Source of the DNA: Azolla caroliniana | Lineage: Eukaryota > Plantae > Polypodiophyta | DNA length: 64,000 nt | Assembly: GCA_043228905.1 (NCBI GenBank) | Contig: JBHGNT010000003.1 | Span: 18,290,001 to 18,354,000, forward strand | Reading direction: 5' to 3' | Part shown: one piece after another, positions 1 to 64,000 of the stretch | Position numbering within the stretch: the first letter of the stretch is position 1 | Layout: every line of letters starts with the position of its first letter | The notes under the pieces: generated by a model | Told to the model about the DNA's origin: nothing | Seen by the model: only the letters and a program-made list of their open reading frames with translations | Databases searched by the model: none | Position numbers and translations under genes: made by a program

Positions 1-1
1 T

Positions 2-2230
2 CGGCACATCGGAAAATGTTACCCTTCGGACTTCGATCGGTTTTTCGACTGATGGATTCATAGCCGACTCGTTGAACACAACGTCCGAACTTCGAACGAT
101 TTGTCTGCGTTCGGGGTCCCAGAGTCGGTATCCCATTTCGCCGTCTGATCCATATCCAAGGAAAATGCATTTCCTGGACCGAGGTGCAAGTTTTCGGCGA
201 TCATCTTTCGGAATAAGGGCGTACGCCTCGCATCCGAAGATCCTCAGCTTGTCGTAATTCGGCTTACTGCCGATCCATAGTTCCTGAGGAATTTGAAGTC
301 CTAGAGGTCTACTTGGCGACATATTGATTATGTGTACTGCCGTGAGTAGAGCCTCTGCCCAGAAGCCATCCGACAGTCCGGAGTGTTGGAGCATGGAAAC
401 TATCCGTTCTTGGATTGTCCGATTCATGCGTTCTGCAATCCCGTTTTGCTCCAGACTGTGTGGTGCCGTAAATTCACGTCGGATGCCGCGTTGTCGGCAG
501 AATTTGACGAATTCTTCTGATTTGAACTCTCCCCCATTGTCGGTCCGAAAGCATTTCAGTTTTCGGTCAGTTTGATTTTCTACCATAGCGAGCCAATCGG
601 AGAAGATCGAGAAGACACGATCTTTGGTGCGAATTGGATAAGCCCACACCTTTCGAGTCGAATCGTCAATAAAACTGACGAAGTAAGAGGCACCGCCAAG
701 AGACTGATGCGGCATTGGGCCACAGACGTCCGAGTGGACTAAATCGAGAGGTCTCGTTTCTCTTGGTGCTGATGTCGGGTGTGATGCGGCTGCTTGTTTG
801 CCATACTGGCAATGTTCGCAGAATTGATGGTCGGAGAAGGAGAGTTTAGGGATGTATCCGGCTCTAGATAGGTGCGTAATGCCGGCCTTGCTGAGGTGTC
901 CTAATCTTCTGTGCCATAGTGATGACACAGGAATATCCACCAAAAACAGGTTACCCTCTCTGAGCGTAACATGTAACGGATACAGTGAGTGTATCTTGGG
1001 TCCTCTAGCAAGCAGGAGGTTTCCCCTGTGGAGTGTCCACCCTCCCGAAGAAAAACTGGCACGAATGCCGTCTTCATCTAGTTGTCCGACTGAGATCAAT
1101 GGCCTTGAGAGCTCGGGTACATGTCGGACATTGTGAAGTACAAGTGTAGAGCCACCTGCAAGGTTGAGCTCTACTGTGCCGATTCCAATGATGTCACAGT
1201 GTTGCGAGTTGCCGACTCGAACTGAGTCGGAGTGACGGATCGTATATTGCCGAAATTGGGATCGATGAGGAGTCACGTGAAATGACGCGCCCGAATCTAA
1301 GAGCCATGTGCTCGATTCTTCAGTCGTGAGCAGAACTTCTGATCCGACTTGATCTTCGATTGATAGTATATTCGGGTCGTTTGGTAGCACATCAGCTGAG
1401 AAGCTGACGTAATTGATCTCCTCATGCCGGCCACTCTTCTTGTCTGATTTCTGAGACTTGTCGTTCTTGTTCTTGAGTGCGCGGCAGTCGGCTTTGATGT
1501 GTCCGGGTTTCTTGCAATAGTTGCAGATTCGATTATCCCGTGATTGGCTCCGTCTTCGCTGATTGTTCGGCTGCCGTGAGGAATCTCTTCCTCGTATGTT
1601 CGATCGGTCTGTCGAACCTTGTACTACATAAGCGTCGTCTGTTGAGTCTTTGGCGAAAGACTTTCTCCGAGCTGCTTCGGTCAGGATTGCGCTCGTGACT
1701 TCGGAGTATTTAACAGCCGTGGTTGACGCGTTGCACACAGTTGTGACGAAAGTTTCCCATGATGAGGTAAGGCTGCTCATGAGTATCATTGCTCTGAGTT
1801 CATCCTCGATTGCCGTCCCCTGAGATGAGATTTGGGAGCTTATGCTTTCGTACTCATTGAGATGTGCTTGAACCGAATCTGATTCTTTCATTCGCAAGTT
1901 GTAGAGGCGCCGGATCAGAAACATCTTCGTTGCAGCGACCTTCTTTTCGTAGGTGTCCAACAGTGTTTTCCACAGTTCGAATGCTGTCGTACACGATTGC
2001 ACCGTAAAGTATACCGATTCCGATAGGTGCATCCGAATCGTGGCGCGGACGATTCTGTCCAGCTTCTGCCACTCAATTGGTTTGTATCCTTCTGGAGGTT
2101 CTTCATTTTCGATGGGATCGATTTGCCCCTTGACTATGAGATAGTCCTGCATTTGCTCCTTCCAGAAGTTGAAGTTCGATCCATCGAACTTTCGTAGACT
2201 CATTTCTGACGAGCCGGATGTTGATGCCAT
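2..2230 (-). CDS. Copia Gag-Pol polyprotein (partial, open to window edge)
   Basis: Manual translation from ATG 2230: MASTSGSSEMSLRKFDGSNFNFWKEQMQDYLIVKG. Zinc knuckle CNYCKKPGHIKADC (~1486-1527), protease WLLDSGASFH (~1280-1308), integrase WHRRLGH / CEHC / VHSDVCGP. Absent from the ORF track, consistent with no stop before the edge. Confidence 0.9.
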   Translation of the reverse strand, partial: MASTSGSSEMSLRKFDGSNFNFWKEQMQDYLIVKGQIDPIENEEPPEGYKPIEWQKLDRIVRATIRMHLSESVYFTVQSCTTAFELWKTLLDTYEKKVAATKMFLIRRLYNLRMKESDSVQAHLNEYESISSQISSQGTAIEDELRAMILMSSLTSSWETFVTTVCNASTTAVKYSEVTSAILTEAARRKSFAKDSTDDAYVVQGSTDRSNIRGRDSSRQPNNQRRRSQSRDNRICNYCKKPGHIKADCRALKNKNDKSQKSDKKSGRHEEINYVSFSADVLPNDPNILSIEDQVGSEVLLTTEESSTWLLDSGASFHVTPHRSQFRQYTIRHSDSVRVGNSQHCDIIGIGTVELNLAGGSTLVLHNVRHVPELSRPLISVGQLDEDGIRASFSSGGWTLHRGNLLLARGPKIHSLYPLHVTLREGNLFLVDIPVSSLWHRRLGHLSKAGITHLSRAGYIPKLSFSDHQFCEHCQYGKQAAASHPTSAPRETRPLDLVHSDVCGPMPHQSLGGASYFVSFIDDSTRKVWAYPIRTKDRVFSIFSDWLAMVENQTDRKLKCFRTDNGGEFKSEEFVKFCRQRGIRREFTAPHSLEQNGIAERMNRTIQERIVSMLQHSGLSDGFWAEALLTAVHIINMSPSRPLGLQIPQELWIGSKPNYDKLRIFGCEAYALIPKDDRRKLAPRSRKCIFLGYGSDGEMGYRLWDPERRQIVRSSDVVFNESAMNPSVEKPIEVRRVTFSDVP

Positions 2231-2913
2231 CAAATTTGGTTTCGGTTGACGAAGCTCGGTTCGGAGTTGACTGTGAACCTTGTTGGAGTGCAGCCGGTTG
2301 GCTCACCCGATATCGTTCTAGTCGGATTTGGACCCGAGTCGGTTCGGCTTCGGATATATGTATTGTTGAACTTGCTCGAATTGACTCCGGTAACTTGAGG
2401 GACAGAACCGACTGGTCTTCCCGAATGTTGCCGAGTCGGAGTGAGCCCGGTTCGCTTCCGAATATATATGCCAAATACCGATTATTGAAACCGATTGTCT
2501 GGACCGATTCTGCTTCGGGTGACTGCAGCGATGCGAGAGACGGATCCAACTGATCCTCCCGAATGTCGATCAGCCGGATGAAGCACGAATTGGGGTTGTT
2601 GTCTTGAGACCGATCTGCACCGAGTGGTTACAATGAGCGGCGAGCAGCGTTTGATGACCTCTTCGGATGCCGTTTAACCGAGTGGAGCGCGATCGTGTCA
2701 ATGTTGCACAAGGGGATTTCACCTCGAGCGGTTACGATCACAAGGAACAGAGTACAACCTGCTGGCTTACTCCAAGCGAAGATGATCTAACGCGATGAGA
2801 TGCAAGCCTCGTTTTTCTTCTTCTTCTCTCTTCTTCGAACGACGCAAGAAACCGAATGTTGTGCAGGCTGAGACGACGGCCGACAGCGGGATGAAGGACC
2901 GAATACTGTGCAG

Positions 2914-2925
2914 GCTCTGATACCA
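2914..2925 (-). promoter_or_regulatory. Primer binding site, tRNA-iMet
   Basis: TGGTATCAGAGC on minus strand, 2 nt from LTR end. Confidence 0.95.
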
Positions 2926-3015
2926 GATGTTGAAGACAGAGGCCGTGTCAATGCGGAAGATCAAATAACATTCGATTTGTGTTGAGAACCTGCGTATGAC
3001 AGTTTGCAAGATCGT

Positions 3016-3018
<3 letters not shown>

Positions 3019-3061
<43 letters not shown>
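3019..3061. repeat. (AG)n microsatellite inside LTR
   Basis: Direct observation. Confidence 0.95.
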
Positions 3062-3067
<6 letters not shown>

Positions 3068-3669
3068 GCACCAAAGACTTTCTATTCGATAGAAACAATA
3101 ATACAACCAACCTTACAAAAAGGTTACAAGGTCACTATATATAGTGACCGACTTAGGGCAACTACCATTTATGCTAATTACACAAATGGCCCAAACTTGA
3201 TCTATACAAAGGGATAGTGTGAATACGTCCATTATACACTTGTATTCGACAATACTTCCAACACATAAGAACATAACTTTTTGATCAACATAATAATTCT
3301 ATTCTTTGTTGGAGAAGGATGTTGCTGTGGGAGGAAGAAGTGTTGCTATGGTGTGATAGCGAGGTATTTATATATTTCTATTACAATGTAATCTGTATTA
3401 TTTGATACTTTTCGGTAGGTTTTGTTACTTACCTAATGGACTATGAAGCATTGTCGTTGGACAGTTACCATGGATAGATGGTGAGGGTGGATGAAGTATT
3501 TATTATTACTATTAGAATGGATAGTGAGTGGATGTGACGAAGCATATTTATGGAGTGACATGGAGGTTTATTTTTAATAATTTTATTATAACTTATTTCA
3601 TATTAGTTGATAGATTTTCTTCTATAGTTGATGGAGGGTGTTGGATGAAGCGTTTACTATAACTATTCA

Positions 3670-4745
3670 ATGGTGGGGTTCATTTATTTTTCAAATTTGG
3701 GGAGTGATTTTCTCATTTTTCTAGGGAGGACGAGTGGAGACAAATTCTCAAAAGGTGTTGTACTAGGAGGTATACATTTGGCAGCAGGTTGAATGTGGAA
3801 AATAGAAGAGTGTCGCAAGATGAAGCTATTTTATGTTAGTTGAATGTGGAGAATAGAGAGTGGTTTGGCTTTGCTTGGGGAAGTCAGCCTTATGGGATTT
3901 TGTATTTTGTATTTTTATTTTATTTTATTTTTAATTTTTTAATTTTTTGCTTTGTGCTTGTGACAAAGATGGATGATGTTAAAGGATGTTGAAGCAGTTC
4001 TAGGGAGTGACAGGGATGCTAGATTATGTTTCAATTATTTTTCAAATTTGGGGAGTGGTTTTCTCATTTTTTTGGGAAGGATGATTGGAGTCAAATTGTC
4101 AAAAGGTATTGTACTAGGATGTATACATTGCTGACTATGAGCAAGTTGAATGTGGAAAATAGAAGACTACCTTACGATGCAACTACTTTGTGTACGTTGA
4201 AAGTGGAATTAGAAGAGTGGTATGGCTTTGCTTGGGGAAGCCATCCTTATGGGAAAATCTTTTTGCTTTGTGTTTGTGACAAAGCTGGATGATGTTAAAG
4301 GATGTTGAAGCAGTTCTAGGGAGTGACAGGGAGGCTAGATTATGTTTCAATTACTTTTCAAATTTGGGGAGTGGTTTTCTCATTTTCCTGGGGAGATGAG
4401 TGGAGACAAAATGTCAAAAGGAATTGTACTAGGATGTATATATTTGGTAGCATGCCTTATGTATTGCTATCTATGAGCAGGTTGAATGTGGAAAATAGAA
4501 GACTGTCTCAAGATGCAGATACTTTGTGTACATTGAAAGTGGAAATTAGAAGAGTGGTTTGGCTTTGCTTGGGGAAGCCATCCTTATGGGAAAATCTTTT
4601 TACTGTGGGACAGAGATGGATGATGTTAAAGGATGTTGAAGCAGTTCTAGGGAGTGACAAGGAGATAGATTATGTTTCATTTACTTTTCAAATTTGGGGA
4701 GTGGTTTCCTCATTTTTCTGGGGAGGATGAGTGGAGACAATTGGT
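3670..4745. repeat. Degenerate tandem repeat, ~315-350 bp unit, ~3.3 copies
   Basis: Anchor TTTTCAAATTTGGGGAGTG at ~3688, ~4039, ~4355, ~4685. Anchor GGATGATGTTAAAGGATGTTGAAGCAGTTCTAGGGAGTGACA at ~3971, ~4287, ~4618. Confidence 0.9.
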
Positions 4746-4959
4746 AGCACGTTGTAGGTGTAGCTAACTATGAACAGGTTGAAGAAGGTCGGTGTTTCAC
4801 GATGCAACTTCTTTGTGTGGAGACAAAGTAATGGAAGATGCTAGAAGGCTACGATATGACCCTCATCTTGTGTGTTTTACCTATGAGGAAAGAGGGACTT
4901 CCGGCTCATGTTATGGCTTCTAAGAATGCACTAATTTAAGGATATTACTAGTATAGATT

Positions 4960-6545
4960 TGACCATGCAACATTGAATCTTGTTGAACAAATGCAAAATG
5001 ATGTTTTTACTTTTGTTCGATGTAATGACCTTTGTAAGTTTGCTAAAGGCAAGGCGCACTATAGGAGTGGTTAACAGGCATAGAAACTCGCAATGGAATC
5101 ATGAGTAACAGCCTGCTAGAAGACAATATTGACCTTGGAAATGCTTTGTTGGACATATGTTATATTTGGCAAGCTTGAAAAGGAAAAAAATAAAAATAAA
5201 AATAAAAACAATAAATGATATTCAGTTTGAGATGTGGTCTCTTGGATGTACGCTAGGTGTTGATCTCTATTAGATACACATGATGTATTTCATATTCTTG
5301 CAAACAGAGATGTTCTCTTGGGGAATGCATCTATTACAGGATAGGTGGACCATGGCTTAGCAGATATACATATACATACATATATATATTATATCCTTTG
5401 TTTGGGGCTTGAAAACATGTGGAAGTATTTGAGCAGTAGAAAAAGGACAAGAGAGTGCACAACAGTATCTACAAATGGGGTTTGAAACATGATCTTGTAT
5501 GGTTTATTTCCTAAGTGGACAACACTTATCTCAAGGTATCTTGAGCAGGACTACCAACTTGATCGGTTATATAGTCTTGTGGAACACACTGCTTCTAAGA
5601 TATGCTGAGTTTGGGCCAATAACGAAGTGCTACATTGTTTTACACAGATTCAGTTAGATGGTTTATTTTCTGAGGGGACAACATTTATCTAAGGGTAATG
5701 TAGTATCTTGGACTGCATTAATTTGTGAATATGATGAGTATGGTTATGTTGAAGAGCTTCAATATACGCTGATCTAGATGCAAATGGAGGGTGTAGCCCC
5801 AAATCTTTCAATCATCTCTCATTTTGGTAATACAAGGGCTCAACAGTTTTGGTCTTACGTGGTGTAATGGATTTCAATTGTTATGTTGGCTTCATGCATT
5901 TTGGCATTTTCTTGAATTATACAATCTTTTTGAAGACAACACTTACCTCTCCCTTGACTTAAACAATTTGTGGTATGGTTTGGTGTGGACCCATATTGGC
6001 AGTATGGGCAATTTTAAATGGAGATTTAGAGAGAACCATGTCATCCTCGAATGTTTAAAATAGGATTTCAATTGTTGTGTTGGCTTCATGCAGTTTGGCA
6101 TGCTTCTTGAATTATACAATCTTTTTGAAGACAACAATTAACTCTTCTTGGACACAAATAATGTGTGGGAATTTGAAGGACTTGGTTGCTGTGGTATTAG
6201 GGATATGTGGAACATGGATTTAGTGAGACAACACTCTCCCTCTTTGTGCAAATGCAAAGACTTGTGTCACACTTGTTTGCTGCCTGAGAGCATGTGTTAG
6301 CATTAGAGCTACATTAGCAGGCAATGAAATTCACAAGGATATTGTACAAAAAGTTGTTGAAATATATTATTTCATTGGCAATACATTAGTAGATATGTAT
6401 GCGAAATGTGGGTCACTTGCCGAGGCACAGGTAGTATTTCACAGGCTTTCAATCTAGGAACAAGTCTCTTGGATTGCATGATTGCAAGATACGCTGAGAA
6501 TGGGAAATTTGAGGAAGTGCTCAATCAATTTCATCAAACAAAGGA
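4960..6545 (+). pseudogene. Degraded PLS-class pentatricopeptide repeat (PPR) gene
   Basis: Interrupted PPR motifs: NNIDLGNALLD (~5123), FVWGLKTCGSI*AVEKGQE (~5397), NVVSWTALICEYDEYGYVEE...MQMEGVAPN (~5697), CCLRACVSIRATLAGNEIHKDIVQKVVEIYYFIGNTLVDMYAKCGSLAEAQVVF (~6278-6440), MIARYAENGKFEEVL. Many stops and frameshifts. Confidence 0.88.
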
Positions 6546-6901
6546 TCCATGGCTAGCCATTGTCTTACACACGATGGGATTGGGAAGGATAGTCACTTCC
6601 TTTCCAACTATTTTGTATTTTGTTGTTGATATGCCTTTTTAAAACTAATGGAAGGATATGTTGATTAGAAAAAAAACTATTGTGGTGGATTATATGAAGA
6701 CCTTGATGCGTAGTGTTGCAATGTAGATATTTGAGAAGAATGTAATCCTAAGATATTAGAGGCTACTTGTGGCAGGAAGGTGTTCCAAAACAGTTTTTAA
6801 GTCTGCATAAATGCCAGGGAGGGCAATTTCAAAGGTCATTGGTGCAAGATTGCAGTAGGTATGAATCAGGTTGAGGCCATACAAAAATGGAAGACACGAA
6901 T

Positions 6902-6943
6902 AGAAGAAGAAGAAGAAGAAGAAGAAGAAGAAGAAGAAGAAGA
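6902..6943. repeat. (AAG)n microsatellite
   Basis: Direct observation; a second (GAA)n run lies at ~7237-7266. Confidence 0.95.
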
Positions 6944-7613
6944 AAGCCGCAAAAGTTGGGATTAACACTCTGTTGTCTTCTAGGGAGAAAGATGATGCAG
7001 GTTTCATGGATGCGCCATACGGTTGAAGCAAAATCGATATACATCGTGCAATATCACTCTTGCTTTTGAGTTTCTAATCTGGAGGACCAGATTCACGCAG
7101 AGTTGCTGTTGTGGAGGCATACAAGGAGAACGGAAGAGAACGCAGTGAAGGATAGATATATTTAAAGAAGATGAAGAAGGATACTGCAGAAAGTAGAGAG
7201 AAGATATAAGAAATATGAAAGAGAAATCGAAATCTCGAAGAAGAAGAAGAAGAAGAAGAAGAAGAAATGAAGAAAGAAGGAATGAATGGTCTGAAGCACC
7301 AGAAGACGACATAGAAGTGGAAGAAAGAGACGGACTGATGTAGAACCGGGAGCAGAGGCAGAGTCATGAAGAAGAAAAGAAATGAAGAAAGACAGAGGAA
7401 GAAGAAGAGAGAAGGAAAAGTAAAAGAGAGGGGTATGCGAGCAATTTCGAGAAGCGCGAGGGCATAAACACAAACGCAAATTATAAAATTTCAAAACTCG
7501 GAGGGCATCAACAGAATTTCGAAAACTCACAACAACTCACACGAAATAAAAGAAACAAGAACACACACATACACGCAATGCTATTTCAAGAACCGAAGGA
7601 TAATATTGAAGTT

Positions 7614-7716
7614 AATGTGCCGACAGAACGAGATGTTTGTGTCGTAGAGGATGTGTCGACGGAACGAGAAGTTTGTGTCATTGAAGATGTGCTGATAGAA
7701 CGGGAGGTTCGTGTCA
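7614..7716. repeat. 36-bp tandem repeat x3
   Basis: Units like GATGTGTCGACGGAACGAGAAGTTTGTGTCATTGAA. Confidence 0.8.
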
Positions 7717-8299
7717 AGCGAGTTTTGGTTGAGGGAGTAGACTAAAGAGAAGATCAAGGGAGTTCCGATCAAATGAGATGTTGATGATATGGCCATGTGG
7801 GTTCGACGTGCAATGCACTGTCCCACAGGTGTGCCATGTGTTATCCGTACGAGAGGTACGGAGATGGTCTATGTATGAAGTTTTGTTGTGTATGTACAAA
7901 TGTGCACTAGTGTGTGAATATATGCGTATATGTATGAACACATGCACACGTGTGTGCATGTGGGTAGTTTGTAGATATGAAAGAGTGTGAGTGAATTGTG
8001 TGTGTGAATAGGGTGTGAATGGATAGAGTGGTATACACCCCTATGTAATCATGTTGATATGTAACCCTCATTGTACTATTTAACCCCATAGGGCAATCCA
8101 TGAATGAGAACAAGAAGTCTTCTCTCCTCTCATCATTTCTCTAACGTCTTTCTCTCTCTCTCTTTCTCCCTCCTCACATTCAACCCCTTGGGATGGGGGT
8201 GGAGCCATTCTTGGTTCCACCCCCACCCCATTATCATGTGACGACATCCATTCTTATCACCCCATAAACACATTGAACTAGACTAGTCTTCAAGTAGGC

Positions 8300-9132
8300 C
8301 AACCGGCTATACTTTCTTCTCGTGGTCGTAGTTGCTCAAAGTGGAATCAAGATCTGATTGGCACCATCCGTGTTCTACCTGGCTAGGCGATATTCGGGAA
8401 GACCAATCGGTTTTGTCCCTCTACTTGTTATAGTCACTTGGAGCAGGATTGACATCTTGATTGACACCATTAATACTTAATCCACAATCAACATTGTGAT
8501 CGGCAATAACAGTGCTCAACTCAGCCAACCGACATTTGGGAAGACTAGTCGGCTCTGTCCCTCTACTCCTTGTAGCCACTTCGAGCAGGTTCGGCAATCC
8601 AATTGTCATTTGAAATCATAATTGGCAATTCAATTGACAAATCCATGTGCAATTTGACTAGGCAAAAGTGAAATAGACTAGTTAGCTCTACTTTGATTCA
8701 GATGTAGTCACTTCGGCCAGGACGAGCCAACTAACCAATTTAGTTCGTGCCTAACTCAACTAGAACAAATTTGGGTGAAATAGCCGATTGCACCTTCCTA
8801 CTGTTCGTAGTCACCTCTGGATAGAACTCCTAGCCGACACAAATCTAGAATGGCATCCACATCCAACTCATCAGAGATGAGTCTCAGAAAGTTCGTTGGA
8901 TTGAATTTCAACTTCTAGAATGAGCAAATGCATGATTGCATGATAGTAAAGGGTCAGATTGACCCAATAAAGAGCGAAAATTCTCTAGAAGGATACACGC
9001 CAAATTAATGGACGAGGTTGTACCGAATCGTTCGCGCCACCATTTGGATGCACCTGTCCGAATCCATCTACTACATAGTGCAATCGTGTACAACAACTTT
9101 CGAACTATGGAAAACCTATGAGAAGAAGGTAG
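8300..9132 (+). mobile_element. Degraded copia fragment (5' UTR + gag N-terminus), related to the element at 1-3251 but in opposite orientation
   Basis: 8850-9130 translates to MASTSNSSEMSLRKFVGLNFNF*NEQM...VKGQIDPI...FELWKT..YEKKV. UTR motif ATTCGGGAAGACCA.TCGGTT.TGTCCCTC is shared with 2399-2428 (reverse complement). Confidence 0.8.
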
Positions 9133-10271
9133 TGTTCGAGATTGAGGCTGTTAGTGCGGAAACAAGAACAACATCTTGTTAGGAAGAACACCAAGTTGAA
9201 GATGAAATAATGAAATGAACATATTTGAAATAGAGACAACTTACCAAGAATCAAGATCAAGGAGACAAAGTATGAGAGAGAGAGAGAGACTAAGGGGCAC
9301 ACAAGAGTAACAATATTATTATCTCAAAGTTACAATGGCAACCACAACCACAACTAGGTTACAAGAGTCAGTTTAAATACCAACTTAGGGCAACTACCCT
9401 TTCCACTATTTACATAAATAGCCTAAAACCTAGTATGTCCAAATGGGACAATGTGAATACGTCCATTATTTCATGTATTCGACACTCCCCAGTAATGGGC
9501 GTATACAAGTTACAACAAAAATTTGTAATCAAGAGAATAGACACAAAATACAGATTTATACAAAGGGTTGTCGAACAACTCGGCTTTTGTCCGAATCGAC
9601 AACATCTGGGAACAAAAGGCCGGGCTGGCTGAGGCCAAAAGAGCTGAAACCAAATCAACTAGTCTGAAAAGGGAATCCCAATCAGAGAGTTTGAAGTTGA
9701 GTTGGCTATGCCTATTGCCAATTGTCTAGAACCATCTTGAATGTCCGACTCAATCAGACTGATTCTTCGATACGCCCATCTAGTGCCGAAAGGATCGAAA
9801 TCGATTTGTCGGATATTTTCTTCGATACGCCCATCTATGACATTATTGGCTATGGATATTTTCTTGAGGTCGATTTCCCCTGAAATGGATATCTCACATC
9901 GATGTGCTTCGAGGCATTGTGTTGGACCGGATTTCTCGACAAAGCAACAACACCTTGATTGTCACTATAGACAACTGGTGCTGAGCCAGAGTTGACTTGT
10001 TGAAACGTGTGCGGTAGCCGATCGAGCCATAAGGCCTCTTTCGCCGCATCAGATGCAGCTACATATTCGGCCTTGGTCGTTGAAGTGGTCGTGCACTCCT
10101 TTAGTTTCGATTTCCCTGAGTTTTCTCCATTACCGAATTTGAAGTAGTATCTGGTTGTCGACTTTCGGCTATCCAAGCAACCGGCAAAGTCCGAGTCGGT
10201 ATAACTGATTACGCCTGAAGTCTCGTTCGGACCAAATAGGATGCCATAGTCTTTTGTGCCCACCAGATATC
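9133..10271 (-). mobile_element. Copia 3' fragment: 3' LTR (9133-9484), PPT, RNase H
   Basis: LTR similar to 2928-3251 (ACTTAGGGCAACTACC; GTGAATACGTCCATTA; TATTCGACA end). PPT ctcccc 9485-9490. ORF 9850-10263 YTDSDFAG...STTKAEY...SDNQG...KHIDVRY. Confidence 0.85.
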
Positions 10272-10560
10272 TGTCATGATATGACCCTAAAAGGAATTGA
10301 ACTCGTGCGCTTATGTTACACGGGTTGAGACCATACCATTAAGTTATTCATTGTAATGCAAAAGATATTATTTTCATTTATTTCATTACAAAAAATTCAT
10401 TTATATTCTAGGTTTCTCTGGAACAGTCTAGAAACTTTAGGAATACCCCTGATAATACTAATGGAGGCATATGGCCATATTCAAAACCAATTCGGTTCAA
10501 CGCTAATCTTAAGCCTCTTAGCTATCCTTGTAATCTTCTTCATATAATATAGTTCTTGTT
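10272..10560. mobile_element. Probable LTR remnant of the Phygy-like family with a tRNA-like module (right boundary uncertain)
   Basis: Abruptly interrupts copia coding sequence with TGTCATGA (cf. TGTCGTGA). Minus-strand A box TAACTTAATGG (10346-10336) and B box AGTTCAATTCC (10303-10293). Confidence 0.5.
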
Positions 10561-11303
10561 ATCATACTTCTTGTTGGGTTGTTGACATAAGGAAATGGTT
10601 TAGAAGATGGGGCATGGATGACCTTTTAGAGCATTCAGGTGATACTATGCATTATGTAATGATTGAGGAAAGGTTGGTGGAATCATTAAGGATGAAGTGG
10701 GAAGATGCTAAGAGGACAAAGCTACAATACTAGATTGCAAATGTGAACCCTAAATGTTGGTCTCAATATAAGCAAGAATGCTTATTGAACGTATCTAATT
10801 GAGTGTATAAGACAAAGGATAGTTGTACAAAATATGAGGGCTTGACCAAATCGATTAGATGGAGTTGTGAATTATAATCGATTATATAGACCAAGGTAAC
10901 TATGAATTAGAGAGAGAGACTCAAGAAATTAAGAGAAAAGATGGAGAAGACAAGAAAGAGATAAGAATGCTACAATATTCTACTATTGATGCAATACAAA
11001 TGGGATAAACTCCAAATTCAACCAAAAAACCAAAGAACTTCTTAGCTTCCAATCACTCAAATCCACAAATTTCTTTCCCTATTCTGCCTTAATCTCTTTC
11101 CTCATTCCATTATACCTCCTCCTTCCCACTCCTAAGATTCTCCCACTTTGTATCTTCTATTTCTGCTTTTATAATCTTCTTATTCTTTTTTTTCCAAAAA
11201 AACACTACTTCGCATTAGTTAGCAAATAGAATACAACAAAGTTTACCCAAATCCACAATGGGATCAACATATACAACTTGGAGGAACGACTCCAAAACTA
11301 TTA

Positions 11304-11428
11304 AACAAAAACAACAAAAACAACAAAAACAACAAAAACAACAAAAACAACAAAAACAACAAAAACAACAAAAACAACAAAAACAACAAAAACGTCAAAA
11401 ACAACAAAAACAACAAAAACAACAAAAA
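11304..11428. repeat. 9-bp minisatellite (AAAAACAAC)n
   Basis: About 13-14 near-perfect units. Confidence 0.95.
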
Positions 11429-11489
11429 CTCAACTGATCCTTAACTCAAACAAAACTGAAATAAACCCTATTTTACCCTGACTCTACAT

Positions 11490-11933
11490 CTCCCAACTAA
11501 CTCTTTTCTAACAACATTATCCGGGTAACATGACTATACGAACCCATGTTTGTGTCAGCTATACATACATAATTACAACCCATGTACAATATTGGGAGCC
11601 ATTGGTGGAAAGGCGCCTGGTAATTCCACTTAGGCCTCGATGAAAATTTGACTATCATGGGAGAGCTACTCCATTTCAGCAAGAACTTTGACCTTGCCCG
11701 TTCTGCTTCTCCTGATTCCACCTGAATCGAATCATACCGACCGTGCAACCAAGTCACAAGATCAAACCAGATATTTAACATCATCTCCCCGCATGAGAGC
11801 TTTTGTTGTTGAAAAACAAACATACAACGCCTGATCCAAATGTGCCAAGCCGTTAAACACGCCACCATAAGCCAAATCTCCTCAAAAAATTCAGAATTTG
11901 TGCTCGGTCTCACCCCATCACATTGGAACATGC
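11490..11933 (-). mobile_element. L1-type LINE ORF2 C-terminal fragment
   Basis: EIWLMVACLTAWHIWIRRCMFVFQQQK matches the W.IW..R...VF motif downstream of zf-RVT. Probably the 3' end of the LINE at 22830-30720. Confidence 0.7.
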
Positions 11934-14900
11934 TGTTGAGAAATCGTTCAGTCAAATCACAATAAATGAACTGTGCTGAAATACGAATCACAGATATCCC
12001 AGAAAAAGGAAAGGACAAACAATGGTGCACAGAGATTTAACGTGGAAACCCTAAAACGGGAGAAAACCACGGGAACAGAGCTTCACTATGTATAATGGAT
12101 ATACAACACAAAATGTTACAACACTCCTTCAAGTTTATCAGCCACACAGGGCTCTTGACATCTACTGTTACGCACACAACTATGGCGCCACTCACACTCA
12201 CTCTCTCTATCTCACACGCTCTCATGCTACTTCTGTTCTACAATCTCTTCTCTCACGTTTTGCCCTAAGTGTATTTATACTTATACACTGTATGGGCTAT
12301 TTACAAATGTAGCCTCTGCTACGTATTATTATTATTGCTATAATAATAATAGTCGAACTATCAAACAGTTGACTCACTTTCTTCGACTCTTCAATTGTCG
12401 GCTTTCCGAACAGTCGGATCTTCCCTGTCTTCGACTGTCGGCACTCCTTGGTCTGATCAGTCGGCTCCTCGTAGTCATCGACTGTCAACAACTTCTGGAC
12501 AGTCGGTTCCTCCTCCCACTGGAGGGACATATTCCCAACAAACTCCCCCTTCACTCCTGTGGGAGGAAGTCAGTTAATCCTGTCTTCTGTCGACAGACTC
12601 TGAGTCTATCCATAGGTCGGTTCTTCGTCAACATGTCAGATCCATTGTCGTTAGTATGGATCTTCACCGAGGAAAACTCTCCTTCTTTGACTCTCTCCCG
12701 CAACTAGTGATACCTTCTCTGTATATGCCTGGTCCGGGAGTGGTATGCAACATTCTTGGCAAGATGTATGGCACTTTGGCTATCACAGTGAAGCAAGAGC
12801 TCCTTTTGCTTCATCCCTAATTTAGTGAGAAAACTTCTCATCCAGATCATCTCTTTGCCGACCTCTACTGCTGCCATATACTCTGCCTCTGTAGTCGACA
12901 AAGCTACAGACTTTTGTAGTCGTGATTGCCATGACATTACTCCCCCTGCATAGGTCATCACGTACCCTGACGTGGATCGGCTTGAGTTGACATCTCCCGA
13001 CATGTTCGAGTCGGTAAAACCTTCCAGCACAGGTTTTCCGACACCATACCTTGGGCATACCCCTGAGGTGCCCTTTAAGTACCTGAGTATCCACTTCACT
13101 GCTGCACAATGTTCTCTCCTTGGATTACTCATGTATCGTCTTACTGCTCCTACAACAAATGCTATGTCTGGTCTCGTATAGACCATAGCATACATTAGAC
13201 TGCCAACGGCCGAGGTATATGGTACCTTCCTCATCTCGACCTTTTCCTTCTCCCCTTTCGGGCACTGCTTCACATTCAATCTGCAATTTGTCGGCAACAC
13301 TGAGCCGACCGGCTTTGCATTTGACATGTTAAATCTCTCTAGGATCTTCGACACATACTTTTGCTGTGACAACCATAGCACCTTTTGAGTTCTGTCCCGA
13401 ACTATGTGCATTCCTAAGATCTGTTTAGCTGGTCCAGGGTCTTTCATGGCAAATGATTTGCCGAGAGCTTTCTTCAAGCTTCCAATCTTCCTTGTATCTT
13501 GACCAACTATCAACATGTCATCGACATATAGCAAGAGAATCAAGAAGTCTCCTTCTTCGTACCTTTTGACTAACACACAATGATCGGCCTGTGTTTTCTG
13601 GAACCGGTGTTCCATATTGAAGGACTCGAACTTCTTGTACCATTGGCGTGGAGCTTGATTCAGATTGTACAAGATTTTCTTCAGTCGACACACTAGATTC
13701 TCTTTCCCTTTCTCCTCAAAGCCTTTACGTTGTTGCATGTAGATTTCTTCTTCTAGCTCCCCGTGCAAAAACGCGGTTTTAACATCCAGCTGTTTGATCT
13801 CTAGATCCATACTGGCCGCTATGCTCAGAACAGTTCGAATGGATGTCATCTTCACGTCTGGTGCGAATATTTCGTCAAAGTCGACGCCCTTTTTCTGTTG
13901 AAAACCCTTCACCACTATGCAGGCTTTATACCTAGGCTCATTGTTGGCTTCTCCAGTCTTCACTTTGTAGACCCGTTTATTCCTGAGTGCTTTCTTACCT
14001 TTCGGCAGCTCTACCAGGTCGTAGGTGTAATTCTCATGCAAGGATTCCAACTCATCTTGCATCGCACTCAGCCATTTCACTCTGTGTTCATCGACAATGG
14101 CTTCTTCATAGCACTCTTGTTAACCTTCATTAGTGAAGAGGATGTATTGGCTGGCATATGTAGTCGGTGCTTTCCTCTCCCTGAGTGGGTATCTTCTTCC
14201 ACTCGTTGTTGGCTCTCTTTTGGATGTCTCTGCCAACTCTTCTCTCTGCTTGGGATTCTGCTCGTCAATCAGGCCGCTCTTGGTTGGGTAATTCCAACTC
14301 ATATTCATCAATTGACCTTAGCAACTCTACCGACTCTGACTCATAGTCAGTTGGTCTCTCCGAGTCGAACGACTCGGATTTGGCTTTGTCGGCTAGCTGT
14401 CTCCTTACAGTTGTCGGTGACGACTCACTTGGCCTTAAGTCGATGGTAGTCGGGGTTGACTAGGGAGTCGATTCTGACTTTTGTTGCTTCCAGTATTCAA
14501 TCGTCTTGTCTTCTAGAAAGACTACATCCCGACTTCTCACTACCTTCTTGTCAACTAGGTCCCATAGCCTATAGCCGAATTCATCTTCTGAGAATCCCAT
14601 GAATATGCATGCTTTCGATTTGCTGTTGAGCTTTGGCCTCTGATCTTTCAGTACATGCATGTACGCTAGACATCCAAACACCCTCAGATGCTGGTAGGAG
14701 ACATCCTTCCCTGTCCACACCCTCTGTGGGACATCACCCTTCAATGGTACTGAGGGAGACCTGTTGATCAGATAAACAATTGTGTACATCGCTTCAGCCC
14801 AATAGGATTTCAACAGTTTCGCATGAGAGAGCATGCTCCTTACTCTCTCCATGATTGGTCGATTCATCCTCTCTGCAAGCCCGCTCAACTCTGGGGTCTT

Positions 14901-17245
14901 TGGTACTGTGTATTCGATTCGAATACCTTGGCTCTTGCAGTATTCCTCGAATTGCCCTTTGTACTCGCCGCCGTTGTCAGTTCGGACAACCTTCAACTTT
15001 CGACCTGACTCTCTTTCAGCTCTTGCCTGGAATTCCTTGAAAACTGACAATACTTGATCCTTCGTCTTCAGTACGAAGGCCCATGTCTTCCGACTATGGT
15101 CATCAATGAATGTCACAAAGTACTATCCACCTCGATGCGATGGAGCATCAACATAGCACACGTCCGTGTGTACTAGTTCTAGTGCAGTCTCTCTTCTTCT
15201 CGATGGTCTTGTGTGGAATGCATGTCTGTTCTGCTTTTCGGCTAAGCAGTCGACGCACTTCTCCAGATGCACACCCTTGACTTCTGGTAGAAGTTTCTGG
15301 TTGGCTAACAGGTGCATTCCCTTCTCACTCATGTGGCCTAGCCTCTTATGCCATATCTCACATGCCGAGTCGGCTGCCACATTTACTTCCAATTTGCACA
15401 GTCGGGCATGCATCATGTACAATGTGCCTTTTTTCTGTGCTCGGGCCATTATAAGATTTTCTCGACAGAACTTCCACTTGCCATTTCGAAAGCTACCACT
15501 ATAGCCTTCGTCATCTAACTTTCCAGTCAATATCATATTCAATCTGATATTGGGGACGTGTTGAACATCCTTCAGTGTCAGTCGACACCCTGTTGATGTC
15601 ATTAAGCAAACACTTCCGACTCTGGTTACCTTGCACTCTCCACTGTCACCCATCTTTACATAGCCATGATCCTCGGCTATGTAAGTCGAGAAATACTCTT
15701 TGGACGGAGTTATGTGGAACGATGCCTCGGAATCAATCACCCACGTGCAATCTTCACTTGCAAGATTTGCATTTGTCTGTTCACAAATGAACAGGAGTTC
15801 TTCATTGCTTGTAGCAATGGCCAAATTGTTCTTCTCATCCGGAATCTTCCTGGCTTCGACATTATTTCCGACACTCTTATCTTTCTTTAAGTGTCGACAG
15901 TCCTTCTGGAAGTGTCCAGGCTCTCCACAATAAAAGCACACGGGCTTACCTCAGGACTTCAATCTGGCATGGGATTTGTCTGTTCGTTGCGGACTTCTTC
16001 TTCACCGGTCTCTTCCTCTATCCATATGTTGAGTTAGATTCGACTCCGATTGGGATAGGACTCATTTTTCTTTCCTCGCCTCCTCATTTAGGATGCTTGT
16101 CTTCACTGTTTGTAAAGACAAGTTCTCTTCTTGACAGGAGGTGCTGAGAGTAACCACCAGGTTCTCCTAGCTGTCCGGCAGTGTGCACATTAGCAGGATG
16201 GCCTGCATTGCATCATCCAAGGGAAACTTGGTTGCAGCAAGTTGATTTACATACCCCATGAATGTGTTGATGTGTTCGACGATGCTCTCACCGTCTCTGT
16301 ATATCAGCCGTGCGATTTTTCTCATCAGCAAGGTTTTATTGAGCGCATTCTTCCTCTGATACAGACCCGATAGCTTCTGCCACATTTCGTGGGCATTTGT
16401 GTCGTTCGCCGCATGCTGAAGAACACTTATGTTGACACACTATCGGATGGTGGCCACTGCCTTTCTATTTAGAAGTTTCCAATCCGACTCCAATACCCCC
16501 CTGGGTATGTCTGCTTTGTCGACTGGCTTGTACAGGTCTTTCACGATGAGGAGGTCTTCCATCTTTATCTTCCAGTCTGCATAGTTCTGTGAGTTTAGAA
16601 CTATCATACTTGGGAAACTGCTCACACCTCCTTCCATGCTTGCACCTCAAGCTCTGATACCAGTTTGTTGAGAAATCGTTCGGTCAAATCACAATAAATG
16701 AATTGTGCTGAAATACGAATCACAGATATGCCAGAAAAGGAAAGGACGAACAATGGTGCATAGAGATTTAACATGGAAACCCTAAAATGGGAGAAAACCA
16801 CGAGAATAGAACTTCATTATGTATAGCGGATATACAACACAAAATGTTACAACACTCATTCGAGTGTATCAGCCACGCAGGGCTCTTGACGTCTACTGTT
16901 ACGCACGTAGCTATGGCGCCGCTCACACTCACTCTCTCTATCTCACACGCTCTCACGCTACTTCTGTTCTACAATCTCTTCTCTCACATTTTGCCTGAAG
17001 TGTATTTATACTTATACACTGTATGAGCTATTTACAAATGTAGCCTCTGCTACGTATTATTATTATTGCTATAATAATAATAGTCGAACTATCAAACAAT
17101 TGACTCACTATTTTCGACTCTTCGACTGTTGGCTTTCCGAACAATCGGATCTTCCCTGTCTTCGACTATCGACACTCCTTAGTCTGATCAGTCGGCTCCT
17201 CGTAGTCATCGACTGTCAGCAACTTCTTGACAGTCGGTTCCTCCC
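11934..17245 (-). mobile_element. Copia element A (Tork/Tto1-like), near full length, degenerate
   Basis: 3' LTR 11934-12540 (TGTTG...CAACA), PPT ~12543-12552. 5' LTR 16666-~17245 with its outer ~27 bp missing. PBS-Met 16651-16662. LTRs differ at roughly 14 of the first 170 nt, mostly transitions. Confidence 0.95.
12560..16637 (-). pseudogene. Copia A gag-pol with stops and frameshifts
   Basis: gag LNSQNYADWKIKMEDLLIVKDL; CFYCGEPGHFQKDC; WVIDSEAS; WHKRLGH; FIDDHSR...RTDNGGEY; RT LLLYVDDML; RH FTDSNMSG, HCDSQSAI. Confidence 0.93.
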
Positions 17246-20200
17246 AGTGTGGAAGTTGAACATGAGGGACATGCTCGTGGTCAAAGACCTCTGGCTACCG
17301 GTACAGTTTGGGGACAAGAAACCGGATAAGATCGATGCCATGACATGGGAGGTGATGCACATGAAGACGACGACATACATACAATGCTTCATCGACATGA
17401 GCCTGTACAACAACTTCCATGAAGAAAGTAAGGCTCATGAACTCTGGGAGAAGATCGACATCATGTTCTAGAAAAAAAATGTTGTTAATCGGGTTTCAGT
17501 ATTTTGGAAGTTAGTGAGGCTCCGGAACCAAGACGACTCAAGTATGGCGGAGCACATGAATGGCTTCCAGGGGCTAATACACCACCAAGCCACCTCATTG
17601 GAAGTACCTCTCGTGAATGAGGTACTCGCACTACTCCTACTTGGTTCCCTCCCGGATAGCTGGGAGACGTTAGTTGTCACGTTGGGCAACGTTGGGCGGC
17701 ACTCGGGCCGGAAGGAAAACAATTGTCTCTAGCAAGAGTAAAGTCGAGCTTGCTAGATGAAGAGGCGCGTCGGAAAGACAAGGAAGTGATTTCCAACTCC
17801 AAAGTCCTGATTACCGAATCGGAAGCACAAGGAGGAAGACAACGGAACCGTAGTCCCCAGAATCGGGAAAAGTCGGGGACAAGGTCGAAGTCAAGGGGGA
17901 GGCCTACTTGCTTCTATTGTGGGAAACTAGGGCACTTCCAGAAAAATTGTCGGCATTTCCGGAAAGAGAAAGGAACCGACAGTGCCGATTCGAAGAAGGG
18001 TTCAGACCGGAATGGTTCAGACCGGAAGGGAACGTCAGTGATCGCGACAAGTGAAGAAGAACTGATGCTCATTGCTGAGGAGAATGGGTTATACCTTGTC
18101 GGTGAAGAGACAACATGAGTTGTCGATTCCGGAGTGTCATTCCATTTGACACTGGACTAGAAATGCTTCTCATCCTACATAGCTGGAGATCACGGTTGTG
18201 TCTGGATGGGGAATGAAGGTACATGCCGAATTGTTTGCATAGGAGATGTGTTGTTGATAGCATCAACCGGATGCAAATTGCTGCTGAAAGTAGTATGACA
18301 TGTTCCGGTGGTTCGGTTGAACCTGATATCAGCCGGTCAGCTAGATGATGAAGGCTACACGGGTAGCATCTGGAACGGACTCATGAAATTCAGCAAAGGA
18401 AGCTTGATCGTGGCTCGAGCTTGGAAGATCAACACATTGTACTTGATGAATGCCCGGATATGCCGAGAAGAAGTGAACGTAGCATCCGACACTGCCGGTG
18501 AGCTGTGGCACAAGAGACTATGTCATATGAGCCAGAAGGGGATGAGAAGACTTGCCGAGGACAACCTCATTCCGGGGGTGAAGGAAGTGCAACTTGAGAA
18601 GTGCACCAATTACTTGGCCAGCAAGCAAAACTGAACCTCCTTCCGATTAAGACCATCGATGAGATGGAATGCACCACTAGAGCTGGTGCATACCGATGTG
18701 TGTCAAGTCGACACAAAGTCACATGTTGGATCACAGTACTTCATGACGTTCATAGACGACCACAACCGGAAGATGTGGGTCTGACCATTGAAGACAAAGG
18801 ATCAAGTGCTATCCGTCTTCAAGGAGCTCCACGCGAGAGTGGAAAGAGAAACCGGCCGGAAGCTGAAGGCAGTTCGAGCTGATAAAGAAGGAGAATACCA
18901 GGGACTGTTTGAGGAGTATTGCCTGTTGAAGGGAATCCGGCTCGAATTTACCGTGCCGAAGACACCGGAATTGAACAGGTTGGCTGAATGGATGAACCAG
19001 AACATAATGGAGAGAGTCTGAAGCATGCTAACACGTGCCAAGTTACCCAAGACGTTTTGGGTTGAGGCGCTGATGACTGCGACCTATGTGATAAATAGAT
19101 CACCCTCCACACCCTTGGAAGGAGACTCACCGCAGAAAGTATGGACTGGTAAAGATGAATCTTACCAGCATCTGAAGGTGTTTGGTTGTCTCACATATGT
19201 GCATGTCGCAAAGGACAAGAGAGAAAAGTTGGATCCGAAGACCCAACCATGCATATTCCTTCGATACGGCGATGATGAATTTGGTTACCGGGTGTGGGAT
19301 CTAGTAGAAAAGAAAGTGTTCCGGAGTCGGGACATAATCTTCATGGAAGACAAGACCATTACCAATTGGGAGTCGGAGAAGAAGGTGATGAACTCCGGAT
19401 CATCCAATGAAAACTGGTTTGAGTGCACAAGGACTTACCCAATTGAAAACCGGATGTTATCTGGTAACTAGATGACACTCGACGAACCAGCCGGATTCAG
19501 ACAAGAAACCGAACCGACCGAAGAAGAAGAAGAAGACACCGGAACCGGACAAGATCCCGAATCGGATTGGGATTTAGAACAAACGGAGGAACTGGTAGTT
19601 AGAAACCAAGGACGAAGATACCCTCCTAGAGAGAGAAGAGCCCCTCGGAGATTTCCGGATGCAGAGCACGTATTGCTGACTTATGAGGGGGAGTTGGAAA
19701 GTTTCGAAGAAGCAAAGAAAGACACCCATAACTGCAAGTGGTTAAGTGCCATGGAGGACGAGATGGATTCCCTGCATGAGAACCACACATATGAACTAAC
19801 GGAGTTGCCAAAAGGAAAGAGAGCACTTCAAAATAAGTGGGTGTACAAGCTGAAACTGGGAGACGCCGGAAATCCATCGAGGTACAAGGCCCGGATCGTA
19901 GTGAAGGGTTTCCAGCAGAAGAAAGGTGTGGAATTCGGTGAGATCTTTGCCCCGGTTGTAAAGATGACATCCATCCGGACGATATTGAGCATAGCGGCAA
20001 GCATGGACCTCGAGGTAGAGGAACTGGATGTCAAGACAACATTCCTACATGGCAACCTCGAAGAAGAGGTTTACATGCATCAACCGGAAGGATTTGAGAA
20101 GAAAGGGAAGGAGCACTTGGTGTGCTAGCTGAAGAAGAGCTTGTATGGATTGAAGCAAGCTCCCCGGCAATGGTACCAGAAGTTCAACTCCTTCATGACC

Positions 20201-20577
20201 GACCAAGGGTACCACAAGACGCAAGATGAGCACTGTGTGTTTGTGAAGAAATTTGTCGGAGGCGACTTCCTGATACTCCTACTATATGTAGATGATATGT
20301 TGATCGTCGGACGAGACCAAGTCAAGATCCAAATGTTGAAGAAGGCTTTGAACCAGACCTTCTCAATGAAAGACTTGGGTCCAACAAGACAGATTTTGGG
20401 GATGCACATCAACCGAGACCGGTCAAAGAAGTTGTTGTGTTGTCACAAGAAAAGTATGTTGTTGGGGTAGTTGTGGTTCGTACGACGAAGTCACAGGGAC
20501 TAAGGTTAAGGGGAGTTGAAGGAACTTTTATAAGGCTTGCGCACAAATGTTAGGAAGATTAAGGATAAGAAGAATAA

Positions 20578-20895
20578 GAGTTTAAAGTAATGTGTGTGAG
20601 AGAGAGACGAGTATAGATAAAAGATAGAGACAATGTATGATTCAAGAAGCAAGATAGAGACAAATTATGATTTAAGAAAAGAAAGTATACGATATGAACA
20701 TTATGTATATTACGAATACAAGATTTTACCACCTTTGAGTTTAAAGTAATGTGTGTGAGAGAGAGACGAGTATAGATAAAAGATAGAGACAATGTATGAT
20801 TCAAGAAGCAAGATAGAGACAAATTATGATTTAAGAAAAGAAAGTATACGATATGAACATTATGTATATTACGAATACAAGATTTTACCACCTTT
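20578..20895. repeat. Perfect 159-bp tandem duplication inside the solo LTR
   Basis: Unit starts GAGTTTAAAGTAATG at 20578 and 20737. Confidence 0.93.
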
Positions 20896-20926
20896 ACAAT
20901 GCTTGAACCCTTTCTCTACCGACTCT

Positions 20927-20981
20927 TGATTCGAACCCTTGACTCCAACTTGGAAACACGAGCCTCTTCACTAACAAGCTA
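20927..20981 (-). promoter_or_regulatory. tRNA-like Pol III module, opposite orientation to the array at 21224
   Basis: TAGCTTGTTAG ... GGTTCGAATCA, starts 44 nt apart. An extra B-box-like GGGTTCAAGC lies at 20901-20910. Confidence 0.6.
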
Positions 20982-21223
20982 ACATATTTGTTTCTTTGAT
21001 TATCTTCTTTCTCTAACTTTCTCTTCTTGATTCCCCTTTTGTTTTCCTTTCCCCTCTTTTTATAAGTATTGCAATGCATATGGTAATGTGTAGGAGCATG
21101 GCATGCATGTAATGCATGAGTTACATGTGATGCATGATAGCCATCATGCTCATTTGAGCTCCCATGTATGAAAATATATATGGGATAAGTATAATGATGG
21201 ATACAACCCTAAAACAAATGACC

Positions 21224-21483
21224 TAGCTTAGTGGTGTATGCTTTGTGCTTGATATACAAGGTCGAGGGTTCAAGTCCCTAAAACAAATGACCTAGCTTAG
21301 TGGTGTATGCTTTGTGCTTGATATACAAGGTCGAGGGTTCAAGTCCCTAAATTTTACTTAATACAATATTTAAGTTTATTCTTATATAGTGAAGCACATT
21401 CTTGACAATATTTCTAAAAACAAATAGCCTACCCTAGTGGTATATACATTGTGCTTGGTTTATAAGGTTGTGGGTTCAAGTGT
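21224..21483 (+). promoter_or_regulatory. Three tandem tRNA-like Pol III promoter modules (A + B box)
   Basis: A TAGCTTAGTGG at 21224 and 21293, B GGTTCAAGTCC at 21267 and 21336 (69-bp duplication). A third degenerate unit at 21430/21473. Anticodon-like stem TTGTG/TACAA, T-stem AGGG/CCCT, no acceptor stem. Confidence 0.8.
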
Positions 21484-24387
21484 TTGAAATATTACTGAAT
21501 TTAATATTTAAATTTATTTTTATATCGTGGAGCAAATCCTTCACGACAACGTGACAAAGGTGCTTCAACGGTTCAACATGTCGGATGCGAAACCGATCGG
21601 ATTGACACTTCCGGCAAATTGCAAGTTGTCTGGAAAGCAGAGCCCAAAGACAAAGCCAGAGAAGTCGGATATGACGAAGATACCATATGCCTCTGCCGTC
21701 GGAAACTTAATGTACGCAATGGTGTGCACTCGACTGGATATTGCATATGTTGTCGGAGTAGTCAGCCGGTTCATGAGCAATCCCAAAAGAGAGCATTGGA
21801 ACGCGGTCAAGTGGATACTTCGGTACTTTAAAGGCACCTCGAATATGTGCCTCCGGTAAATCCAAACTTGACGGATTCATGGATTCGGATATGTCGGCTG
21901 ATGTGGATACCAGCCGGTCTACATCCGGATATGTCATGACTTATGCAGGGGGAGTTGTATCATGGCTGTCGTGGCTGCAGAAGTCCGTTGCACTGTCGAC
22001 AACGGAAGCGAAGTACATGACAACTGTGGAAGCCGGCAAGGAGATAATCTGGATGAAGGACTTCATCAAAGAGCTAGGGATCCGACAGGAGGAATTCCGG
22101 CTCTACTACGACAATCAAAGAGCCATCCACCTTGCGAAGAACGCGACCTACCATTCCCGGACCAAGCACATCCAGAGGAGATATCATTGGCTCTGGGAGA
22201 AGGTAGAAGATCAAGACTTCGTGCTGACGAAGATCCACATGCAGGAGAACGGATCGGATATGCTGACTAAGGTGCTTTCAACCAACAACTTGGACGTGTG
22301 CCAGAGACGGATCGGATTAACGAGAAATCCCATGCCGGAGTGAAGGGGGAGCTTGTTGGGAATTCGGTCCCTCCGGATGGGATCTGGATGAGAACCAGAT
22401 GAGCCAGATGAAGGAACCGGATCCGTAAGGGTTCCGGATGAGACCAGGAAACCGGATCGAGTGAATCTAGATGGATCCGGTGCAAACCTTATCCAAGAAC
22501 ATATGTGTAAATATGTTTCATAGTGAGCCCATCGAGGCAATATTTGTAAATAGCCCTAAAGTCATATAAGTATAAATATGACTTAGGGCAACCACTTTAT
22601 GTAGCGATGAGAGTTGTTGATAGAGTGTATACACAGTGAAAGAGAGAGAGAGAAACACACACACATAGAACAATTTCTATTGTAATCGCCGGTTGGCGAA
22701 GACATAGAGCTCGAGGTTGTTGCCTCTGAGTCTCACATTGTATTCCTCCCCTCATAGTGATAGTTGGAGTCTGTGGGCTCCTGTGGTTTTACCCATTTAG
22801 GGTTTCCACCTAAACATCCTGTGTCATCTCTAGTTTTAGTTTGTCTTTCTTCCATTCATTGTTTAAGACTCGGTTGTGGCCCAACGCTATTTTTCGCACA
22901 ATCTTGTACCCTAGCATCCTCCCCCAAGGCAAGTACTTTTGCTGTCCAAGCATCATACCATCTTCACTTCTAATCCCAGGGTTCCAAAACTGTGGTTGTC
23001 GTCGCTGTTCATTCAGTGTTTTTGGTTGCATTAAGACCAACCCTTCTCTTAAACTTGACCATGCCTTCATTATGGTGCCAACCACCCTATCCTCCATGCT
23101 AGTCGGTTCTTTCAACTTTAGAGCTGGACTGGACATCCACCATGTATTTGCCTACCAAGGACCACCATTCCTGGGACACCAAAGGTCAGCTCTGTTCCTA
23201 ATGAGCACATTCCACAATTCTGGTCCAAGTTGTAGACTTCGCACCAAAAGCTTACCAAGTAGAGCCTTATTTTGGTGAACCGGATCCACCATGCCACTTT
23301 AGCTGACTCCATCTCATTATCTCTACCCTGTCTCCCTGATTCTTTGTCTTAATTAAATAACCCCATGCCACTTTAGCTGACACCATCTCATTATCTCTAC
23401 CCGACCACAGGAACCCTCTTAGCATTGCCTTAATATTTTTTATGCAGGCTTTGTTTAACAGCCAACATGCCACTGAATGCCACATGGTGGCCATCAAAAT
23501 ATGGTTCACCACCACAACCCTAACAACAAGGGAGAGCTTTACTGATGCCCACAACCAAAGCTTTGTTCTAATTTTGTCTTTGACCTGCCCAAGCTGTTGA
23601 TTTTTAGGTATCTGAACTCCCACCAAAAAGCCCAAATACTTAATAGTCATGCCATTGGGGACCCATTGAAAATCAACGTTAGGACACCATAACGGTCGTG
23701 GGTTTGAACTTACCCAAAATCCTCTACTTTTGTTCCAGTTAATTTTCCCCTCTGACGCTTTGCAAAACCACTCAATCCGTCCTTCAACCTTTTGCAAATT
23801 AGCATCGTTGCCTTGCAAGTAACGCATAGTGTCATCTGCATACTCAGAGTCCAGCAAATCCTTGCTCGCATGTGGAATAACTAAACCCCTTATTCTTGCA
23901 TCCGATTTGTTAAAAAAAAAAGAACGCCTTTGTAATATATAAATAAAGATAGGGGGCCAACGGGCACCCCTATCTAACAGATCTGCGTAATGGAATCGAT
24001 GGGCCACAATGCCTTGTCACTAACACCCTACTCGAACTTCCTTTGTAAAGGGCCATCGTAGCCGATCTCCATTTTAAAGGTAATCCCAACCTTTCCATGA
24101 GTTTATCTAAAAAAGACCACAGAGGTCTGTCATATGCCTTCTCAAAGTCAAGCATGAGACAGGTAATGTGTTGATTGGTTTTCTTTGCCAAGGCAATCAC
24201 CTCCCAAAATGTCAACACATTATCAATTATGCATATGTTTTCCATCAACCTTGTTTGTCCAACGTGGATTAGTTCATGCAGGTAGGGTTTTATCCTCTTG
24301 GCTAGTATGTTGGCAAATATCTTATATATTGTGTTGAGCAGCGTGATCGGTCTCCATTGCCTTGCATCTGTTGTTACACCTCGTACC

Positions 24388-27300
24388 TGAGAGGAATACG
24401 GTTTCCTAAGCTATGCTCGGCCACAACCAAGACGTCGGATCGAGCACAGAAAATAGGGATGTGGTGAGATGTATCTACACACGAAACAGTAAAGAAGAGA
24501 GTGCACTGGATGTTAACGTGGAAAACCCAAATCTGGGAAAAAACACGGCATCCCTTAGACTGCAAAATATCACTATATCAAGATTACAACAATGGGGCAC
24601 ATAGGCAACGACCTCTTGCTCCCTCGCTTCGCCACCAGGCGGTTACAATAGAGGCAACAACCTCTTCCTCTCTTGTCCTCTCTCTCTCTTTGTACACAGT
24701 TACGCTCAGAATTATCACCACACCGATAATCACACAACCCAACTATATCATCATAACTATTAAGTTTGCCCTAGGTCATATTTATACTAATATGACTTTC
24801 GGGCTATTTACAAATATAGCCCTAGTGGGCTCTCTAGAACATATTTACATATATGTCCCTTCCATCCGATGAGAGGTTCTCACCGGGCCTGCAAAATTCA
24901 GTTCTCACCGGGTCTTCCGTTGCCGGGGCCTACAACATCCGGTTCTCACTGGGTCTTCCATTGCCGGGTAATCCACATCCGGTTCTCACCGGGTCTTCCG
25001 TTGCCGGGTATGCCACATCCGGTTGCTCATCAACAAGGTTCTTCTCACTTCCCATCCGGAGGGACCTGTTTCCTAACAAACCCCCCCTTCACTCTGGCAT
25101 GGGATGTCTTACTAGTCCGATCCGCTTCTGAAATGCATTCAGCTTGTCGGGTATCAGTACTTTGGTCAACATATCAGACCCGTTCTCGGCCGTGTGGATC
25201 TTCGTCAGCGCGAACTCTCGATCTTCTACTCACTCCCGGGTCCAATGATACCTACGCTGGATGTGCTTCGTCCTGGAATGGTACGTTGCGTTCTTAGCAA
25301 GGTGGATGGCACTTTGACTGTCACAATAGAGCCGATATTCATCTTGCTGGATATCGAGCTCTCCGATGAAGTCCTTCATCCATAATATTTCCTTGCCGGC
25401 TTCAACAACCGCTATGTACTCCGCCTCCGTGGTTGACAACGCAACCGTCTTCTGCAGCCTCGACTGCCACGAAACAACTCCCCCTGCATATGTCATTACA
25501 TACCCGGATGTAGACCGGCTGGTATCCACATAGGCCGACATATCCGAATCGGTAAAACCATCAAGTTGAGGTTTATTGGAGCCGAATTGGAGACACATAT
25601 TCGAAGTGCCTTTCAAGTACTGGAGTATCCATTTGACCGCGTTCTAGTGCTCCTTGTCGGGATTGCTCATAAACCGGCTCACCGCTTCGACTGCGTGTCC
25701 AATATCCGGTCGAGTACACACCATTGCGTACATTAAGCTCCCGACGGTAGAGGCATATGGACCCTTCCCAATATCCGCCTTCTCTATTTTCGTCTTTGGG
25801 CTTTGCTTACTAGATAATCTGCAGTTTGCCGGGAGTGTCGATCCGACCAGTTTCGCTTCTAACATGTTAAACCGCTGAAGCACCTTTGTCACGTATTTCT
25901 CCTGTGACAACCACAATTACTTCTTTGACCGGTCCCGGATGATGTGCATCCCCAGTATCTGCCTTGCCGGGCCCAAGTCTTTCATTGAGAAAGTTCGGTT
26001 GAGAGCCTTCTTCAGCATATGTATTTTGGCTTGGTCCCGTTCGACGATCAACATGTCCTCCACGTATAGAAGGAGTATCAGGAAGTCGCCTCCTTCGAAC
26101 TTCTTCACAAACACGCAGTGATCGGTTTGCGTTTTGTGATACCCTTGGTCGGTCATGAAGGAGTTGAACTTCCGGTACCATTGACGGGGAGCCTGCTTCA
26201 GTTCGTACAGGCTCTTCTTCAATTGGCAAACCAGGTGCTCCTTCCCTTTCTCCACGAATCCTTCCGATTGCTGCATGTAGATCTCCTCTTCGAGGTCACC
26301 GTGAAGGAATGTCGTCTTCACGTCCAGCTGCTCTACCTCGAGGTCCATGCTTGCCGCTATACTGAGCACCGTCCGGATGGAAGTCATCTTTACTACCGGG
26401 GCAAATATCTCGTCGAAGTCCATGCCCTTCTTCTGCTAGAACCCCTTCACCACGATCTTGGCTTTGTATCTTAGAGGGTTGCCGGCATCTCCCGGTTTCA
26501 ACTTGTACACCCACTTGTTTCGGAGTGCCCTCTTTCCTTTTGACAACTCCACCAATTCATACGTATGGTCCTCATGCAAGGAATCCATCTCGTCCTGCAT
26601 GGCACTCAACCACTTGCGGCTGTTGGTGTCATCCTTCGCTTCTTCGAAGCTTTCCGGCTCACCCTCATCGGTCAGTAGCACATGCTCTGCATCTGGAAAT
26701 CTCTGGGGGGGCCTTCTCTCTCTTAGAGGATATCTCCGTCTTTGGCTTTCGGCAACCGGCTCCTCTATTTGTTCTTCATCCGAATCCGATTCGGGGTCTT
26801 GGCCGGTTCCGGTTTCAGCTTCCTCTACTTCTTCTTTTGCCGGTTTGGTATCCACACCGTAATCGGCTGGTTCCTCGAGTGTCAACCGGCTCTTAGCTGG
26901 GTGGGTCCGAATCTCATCGGAGTTCATTATCTTCTTCTCCGACTCCCAGTCGGCAAGAGTCTTGTCCTCCATGAAGATAATATCTCGACTCCAGAATACT
27001 TTCTGGTCGACCGAGTCCCACACTCGGTAGCCGAACTCATCGTCGCCATAACCGAGGAATATGCATGGTTGGGTCTTTGGATCTAACTTTTCTCTCTGGT
27101 CCTTAGCTACATTCATGTACATAAGACACTCGAATACCTTCAGATGCCGGTAGGACACTTCCTTACCGGTCCAGACTCTCTACGGCATGTCTCCGTCCAA
27201 GGGTATTGAGGGTGATCTGTTTATCACATATGTCGCCGTCGATAGTGCCTCAGCCCAAAACGTCTTGGGTAATTTTGCATGCGCCAGCATACTCCGGACC

Positions 27301-29771
27301 CTCTCCATTATGGTCCAGTTCATCCTCTCGGCCAACCCGTTTAGTTCCGATGTCTTCGGCACGGTAAATTCGAGCCAGATTCCCTTCAAGAGGCAGTACT
27401 CCTCGAACTGCCCCCGATATTCTCCTCTGTTATCTGCTCGAATCGCCTTCAGCTTCCGGCCGGTTTCTCTTTCCACTGTCGCGTGGAGCTCTTTGAAGAC
27501 GGATAGCACCTGATCCTTCATCTTCAACGGTGTGGCCCACAGCTTCCGGCTGTGGTCATCTATGAACGTCACGAAGTACTGCGATCCGACATGTGACTTC
27601 GTGTCCACTTGACACACATCAGTATGCACCAACTCCAGTGGTGTGTTACGTCTCATTGGTGGCCGTGATCGGAAGGAGGTCCGGTTTTGCTTACCAGCTA
27701 GGCAGTCGGTGCACCTCTCAAGATGCACGTCCTTCACCGGAATGAGGTTGTCATCGGCAAGCCTCTTCATCCCCTTCTCACTCATGTGGCACAGTCTCTT
27801 GTGCCATAGCTCACCGGTAGTGTCGGAAGCCACGTTCACTTCTTCCAGGCATAACCGGGCATTCATCAGGTACAACGTGTTGACCTTCCGGGCCCGAGCC
27901 ACTATCAGGCTCCCTTTGCTGAATTTCATGACTCCGTTCCGGATGCTACCCATGTAGCCTTCATCATCTAGCCGACTGGCTGATATCAGGTTCAGTCGAA
28001 CCTTCAGAACGTGTCGGACATCCTTCAACAGCAGCTTGCATCCGGTTGGTGTTGTCAACCACACGTCTCCTATGCCGATAATTCGGCATGTACCTTCTGT
28101 CCCCATCCGGACACAGCCGTGATCACCGGCTGAGTAGGATGAGAAGCATGTCCGGTCCGGGGTAAGGTGGACTGACGCTCCGGAATCGACAACCCACGTT
28201 GTCTTGTCGCCGCCAAGGTTCAACTCACTCTCCTCGGTGATGAGCATCAACTCTTCTTCACTTGCCGCGATTGCCGTCATTCCCTTCCAGTCTGGCCCCC
28301 TCCGGTCTTTACCGTTCCGGTCCGGTGTCCGCTTCGAATCGGTATCGTCGGTTTCCTTGTCTTTTTGGAAGTGCTGACAGTTCTTTTGGAAATGTCTCGG
28401 CTTGCCGCAATAGAAGCAGGTAGGCCTCCCCCTTGACTTTGACCGTGTCCCCGACTTCTTCCAATTCTGGGGACTATGGTTTCTTTGTCTTCTGCATTCC
28501 GATTCGGTAATGAGCACTTTGGAGTTGGAGTTTGTATCCTTGTCTTTCTGACGCGCCTCCTCATCTAGCAAGCTCGACTTCACCTTGCTAGGGATAACGT
28601 ATTCCCTTCTGGCCCGGCGTTGCCCAAAGTGACAACCAACGTTTCCCAACTATCTGGGAGGGAACTGAGCAGGAGTAGTGCTAGTACCTCATCGGCGAGA
28701 GGTACTTCCAATGACGTTGCCTGGTGGATCAGCCCCTGGAAGGCATTCATGTGCTCCGCCATGCTGGAGCCATCTTGGTACCAGAGTCTTACTAGCTTCC
28801 GAAATACCGAAACCTGATTAACAACATTTTTGTTCTGAAACATAATGCCGATCTTTTCCCAGAGCTCATGAGCCTTGCTCTCTTCATTGAAGTTGTTGTA
28901 TAGACTCATGTCGATGAAGCACCGTATGTACGTCATTGTCTTCATGTGCATCACCTCCCATATCGTGGCATTGATTTTGTCCAGTCTCTTGTCCCCGAAC
29001 TGAATCGGCAACCAAAGGTCTTTAACCACGAGCATGTCCCTCATCTTCGACTTCCACACTGAGTAATTGGAGCTGGTGAGCTTGAACATGCCTCCCAACG
29101 AGTCGTCCATTTTTCTGTGTCGTTTTGCTCTGATACCAGTTTGAGGGAAATACGGTTTCCTAAGCTATGCTTGGCCACAACCGAGACGTTGGATCAAGCA
29201 CAGAAAACAGGGATGTGGTGAGATGTATCTACACACGAAACAGTAAAGAAGAGAGTGCACTGGATGTTAACGTGGAAAACCCAAATCTAGGAAAACCACG
29301 ACAGCCCTCAGACTGCAAAATATCACTATATCAAGATTACAACAATGGGGAACAGAGGCAACGACCTCTTGCTCCCTCGCTTCGCCACCAGGCGGTTACA
29401 ACAGAGGCAACAATGTCTTCCTCTCTTGTCCTCTCTCTCTCTTTGTACATAGTTACGCTCAGAATTATGGCCACATCGATAATCACACAACCCAACTATA
29501 TCATCATAACTATTAAGTTTGCCCTAGGTCATATTTATACTAATATGACTTTCAGGCTATTTACAAATATAGCCCCAATGGGCTCTCTAGAACATATTTA
29601 CATATATGTCCCTTCCATCCGATGAGAGGTTCTCACCGGGCCTGCAACATCCGGTTCTCACCGGGTCTTCCGTTGCCGGGTACTCCACATCCGGTTCTCA
29701 CTGGGTCTTCTGTTGCCAGGTACGCCACATCCGGTTCTCACCGGGTCTTCCGTTGCCGGGTACGCCACATC
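24388..29771 (-). mobile_element. Copia element C (Tork-like), near full length
   Basis: 3' LTR 24388-25078, PPT 25081-25090. 5' LTR 29142-~29771 with its outer ~60 bp missing. PBS-Met 29127-29138. Both LTRs contain ~40-bp tandem repeats ATCCGGTTCTCACCGGGTCTTCCGTTGCCGGG. Confidence 0.95.
25089..29110 (-). pseudogene. Copia C gag-pol with frameshifts and stops
   Basis: MDDSLGGMFKLTSSNYSVWKSKMRDMLVV; CFYCGKPRHFQKNC; WVVDSGAS; FIDDHSR; RT YVEDML (from YVDD); RH FTDSDMS. Confidence 0.93.
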
Positions 29772-31444
29772 CCAAAATTTTTTGAAAAAATCTCTTCATA
29801 GTCCATCGGAGCTTGGACATGACGTTTTGCAAATACCTGCCAAAGCATCAACCACCTCCTCTTCCAAGAGAGGCCTCACCAAATTAGCTTGTGCCGCATC
29901 TGAAATTTTGTGTTGCATTCCCTCTAGCACATATTCTATCATAGCAAGTTGTTCGAGGATATTGTAACTATCCGAAAGCAACTCATGATAGTATGAGGTG
30001 ACCGCCTCCAAGATCTCTAAAATATCCTCCGACATAAAGCCATCTTCCTTAACCAGCTTTGTATTGTAGATATAGTTTGTTCTAGTTTGTTTATGCATGA
30101 AAAATTGTTTATTAACCTAATCCCCATTTTTGCTCCACCATGCCGTCGACCTCCTAAATAGCATCGTATTTCTAGATGTAATCAAGTGTTGTAACGTTTC
30201 TTTGGCAGCCTCAAGGCTTGCCCTAAACCATTGGCATCGAGGATCTTTCTGTAATAGCCTTTTGGCAGCCACAATTGATCTCCTTAAACACATTTCTTCC
30301 TCCTTAGACCTCGCAATTCTACTTTTAGTCACCCGATGGAGATAAGTTGAAGTTTCAATAATCTTCCCTCGAAGTTTATCAATTGTGCCACACCCAACCG
30401 AATTGCTTTCCCATATACGCCTTATGTTTCTACTCACCTCTGCATCCTCAAAAAGTTTTTTGTTGATCCTCACATTGTAGTCCCTTGCTGGTCTCCTCTG
30501 TGTTTCTAGCGTTATCTTAACCGGCATATGATCGGAGTAGGCTAAACCTGCAATGATTTCAACATTAGTTCCAAAATTTTCTAGTTCCGAACTGATGTAT
30601 ATTCTGTCTATGCGAGACATGCAAAAGCCATGAGTACTGCAGCTTGCTCTCAAAAAGCTTTGTGAACTTTGAGGCTTTTTTATTACATGCCAGGCATCTT
30701 TCACCCCCATTCGACCCATCAGCTTATTCTTTCTTTCCTTATTTTTTCATGCTTTTTTAGAAGCTTTTTATTTCCTATTTTATCTCCCTCATCTGAGATC
30801 CAAATTTAGAGATTTAAAAAGATACAGGAAGATCCCTTTACGAGCTTTCTAACCCATATTTAAACATGATATTTGGGTGACAAACAAAAGAGTTATGACC
30901 ATTCCTTTTAGACTGTTTTTGGGTGGCCCACTTTTTCTCTTTTTACTTTTCTCTGTGTCTCTTACATTTACTTTTGACTTCTTCTTAAGGTCTTGATTCG
31001 TGTTATTTGCCTCCAAATGTGAATGCTCCATACCTTCTATTCTTCTAATGTTCAATGGCTCGAATTCTAAAAACTTTTTCACAGTATCCAACCTTATCTC
31101 ATTACCAATATGAGTAGTAATGCTCATAGAGCCCTTATACTACTTCACACTCAATCTCACAAGTTAGGTATTGAAGTTGCATCATAGTATCAAAATGTAA
31201 CAAATTTGAAGACATGTAAAGTATGCAATTGGAATTAGAATTAGAATTTTTATCGTCCATAAAGAGGCCAAATTTGACCTATGGGACCAGAGTATACACG
31301 TGTTCTTGATATGTGTCTCCTTCCTAAGAAGAGGTATTCATACATTGAAGCACAAAGTCTCTATGTGAATAAATCATACACATATGACCTCAACCTTCTA
31401 GGTGGAGGATGTCAACCTTCAACACATCAACACGAATCTTTGAA

Positions 31445-32249
31445 CATCCGACATCTTTATGAAAGCCCTAGGGGCTAACAAGCTTCAACAATTCTCGTCG
31501 AAGCTTGGTTTTTCGACTTCCGATTTGCCGAGCTTGAGGGGGAGCAAAGCCAAAAGCTTGACACTAGTGGAGCTAAAAGCGGAGTGGACAAAAGTCAGAC
31601 AACAACGGAGCCGAAACCCAGACATCACAGCCAAAAGCCAACCTGCACCAAGTTGAGCTTGAAGGGGCATAGTAGTTCAAGGCCGAAAGGTTTAAAGCCG
31701 ACAGTTGAAATGCCGAAAGTTGAGCTTGAAGGGGCGTGTTGAGAATCAAATTCAACTCTAGTGTGTGAACACGTCTCAAGAATATGTAATATGTGTGAAC
31801 ACACCACCACTATGTGACATAACTAATGTGTCATAACAGTTACATTCTATGACACATACTTAATGAGTTAGTTAGTTAAGGCTTTCCCCCTTCCCAACAT
31901 TCTAGTGGGAGAGTGGGCGTTATAGTGAGAGAATGTAGAGAGTGTGTGTCTTGAGATATAAATTACTCTCCTCTCTCCTTTGTAACTGTTGGTTGAAATC
32001 ATGTTCTTGTGAGTATACCATTTTTCTATTTTTATTTTGTGTCTCTCTTCTTTCTTCTCTTCTCTTCTCTCTCACTCACACACGCATCTCCAATCTATTT
32101 CTGAATGACATAATCATACACTTGATTATTTACATATTTACATCTCCATCTTTATGTAAAGGTTTGATCCAATTTGTAATCCAATCGTATGCATACCATG
32201 TTGCACTATCTGATTAAACATATCACTTGCATGTGCTAGCATTTCAACC
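31445..32249 (+). mobile_element. Copia 3' fragment plus 3' LTR (31737-~32249)
   Basis: DIFMKALGANKLQQFSSKLG (RNase H end). Three GAGCTTGA(A/G)GGGG PPT-like motifs, the last directly before TGTTGAGAAT. End GCTAGCATTTCAACC resembles the end at 38737. Confidence 0.7.
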
Positions 32250-32642
32250 TTTATACATTGAAGATCACTTGCCTTTCGACAAGCCAATTTGTTAAGTCCT
32301 ATGCATATATTTTTTTCAATTGTAAAGAAGGGAGACATATGTGAAAGAGAACCGTAACACATCATCTTTCCGGCAAGAGATAACTTATATAAATTCTTAC
32401 AATGCATAGAAAAGTCAGGAAGAGTTAAGTCACCATAACTCTTAACACATTTCACTTTTAGATTTCCCCAAATTTTAGTACATACATGTGCTTTCTCTTG
32501 CGTTTAGAGAAATCGTTGAGTCACTTCCCATATTGTTCTCATTCTTTGAATAAGCCTTTTGTACTCATGCAAATGCTTTTCGTAACATTAAATGATATAA
32601 GCATCTACATGTGCTAGAGAGAGAGAACCACTTTATAACATT

Positions 32643-32709
32643 AAATTGGAATGATACAGAGAAGATTAGCATGGCCCCTACGCAAGGATGACACACACAA
32701 ATCGAGAAA
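32643..32709 (+). pseudogene. U6: U6 snRNA retro-pseudogene fragment
   Basis: AAATTGGAATGATACAGAGAAGATTAGCATGGCCCCTACGCAAGGATGACACACACAAATCGAGAAA matches the internal part of plant U6 including the ACAGAGA box. Flanked by a 25-bp direct repeat (32622-32646, 32711-32735). Confidence 0.95.
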
Positions 32710-33625
32710 AAGAGAACCACTTTATAACATTAAATGATTGAAATCGTCAAACATGACATGGATATCAATCATTGTAAAGGAACAGAAAAATCTCTCCTAA
32801 CCAATGGGAAAGTAACTTCTTTTTTGGGGAAAAAGAAGTGACATTGAGAATTGAGTTACATGTTCTTTTCATGCATTTAATGCAAGTACATCTTAAACAA
32901 CCAACCATACAATCTCTCTCATCATACACCAAGTTAGTTGAAATCATATCTTATTCTACTTCTGCATCGACTTTTGAGGGTCTTAAGGGTGTCTCTCGAT
33001 TTGACTTGACACAAACTAATGGAAAAACAACCGCCACCATCTCACACATACACACACACACACTCTCTCTCTCTCAACCACAATGTGCACTCTCGATTGC
33101 AACAATCATTGGTAAAGTTCTTGAACATCAAGAATCGCAACTCACTTTCACATGTATTAGGTGAAATGTAATATTTTGGGTCTCATAGGTCATATTTGGC
33201 CTCCGGAGACGATAATACAATCTCTCTCTCTTCTCCAAGGTACACACACGTACACGTACGCATACACATGACCACCACCACAACCACAATCTTATGATAT
33301 CTCTTGCCTTTGTCCACATACTTGTGAATATAGGAAATGGGCTCCTTCTTCATTCAACCAAGGTAGCCTTCCTTTGTGAAAATAATACACACCCCAATGA
33401 ATGAATGGGACCCATAAAACATCCATTCAAAATGTTTGATTTCTTACTCCCCTTTCTCTGTTCTCACGAGACCTTCTGCTTCCTATCTTCCCTGCAATTA
33501 TCTGTGCCCTAAATTTCTTACCCCCCCCCCCCCCCCTCCCCCCCTTCCTGTTCTCTTCAGATCGGCTTCAATCTCTGCAGCAAATTTAAGTGTGCAAACC
33601 TCTCTTCCACATTACTTCAGCAGCT

Positions 33626-33647
33626 ATGGCTGCTTTTTTCGCCTCAG
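33626..33647 (+). CDS. Putative first coding exon of an unidentified host gene (MAAFFAS|G)
   Basis: GCAGCT-ATG-GCT start context, CAG|GTAAG consensus donor at 33648, CT-rich leader upstream, non-TE-like context. Confidence 0.45.
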
Positions 33648-35539
33648 GTAAGGGACAGCTTCTTGCTCAAAAAGAAAAAAAAAGAAAAACAGGAAATGTT
33701 TTGTTCAAATTCGACTTTATCGCCACTCCTGTTGGCTCTCATTCAGACCCATCAGATCTGATGCGGCTCACTAATTCGGATTCAAATTTTGCTGATTCAA
33801 ATGGATTCCCGTTCTGTTTGAACTTGGGATGTACTGTTCCATCAAATCCGATTCTGTTGAATTCAGAATCCCGATTAAGGTTTCAATTTTGTTTTTGATT
33901 ACTCAAGGGGAATCAGATTGCACATATTATTCTATTGGATTTCCGAATTGGAATGAGCTATTGAATAATCCAGTTTACGTTATTGTATACTATGAAATTT
34001 AGATTTCCTACAAATTTAGGTTTAGTATCATTTGACGAGGCACTTTTGTTTCAACAAATCTTGATAGTCCAATACGAGGGACCATTATACTACATGCACC
34101 AATCATTTGGCAAAGAACGCGAGGAATTAATCCAAGAATGCAATTCAATGGTCAAGAGAGAAGATTATATCACATAACCCTCATGGTCTTGACTCTTCCT
34201 TGTATATTGTTAACACAATTTAGTGATACCATAGTGTTCAATGTCCATTATTTAATCCAATATATAAATGGGAGCTTCCTAACAAAAAATTATGACATTT
34301 GAGTAAAATCATAAAATAGGTTGAAAGATGATAGAACTACCATAGCATCGATTTTCACCTCGTACGTGCATTTCTTGTTACTACATTATTTTGCTTCATT
34401 TTCATTGTCCTTTAAAATATTACGAAACAAGGTATTACCAATTTCACATAGATGATCCCACTTAAGATCCCAATTAGTATTGCCTTAGCATATGCCAATT
34501 TTTTCCCACTAATTTTCTCAACACCCTTATGCATTTTCGAGCTCCCTAATTTGTCACTCAAATCATTACATTCTACCATAATATTGCTCTATTTTGGAGC
34601 AATTATTCCCATGTCAATCTCCCCCACGATGTCATAAAGTTTGTTATCGAGCATCAAAACCAATGGCTATGAACAAGGAGTACAGAGAGCGAGAAAGAGA
34701 GATACAGCCATGCCCGGAGTCATTAGCTCCAAATATACCTGATAGGATTGATGCTAATGCACACTCCATTCCAACCTTTTTCACATAAATAACGTATGTT
34801 ATCCTTTTTTTCGTTCGGTGAAGCTAATCCAATGACATCACTACGTAAAATCTTTGATATATAATAGAAGCAACAAAACAAATAGATAGGTAGTGTCAAG
34901 AAATCAAGTAATTGCTTCGATTATTAATAGTTATATAAGTACAATATGGAATAGTGAAACCCTAACCCTAAATATTTGAAATCTCAAATACAACTTACAA
35001 TAGTAGTCGTTAGCTCTTCTTGAACCTGTTGATCAATTTAACTTTTTCTTCTCCCAGCTACAATTGGCTTGAGAGTCTACATATACCTCTTAAAAGACTA
35101 TTTGCATGTCTTCGCATGCTACCACATATACTCCCCCATGGCGTCCATGAAAAGTACCATGTCAAAGCTTCCTATTGTTGTCTAACGATCTCTTAATAGA
35201 CTTTACGAGGGTTTATCCAATTCTTGTATCACACATTGGAGATTCAAACCTTAGTTGTTATAAAGCATTTATTCTTTTGATTAGAATTTTCTATTCATGA
35301 AGTAAATACTTCAAGACAAGTTGACAATTGATTGCATGGAAGCCATTTTCATATACTACCCTTAGCATCCAATTTCAACCCCTTTAACTCATTGGATAGT
35401 CTTATATTGTTGGTATTTTATGTATTTAACATGTGTTTTAAAATTTTAGGTATTCTATGTATTTAACATGAGGTTTACTAAATAAACTACCTAGGAATGA
35501 GGAATAGGGACCACGAAACCAAGGTAACTGCTAGCTACT

Positions 35540-38500
35540 AAAGATTTGGTTGATTTAGCGGTGCCATCAGCCATTCAAACCCTACTTGACGCAATGCTTC
35601 TTCCGTCACCCATGAAGCTTCCGCTATTGATCGTCCCTGCCACTTGACCAAAAAACGACTTTTTCCCTGTTGAACTTGCTTGTTCAAAATTGCCTCTGGC
35701 TCATAAGCCATGTTATTTTGCTCATCCCAACCCTAGGTCACATCTGAATGAAATCTTTTCAATAGACTAACATGAAAAACATCATGTATTTTTTATGTCA
35801 CTAGCAATTGAAACTTGTAAGACACATTATTGATTTTCTTTGTGACAACATACAGACCATAGAACCTATGATTGAACTTTGGCATTAATCTCTCAGGCAA
35901 TGGCCAACTTGAAGCACTTACAAGCATAAGATCCCTTGGAAAAAATTCCACGTGTTCTCGTTTTTTGTTGACGCGAGCGATCATCTATGTCTTTGTTTTG
36001 TTGAGGATGGCCTCTGCTGTTTCCATCTTTTGCTTCCATGTTTCCAAGAAATTGTCAATATCTAGCTCTCCTCTAGGCCTCCTATCTTTATGTTGAATTA
36101 AACCAATCGGCGTAAGTACATTTTCCCCCATTGCTATTTTAAAGGGAGAAAAACTAGCACTCGAATGAATGGCCACATTATAGCAAAATTCTAGCTTGTC
36201 AACATGATCCACCCAATTTGTCTGATCAGCCGAGATGTAGTAGCGAATATAATCTTCAATACATTGATTAAGCCTCTCAGTTTGGCCATCCGTTTGTGGA
36301 TGAGCCGATGAAGACATACGAAGTTGCGTGCCTAACACCCGAAATAGCGCTTGCTAGAAACCTCTTTGTAAAAGGTGGGTCTCTGTTAGAGATGATTATT
36401 TTGGGCAACCCATGATACTTAAAAATGTATTTAAAGAAAATATGAGCCACATGATTCGCTGTTAGAGGTGGTTTAGCCGGTATGAAATGGGCTTGCTTGG
36501 ACAAGAAATCCACAACCACCATCAATATGAAGGAAGATCCACGATGAAATCCATGCTAATCGCATCCCATGGCCTGGCTGGAATTGACATTTGTTGCAGA
36601 AGTCCAAGTGCTTTCCCTCTCCTCGCTTTCACTGCCTAGCATACCTTGCATGTACGTACATAATCAATAATCTCTTCTTCCATTCTCGGTGTTGAGCGAG
36701 CAAGTCGACCAGATCCGGATCGGATGAATAAGCAAGAGCTGGATCGGTGTCCGGATGATATTGGGAACTAGTAGCCGGATCGGAGACCCGGATGGATTGA
36801 AACCAGTAGGCCGTTAGAGGCCTACGGATCTAGCCTAGTATGTAGGCATATTTTCGGGAGTCAATGATAGTCGCTCATGTGAGTATTGAAGTACCTGTCA
36901 GTCCTTTATGGACTTGTATAAAATCGCTATCTGAGCACATTCTATGTAAAGAATATTGAGAGTATTATTTTGAATACCTCAAAGTCCGACTCGTCACTAT
37001 TCATCCGGAAAGGTCCAGACGGTCTGGTTTGTATCCAGCTATATGTTGATGATTTAGTCATCGCCGGACCCGGAAAGGATGAAATTGGTCGAGTGAAGTT
37101 CCAGTTGTCGGACGCATTTGACATGAAGGACATGGGGGACCTTCATTATTTTCTTGGGATTGAGGTGATTTGGACCCCCAATGGCATATTGCTCTCACAA
37201 AGACACTATGTGTTGAATATATTGTACAAGTTCGGCATGATGGAATGCCGATCGATCTCCACACCCCTGGACCGGAGCTTGAAGCTACGTCCTGACTTCA
37301 GCTTGGCTTGTGATGAGAAATGTTTCCGACAAATTGTCAGAAGCCTCATATACTTGACAATCACTCGGCCCGACATCAGCTACCCGATCGGAGTGATCAG
37401 CCAGTTCATGCAGAAGCCGACCGTTGAGCACCTTTAGTGCGCACACCGGATACTCTAGTATGTTAGTGACACGAAGGACCGGGGACTGTTATACCGACAT
37501 GGTATAGTTGGGAAGCTAGTCGGATATACTGATGCCTACTGGGCTGGTGATGCATCGGATCGCCGATCCACCTCCGGTTACATGTTTTCTCTTGGTAGCA
37601 AAAAGCAGCCAATAGTGGCTCTATCGAGCACTAAGGCTAAATACCGGGGTGCTACCATTGCCACCTGTGAAGCCATCTGGCTTCGGTGACTACTGCGAGA
37701 TCTCCGAATCGAGGTGCTAACCCCGATCCTGATTTATTGTGACAACATAAGCAACATACAACTTGCCAAGAACCCTATATTCCATGCTCGGACAAAGCAT
37801 ATAGAAGTGCATTATCACTTTGTTCGCAGGCGTGTCCTGAGCGGTGAAGTTGAACTTCGGTATGTTCACACGGATTGGCAGGTTGCCGACATCTTCACCA
37901 AGCCACTCGGATTGGACAAGTTGTAGCATTTTTCGGAGATGCTCGGCATTCAACATCTCAATGTGCCGCACTTGAAGGGGAGAACAAGAACGAGAATGAA
38001 TGGCACTGAACAAGGAGCCAAAGAGGAAGAAAGAACCAATGGGGGAAATAAGTAGAAAAAGGAAGCCAAGCCGACCGAAGGAGTCGGCACATCTGAACAA
38101 GTCGGAGCAAGCAGCAGCAACGACAGAGTCAAGAAGGATAGAGCCGACCGGAAGAAGGCCAAGACCCGGACGTGGTCTGATGTGGTGAAGGGCCTAAAAA
38201 CGGAAGATGAGTTGGAGACTACCAACTCGGACAAGAGCTGGAACGAATCGGAGGAAGCCGATTCGGTTCAAGATTCGGAGAAGCCGGATCAACTAAAGGC
38301 CAAGCGGACAAGAAGGCAATGGAAGTCGACACTGACATGCAGGAACCAATGGATCGACAAGCATCAGAGTCATAACAACGAAGGAGCAGAAATGGGCCTA
38401 TTGAGCAGAGAAGCCGACCAAGGAGGTCGAGGTGTGCAGTACTGAATGGGTCGTGGGAAGCGGAACCAGATCGGACGAGGAGCGCGAGCAAGGCGGGAGG

Positions 38501-40209
38501 ACGTCAAAAGGAGCCGGAGGAAAGGACTGGCTACTGCAGACACTAACATTGACACTGAAACTACAGAATATTGAGAGTATTATTTTGAATAGAGTTTTAT
38601 GTTCTGCGCTCTCTCTCTCTCTCTCTCTCCTATGTATGCTTATTCTCTGTGTTAAGCTTCCATTAAACCTTCTTCTCTTGACTGTTACTATCCGGCAGAG
38701 CCAGTTTGGCATAAGCTTTCGCATGCTAACTTTAACCCTCGGCTTGGCTGGTGACTACTGTTATGTGTTGTATCTGAGGCATCCTGCTTAGTGTGTCAGG
38801 TAATGTATGTAACTTACCTTTTTTATGTATGATTTCCAAATCGAATTCTCCCAATAGGTCTTGCCACCTCATTTGTTTTGCTGATAATCGTGGTTGTGAT
38901 TGGAAGTATTTTAGAGAGATATTATCTGTTATTACCCATGTGAACTTATCTTGTACATAATGTCTCAATTTTCGGAGAGCGTATACTATGGCCAACATCT
39001 CCTTCTCATGTGTCGGCCACCTACTCTCTACTTCCGAATTTTTTTTGGACTCTTATGCAATTGGGTGTGTGTCCTGAAACAACACGACCCCATATGCTTG
39101 ATCACATGCATCGATGTGGATCTTGAATGGTTCCGTGAAATCGGGTAATTGGAGCACTGATTGTGAGCATACGGTCTCTTTTAATTTATCGAATGCAGCC
39201 TGTTCTCTTGTTGTCCATTTGAGCATTTGAGCACCTCTGATGAGATCCGTGAGTGGGGCTGCCATTTCACGAAAATTCCTAATGATTCTCCTAACATATT
39301 ACACAAATCCTATAAATTGTTGTACCTCTATTATCTTGGTAGGTCGTGGCCATTTCCTTATTGCTTCTACTTTCGTCGCATCCATTTCTAGTCCATCCCT
39401 TCCTATTCGGAACCCAAGGAACTCTATTTCCTCTACAACAAACTCACATTTTTCTGGGTTGGCGAATAACTTATGTTCTCTTAGTCATTGTAAGACTTGA
39501 GTGACATGTAGCTTGTGTTCTTCCAATGATTTGCTAAAAATTAGCAAATCGTCAATCTATATTGTTACAAACTTATCTAGATAGTCACGGAAAAGATCAT
39601 TCCCAAGCCTACAGAAGGTCCCCAACGCTCCAGTCAATCCAAAGCTCATGACCAACCACTCAAAACTGCCATATCTAGTACAAAATGTTGTTTTCTCAAT
39701 GTCCTCTACTGCTATCTCGATTTCATGGTATCCGGAGCGCAAATCGATTCTAGAGAAATATTGGGCGCCTTGTAATTGATCAAGTAAATCAACTATTACA
39801 GGTATAGGATATGTACTCTAAATTATAATTTTGTTCAAAGCCCTATAATCCATGCACAATCTCATTCTGCCATGCTTCTTTGCTACAAAAATTATTGGTG
39901 CACCGTAAGGAGAATGTCTCGGCTGGATGAAGCCACAATCTTCCAATTCTTGTAATTGCTTCTTTAACTCTTCGTGTGTTGCATTCATTCAGTAGGGAGC
40001 TTTCACGGGTGGCATGATTCCCGAAATAAGAGGAATTTGATGATCAATTGATCGTTGTCGCGGAAGTGTCTTCGGCAACTCCTCTGTTAACAAATCACTA
40101 AATTGATTGAGTATTTCGTGAAAACTATCATCACCCAAACATACCGTTTTCAAGTCTTGATTTTGTTGTATTCTTTTCTATAGGGAGGTACATAAATAAA
40201 GTTGCCCGT
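35540..40209 (-). mobile_element. Chromovirus (Ty3/gypsy) pol: RT-RH-INT-chromodomain, degenerate
   Basis: [10 protein letters not shown]; YLDKFVTI*IDDLL; HIDACD; INT AHPQTDGQTERLNQ; chromodomain YEPEAILNKQVQQGKSRFLVKWQGRSIAEASWVTEEAL (~35594-35707). Confidence 0.9.
36690..38737 (+). mobile_element. Internally deleted copia element (partial LTR, RT-RH, LTR) with CTCGG TSD
   Basis: CTCGG at 36685-36689 and 38738-38742. RT LYVDDLV, RH KHIEVHYH/ADIFTKPL. Right LTR ~38399-38737. Both LTRs share GAATATTGAGAGTATTATTTTGAATA. Confidence 0.8.
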
Positions 40210-40685
40210 TGTTGTGAAAATCCGTCACTATGTGCGGATCGTGAGGCGGAACCGCCGGGGTCTTGGATCGAAAGGATTTGACGTTTGTACTAGCTTTAGC
40301 GAGAAAGTATTTAAGATAGATTGAGAGATATTGATATGGCTAGAGAAAGATTGAGATGGAGAGAGAGGGAGATTAAGATTGAACCCTTGACTTTAGATTT
40401 GAGAAACAAGATTAATACATCACCAATTGGATAACGAATTTTCTTTTTTTTATTAATTTCTTGATTAATACATAGCTCCGTTTTTCTTTTTCATCCACTC
40501 TTTTATAGATGCCCCCATGCATATGATGCATGTGAGGGTGCAAGACATGCATGTAATTAATGCATGAAATGCATGTTTGCCATTTGGCGCTCATGCATTG
40601 CATGTGTTGCATGATAACCATGTCACTCATTCAAGCTCTCATGTATGAGAAGTATAATGATAAAATGTAACTTTAAGAAATGACT

Positions 40686-40742
40686 TGGCTTAGTGATAAG
40701 TTTATTACCTCCTTCCTTGGAGGTGCAAGGTTCAAGCCTTGC
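40686..40742 (+). promoter_or_regulatory. tRNA-like Pol III module in the gypsy LTR
   Basis: A TGGCTTAGTGA (40686), B GGTTCAAGCCT (40729). Perfect stems ACCTCC/GGAGGT and GCAAGG/CCTTGC. Confidence 0.75.
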
Positions 40743-41639
40743 TTGCATCCCTTTCAATGCACAAAATATTACTAGGCTTTAGTCTTGTATTTTACAAATG
40801 TTTAACTGCATATTACACCTTCAGTTGACCTCCAATGAGCCGACAAAACCTATAGACGATTTTTTTGTGTGTTCGTTTCACACCGAAATCTTCAAGACAC
40901 CGTACGTTGCGATCAACCTATCCGACTAACCCGACCAATCCGTCTGTCCGGTCCCGACCGGTTCGATCCGCATTCCATCCGGTCTGGTTCCGGTTTCGGT
41001 TTCGGTTCCGTCGCCATCCATCCAGTTCGGTTCTCCAAACCCATTACGAGTAGTTACACCACATCCATCCATCCGAATAGTTTAGTCCAAGTCACCTTGA
41101 ACATTCTGTGCTCCACACATAGATAGAAAGTAATAAGTTTTGGCTCTGCTTATATATTGTGGGATCCTGATTTGTCCTATCTATGTGGAATATCTCAGAG
41201 TTTTGTTTTTCTCTTCTTCTTCTCAAACTTCACACTCACATAACTTGACATTTAGTTGTCCGTTTCAAATGTTGTAAAGTGCATTCGAAAGCTCTTAAAG
41301 ACATCCATCTTTTCGTACCAAGATATTAAACTAATATAAAATAGTATCTTCACTATTATTGTTTCATATTGTGTGTGAAGAACCACACTTGATTTTGTAC
41401 ATTCCATGCAATTTTCACACCATTGCCGAAAATCTTCACGACATCCACCCCCACCAAACCGCACGTCCTCCGGTACGTGCCAAGAAGAGAGAGTGTGTGA
41501 GATTTCAGATATGGTGATCAATTAGATTCCTCCATGTCCTCATTCACATAACTCAAGTATGTAGGTTCAGTCCTACTATCTTCATCGTCGAGGTGATTGA
41601 GGTCAGGATCCTCGTCTTGTCTTTTCTTGGAAATTTTTA

Positions 41640-44600
41640 CTCATTTTCCCGCAATGGGTATGGCCAACCTTAATCTGTCTAGCTCCGCAAGGTGGTATGT
41701 GGCATTTTCGTTGGCACTTGTCGCCACATATGGTCAGAACCACCTTCTTGTGAACTTTCTTGTTTTCCTGTGTTGATTGTCAAGGATGTTGTTGTAGACC
41801 AATACCCAATCTCCTTCTTCGATATTCTTGGGACGTAGTCGATGTGTCTTGCCGAACCGAATCTTGTTCCTCACTCGGGCTACCTCCATCATCTTTCGTG
41901 CTTTTTCTAAATCTTCAGGCCTTCTTTCAAGTTGCCTTATCCGTGCCGCTAATAATTCTTCTTGGCTCATCTCATTTTCCCATGGTATAGGTACCCATGA
42001 GGCGATCATCCTTTCGATGGGCATTACTGGCTTCTGTCCATACATAAGCTTTGTTGGCATATACCCTGTCTCTGAACTGTGTGTAGTTCTATTGGCTCAC
42101 AAGGCATAGGGCAATAGTCGTGGCCAGTTCCCGACTCGACCGTTGCATGCTCGTACGATGACTTTGACGATTGGTCCATGCTCTCACTCGATCTTCCCAT
42201 TCGCTTCTGGATTGTAGGCAGTCGTGAGTGAGAGCTTCACGCCTAGTCGTTCGAAGAGCTCCGTTGTTTCATGTACATTCAACTCCCTTCGATCGGCCAC
42301 TATCTTTCCCACACATCCGTATCGGCAGACAACCTCTTCGAGTAGAAATTTGCAAACAACTGACATCGTCTTATTTGCCAAGGCCCGTCCTTCCACTTGA
42401 TTTGCCAGAACTAAGTACTTCATTTTTCCCACTCTCATTGGCATCGAGACTAGATCCACCATCCATTTGAAGTGTATGGTGAACCGGTATGTCGGTCGTA
42501 CCTCATCACGATGACGTATGTTCGAATGTACTTGGCAAGTTTCGCATGTGGACACAAAATGGAGTACATCTTTGTACATGCTTGGCCACCAATACTTCTC
42601 CTTCAACTTTTCGAATGTCACCCATGTTCGTCTATGACCTGCCCAAGGACTCTCGTGGAATTCAGTCATCAGCTTCACTTGCTCTTCTTTCTTCACCACC
42701 ACTCGACGTGGCATTCCTCTCCTTCTTTTTGGGTGTCGCCCATGGAATTCTCCCTTCAGGAAGTAGTGGTAAGCTTTCTTCCGGATTCGTAGAGCCTCCT
42801 CCTTCGTCAACAAAGCATCCGCCATCATTGTTCTTAAGAATCTGTCGATTAGTAACCACTCTCCTTTGTACTCGTCCTCGTTGAAAGCATGGAGGGTTAG
42901 CGTGCCCTTGTCTTCTGTCGATAGTCGGGCGATCTTGAAGAAATCAAGGGTGACGTCTTCATCTTCTGAAACCATGTTACATTCATTCTCAAATCTTGCC
43001 CTCGATAGCATGTCAGCCATGGCATTCTTCTTTCCTACAATGTCGCAGATCTCTGTGTTTAAAGACTTGATATAGGCGATCCACCTTAGCATAGCTAGAT
43101 CTAGTGTTGCACATCCTGAGGTCATCCCGAGGATTGGGAGACAATCTTTCTCAATTATCACTTCCGACCCGATTAGGTAGTCTTTGTCCATCTTCACTGT
43201 AGACACAATACCCCAAAGTTCCCACTTGACTTGGTCGTATCTTTGTTGTCGTTCGCTGAGAACCTTTGCTCCGAACCGGATGGCATACCACACATTATCT
43301 TCTCCTTCTTGGTTGATGACCCACCTGATTCCAGTTGGGCTCATATCTACAGTCACATAAATCAGCTTTCTTTCGGTATAGTCGGCCTTTCTTAGTGTTG
43401 GAGCTTCAAGAAGTAGTTCCTTCAATCTTCACATCGCGTTTGTATGCTCGTCTCGCCATTCGAACTTCATTCTTTTCTTTAGCAATCCATATAATGGCTC
43501 GACAACATGACCGTAGTGCGGAATCCAGATATGATAAATCAAGCATGCTCCAAGGAACCTTCGAACCTCTGTTTGGGTTACACATTCTTCTTTCATGTCC
43601 TAGATTGCGTTCACCTTGGATGGCGAAGGCTTTTGGCTGTATGCTCCACACAAGTGACCTACCACGAAGATCTCTGGTTGCCCGAATGCAGATTTTTCTC
43701 CCGAAAATGTCAAATTCGCATCTTCGAGCCTTTGGAGCACCTTCTCACAATCTTTCATATGATCCACGACGAACTTTCTACACCCTTCCTTATCTTTTGA
43801 TTCATCCTTCTCCTCACCCGAACATTCTTTTATTGGAATATCATCCAAGAATGGCATCGTGATGCTTGGGATGCAATCCTTCAAGCCTTGTTCATGGTAT
43901 TCACCATATGAGCCACCGAGTTCGTTGCACCTTGAGGTAAGGTACACATCCTCACAAGCCCGATCGAAGTCCTCATGGTTGTAATGTCACGACTATCGAT
44001 TGCCAACTGGAATTGATCGTATCTAGAGTAGAGATCGCCAATGGAGTAGATGGACCGGCCCACAAACGCCTCAGCAAATTCATCCACACTCGGACTAATT
44101 CCAACATTCCGAATTGTCACCTTGTTGATGGCTTGAAGATCCTGGATGAATGACAATGATCCATTCTTCTTTGGCACCGTGAACCACGTATTAGAATAAG
44201 GAGCATTCAACGGTTCCAAAATTCCCGTTTTCACCTTCTCTTTTAAGAGCTCGATAAGCTTCAGTAGGTATGCTCTCGGAACCGGTATCGGTTTCTAATT
44301 CCAAGGCACATGCGGCACCGTGAAGATCACCATCAATTCTACCATCCTTGGATCATCATATCCGATTTCCTGTGGGAGAAAAGCGAAAGCCTTCCCATGT
44401 TTTTCAAGCATTCCGCAGAACATTCGCTCCTCTTCAGGGAGGAGGAAATCCTCCTTTCCAACTCTTAGCTTTCTTTTTTTCTCTTCAGTGAAGACGTGAC
44501 CTATTGACTTTGGATCCCTTAAGCTTGGATCATTATTGACTTCCTTCATCTTTTGCCAGCTATCTTTTGGTAGCAGAACCGCAACTGGCTTGATATTTCT

Positions 44601-45868
44601 ATCCACCGTTTTATATTTTGTGTTAACTTCAGCTTCCTCCATCAAGATGCTTCAATGGTATTCATCGATGATTGCGTACATGTTGACAGAGTTAACCGAA
44701 ATCACATGTTGATTGTGAAGATAGCTCAAGTCCAGGACTTCCTCGATTTTGCCAATGGTGTCGTTAAATGAGGCTTCTTCCATAATATGAGTCACAAATT
44801 CTTCTTCTTCTATTATGTTCTCTTCTTTCAGCATCTTCTCGAAGTCTTGTATCTGACGCTTGTCCTTCTTGTTGGGTAGTACTACTTTACATGCGCCACT
44901 AGGTGTGACACATGTTGCTTCTCCTTGCAATCCATGCACTCTACTTTCTTGTGGGGACTTGTGATCACTTGGACTATTTGTGCTCCATTCTTCAATAGTC
45001 CGCTCTAAAAGTCCAAGGATTCGCCTCCAAGGCTATCTCGATTTCTGTCATGATTAGCTCACACCGTTAGGAATTGAACATATCTTTGACTATCAAGACT
45101 CTTGATTCGCGCGAAGGCTGCTCCATTATCGAACACCTTAGTCTCCATCCGGGATGATGTGATGTATGGTTGTCCAAGGATGACAGGATGCGAAGCCGAT
45201 TCTTGCACGAAGAAGTGTTGATCCATCTCCACATCCCCAATCGTGACTTTAACATTTGGGCAAGCTCCGTACAAGTCCTCTGTGGCCTTTGTTGCCACTC
45301 GAATCTTCCATTCGTGGTTTGTATTAATTGGCCATCTTCCATTTTTGGAGAACTCAGTTGACATGAGGTTGATGTCCAAGCCATGGTCAATCAAGGCTAC
45401 CACATTCTCTTTCTTCTCCCCGATCTTCATTGGCGTGTCCGTTGTCGCTCGTGCCCAATGAGGTCAAGTATAGTGGCTGTCCACCATATCTTCATCGACT
45501 TCGTCCCTTGCCATCGTTATGACGTTTGTTTTGGCTTTTAATGGCTTCTCTTCTTCCTCGTCCGATTGTTGTCTTTTTCTCTTTACAAGGTCCACGATCA
45601 TATCATGGAACTCCTTTTTCGTAATGTCGAGCAATTCCTTCAAGGACAAGGTCACATGACTATCGAGAACATGTTCCTCGAGAATCTTCTTCAGATCTGT
45701 TGTTTGCTCTATGTCCAACTTTAGCTTATAGGTAGGCATAGTTCTTGTTCCAAGCAGGTTCTTCGACTCCATTTCTTTGACTCGTTTGCTCGACTCCCCT
45801 TTTTGACTTGAATCTCCTTCCTCCGTTTGTAAAGCTCGACTCGTTTCTGTATCTTCTTTCTTTTTCAC
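41640..45868 (-). pseudogene. Phygy-like pol (PR-RT-RH-INT), fragmented
   Basis: ORF fragments 45059-45430, 43881-44234, 43600-43947, 42184-43425, 41734-42060 in gypsy domain order. Confidence 0.9.
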
Positions 45869-46433
45869 GCTTCTTGTTTCATGTCCGTGTTACTCCTAAG
45901 GGCCGGACAATAGCCTAACACAGGGTGTCTACGGAAGACACTTCACCAAAGGGTGTTACAGCGAGGTAACTTAGACTAACGATTGATCAGACCTTTATCA
46001 ACTACTTAAGCAACATATCATGAATCTTAATACATGCGTAAGATAGAAAGTAATTAGCACAGAACGGTAATCAATACATAGAGATAAGACAATAGGGCTT
46101 TATTAATTATCCGTCCGATTTACAATGTAACCGGGCCTTTTTATAGATCATCGGCTCTGCATACAAAACGCTGCCAACCGGGACACTGATATGAACCGGT
46201 TCGGATCCAGATCGGCATACCGATTCCGGTCTGTCCGTTCACTTCTCAAAATATACTTAATTATGTAATATTCTAATAACAGCTTCCGATAATTCCTGCC
46301 CTTTCACATTCTGGACTGTCCTCCACTCCTTGCCGGTTGGCTAACACATGGCACGCCCGTGGGAAAGTACCTTGTACGTCGAATCCCACTATCTGGCCTT
46401 CAATCCTTGTCCAAAATGTCTAGAATGCTCTGA

Positions 46434-49393
46434 TCAAGGGGCTCTAAGGGTTCTTCGGAAAGCTGATCGGATTGCTGCTCCTGCTGCTCCTCCGTTGGTT
46501 GTGGCCGTTGCTCCGGCTGCTACTCCGTTGGCTGTTGCTGTTGCTCCTGTTGCTGCATGGTCTCCGGCTCTTCTGGGCGTTGCTCCTTCGATAGCTGCTC
46601 CGTTGGCTATGGGTTGCTGCTCCGTTGGCTGTTGTTGTTGCTCCTGCTGCGGCGCAGTCTCTGGCTCTTCTGGGCGTTGCTCCTCCGATAGCTGTTGTCC
46701 GGCTCTCGGTGCCGGCAGTTGTTGCGGATATTCCTCCCTTGGCTGCTCCTCCTGAGTTAAATCCGGTTGGCTTGTCCCAACCTTGCCTCTGTCCATCCTT
46801 TGCTCCAACGATGGCTCTTCATCACTGAGATTGATTGTTGCCGCGCTCTTTGTCGCCTCTTGCCGTAGCCTCTCCTTTTCATAACTTTCAAACTGGATTT
46901 GGTTATCCAGCCGATCATCGTCCAGTTGTGCCACTAGTTGCCCGACCACTGCTATTTGTTCATCAGCCAACGCTACGAAGTCATCTGCCAATTCATCTTT
47001 CACGGCAACAAAGTCTTCCTTTTCCAACTTATAGAACTCATCTCCTTCCCTTTGCCGGTTTTCTGTGTCCGCCCTCAGCAACTGTAGCTCGGCAGCATGC
47101 TTCGCCCATTTCGACCACCATAATACTAAGTTGTCTTCAATCAAGCGCTTCGTTCGATTCTTCCATGCTTGTACAATGCACCGGATCCACTCCAGCCCAA
47201 TCTTTGATTTGTCTTCTATGGCCTGCCGTTCATCTTTCAACTGTTTCATCAAGTTTGTAGTTACCACCTCTTGGTCCTTGTAGCGCCACAGTTGATTCTG
47301 ATAGGTTGTCTGCACTCTTTGTAAGACCATGGTGGCGCGTTCCATTTCCGCATGATGTTGTATCTGGAGTTCCAGGCGTTCCTGCGCCGCTTCAGTTCGT
47401 ATATTCGCCTTCTCAGCCCGTTCTTCTGCTAGTGCCGTCTCCGCCCGTTGCACTTCATTCCGGAGCTCGAACATCTTCTCCTGCTGCCGGTCGTTGTCGG
47501 TGATGAGCTTTTTGTATTTTACCTCGACATGTTTATAATCCTGGTGCAGGCGGTCAAAATCGTCAGTTTTCAACTTCAGCTTCAGATTGATTTGGCGGCG
47601 AGCTCGGTCTTCCCTATCCTTTTGTTGCCCAAGCTCTTCTTTGAGCCTCTCTATCTCTGTTTCCGCCATCCTTCGGAGTTTAGCCTTCCCTTGCAACTAT
47701 TTTTCTTTCTCTTCCTTAAGCTGGTCATAAGCTTGGTGTCCCTTCCGTAAGCTTTCTTCTACTCGGCGGAGGTTGTCGGCAGTCTTCCGTTGTTCCTCCT
47801 CCGCCGCTATTTTTAATTCTCTTTCCCTGGCCCATAATGCTTCCTGTGTGGCCATGTCTTCTTTGGGAACGACAAGCTCTTGAGCTTGCACTGTAATTGT
47901 ATCTGGGATTGTTTACGTCACTGGGGTCGTATTATTATGTACAATTGTCGGTGTTTCATTATTCTGTACATGTACCGGAGGCACCGGTTCTTGTTCCTAG
48001 GGTCTTGTTATGACCATCTTAGCCAATTCTTCCGTGGCTATTTCCAATTCTTGTTCCAAGCTCTGAATCCTTGACGAGGCCTTCTCTAGTTCTCCGGTTG
48101 TGGCTAGCAACCGGTCCAATTGTGCTTTCTCTTCTGCCTCCATAGAATGGACCACTCCGGCTATTTGCTCACCGATCCACCGCAACCATTGGCTGTCGGT
48201 GCCTTGTTGTTGTGTCCATGCGAAGGGTTGGCCGATTTCTGCGCTTGGCAGTGGCTGATCTTGTCTGGTTACGTCGATTGGCAACTCTGGCTTCGGTTGG
48301 TTACCACTTGGCAGTTCCGGCTCTGGTTGTTCCTCAGTTGGCTGTTCCAGCTTTGGTTGGTCCTAGTGTGCCGGTGGTGTAGACAACTAAATCACCGGCT
48401 CTTGAATCACGGGTCTTATATTGTAGACACCTGCGCAGGGAATTCTGTGACTGGTTCTATTCGAACCGGTTCCGATTCCACTCTTGGCTCTGGGCCCTCA
48501 GTGCAGGGTATCAACGTCCTATCCTTCTCTGGACCCAATTGCTCCCCGACATGGTTTGCAGTGCTCTTCTTCTGGCGCCGTTGGAGGTGCTTGTTGGGCT
48601 CCTCCTCCATTTCATCCTTCTGAGTCCCAAGATTGATTTTCATTGCCAAGGGATCTGGCTCCTGTTGACCTGGTCGGCGCAATGTAATCTTTATTGGTTG
48701 TGCCGGTGTTTCCTCCTGTGTCTCCCCCTGGTTAGGTCGCTCTTTCGTCGTTTTCTCACTGTTGGCCTCCTTCCCTTTGGTTACCCTAGCAGCCAATAGT
48801 TGTTGCCGTTTTGAAGCCGTTTTGGGGGTTCCTTCAGTTGATCTCCCCCGCTTCTTCGCCGTGATGAGCTCCACTGGTGGTGTTAATAGTGTGAGCCATT
48901 GCACCACCGCCGTCCATATTTTCCTGCCATCCTTCCCTCTTACCGAGTCGATGGCCGCGCGCAGTCCGTCGGCGATAAGCATCGACCAGTCCACCTGTAT
49001 ACCCTCATATGTGGCTATAATAAAACCTGCTCTATCTCTAGGCATTGCCGGGGGTCGAGGGTACACATGGCCAAACTCATGGAGTACATGAGAAATCTCT
49101 CGGAATAGGCCATCCTCGCCGACCTGTGTGTGATATGCCTTGCTGGCAAAAGAGTACTCACCAAGGTATTTCATGAGCTGCTCCGAGGTAGGGTTGTCGA
49201 TGGTGAAGATGCCGCCTTCGGGTAGGCCCGTGAGGGCCCGAATTGCCTCCTCTATGATTACTTCTGTGTCGATGTCTTTGACAACCTTTTCTGCCTCTTT
49301 GTGTGGTGGTGCCTCCATGATCCTCGAGAAACCTTCCAATCCGTGTTGCTTCAACCACTTCTTGGCTGCCTCAGAGAGTGCCATGCAGTCCAT
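46434..49393 (-). pseudogene. Extra 3' ORF of the Athila-like element: plant-transposon-protein-like N-domain, low-complexity linker, long coiled coil
   Basis: Fragments 48416-49393, 47997-48284, 47697-47891 and 46434-47696; the last three share one frame. Motifs IIEEAIRALTGLPEGG and GIQVDWSMLIADGL. E/K/R/Q-rich heptads. Confidence 0.7.
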
Positions 49394-49829
49394 TTCTCCT
49401 TCTGAATCGATGGGTGCTAGTGAGGTAGGTGCGTTAGTGGGCTCTGGGTGCTCGCGTCTGATTATCTTTAATCGCCTGTGTGCGTTTGCAATTCTCTGTT
49501 CGCGAAATGAGAAGGCCTCCTTTCTCGATTCCTACGCATGTGCACGTCGTGTACTATAATAGCAATGAAGTGCCCCGTGGCGGCGTTTTAATGCGCTATA
49601 AATAGCCCACTTCATGGCTTTTCAAAGTGCCCGTTCACTTCTCCCTTGTCATGGCATGTGGCCGTTCGCTCCTTGCCATCGCATGATTTGATCTGATTCG
49701 ATTTCCTTTCTTTTTCTTTTTCTTTTTCTTCTTCTTTTTTCTTTTTATTTATTTATTTATTTATTTTTAAATTCAATCTTGTTAATCCGTATCCGGCCCA
49801 AACAGACCCTTCTCTGGCTTGTGGTCCCT

Positions 49830-52783
49830 TTCACCAGTTTCGTGCTTGCCGATTGCTTGACCGGTTATCGTCTCGTCGTGCTTACCACTGTCTAGTTCGG
49901 TGTCAACCTTTGTCTATTCAAACCGGTTTCTTGGCATGGGTCCATAATATGGTTTGAGTCAAAACCCATTGACCCATTTACCCATAACTTCTTCAGTGAG
50001 TGTCCCTAGCTGGTAGGAACCGTTGAACTCTTGTGTAATCCAATATGGTCTGGTCCACTGAAACCGTAGCTTCCCCGGCATCTTACCCATCTGGGTCTGG
50101 AATACAAGTACCGGCTTGTCGATCTCGAACATTTTTTCGTTACCTTTCCGGTGTCGATCGACAAATGCTTTCCTTCTCCATTGCTCCAGTTCCATGTGCA
50201 TCAGGTTGGCTATCCGGTGTTCCTCTAGTTCGCATAGTGCTACTAGCTGGATTGTTTCCGACTCCTTCTCGTTTAGGCGTTCCCGAACCTGTAACCGCAA
50301 ATTGGGAACTTGGAATTCAATCGGCATTACCGCTTCCAATCCGAATGCTAATCAGAAAGGCGTTGTCTGGATACTTGTCTTATATGTTGTCCGGTAGGCC
50401 CAGAGTGCACTGTGTAGCTTTGTATCCCAATCCGTCCGGTTCTTATTGACGATTTTCCGTAGGATGTTTTGTAGCGTCTTATTTGTGGATTCGGCTAATC
50501 CGTTGGCTTGTGGATAATACGAAGTGCTTCGCTTATGCACCACCGCATAGAATGTCGTCAAGCTCTCTACCACTTGTCCTAGGAAATGCCCACCTTGGTC
50601 GCTAATTAGCTCGATTCGACATCCATACCGGCACCAGATATACTCATATAAAAACTTTGTCGTGGATGTCGTGGTGTTGTCACGTAGTGCTTTGGCCTCC
50701 ACCCACTTGGTGCAGTAGTCCGTAGCGACAATCACGTATTAGTTGCCGGTTCTCATTGTTGGTGGTTTAAATGGGCCGACAAAGTCCAACCCCCATTTCT
50801 GAAATGGTTCCAATGGTAGCACCAGCTGGTGAGGCATTCTTGCCTATTCCGTTGGTTGGCCCATCCGCTAACCTAAATCGTATTCTTCAGCATACCGGAC
50901 AACGTCTTTTAATGTTGTCGGCCACCATAGGCCACTCTGCCATATTTTCCTTGTCGTAGCGTCCCCAGCATAATGCCCTTTGGCAACGCCGCAGTGTGCT
51001 TCGCGCAGTATTTGGTCTTTCTCGTTGCTGCGCACTGCGCGCCGCCATATGCCATCCACGCCTTTATGGTACAGTGTGTCCTGCAGTAGGCAGAAGTGCC
51101 GGCTTTGTACTGCTAATCGTTTCCCCTCGTCTTTGTTCATCTCCTCTAGAGGTAATCCGGTGCTCAGGAACTGGTGCATGTTAGTGAGCCACTTCTCCTC
51201 CTCGACGACCATACCATCTGTTGTCGTTTCTGCTGTGACCCTAAACAACTCTGCATCCGGAAACTCGTCTGGGACTCGGTCACCGGTTTCACTAACCGGC
51301 TCAAATAATCCGCAACCGCATGTTGTATGCCTGGCCGGTGAAATATCTCAAACTCAAATTCCTGTAATAATAACGTCCACCGGGCCACCTTACCCGTGAG
51401 TGATACTTTTGAGACCAAGTAAAGTAGCGCCAAATGGTCTGCATGAAAGGAAAATTTCCTGCCCAATAAATAGTGTCGGAACTTGGTGACGCTATATATC
51501 ATGCCCAAGGCTTCTCCTTCCGTCGTTGAGTAATTACGTTCCGCCTGGGACAGCTTCCGACTGGCATAATACACGGGCCGGTACCACTTCGGTTCGGTAA
51601 GCTACATTAATGCGCTCCCAATTGCTATGTCGGACGTGTCTACGAATACGTGGAATTCTTTAGACCAATCCAGAGGTTGCACCACCGGTGCTTGTGATAG
51701 TAGTACTTTTAATGCTCGGTAAGCCTTCTCTTCTGTGTCCGTCCATTGAAACGGTGTCCGGTGCACCGCAACATACAATGGTGTGGCCAGGTCTGCCAAA
51801 TACCGGAGCATCTGGCTATGCCACCGGATTTGTCCTAGGAACCGACTCAATGCTTTCGCCGTGGTGGGTGCCGGTGCCTCCAAAATTCCTTTGACCTTGT
51901 CCGGGTCTACTGCAATACCGTGCTTGCTAACGATGTGGCCTAGTAATGCACCGCTTGACACTCTGAACACGCATTTCGCCGGGTTAAGGCTTAACCAGTA
52001 AACCCTACATTTCTCAAGACATAGTTGGAGGTGTTGGAGGTGTTCCCCTTCCCAGCTGTACATGGTGAAATCGTCTGGCAACACCCGCATGAATGCTGGA
52101 ATAAATTCTCCGAAAATCTCCATGATTATCTGCTGAAAGGTTGTCGGCGCCGTTTTAAGTCCGAACATCATGACTATGACGACAAATACTCCCCATTAAG
52201 TAACAAAAGCGGTTTTCTCCTAGTCGTCGTGGTGCATCCAGATCTGATTGTAGCCGCTGAATCTGTCTAGGAAACTATAAACTTCGTGACCGGCTACTGC
52301 ATCCAGGACTCCATCCATAAAAGGGAGTGGGAAGGCATCGGTTACCGTTCCTGCATTGAACTTCCGGTAGTCGACAGATACCTTGATTTTTCCGTTCTTT
52401 TTCGGTATGACGACTAATAGACTCAACCATGTCGCCTTCTTGACCGGTCGGATGAACCCTACCCGTAACAATTTGTCAATTTCGTCCTTTACTTTTGCTG
52501 CATAATTAGGGTTCATCCGGTAGCGTAGTTGCGCGACCGGCCTGGCATCCTTACTCAGATGTATCTGGTGTTGATACAACTAAGGATCTAGCCCCTGCAT
52601 GTCCTCATAAGACCACGTGAATATGTCCCGAAACTCCTTTAATAAGGGGATCATTGTCGTCTTCCTTTCTGGAGTCATTTCTTTGGCGATGTGAACAGGT
52701 CTTGCGTCCTCTGCAGTGCCTAGGTTTACCTCTTCCAGCTGAGAGGCTTTTACGCGTTGAGATACTGCCAATTCCTTCTCCAA
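49830..52783 (-). pseudogene. Athila-like pol (RT-RH-INT)
   Basis: ORF fragments from 52220-52579 down to 49959-50339. Confidence 0.9.
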
Positions 52784-53603
52784 AGCTTCCTACACTTGTC
52801 GTAACTCTCTAATGGCTTCTTTATCCAGTTCTTCATTGGCATCCTCTAGTTGCATTATATATGGCTCAACTACTTTCGGTTGTCTTGTTTTCTCCGTGAC
52901 AATCGATCCTGCCAAGTCAGTGTTATCAACCCACTAACGACGCTTGTCGAGCCTATTGCACGCCCGCTTCACCACAATCCAATTTACCACAAGCCCGTTT
53001 TCTTGGGTATCATCTTCAAGAAGAGTCCCCAATTCTCGTCTATCCTTCATATCCACAGCTTTCAAGAAGTACAAAGTCTTGTCCTCCTCTTGCAGCACTT
53101 GGTCTGTGTTGGGGAGACGACTAAACATCTAGTCAAATTCTTCATACACCCTCGAGGCACTCATCTTCTTATTTTTCTTCTCTATCCACTTCATCAAGGC
53201 ATGTCTAGTCATCCTAGACAAATCTTCTGTCACAAACTCTGCTAATATTGCTTTCTCGAACTCGGACTATGTTGTCTTGCCTTCTTGAAGCTCGATGGCG
53301 TGCCTTTGGATGTTGTTGGCAACCACTCTCTTGAAACTTGTGACTTGACGTGCTTCAAACACGTCCCTCTGATTCATCTCCCTTCTGTATGCATCAAGGA
53401 ACTTCATAATGTTCCTTCTGTCAAATTGACCCTCGAGCTCCACAACACGGTCGACAGCCTTCTCCATGCTCACATCATTGTCCCGAGATCTCATCATTTG
53501 TTCAACGATTAGCATCATCCTTTCGAACTCTCCTGCTTGATTGCTTGAGGATGTCATCTCCAAGTATCGGTCGATCCTCGACTTGATCCTTCCTACCGCC
53601 TCT

Positions 53604-53621
53604 TTCACGTCGGGTTCACCA
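53604..53621 (-). promoter_or_regulatory. Primer binding site, tRNA-Trp
   Basis: Plus strand TTCACGTCGGGTTCACCA equals the 3' 18 nt (with CCA) of plant cytosolic tRNA-Trp as recalled. Confidence 0.88.
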
Positions 53622-54014
53622 CTTAATTATGTCGTGAAAATCCGTCACTATGTGCGGATCGTGAGGCAGAACCACCGGGGTTCTGGATCGAAAGGATTCA
53701 AAGTTTGTACTAGCTTTAGCGAGAAAGTATTTAAGATAGATTGAGAGAGATTGATATGGCGATAGAAAGATTTAGAGGGAGAGAGAGGGAGATTAAGATT
53801 GAACCCTTGACTTTAGATTTGAGAAACAAGATTAATACATCACCAATTGGATAACGAATTTTCTTTTTTTTTATTAATTTCTTGATTAATACATAGCTCC
53901 GTTTTTCTTTTATACATGCCCCCATGCATATGATGCATCTGACGGTGCAAGACATGCATGTAATGCATGTGATGCATGTTTGCCATTTGGCACTCATGCA
54001 TTGCATGTGTTGCA

Positions 54015-54190
54015 TGATAACCATGTCACTCATTCAAGCTCTCATGTATGAGAAGTATAATGATAAGATATAACTTAAAGAAATGACTTGCGTGATAACC
54101 ATGTCACTCATTCAAGCTCTCATGTATGAGAAGTATAATGATAAGATATAACTTAAAGAAATGACTTGCGTGATAACCATGTCACTCATT
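54015..54190. repeat. 78-bp tandem repeat (2.25 copies) in the 5' LTR
   Basis: TGATAACCATGTCACTCATTC at 54015, 54093, 54171. Confidence 0.9.
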
Positions 54191-54339
54191 CGACCAACCC
54201 GACCGATCCGTCTGTTCGGTCCCAACCGGTCCGATCTGGTCGCGTCCGTCCTGACCGGTTCAATCCACATCCGATTCGCATTCCATCCGGTCTGGTTCTG
54301 GTTCTGGTTCCGTCACCGTCCGTCCAGTCCGGTAGTTGG

Positions 54340-57300
54340 TACATTTCGAGGTTTTGACATCTTTTATGTAGAGCAACGTACAACATTTGGAGTGCTTATG
54401 ATAATAAAAGATGAGCTAAATCCTATGGTTGCCTATAATGATCAACGTGGGAGGTGGATGGTTGTCCAATGCATGATAAATGGCGAGACATATGATTTTG
54501 GTGGAATATATGCCCCGAATGCCTCAAGGGATAGAGCTTTACTTTGGCAAGACATTTGTGCTTATCCATGGCCACAAAATGCATTTATATGTGGAGATTT
54601 CAACAACTCTCCCAATGCAGGTGATAACACTAGTGGGCACTCACATATGTTGAGAGAGGAACAATGTCAGTGGTCTAATATGCAAAGCTCATTAGATTGG
54701 GTTGATTTATGGCAAATGACACACCCACATGTTCCTGGTTTTACCTTTCGTCACACCACCCACTCCGCATACTATGCAAGGCTTGATAGATGGTATTTGT
54801 TGCATGCTAGTTAGTATGAAAATTTCACATGTACAATGCATATAGATCATGCTTTGCAGTTGTCAGATCATGCTCATGTCTGGCTAGACCTTGATTTTGG
54901 GAGTCATTCCTATGAAGTCCATCTCCAAAGGAAGAGACTTATGCTCATTAACAACAGCTACCTCAAGCATAAAATCTTCAAGAGGATGGTCTATCACATA
55001 ATACCTCCTCTTTATGTAGAAGTCAACATAGATGTTGATATAGCATGGGTACATTTTGTACATAGATTACAAACAATAATACAAGAGTATGGGAAGTGCT
55101 ATGTCTCAAGACAGAGAGATTACACTCAACAAGCCAAATTTACTTGTCAAGCCCTAACAGAGTTAGCACATAGAAGATCTTTGACTTTACATGAAGAGGA
55201 TGCATTGTGTATGGCCAAACACACATTGATGCTACATGACAAAAATAAATTGGAAAAATGGCAAGTTAGGTCAAGACAAATTCCATTGAAAGACAAAGGA
55301 TGCTCTTCTAAATCCTTCTTCAAAAGGTTGCATCTAATACGCCAAAGGGAATCCATTAAATTCATCAAAACTGGTGATGGTTTGTGGAATACAAACCGAC
55401 TTGAACTAGCCAAGGAATGTGTAACTCACTTCTCTCCCATCTTTGAGAACAATGTCGTTGTTACAGATGAAGTTAAACAAGCTCGAGATACATTCTTGTC
55501 AGTAGTTCAACCCACTATTTGTGTTGATAAAGCTATTGCTTTGGATGCAACATTCACAATGGAGGAGCTCTTGGTGGATCAAAAGGGCATCGGGAAAGGC
55601 AAAGCGCCTAGTCTGGATGGCATTACATTAGAGTTTATTATAGAATTTTGGGATGTTCTTAAGGATTTAATCCTATCTATGGAAAATAATGCTTGGCAAC
55701 AATGGGATATGCCGATGTCATGGAAAGACGGTTTGGTCAAATTAATACCCAAAAAAAAACTGTGTGAATCTTTTTCGGATTGGCAAACAATCACTCTCAT
55801 GCCAGGGATCTACAAACTTATTGCAAAGATAATTGCTAATTGTATTAAGGACACTTTGTTGGGATGCATACATGTAAACCAGTACCGGTTCATTCCTCGA
55901 AGGAAAATTACAGATAATATTGCTAATGCTTATATTGGAATGGAGTATGCCAAATACACCAAACAATATGTATTGCTCATGCAAATTGACATTGAAAAGG
56001 CCTTTGACACCATCCAATGGGATTTTGTGGCAGCCACAATGGTCAAACTAGGATTTGGTCCGAAAATGTCTCAAGTAATCTATTGGCTTTATGGGTCTAG
56101 GACATCTTCATGCATTATTGAGGGTGAATTGACAGATACATGGAGCTTAGCCAAATCAGTACGACAAGGTTGTCCTGTAAGTGCATTGTTGTATGCAATC
56201 ACAACTCATCCACTGATATTGTACATGGATCATCTAGTATCAATTGATCAACTTCATGGTTTGCAAATGAAAGACGGTCATGATTTCGTGGATCAAGCAT
56301 ATTCAGATGATACATCATTCCTATCACAAAACAATCCAAATGATATGAGGGTGATTATGGATGCCCTCAAATTGTATGGATTGGCTGCTGGATTGCATGT
56401 TAACTTCAACAAATCCAAACTTCTACCCTTGACACCATATAGTTGGCATCAACTTCTGTGGCCAGGTTAGGTTGTTAGCCCAAATGAAATGGTTAGACAT
56501 CTTGGCTATCCATTGGGATGGAATGCAATAGGGAAAAGAAAGGTTGAATTGGTTCTGCAAAAAGTGAGACATTGCAACATGGCCACTCCATGTCAAATTG
56601 AGGATAGTGCAATCAATATTCATGGCTTATATGCAGTATTACTTAATTATGATTGATTGGCCGAAACACATGATACAAAAGATTAACTCAGAAATCATAA
56701 GCAACTTTTGGTGCTCTAAGGAGTCGCATAGAGGTATACGACTTTTATCACTCGAGAAGATATGCACTCCACAATTGAGTGGAGGGCTAAACTTTCTTAA
56801 TTTGCATTTGCATATGTTGGCTAGAAAAGCTACTTTATTGCCGAAATTTGCTGAAAAAACATTGCCTTGGGCAAGAATGCTATATGATATGTTTGATCAT
56901 TTGAAAACTAAGTCATTTGGCTCATAAGAAACTAATAATTGGGATGTAGTGTTTGGAAAGCGTGACAGGCACATCAAAGGCTCTTCATTTAGCTGAAAGC
57001 TTTTAAAGCACTGGAAGGACGTATTGCACCACATAAAATGGAGAGGTAGGAATTCAGAATTAGGGAACTCTTTACGCCTCAAAAGCTTACACTGGAGTGC
57101 CAGTCATTAGCTGAACAAGAGCCTAAGAAAGCTTACTTTTTAGCAAAGAAGGGGCTGAAATCAATTGCAGATGTGGTAAATGACCAAGGTCACTTATTGC
57201 ACTTCAATGACATGACATGTTGTTATAATTTTGGGCCACATCATTGCGTTATATGGAATCAAGACACCGAGTTGGTGCTTTCCTTAGTACCTGTGCCACC

Positions 57301-58070
57301 TCTCAATGGAGATTGTAGGATTTAGGATTGGATGTTACAAAAAGGGAACATTGTTATTCCAATGCATAACATTACAACACATTCAATGTATATGTTGTTG
57401 CAACCTGTCCCATAGTTTCACGAACATGCAAATGCATTATGGAACCTACACAAAACGCACTCTTGGTGTAATAACAGGCTTGCAAGCTTATGGAGCTCTG
57501 GTCTTCCACTTAAGCAACGGGTATTCCTATGGAGATGCTTATTGGGTGTGCTCCCGACTGTCGAATCTTCAATAGAGATCAATAGCCTCACTGCATTGTG
57601 CAAGATGTGGTGGATGATTGGAAACAATCCCACACTTATTATGGACTTGTTCATTCACTACAGCATTTGTACAAAGACTAAGTGCCTCTCTTTATCGCAG
57701 ATTTCCTGGCCGAAGGTTTGGTAAACACTTTTGGATATTTGGACAAATTCCATGCGCACTATCCGACAATGCCTATTTTCTCCAATGGACACGATTTTGG
57801 GCACCTTGGACCATTTTGAAAACCCGCAATAATAAGGTCTTTGATCGAAACCAATTGCATGAAGTTAGCTTCTTTAAGCAATCCCTGAGGCAATCTCTAT
57901 TTGATTGTCTGCAACTTAAAGACATCACACTCCAAATTTACAACCTTTTCTTTGAGTGCTTTTAAGCCCTTTAGTGTCTAGTCGACACTTGTATATTTCT
58001 CCTTATTCTTTGTGGGTTTTCACCTCACTTTGTGGTTTCCCACTAGTAATAAAAGTGTTACTAAAAAAAA
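54340..58070 (+). mobile_element. L1-type LINE, 5'-truncated, ORF2 EN-RT-zf with poly(A)
   Basis: IYAPN, CGDFN, RLDRWY, SDH; KAPSLDG, DIEKAFD, VRQGCPVS, YSDD; ETIPHLLWTC. AATAAA at 58048, A8 tail 58063-58070. Confidence 0.93.
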
Positions 58071-58600
58071 CAGATTACCATATGCCAGACGTGTATTTGC
58101 TTTTATGTCACAAATTTGTTCTGCTACTTGCATGGCTTCTTCACATGATTGTGGGTTCATCTTCTCCACCTTCACTTGCTGACACCATGACCCATAGCTC
58201 TGGCTCTACATGACTTTGAACCAAGAATAACTCTGTTTCCCTTATCCATCTTGTGAGTGTTATGGAGTTCCTTTCTCCTACATGTGTACGTGGTTTGATT
58301 GTTTTGAATGTACCAAGGTTGTTGCAGCGATCTCTGCCATTGCCTAATTCCATTCTTTGGAACAACTCTTCTAATCTCCCTTGTCCACCTTCCATGTGCC
58401 TTCTTCCTTGCATTTCCATTGTGTTTACTCCTTATCTCTCCTCGTCTCTCAACCATCTCTCCCTTAGTTGCTCCTCCTCGTGATTCCTTAAGTCATATGT
58501 TTCTTTGATTTCTTGCTCTACTTTGTCTTGTACTGTATTGCTCAGTGACGTCCCTACCCCTTCATTCATCTCACTTGGGTTGAAACCCTTTCTCCTTCTC
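58071..58600 (-). mobile_element. Ty3/gypsy gag N-terminus, probably the 5' part of the chromovirus at 35540-40209
   Basis: KPRTHVGERNSITLTRWIRETELFL is a retrotransposon gag-type motif; strand and order fit. Confidence 0.6.
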
Positions 58601-58752
58601 CTTTCTCTCATGAGTGTGAAGTATTAAGGAAAAGAATACAAAATGTAAAATAACTAAATAAACAATTATGACTCCTGATATGAAGAATCACACGAATAGG
58701 CACTTGTATTCTATTAGAAAACAAATACACATTTCTCTCTAATTGAGGAGAG

Positions 58753-61700
58753 TGTTGGGAAATCAGTCCCTCCAGATGGGATCCGGTTATCAATGAAGAG
58801 ATCCGAAAACCGGATCGGATGAACCCTGTGAGAATCGGAAGAGATACGGTTACCGATTGGATGGACCTGGTGAGCCGGAAGTAAAGACATATTTGTGAAT
58901 ATGTTTTGAGTAAGCCTATTGAGGCTATATTTGTAAATAGCCCTAAGTTCATATAAGTATAAATATGACTTAAGGCAAACACTTTTGTGTGTGGTTGATG
59001 AGTGGTCATATTATTGTATGTGTATAATTATTGTACATATAGTGTATGAGAGAGAGAGATACAAAGAAATACTCTATTGTAACCGCCGGCTGGCGAAGAT
59101 ACAGAGCTCAAGGTTGTTGCCTCCGAGTTTCTGAGTGTACCCCCTTTCTTTATAGTGTTAGTTTGGAGTCTGTGGGCTCCCATGGTTTTTCCCTATTAGG
59201 GTTTTCCATGTAAACATCCTGTGCACTCTCTATTGTCTGAGGAAGTTTGTGCGTTCTCTCCCCATTTCCCATTTTTGTGTTTGATCCTTCAACAAAGTGT
59301 TTCATTACTCAGTTGTGGCAGTTCGAGGAGTACTGTTGGCTGAAGGGAATCCGGCTCGAGTTTACTGTGCTGAAGACGCCGGAACTAAACGGGTTGGCCG
59401 AAAGGATGAACCGGACCATAATGGAGAGAGTCCGGAGCATGCTAGCACATGCAAAGTTACCCAAGACATTTTGGGCTGAGGCGCTGACAATAGCGACCTA
59501 TGTGATAAACAATCACCCTCAGCACCCTTGGACAGAGACTCACCGCAAAAATTATGGACCGGTAAAGACATGTCTTACCGGCATTTGAAGGTGTTCGGGT
59601 GTCTCACATATGTGCATGTTGCAAAGGACAAGAGGGAAAAGGTGGATCCGAAGTCCAGGCCATGCATATTCCTTGGATATGGCAATGATGAGTTCGGTTA
59701 CCAGGTGTGAGATATGGTCGACCAGAAGGTGTTTCGGAGTCGGGACATAGTCTTCATGGAAGACAAGACCATTGCCGACTGGGAGTCGGAGACGAAGGCG
59801 ATGAACTCTGGATCATCCAATGAAAACCGGCTTGAGGACACAAGGACTTACCCGGTTGAACATCGGACGCTAGCCGGTAACCGAATGACACTCGACGAAC
59901 CAGCCGAATACAGACAAGAAACCGTACCGACCGAAGAAGAAGAAGAAGAAGACACTGAAACCGGACAAGATCCCGAATCGGATGAGGATGAGGAACAAAC
60001 ACAGGAACCTGCAGTCAAAAACCAAGGACGGAGATATCCTCTCCGAGAGAGAATAGCCCCCCGGAGATTTCTGGATGCAGAGCATGTGTTGCTAACCAAT
60101 GAGGGGGAGCTGGAAAGCTTCGAAGAAGCAAAGAGACACATCCACAATCGCAAGTGGTTGAGTGCCATGCAGGATGAGATGGATTCCCTGCATGAGAACC
60201 ACACATATGAATTGACGGAGTTGTCGAAAGGGAAGAGAGCACTTCGGAACAAGTGGGTGTACAAGCTGAAACCGGGAGATGCCGGAAATCCACCAAGGTA
60301 TAAGGCCCGAATCATGGTGAAGGGCTTCTAGCAGAAGAAAGGAGTGGACTTCGATGAGATCTTTGCCCCGGTAGTAAAGATGACATTCATCCGGATGGTA
60401 TTGGGAATAACGGCAAGCGTGGACCTCGAGGTAGAGCAATTGGACGTCAAGACGGCGTTCCTACATGGCAACCTCGAAGAAGAGATCTACATGCATCAAC
60501 CGGAAGGATTTGAGAAGGAAGGGAAGGAGCACCTAGTGTGCTGGCTGAAGAAGAGCTTATACGGATTGAAGCAGGCCCCCCGACAATGGTACTAGAAGTT
60601 CGACTCCTTCATGACCGACCAAGGGTACCACAAAACGCAAGCCGATCACTACGTGTTTTTGAAGAAATTTGACGGAGGAGATTTCCTGATACTCCTCCTA
60701 TATGTGGATGATATGTTGATCGTCGGACGAGACCAAGTCAAGATACGGATGCTGAAGAAGGCTCTGATCCAGACCTTCTCAATGAAAAACTTGGGGCCAA
60801 CAAGACAGATATTGGGAATGCACATCATCCGGAACCAGTCGAAGAACTGGTTATGGTTGTCACAGGAGAAGTACGTGACAAAGGTGCTCCAATGGTTCAA
60901 CATGTCGGAGGCGAAACCGGTCAAGTCGACACTTCCGGCAAACTGCAAGCTATCCGGGAAACAAAGTCCGAGGACAAAGGTGGAGAAGACGGATATGATG
61001 AAGATACCATATGTCTCTACCGTCGGAAGCTTGATGTATGCGATGGTATGTACCCAACCGGATATCAGATATGCAGTCAGAGTGGTAAGTCGGTTCATCA
61101 GCAATCCCAGAAGGGAGCATTGGAACACGGTCAAGTGGATACTCCAATATCTGAAAGACAACTCGAGTATGTGCCTCTGGTTCGGCTCCAATAATCCCCA
61201 ACTTGACAGATTCACGGATTCATATATGTCGGCTGATGCGGATACCAGCCGGTCTACATCCGGATATGTCATGACTTATGTAGGGGGAGCTATATCATGG
61301 CAGTTGAGACTACAGAAGACCGTTGCACTGTCGACAATGGAAGCAGAGTACATGGTAGTTGTGGAAGTTGGCAAGGAGATAATCTGGATGAAGGACTTCA
61401 TCGGAGAGCTAGGAATCCAACAAGAGGAATACCGGCTCTACTACGACAGTCAAAGTGCCATCCACCTTGCAAAGAATGCAGCCTACCATTCCCGGACGAA
61501 ACATATCCAGTGGAGGTACCACTGGTTCCAGGAGAGAGTAGAAGATCAAGAGTTCGTGCTGACGAAGATTCACATGGAGGAGAACGGGTTGGATCCCGGT
61601 GGGATATGCTGACCAAGGTGTTGACTACCGACAAGATGGACGCATGCCGAAAGCAAATCAGGCAGAGGAGACATCCCATGCCAGAGTTAAGGGGGAGATT

Positions 61701-61902
61701 GTTAGGAAATCGGTCCCTCCAGATAGGATGCGTTATGAATGAAGAGATCCGGAAACCGGATCGTATGGACCCGGTGAGAACCGGAAGAGATCCGATTACG
61801 GATCGGATGGACCTAGTGAGCCGGAAGTAGAGACATATTTGTGAATATCTTTTCAGTAAGCCTATTGAGGCTTTATTTGTAAATAGCCCTAAGTTCATAT
61901 AA
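58753..61902 (+). mobile_element. Copia element D (family B/C), gag-PR deleted, 3' LTR interrupted
   Basis: 5' LTR 58753-59294 (TGTTG...CAACA). INT C-terminal half, RT YVDD, RH. PPT 61689-61698. 3' LTR 61700-61902. Confidence 0.92.
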
Positions 61903-64000
61903 ACACCGGGACATTTGAAACAGGTAATATGTCGCATTTTAAGAACTATCCGTCAAAAAAAGACACAAAATAGGTCGATTGACAAAAAGGGGTGCCGCAT
62001 GCGTAAAGGATTTTCAAAAATGACCCAAAAATATATTGATTTTAAGCATGTCCAAAATTGTAGCTCTTTCAAAAAATGCCTAAATAATAGACATGCCAAA
62101 CTTACAAAAGAATGTACAAAATGACTACCACCTATATTTATACATATTCGTTAACTGACATTTTGATGTACAATTCAATATCTACAGATCAGGTGTCAAA
62201 CTATCGCTTTCCAAGTCTATGCCATCATTTTTAGACCCATCCGATGAACTAGAAGAGCTTTGTGAGGTATCATCCTCATCATCACTGGCAACCAATGCAT
62301 TGTCTTCATCCAATTGCAATCCAACATCACCATGGTTATGAGACATGCTTCTTGTTTGTCTTTCTGTAGTGGTTGGAGCCGCATTTGGGATCTTCTCTTT
62401 TAATATCTTGATTGTGGTTTGTCTTAGATGGCCTGTTTGGTCAAGGAGAAGTCATACACTAGTATGTCAACATTATCCAATGTAAGAACAGACGTGCTTG
62501 GTAGATTCTTTCTTCTTCGCTTTCTACTTGTGCCTTCAACATCCTTAACCATCTCTAAAGAGTACTTTCCAGTGAATGGATTTGGTGAAGAGGTGTGATA
62601 CCAATGAACCACAATGAACTTAACTTGATTGCCTGATTCATCCTTCATTATATCCAAAATTTTAACAATCCAAAATGGATGGCCCAACTCATCATCCCCA
62701 GCTAATGTTGCAACTAACATCCCAACTTGTAGTTCATGCAAATTGCCTTGCCATCTTGCCTCTGCAGTACGCGATATTCTTGGTCCCACATAAATATCTC
62801 TCTGTCGTGGGCGAACTAGATTATTGAGTTCAACATTACCAATTAATTGATGGTTAGCAGGTGAAACTATTGACAGCATACCAATGTTCCATGTGAAAGC
62901 ATTTTGGATTGGCCATACTCCGGCAATGTAGTTGTTTAAAATTGTATGTTGATGGTTAAAGAAGGTATCCCACCATTGAACATCTTGATCACCAGCATAC
63001 TTCTTGGTGCGCTCAATATTTCTTTGTTTCTCTTCAAGGCATCGCATCCAATATATCTTTTTCTCATCAATTGAGTTGCTATGAACCATTTTTTTATGGT
63101 CATCATACGGCATTTGTTCTGCACCATGGATTTCTGTATTTGGAAAATAAAGTAAGAACCTACAACCCTCTTGTGGCTCCCATTGTGAACTAGATGAGTA
63201 TTGTTTTGCATACAACATCGTCGTGTTGTGGCTCATATCACTTCGTTTTATGAGGAAGACATGGTTAAAACTTATATTATTCAGAGGTGCAAGAACCCTA
63301 CCTTGAGCCCCATCACCATCCATGCAGAAGCGTTTAAAATCATACACTTCATTCAACTGATGTACTTCGGGCTTCGGGGTATAAGCTTCACTGATCAACA
63401 TTGTTAGCGTAGGAAGCGTGAAAGCATCACATCGTGCTAATTTCTTTGAGAACCTACTAAACATTTGATCTATATGATCATGGGTATGACCAACTAGTAA
63501 GAAGTTAACCTTAATCTTCTTAAATAAACCCTTCTCTACTAGCATGCTTAAGTAACCGAAAACAGTTGAGTTTTTGTTTTCTCTAGCTGTATTGTCAAGT
63601 TGCACGTATAGAACAGGCGAGAGTATACCTGGCCAAGACTGCAACACTCTTTGCATGACTGTAACTGTAAGATTAGGGTTGTTGTGGATATTAGGATAAG
63701 TTAAGAATACTTGAGGCCTTATTGTCTGACAATATGACAAGCAACCTACTAAATGCATTTGTACAAGGCATTCATCTCCAATATCCTTTGGCAACCTTTG
63801 AAAGTGTGGCAAACAAGTCTTCTTCTGATCCATGCCATCAATAATCATACACATATACCTTTCAGGTGATTGGAGAGCTTTTCGTCGGTGGTGCATAGCT
63901 TTAGAACGTTCCAATCTTGACTCTCACGGTGTTCTTTCAATAGATTCTTGTAATTCTTTATTTCATCATCTGATTTCCCACCCTTTGCCATACTCTTTAA
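61903..64000 (-). mobile_element. DNA transposon with a Sola-like DDD transposase, inserted in the copia LTR; continues beyond right edge
   Basis: Sharp break from LTR homology after GTTCATATAA; new sequence begins (A)CACCGGGAC; contains the transposase ORF. Confidence 0.7.
62182..64000 (-). pseudogene. Sola-like (DUF7869-like) DDD transposase; 496-aa open core 62424-63914 with frameshifts on either side
   Basis: IIDGMDQKK..LP; LYVQLDNTARENKN; FLLVGHTHDHIDQMFS. A 1-nt frameshift near 62437 would extend it (LTKTGHLRQTTIKILKEK...acidic/Ser tail) to TAG at 62184-62182. Confidence 0.78.

What the first reader, a model, noticed from the sequence alone, without database searches (positions are those of the whole stretch)
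20460..21548. Gypsy LTR family whose Pol II promoter is bracketed by divergent tRNA-like Pol III modules
Seen: this solo LTR has three plus-strand modules. Two have perfect consensus A (TAGCTTAGTGG) and B (GGTTCAAGTCC) boxes. One minus-strand module lies at 20981-20927. Between them are a CATGCA block and a minus-strand TATA (~21056-21066). The same layout recurs in the related LTR 40210-41443: plus module 40686-40742, TATA ~40500-40508, degenerate minus module 40433-40375. A further module sits at 10346-10293. A-to-B start spacing is 43, 43, 43, 43, 43 and 44 nt (48 in the most degenerate unit), matching tRNA positions 8 and 52. Acceptor stems are absent, so these are not functional tRNAs. 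Established: Cassandra TRIMs carry 5S-derived Pol III promoters in their LTRs, and tDNA/TFIIIC sites act as heterochromatin barriers in yeasts. Inference: a pol-encoding gypsy lineage has co-opted outward-facing tRNA-type promoters as insulators against silencing, or as sources of Pol III RNAs.
Basis: partly seen in the sequence, partly recalled or inferred. Interest (0 to 1): 0.8.

Follow-up and report, generated by a model that had tools for sequence, protein, structure and literature searches.

The report
tRNA-type promoter boxes in retrotransposon LTRs
Several families of a plant jumping gene, likely from a moss or liverwort and some with their own gag-pol genes, carry conserved tRNA-type promoter boxes about 165-250 bases upstream of the likely TATA box of their end repeats and pointing away from it, where they likely act as a protein-bound boundary that shields the element's own promoter rather than making tRNA.

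Summary
20460-21548 is a solo LTR (4-bp NCGN-type target duplication) of a Phygy-type gypsy element inside a copia RT gene. Its two perfect modules are one private 69-bp duplication; relatives have two. In 30 complete Phygy LTRs, 28 of them fetched by their tRNA-Trp primer site and not by the boxes, 7 carry modules (13 modules; 0.23 expected). Outward (antisense) modules occur in five LTR families, 165-246 nt from the TATA-like site, always with 43-44 nt spacing, without tails or own target duplications. Among copies, 0 of 22 box positions vary versus 9 of 32 spacer positions. The inward module is intact only in this family and a few relatives, so the 'divergent bracket' is not general. 40210-41443 belongs to another, gag-pol-encoding family that shares only the TATA/CATG/module cassette, apparently through LTR-in-LTR fusion; pol was not seen for this LTR's own family. 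Closest known: Helenus/Cassandra TRIMs, which are short, non-coding, with sense modules. A TFIIIC boundary role is inferred, untested. The scan's notes showed no earlier finding of this. Interest 0.55.

The parts
20460..21548 (-). Solo LTR of Phygy-type family A (TG...CA ends), reading on the minus strand
   Evidence: colinear at 78-87% with L054 and L058, which have a tRNA-Trp primer site next to the 20460-type end
20456..20459 (.). Left copy of 4-bp target duplication (ATGT; right copy ACGT at 21549-21552; one C-to-T change in a CG)
   Evidence: NCGN is the Phygy target (PMC6317226); contigs with the empty site exist
20578..20895 (.). 159-bp tandem duplication private to this copy
20928..20981 (-). 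Inward tRNA-like module (A to B 44 nt), downstream of the TATA-like site, same sense as the element
21056..21066 (-). TATA-like site, likely the Pol II promoter (inferred)
   Evidence: conserved in 9 of 9 aligned module-bearing LTRs
21075..21170 (.). CATG-rich, partly palindromic block upstream of the TATA-like site, shared with family B
21224..21276 (+). Outward module, private 69-bp duplicate of the next one
21293..21345 (+). Outward inner module (A to B 43 nt), T4 six bases after the B box
21430..21482 (+). Outward outer module in the LTR's terminal ~140-bp unit, which is an old tandem duplicate (21280-21406 vs 21417-21544, 79%)
17245..22832 (+). Host copia element whose RT gene is split by the solo LTR
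40210..41443 (-). 3' LTR of family B element; compound LTR with an internal LTR-end remnant plus CCGT at ~40880-40903 and a second TATA-like site at ~41151
40376..40433 (-). Degenerate inward module (48-nt spacing)
40686..40738 (+). Outward module of family B, 184 nt from the TATA-like site at ~40502
41444..41455 (-). Polypurine tract before the 3' LTR
41737..45889 (-). Broken gag end, protease, RT, RNase H and integrase of the family B element
52937..53626 (-). Broken gag start of the family B element
   Evidence: 85-92% to gag of L016, L033, L088
53606..53621 (-). Primer-binding site for tRNA-Trp
   Evidence: complementary to the 3' end of a tRNA-Trp gene in L123 with one mismatch
53630..54333 (-). 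5' LTR of family B element; keeps the degenerate inward module (53796-53853), has lost the outward module, cut by a LINE-like sequence
10294..10346 (-). Separate A/B-like module in an AT-rich insert in another copia; not part of this family

Best explanation
Several Phygy-type gypsy LTR families carry a tRNA-derived A-box/B-box module in U3, antisense to the element and about 165-250 nt upstream of a TATA-like site, which likely binds TFIIIC and would act as a boundary that keeps the Pol II promoter and its CATG block usable. Shown: solo LTR, Phygy marks, module position, orientation, fixed spacing, box conservation, patchy spread over families with unlike gag genes, and a compound LTR in family B. 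Inferred: the module came from a tRNA or SINE head captured once or more in U3; selection kept the boxes and spacing but not the anticodon arm or acceptor stem; TFIIIC (with or without Pol III) bound there would block read-through or silent chromatin coming in from the flank; the cassette moved between families by LTR-in-LTR fusion. The inward module is an optional second copy, kept in family A and lost repeatedly elsewhere.
For: Unbiased sample: LTRs fetched by the primer site; 13 modules in 30 complete LTRs versus 0.23 in shuffles, 0 in 13.3 kb host flank, 1 in 104.7 kb internal DNA. A profile of families A and B finds L001, L069, L009, L115, L121 at E<=5e-5; all 21 hits under E 1e-3 in 304 kb lie in Phygy LTRs, and a real tRNA-Arg gene scores only 10 bits. 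TATA-to-A-box distance 166-190 nt in family B, L001, L069, L009 and 207-246 nt for the inner module of family A, although L009 is only 52% identical to the window element in RNase H-integrase. Spacing 43 in 12 of 12 aligned outward modules while flanks are full of indels. Among laid contigs of two runs, 0 of 22 box positions and 9 of 32 spacer positions vary at >=8%, no indels (Fisher p=0.007). Anticodon position reads six or more different triplets and acceptor stems are missing: not tRNA. Outward modules are antisense and the inward one is followed by T4 within about 10 nt in L054 and L058, so they cannot make genomic RNA. Tandem gains of the module recur (joints). TFIIIC sites block Pol II read-through and silencing in yeast (PMC4228148 abstract; PMC9540200 passages).
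Against: No binding, chromatin or expression data. 23 of 30 complete Phygy LTRs lack modules, including L031 and L065 whose RT is 88% identical to the window element's; W53630 and L064 lost it by deletion. Within families the box advantage is small (key-box vs spacer differences 0.17 vs 0.17 for family A outer modules, 0.12 vs 0.18 for family B), the B box alone against the spacer gives p=0.08, and the read test mixes paralogues with the A box near the stretch end. Cross-family box sharing may only reflect tRNA ancestry. In Arabidopsis clustered tRNA genes with intact cis-elements are silenced by methylation (PMC7544208 abstract and headings), and the plant barrier review cites no plant tDNA barrier in the passages read. 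The TATA assignment is by motif only.
Confidence: 0.42

Rival explanations
1. Neutral passenger: a tRNA or SINE head fell into U3 long ago and has been copied along with an AT-rich cassette by LTR duplication and recombination, with no present role.
For: Most Phygy LTRs lack it; deletions occur in family B; inward modules decay; weak within-family box advantage; Kojima proposes SINE insertion into LTRs as a common route and notes that 'not a few' Repbase LTRs hold tRNA-like sequence (PMC10886601).
Against: Same place and orientation in five families with gag starts about 40% or less alike; fixed 43-44 spacing amid indel-rich flanks; 0 of 22 versus 9 of 32 variable positions; spacer 58% different between family A and the others while key box positions differ 11%.
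Confidence: 0.27
2. The modules are active Pol III genes for 70-115-nt non-coding RNAs ending at T-runs, which act as decoys or feed small-RNA pathways; the RNA, not the bound factor, is the selected product.
For: T4 lies 6-51 nt after the B box in 10 of 14 outward modules listed; CAA and AT-rich sequence lie just upstream in family A, as plant Pol III prefers (PMC13578239 passages); family A inner modules keep paired anticodon and T arms.
Against: No T4 before the LTR end in L069 and none within 100 nt in L001 and L022; spacer sequence and anticodon arm are not conserved between families.
Confidence: 0.18
3. Reverse-transcription aid: in the genomic RNA the outward module is complementary to a tRNA body, so the free part of the tRNA-Trp primer could pair with U3 and bridge the two ends for strand transfer, as reported for HIV-1 U3-R.
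For: Orientation and U3 position fit; spacing 43 equals that of tRNA-Trp; L022, L058-outer and L054-outer duplexes with tRNA-Trp beat 98-100% of spacer shuffles; the HIV precedent is cited in PMC9757044 (passages; the original papers were not held).
Against: Spacer identity to tRNA-Trp is only 10-16 of 32; 10 of 13 outward modules do not beat shuffles at 5%; the modules have G at position 52 where tRNA-Trp has T; conservation sits on the general boxes, not on Trp-specific arms.
Confidence: 0.08

Closest known systems
Helenus TRIMs / TRIMp3 (Kojima 2024, PMC10886601; parts 1-4 of 6 of the text and supplement passages read)
   Same: tRNA-like sequence in LTRs, conserved A and B boxes, mostly not functional tRNA, solo LTRs, proposed origin from a SINE head in an LTR; one plant case (Selaginella).
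   Different: Helenus is 311-1263 bp, non-coding, with 5-bp target duplications in plants; the two LTRs seen in its supplement hold one sense module, proposed as the element's own promoter. Here LTRs of 538-1234 bp belong to elements with gag or gag-pol, have 4-bp NCGN targets, a TATA-like site, and mainly antisense, outward modules that cannot make genomic RNA.
Cassandra TRIM (as described in PMC10886601)
   Same: Pol III promoter elements inside plant LTRs.
   Different: 5S-derived, sense, shown to drive transcription of a short non-coding element; here tRNA-type, antisense, in long coding elements.
Phygy non-chromovirus Ty3/gypsy clade (Neumann et al. 2019, PMC6317226; passages and supplement row read)
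   Same: 4-bp NCGN target duplication, tRNA-Trp primer site, gypsy domain order, bryophyte relatives.
   Different: The passages read mention no tRNA-like modules in the LTRs; most Phygy families sampled here also lack them.
Yeast tDNA / TFIIIC (ETC) barriers and animal tDNA or SINE insulators (PMC4228148 abstract; PMC9540200 passages)
   Same: A/B or B boxes beside a Pol II promoter, acting without a tRNA product (inferred here).
   Different: Those are host loci or SINEs in fungi and animals with binding data; here the boxes ride in a plant retrotransposon's LTR and binding is untested.

Membership tests
Phygy Ty3/gypsy | 4-bp target duplication of NCGN type | tested here: met
   ATGT/ACGT around 20460-21548; 17 of 38 first-found LTR ends in loci are followed by NCGN, 10 by a PPT-like tract, 11 by neither
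Phygy Ty3/gypsy | tRNA-Trp primer-binding site | tested here: met
   53606-53621 and family A relatives L054, L058, L081; matches tRNA-Trp gene in L123; loci were selected by this site
Phygy Ty3/gypsy | gypsy order PR-RT-RH-IN | tested here: met
   family B element and L009; not seen for family A
Phygy Ty3/gypsy | No chromodomain; placement with REXdb Phygy on a tree | not testable with these tools
   No chromodomain hit among the frames scanned, but the integrase end is broken and no REXdb set is held
Helenus / TRIMp3 | tRNA-derived A and B boxes in the LTR | tested here: met
Helenus / TRIMp3 | Short non-coding element (about 0.3-1.3 kb) | tested here: not met
   family B and L009 encode gag-pol pieces over several kb; family A internal part unknown
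Helenus / TRIMp3 | Module placed to drive the element's own RNA | tested here: not met
   outward modules are antisense; inward module is followed by T4 in L054 and L058 and is absent from three families
SINE insertion | Own tail and target duplication; free copies outside LTRs | tested here: not met
   no tail or duplication in alignments; no hit under E 1e-3 outside Phygy LTRs in 304 kb, a small and LTR-biased sample
tRNA gene | Acceptor stem and full cloverleaf | tested here: not met
tDNA/TFIIIC barrier | TFIIIC occupancy and blocking of silencing or read-through | not testable with these tools
   needs ChIP and reporter data

The most novel reading that the evidence does not exclude
Autonomous bryophyte gypsy elements have co-opted tRNA-type TFIIIC sites as a portable anti-silencing boundary placed about one nucleosome upstream of their Pol II TATA box, spread between families by LTR-in-LTR fusion and amplified in tandem; this would be a Pol III-factor insulator encoded by a coding retrotransposon and a natural, thousands-of-copies test of tDNA barriers in plants.
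Probability: 0.25. Interest if true: 0.85.

Novelty: new variant of a known kind. Interest (0 to 1): 0.55.

Why it matters
Pol III promoters in LTRs are described for short non-coding TRIMs, where they replace the Pol II promoter; Kojima 2024 argues that the autonomous partners must use Pol II. Here tRNA boxes sit beside a Pol II-type promoter in coding elements and point the wrong way to make genomic RNA, so they need another explanation. Sister families with and without the module in the same hosts make a ready comparison for an open question: whether TFIIIC/tDNA sites act as chromatin barriers in plants, and whether transposons use them against silencing. Such modules also inflate tRNA pseudogene and SINE counts in bryophyte annotation.

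Tried and rejected
No whole genome is held, so no genome-wide count. Viral contigs gave nothing for the CATG block, pol or the tRNA end; the first genome-contig scan gave nothing. No RNA holder was listed and the one possible RNA run laid on the module gave 0 contigs; this is no evidence on expression. Summed contig depth at the B box was of the same order as at the LTR ends, but the tool says depth is no copy number, so it is not used. The RT tree (12 rows, 136 columns) is mostly unresolved: module-bearing W40210 and L009 do not group, with weak support; the gag tree failed in the script and was not repeated. The source tRNA could not be named: only tRNA-Trp and one tRNA-Arg gene were at hand. 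Rejected: functional tRNA genes; Cassandra-like Pol III transcription of the whole element; sporadic SINE insertions; treating the two perfect modules as independent; counting the 10346 module in this family. Considered without evidence: modules as Ty3-like landing sites for integration (insertions follow NCGN). The figure '18 of 18 ends followed by NCGN' is circular (ends were curated by that mark) and is not used. Literature searches that found no report of A/B modules in autonomous or bryophyte LTRs; the library lacks most subscription papers and Repbase entries, and Kojima's non-TRIM hits are not listed in what was read, so prior notice cannot be excluded.
Full report
1. Setting. The window is nested plant retrotransposon DNA: several copia elements, two gypsy elements and a LINE. 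Named relatives of the gypsy pol piece 42187-43428 come from Riccia, Calypogeia and Adiantum, so the host is likely a bryophyte (inference). No whole genome is held.

2. The LTR at 20460-21548. It splits a copia RT gene; contigs with the empty site exist. It has TG...CA ends and ATGT / ACGT on its two sides, a 4-bp NCGN duplication with one C-to-T change. Neumann et al. 2019 give 4-bp NCGN and a tRNA-Trp primer for the Phygy clade (PMC6317226, passages and one supplement row). The element at 40210-~54333 has a polypurine tract beside 41443, broken gag, protease, RT, RNase H and integrase on the minus strand, a nested second gypsy, and a primer site at 53606-53621 that matches a tRNA-Trp gene end.

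3. The observation. At <=1 mismatch there are 3 hits against 0 in 8 of 8 simulations; at <=3 mismatches 12 against 3-9, so the minus modules are not significant from the window alone. ARAGORN finds nothing; Rfam matches tRNA positions 8-63 at 16.2 bits, under the cut-off of 29. The two perfect modules are one identical 69-bp duplication. The two LTRs share only the TATA/CATG cassette (70-78%). The 5' LTR at 53630 has lost the outward module.

4. An independent sample. They span dozens of LTR families. Family A (20460, L054, L058, L081): all 3 complete LTRs have two outward modules and one inward module; L081 is cut but ends in the inward B box. The two outward modules come from an old duplication of the LTR's last ~140 bp; the third in the window is private. 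Family B (40210, 53630, L022, L033, L052, L064 and short loci): outward module in 4 of 6 long enough to tell, deleted in 53630 and L064; inward module intact in the near relative L115, fair in L121, degenerate in the window, decayed or deleted in L022, L033, L052, L064. L001, L069 and L009, three further families, have one outward module and no inward one; L021 and L050, of the L069 family, show none in the DNA held. Of 30 complete LTRs (28 loci, 2 window; L009's LTR was found later and is not counted) 7 carry modules: 13 against 0.23 expected; 0 in 13.3 kb host flank and 1 in 104.7 kb internal DNA. A profile from families A and B recovers the other families' modules; all 21 hits under E 1e-3 in 304 kb are in Phygy LTRs, a real tRNA-Arg gene scores 10 bits, and the 10346 module is missed. 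No tails or own target duplications flank the modules.

5. Are the boxes conserved? Spacing is 43 in 12 of 12 aligned outward modules (44 in L009 and the inward ones). On a fixed tree, 12 key box columns show 9 changes and 32 spacer columns 58 (p=0.005), but two modules were found by their boxes, and within families the gap is small: 0.06 vs 0.15, 0.17 vs 0.17, 0.12 vs 0.18. Laying 172 and 245 contigs of two DNA runs on the L058 inner module, 0 of 22 box positions, 9 of 32 spacer positions and 6 of 24 downstream positions vary at >=8%, with no indels (p=0.007; B box alone p=0.08). Caveats: paralogues mix, contigs drop rare variants, the A box is near the stretch end. Some contigs show further tandem module copies. 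The TATA-to-A distance is 166-190 nt in family B, L001, L069 and L009 and 207-246 nt in family A relatives, although L009 is 52% identical to the window element in RNase H-integrase. Anticodon positions vary widely and the spacer is at most half identical to tRNA-Trp. I could not tell whether family A and the others share one capture or two.

6. Coding capacity and spread. Family B and L009 have pol; L069 has a gag start; L001 has an unrelated frame; family A shows at most 11 nt past the primer site, so its autonomy is unknown. The closest RT relatives of the window element, L031 and L065 (88%), lack modules. Family B LTRs hold an internal LTR-end remnant followed by an NCGN-like 4-mer and a second TATA-like site nearer the U3 end, which points to fusion of a short cassette-bearing LTR into another family's LTR (inference).

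7. Mechanism. The modules cannot be the genomic promoter: the common ones are antisense, the sense one meets T4 at once in L054 and L058, and the elements are kilobases long. What is kept is what TFIIIC reads (A box, B box, spacing; PMC13578239 passages) at a set distance upstream of the TATA/CATG promoter. I therefore favour a TFIIIC-bound boundary in U3 (0.42), by analogy with yeast, where such sites stop read-through and silencing (PMC4228148 abstract; PMC9540200 passages). Against it: no binding data, absence from most families, losses, and silenced clustered tRNA genes in Arabidopsis (PMC7544208 abstract). Rivals: neutral passenger (0.27), short Pol III RNAs (0.18; T4 within 6-51 nt in 10 of 14 modules), tRNA bridging in strand transfer (0.08; HIV precedent seen only as passages in PMC9757044).

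8. What is known. Helenus and Cassandra TRIMs carry Pol III promoters in LTRs, and Kojima 2024 notes that 'not a few' Repbase LTRs have tRNA-like sequence but studies only TRIMs (PMC10886601, parts 1-4 of 6 and supplement passages). A 2026 sugar beet paper names only Cassandra and Helenus/Ajax as examples (PMC13570524 passages); the P. patens TE paper has no occurrence of 'Pol III' or 'SINE' (PMC7466625). Searches showed no report of this layout. It fails Helenus membership (coding, 4-bp target, antisense) while sharing its building block: a new variant of a known kind. The scan's own notes showed nothing on it.

9. Verdict. Real, family-borne and probably under some constraint; narrower than claimed (bracket not general, one perfect module not two, autonomy of this LTR's family unknown) and wider in another way (five families, fixed distance from the TATA-like site). 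Function untested. Interest 0.55; 0.85 if the boundary role holds (probability about 0.25 for the full novel case).

Noticed in passing
window ~46340-46390 (minus), inverted match at 7799-7846: The second gypsy element nested at ~45955-52860 has a tRNA 3'-arm-like stretch where a polypurine tract is expected before its 3' LTR, and a long extra frame after integrase; the same kind of feature is noted in earlier scan findings e1-10597906 and others.
   Followed up: no
window 32620-32723 (+): U6 snRNA copy, 78.7 bits, with a degenerate 5' hairpin; probably a pseudogene.
   Followed up: no
window 10275-11933: AT-rich insert breaking a copia RNase H gene, with an A/B-like module about 20 nt from its left end; a like module lies in the flank of L052 outside its LTR.
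   Followed up: partly
window 40880-40903; L052 LTR positions ~605-620: Internal LTR-end remnant followed by an NCGN-like 4-mer and a second upstream TATA-like site: family B LTRs look like one LTR fused into another.
   Followed up: partly
L001: A module-bearing Phygy-type LTR family whose internal region opens with a 623-codon frame that did not match the window's gag or pol pieces; maybe a non-autonomous derivative with a foreign frame.
   Followed up: no
L009 35-3214: Open 1060-codon frame in which a gag start runs directly into the region before RT, with no match to the window's protease piece; followed by a shared LTR and a second gag start.
   Followed up: partly
window 62427-63923 (-): 499-codon frame with DUF7869 (E 3e-50).
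   Followed up: no
L036 1150-1224: tRNA-Arg(CCG) gene about 200 nt beyond a module-less Phygy LTR; used as a control.
   Followed up: partly
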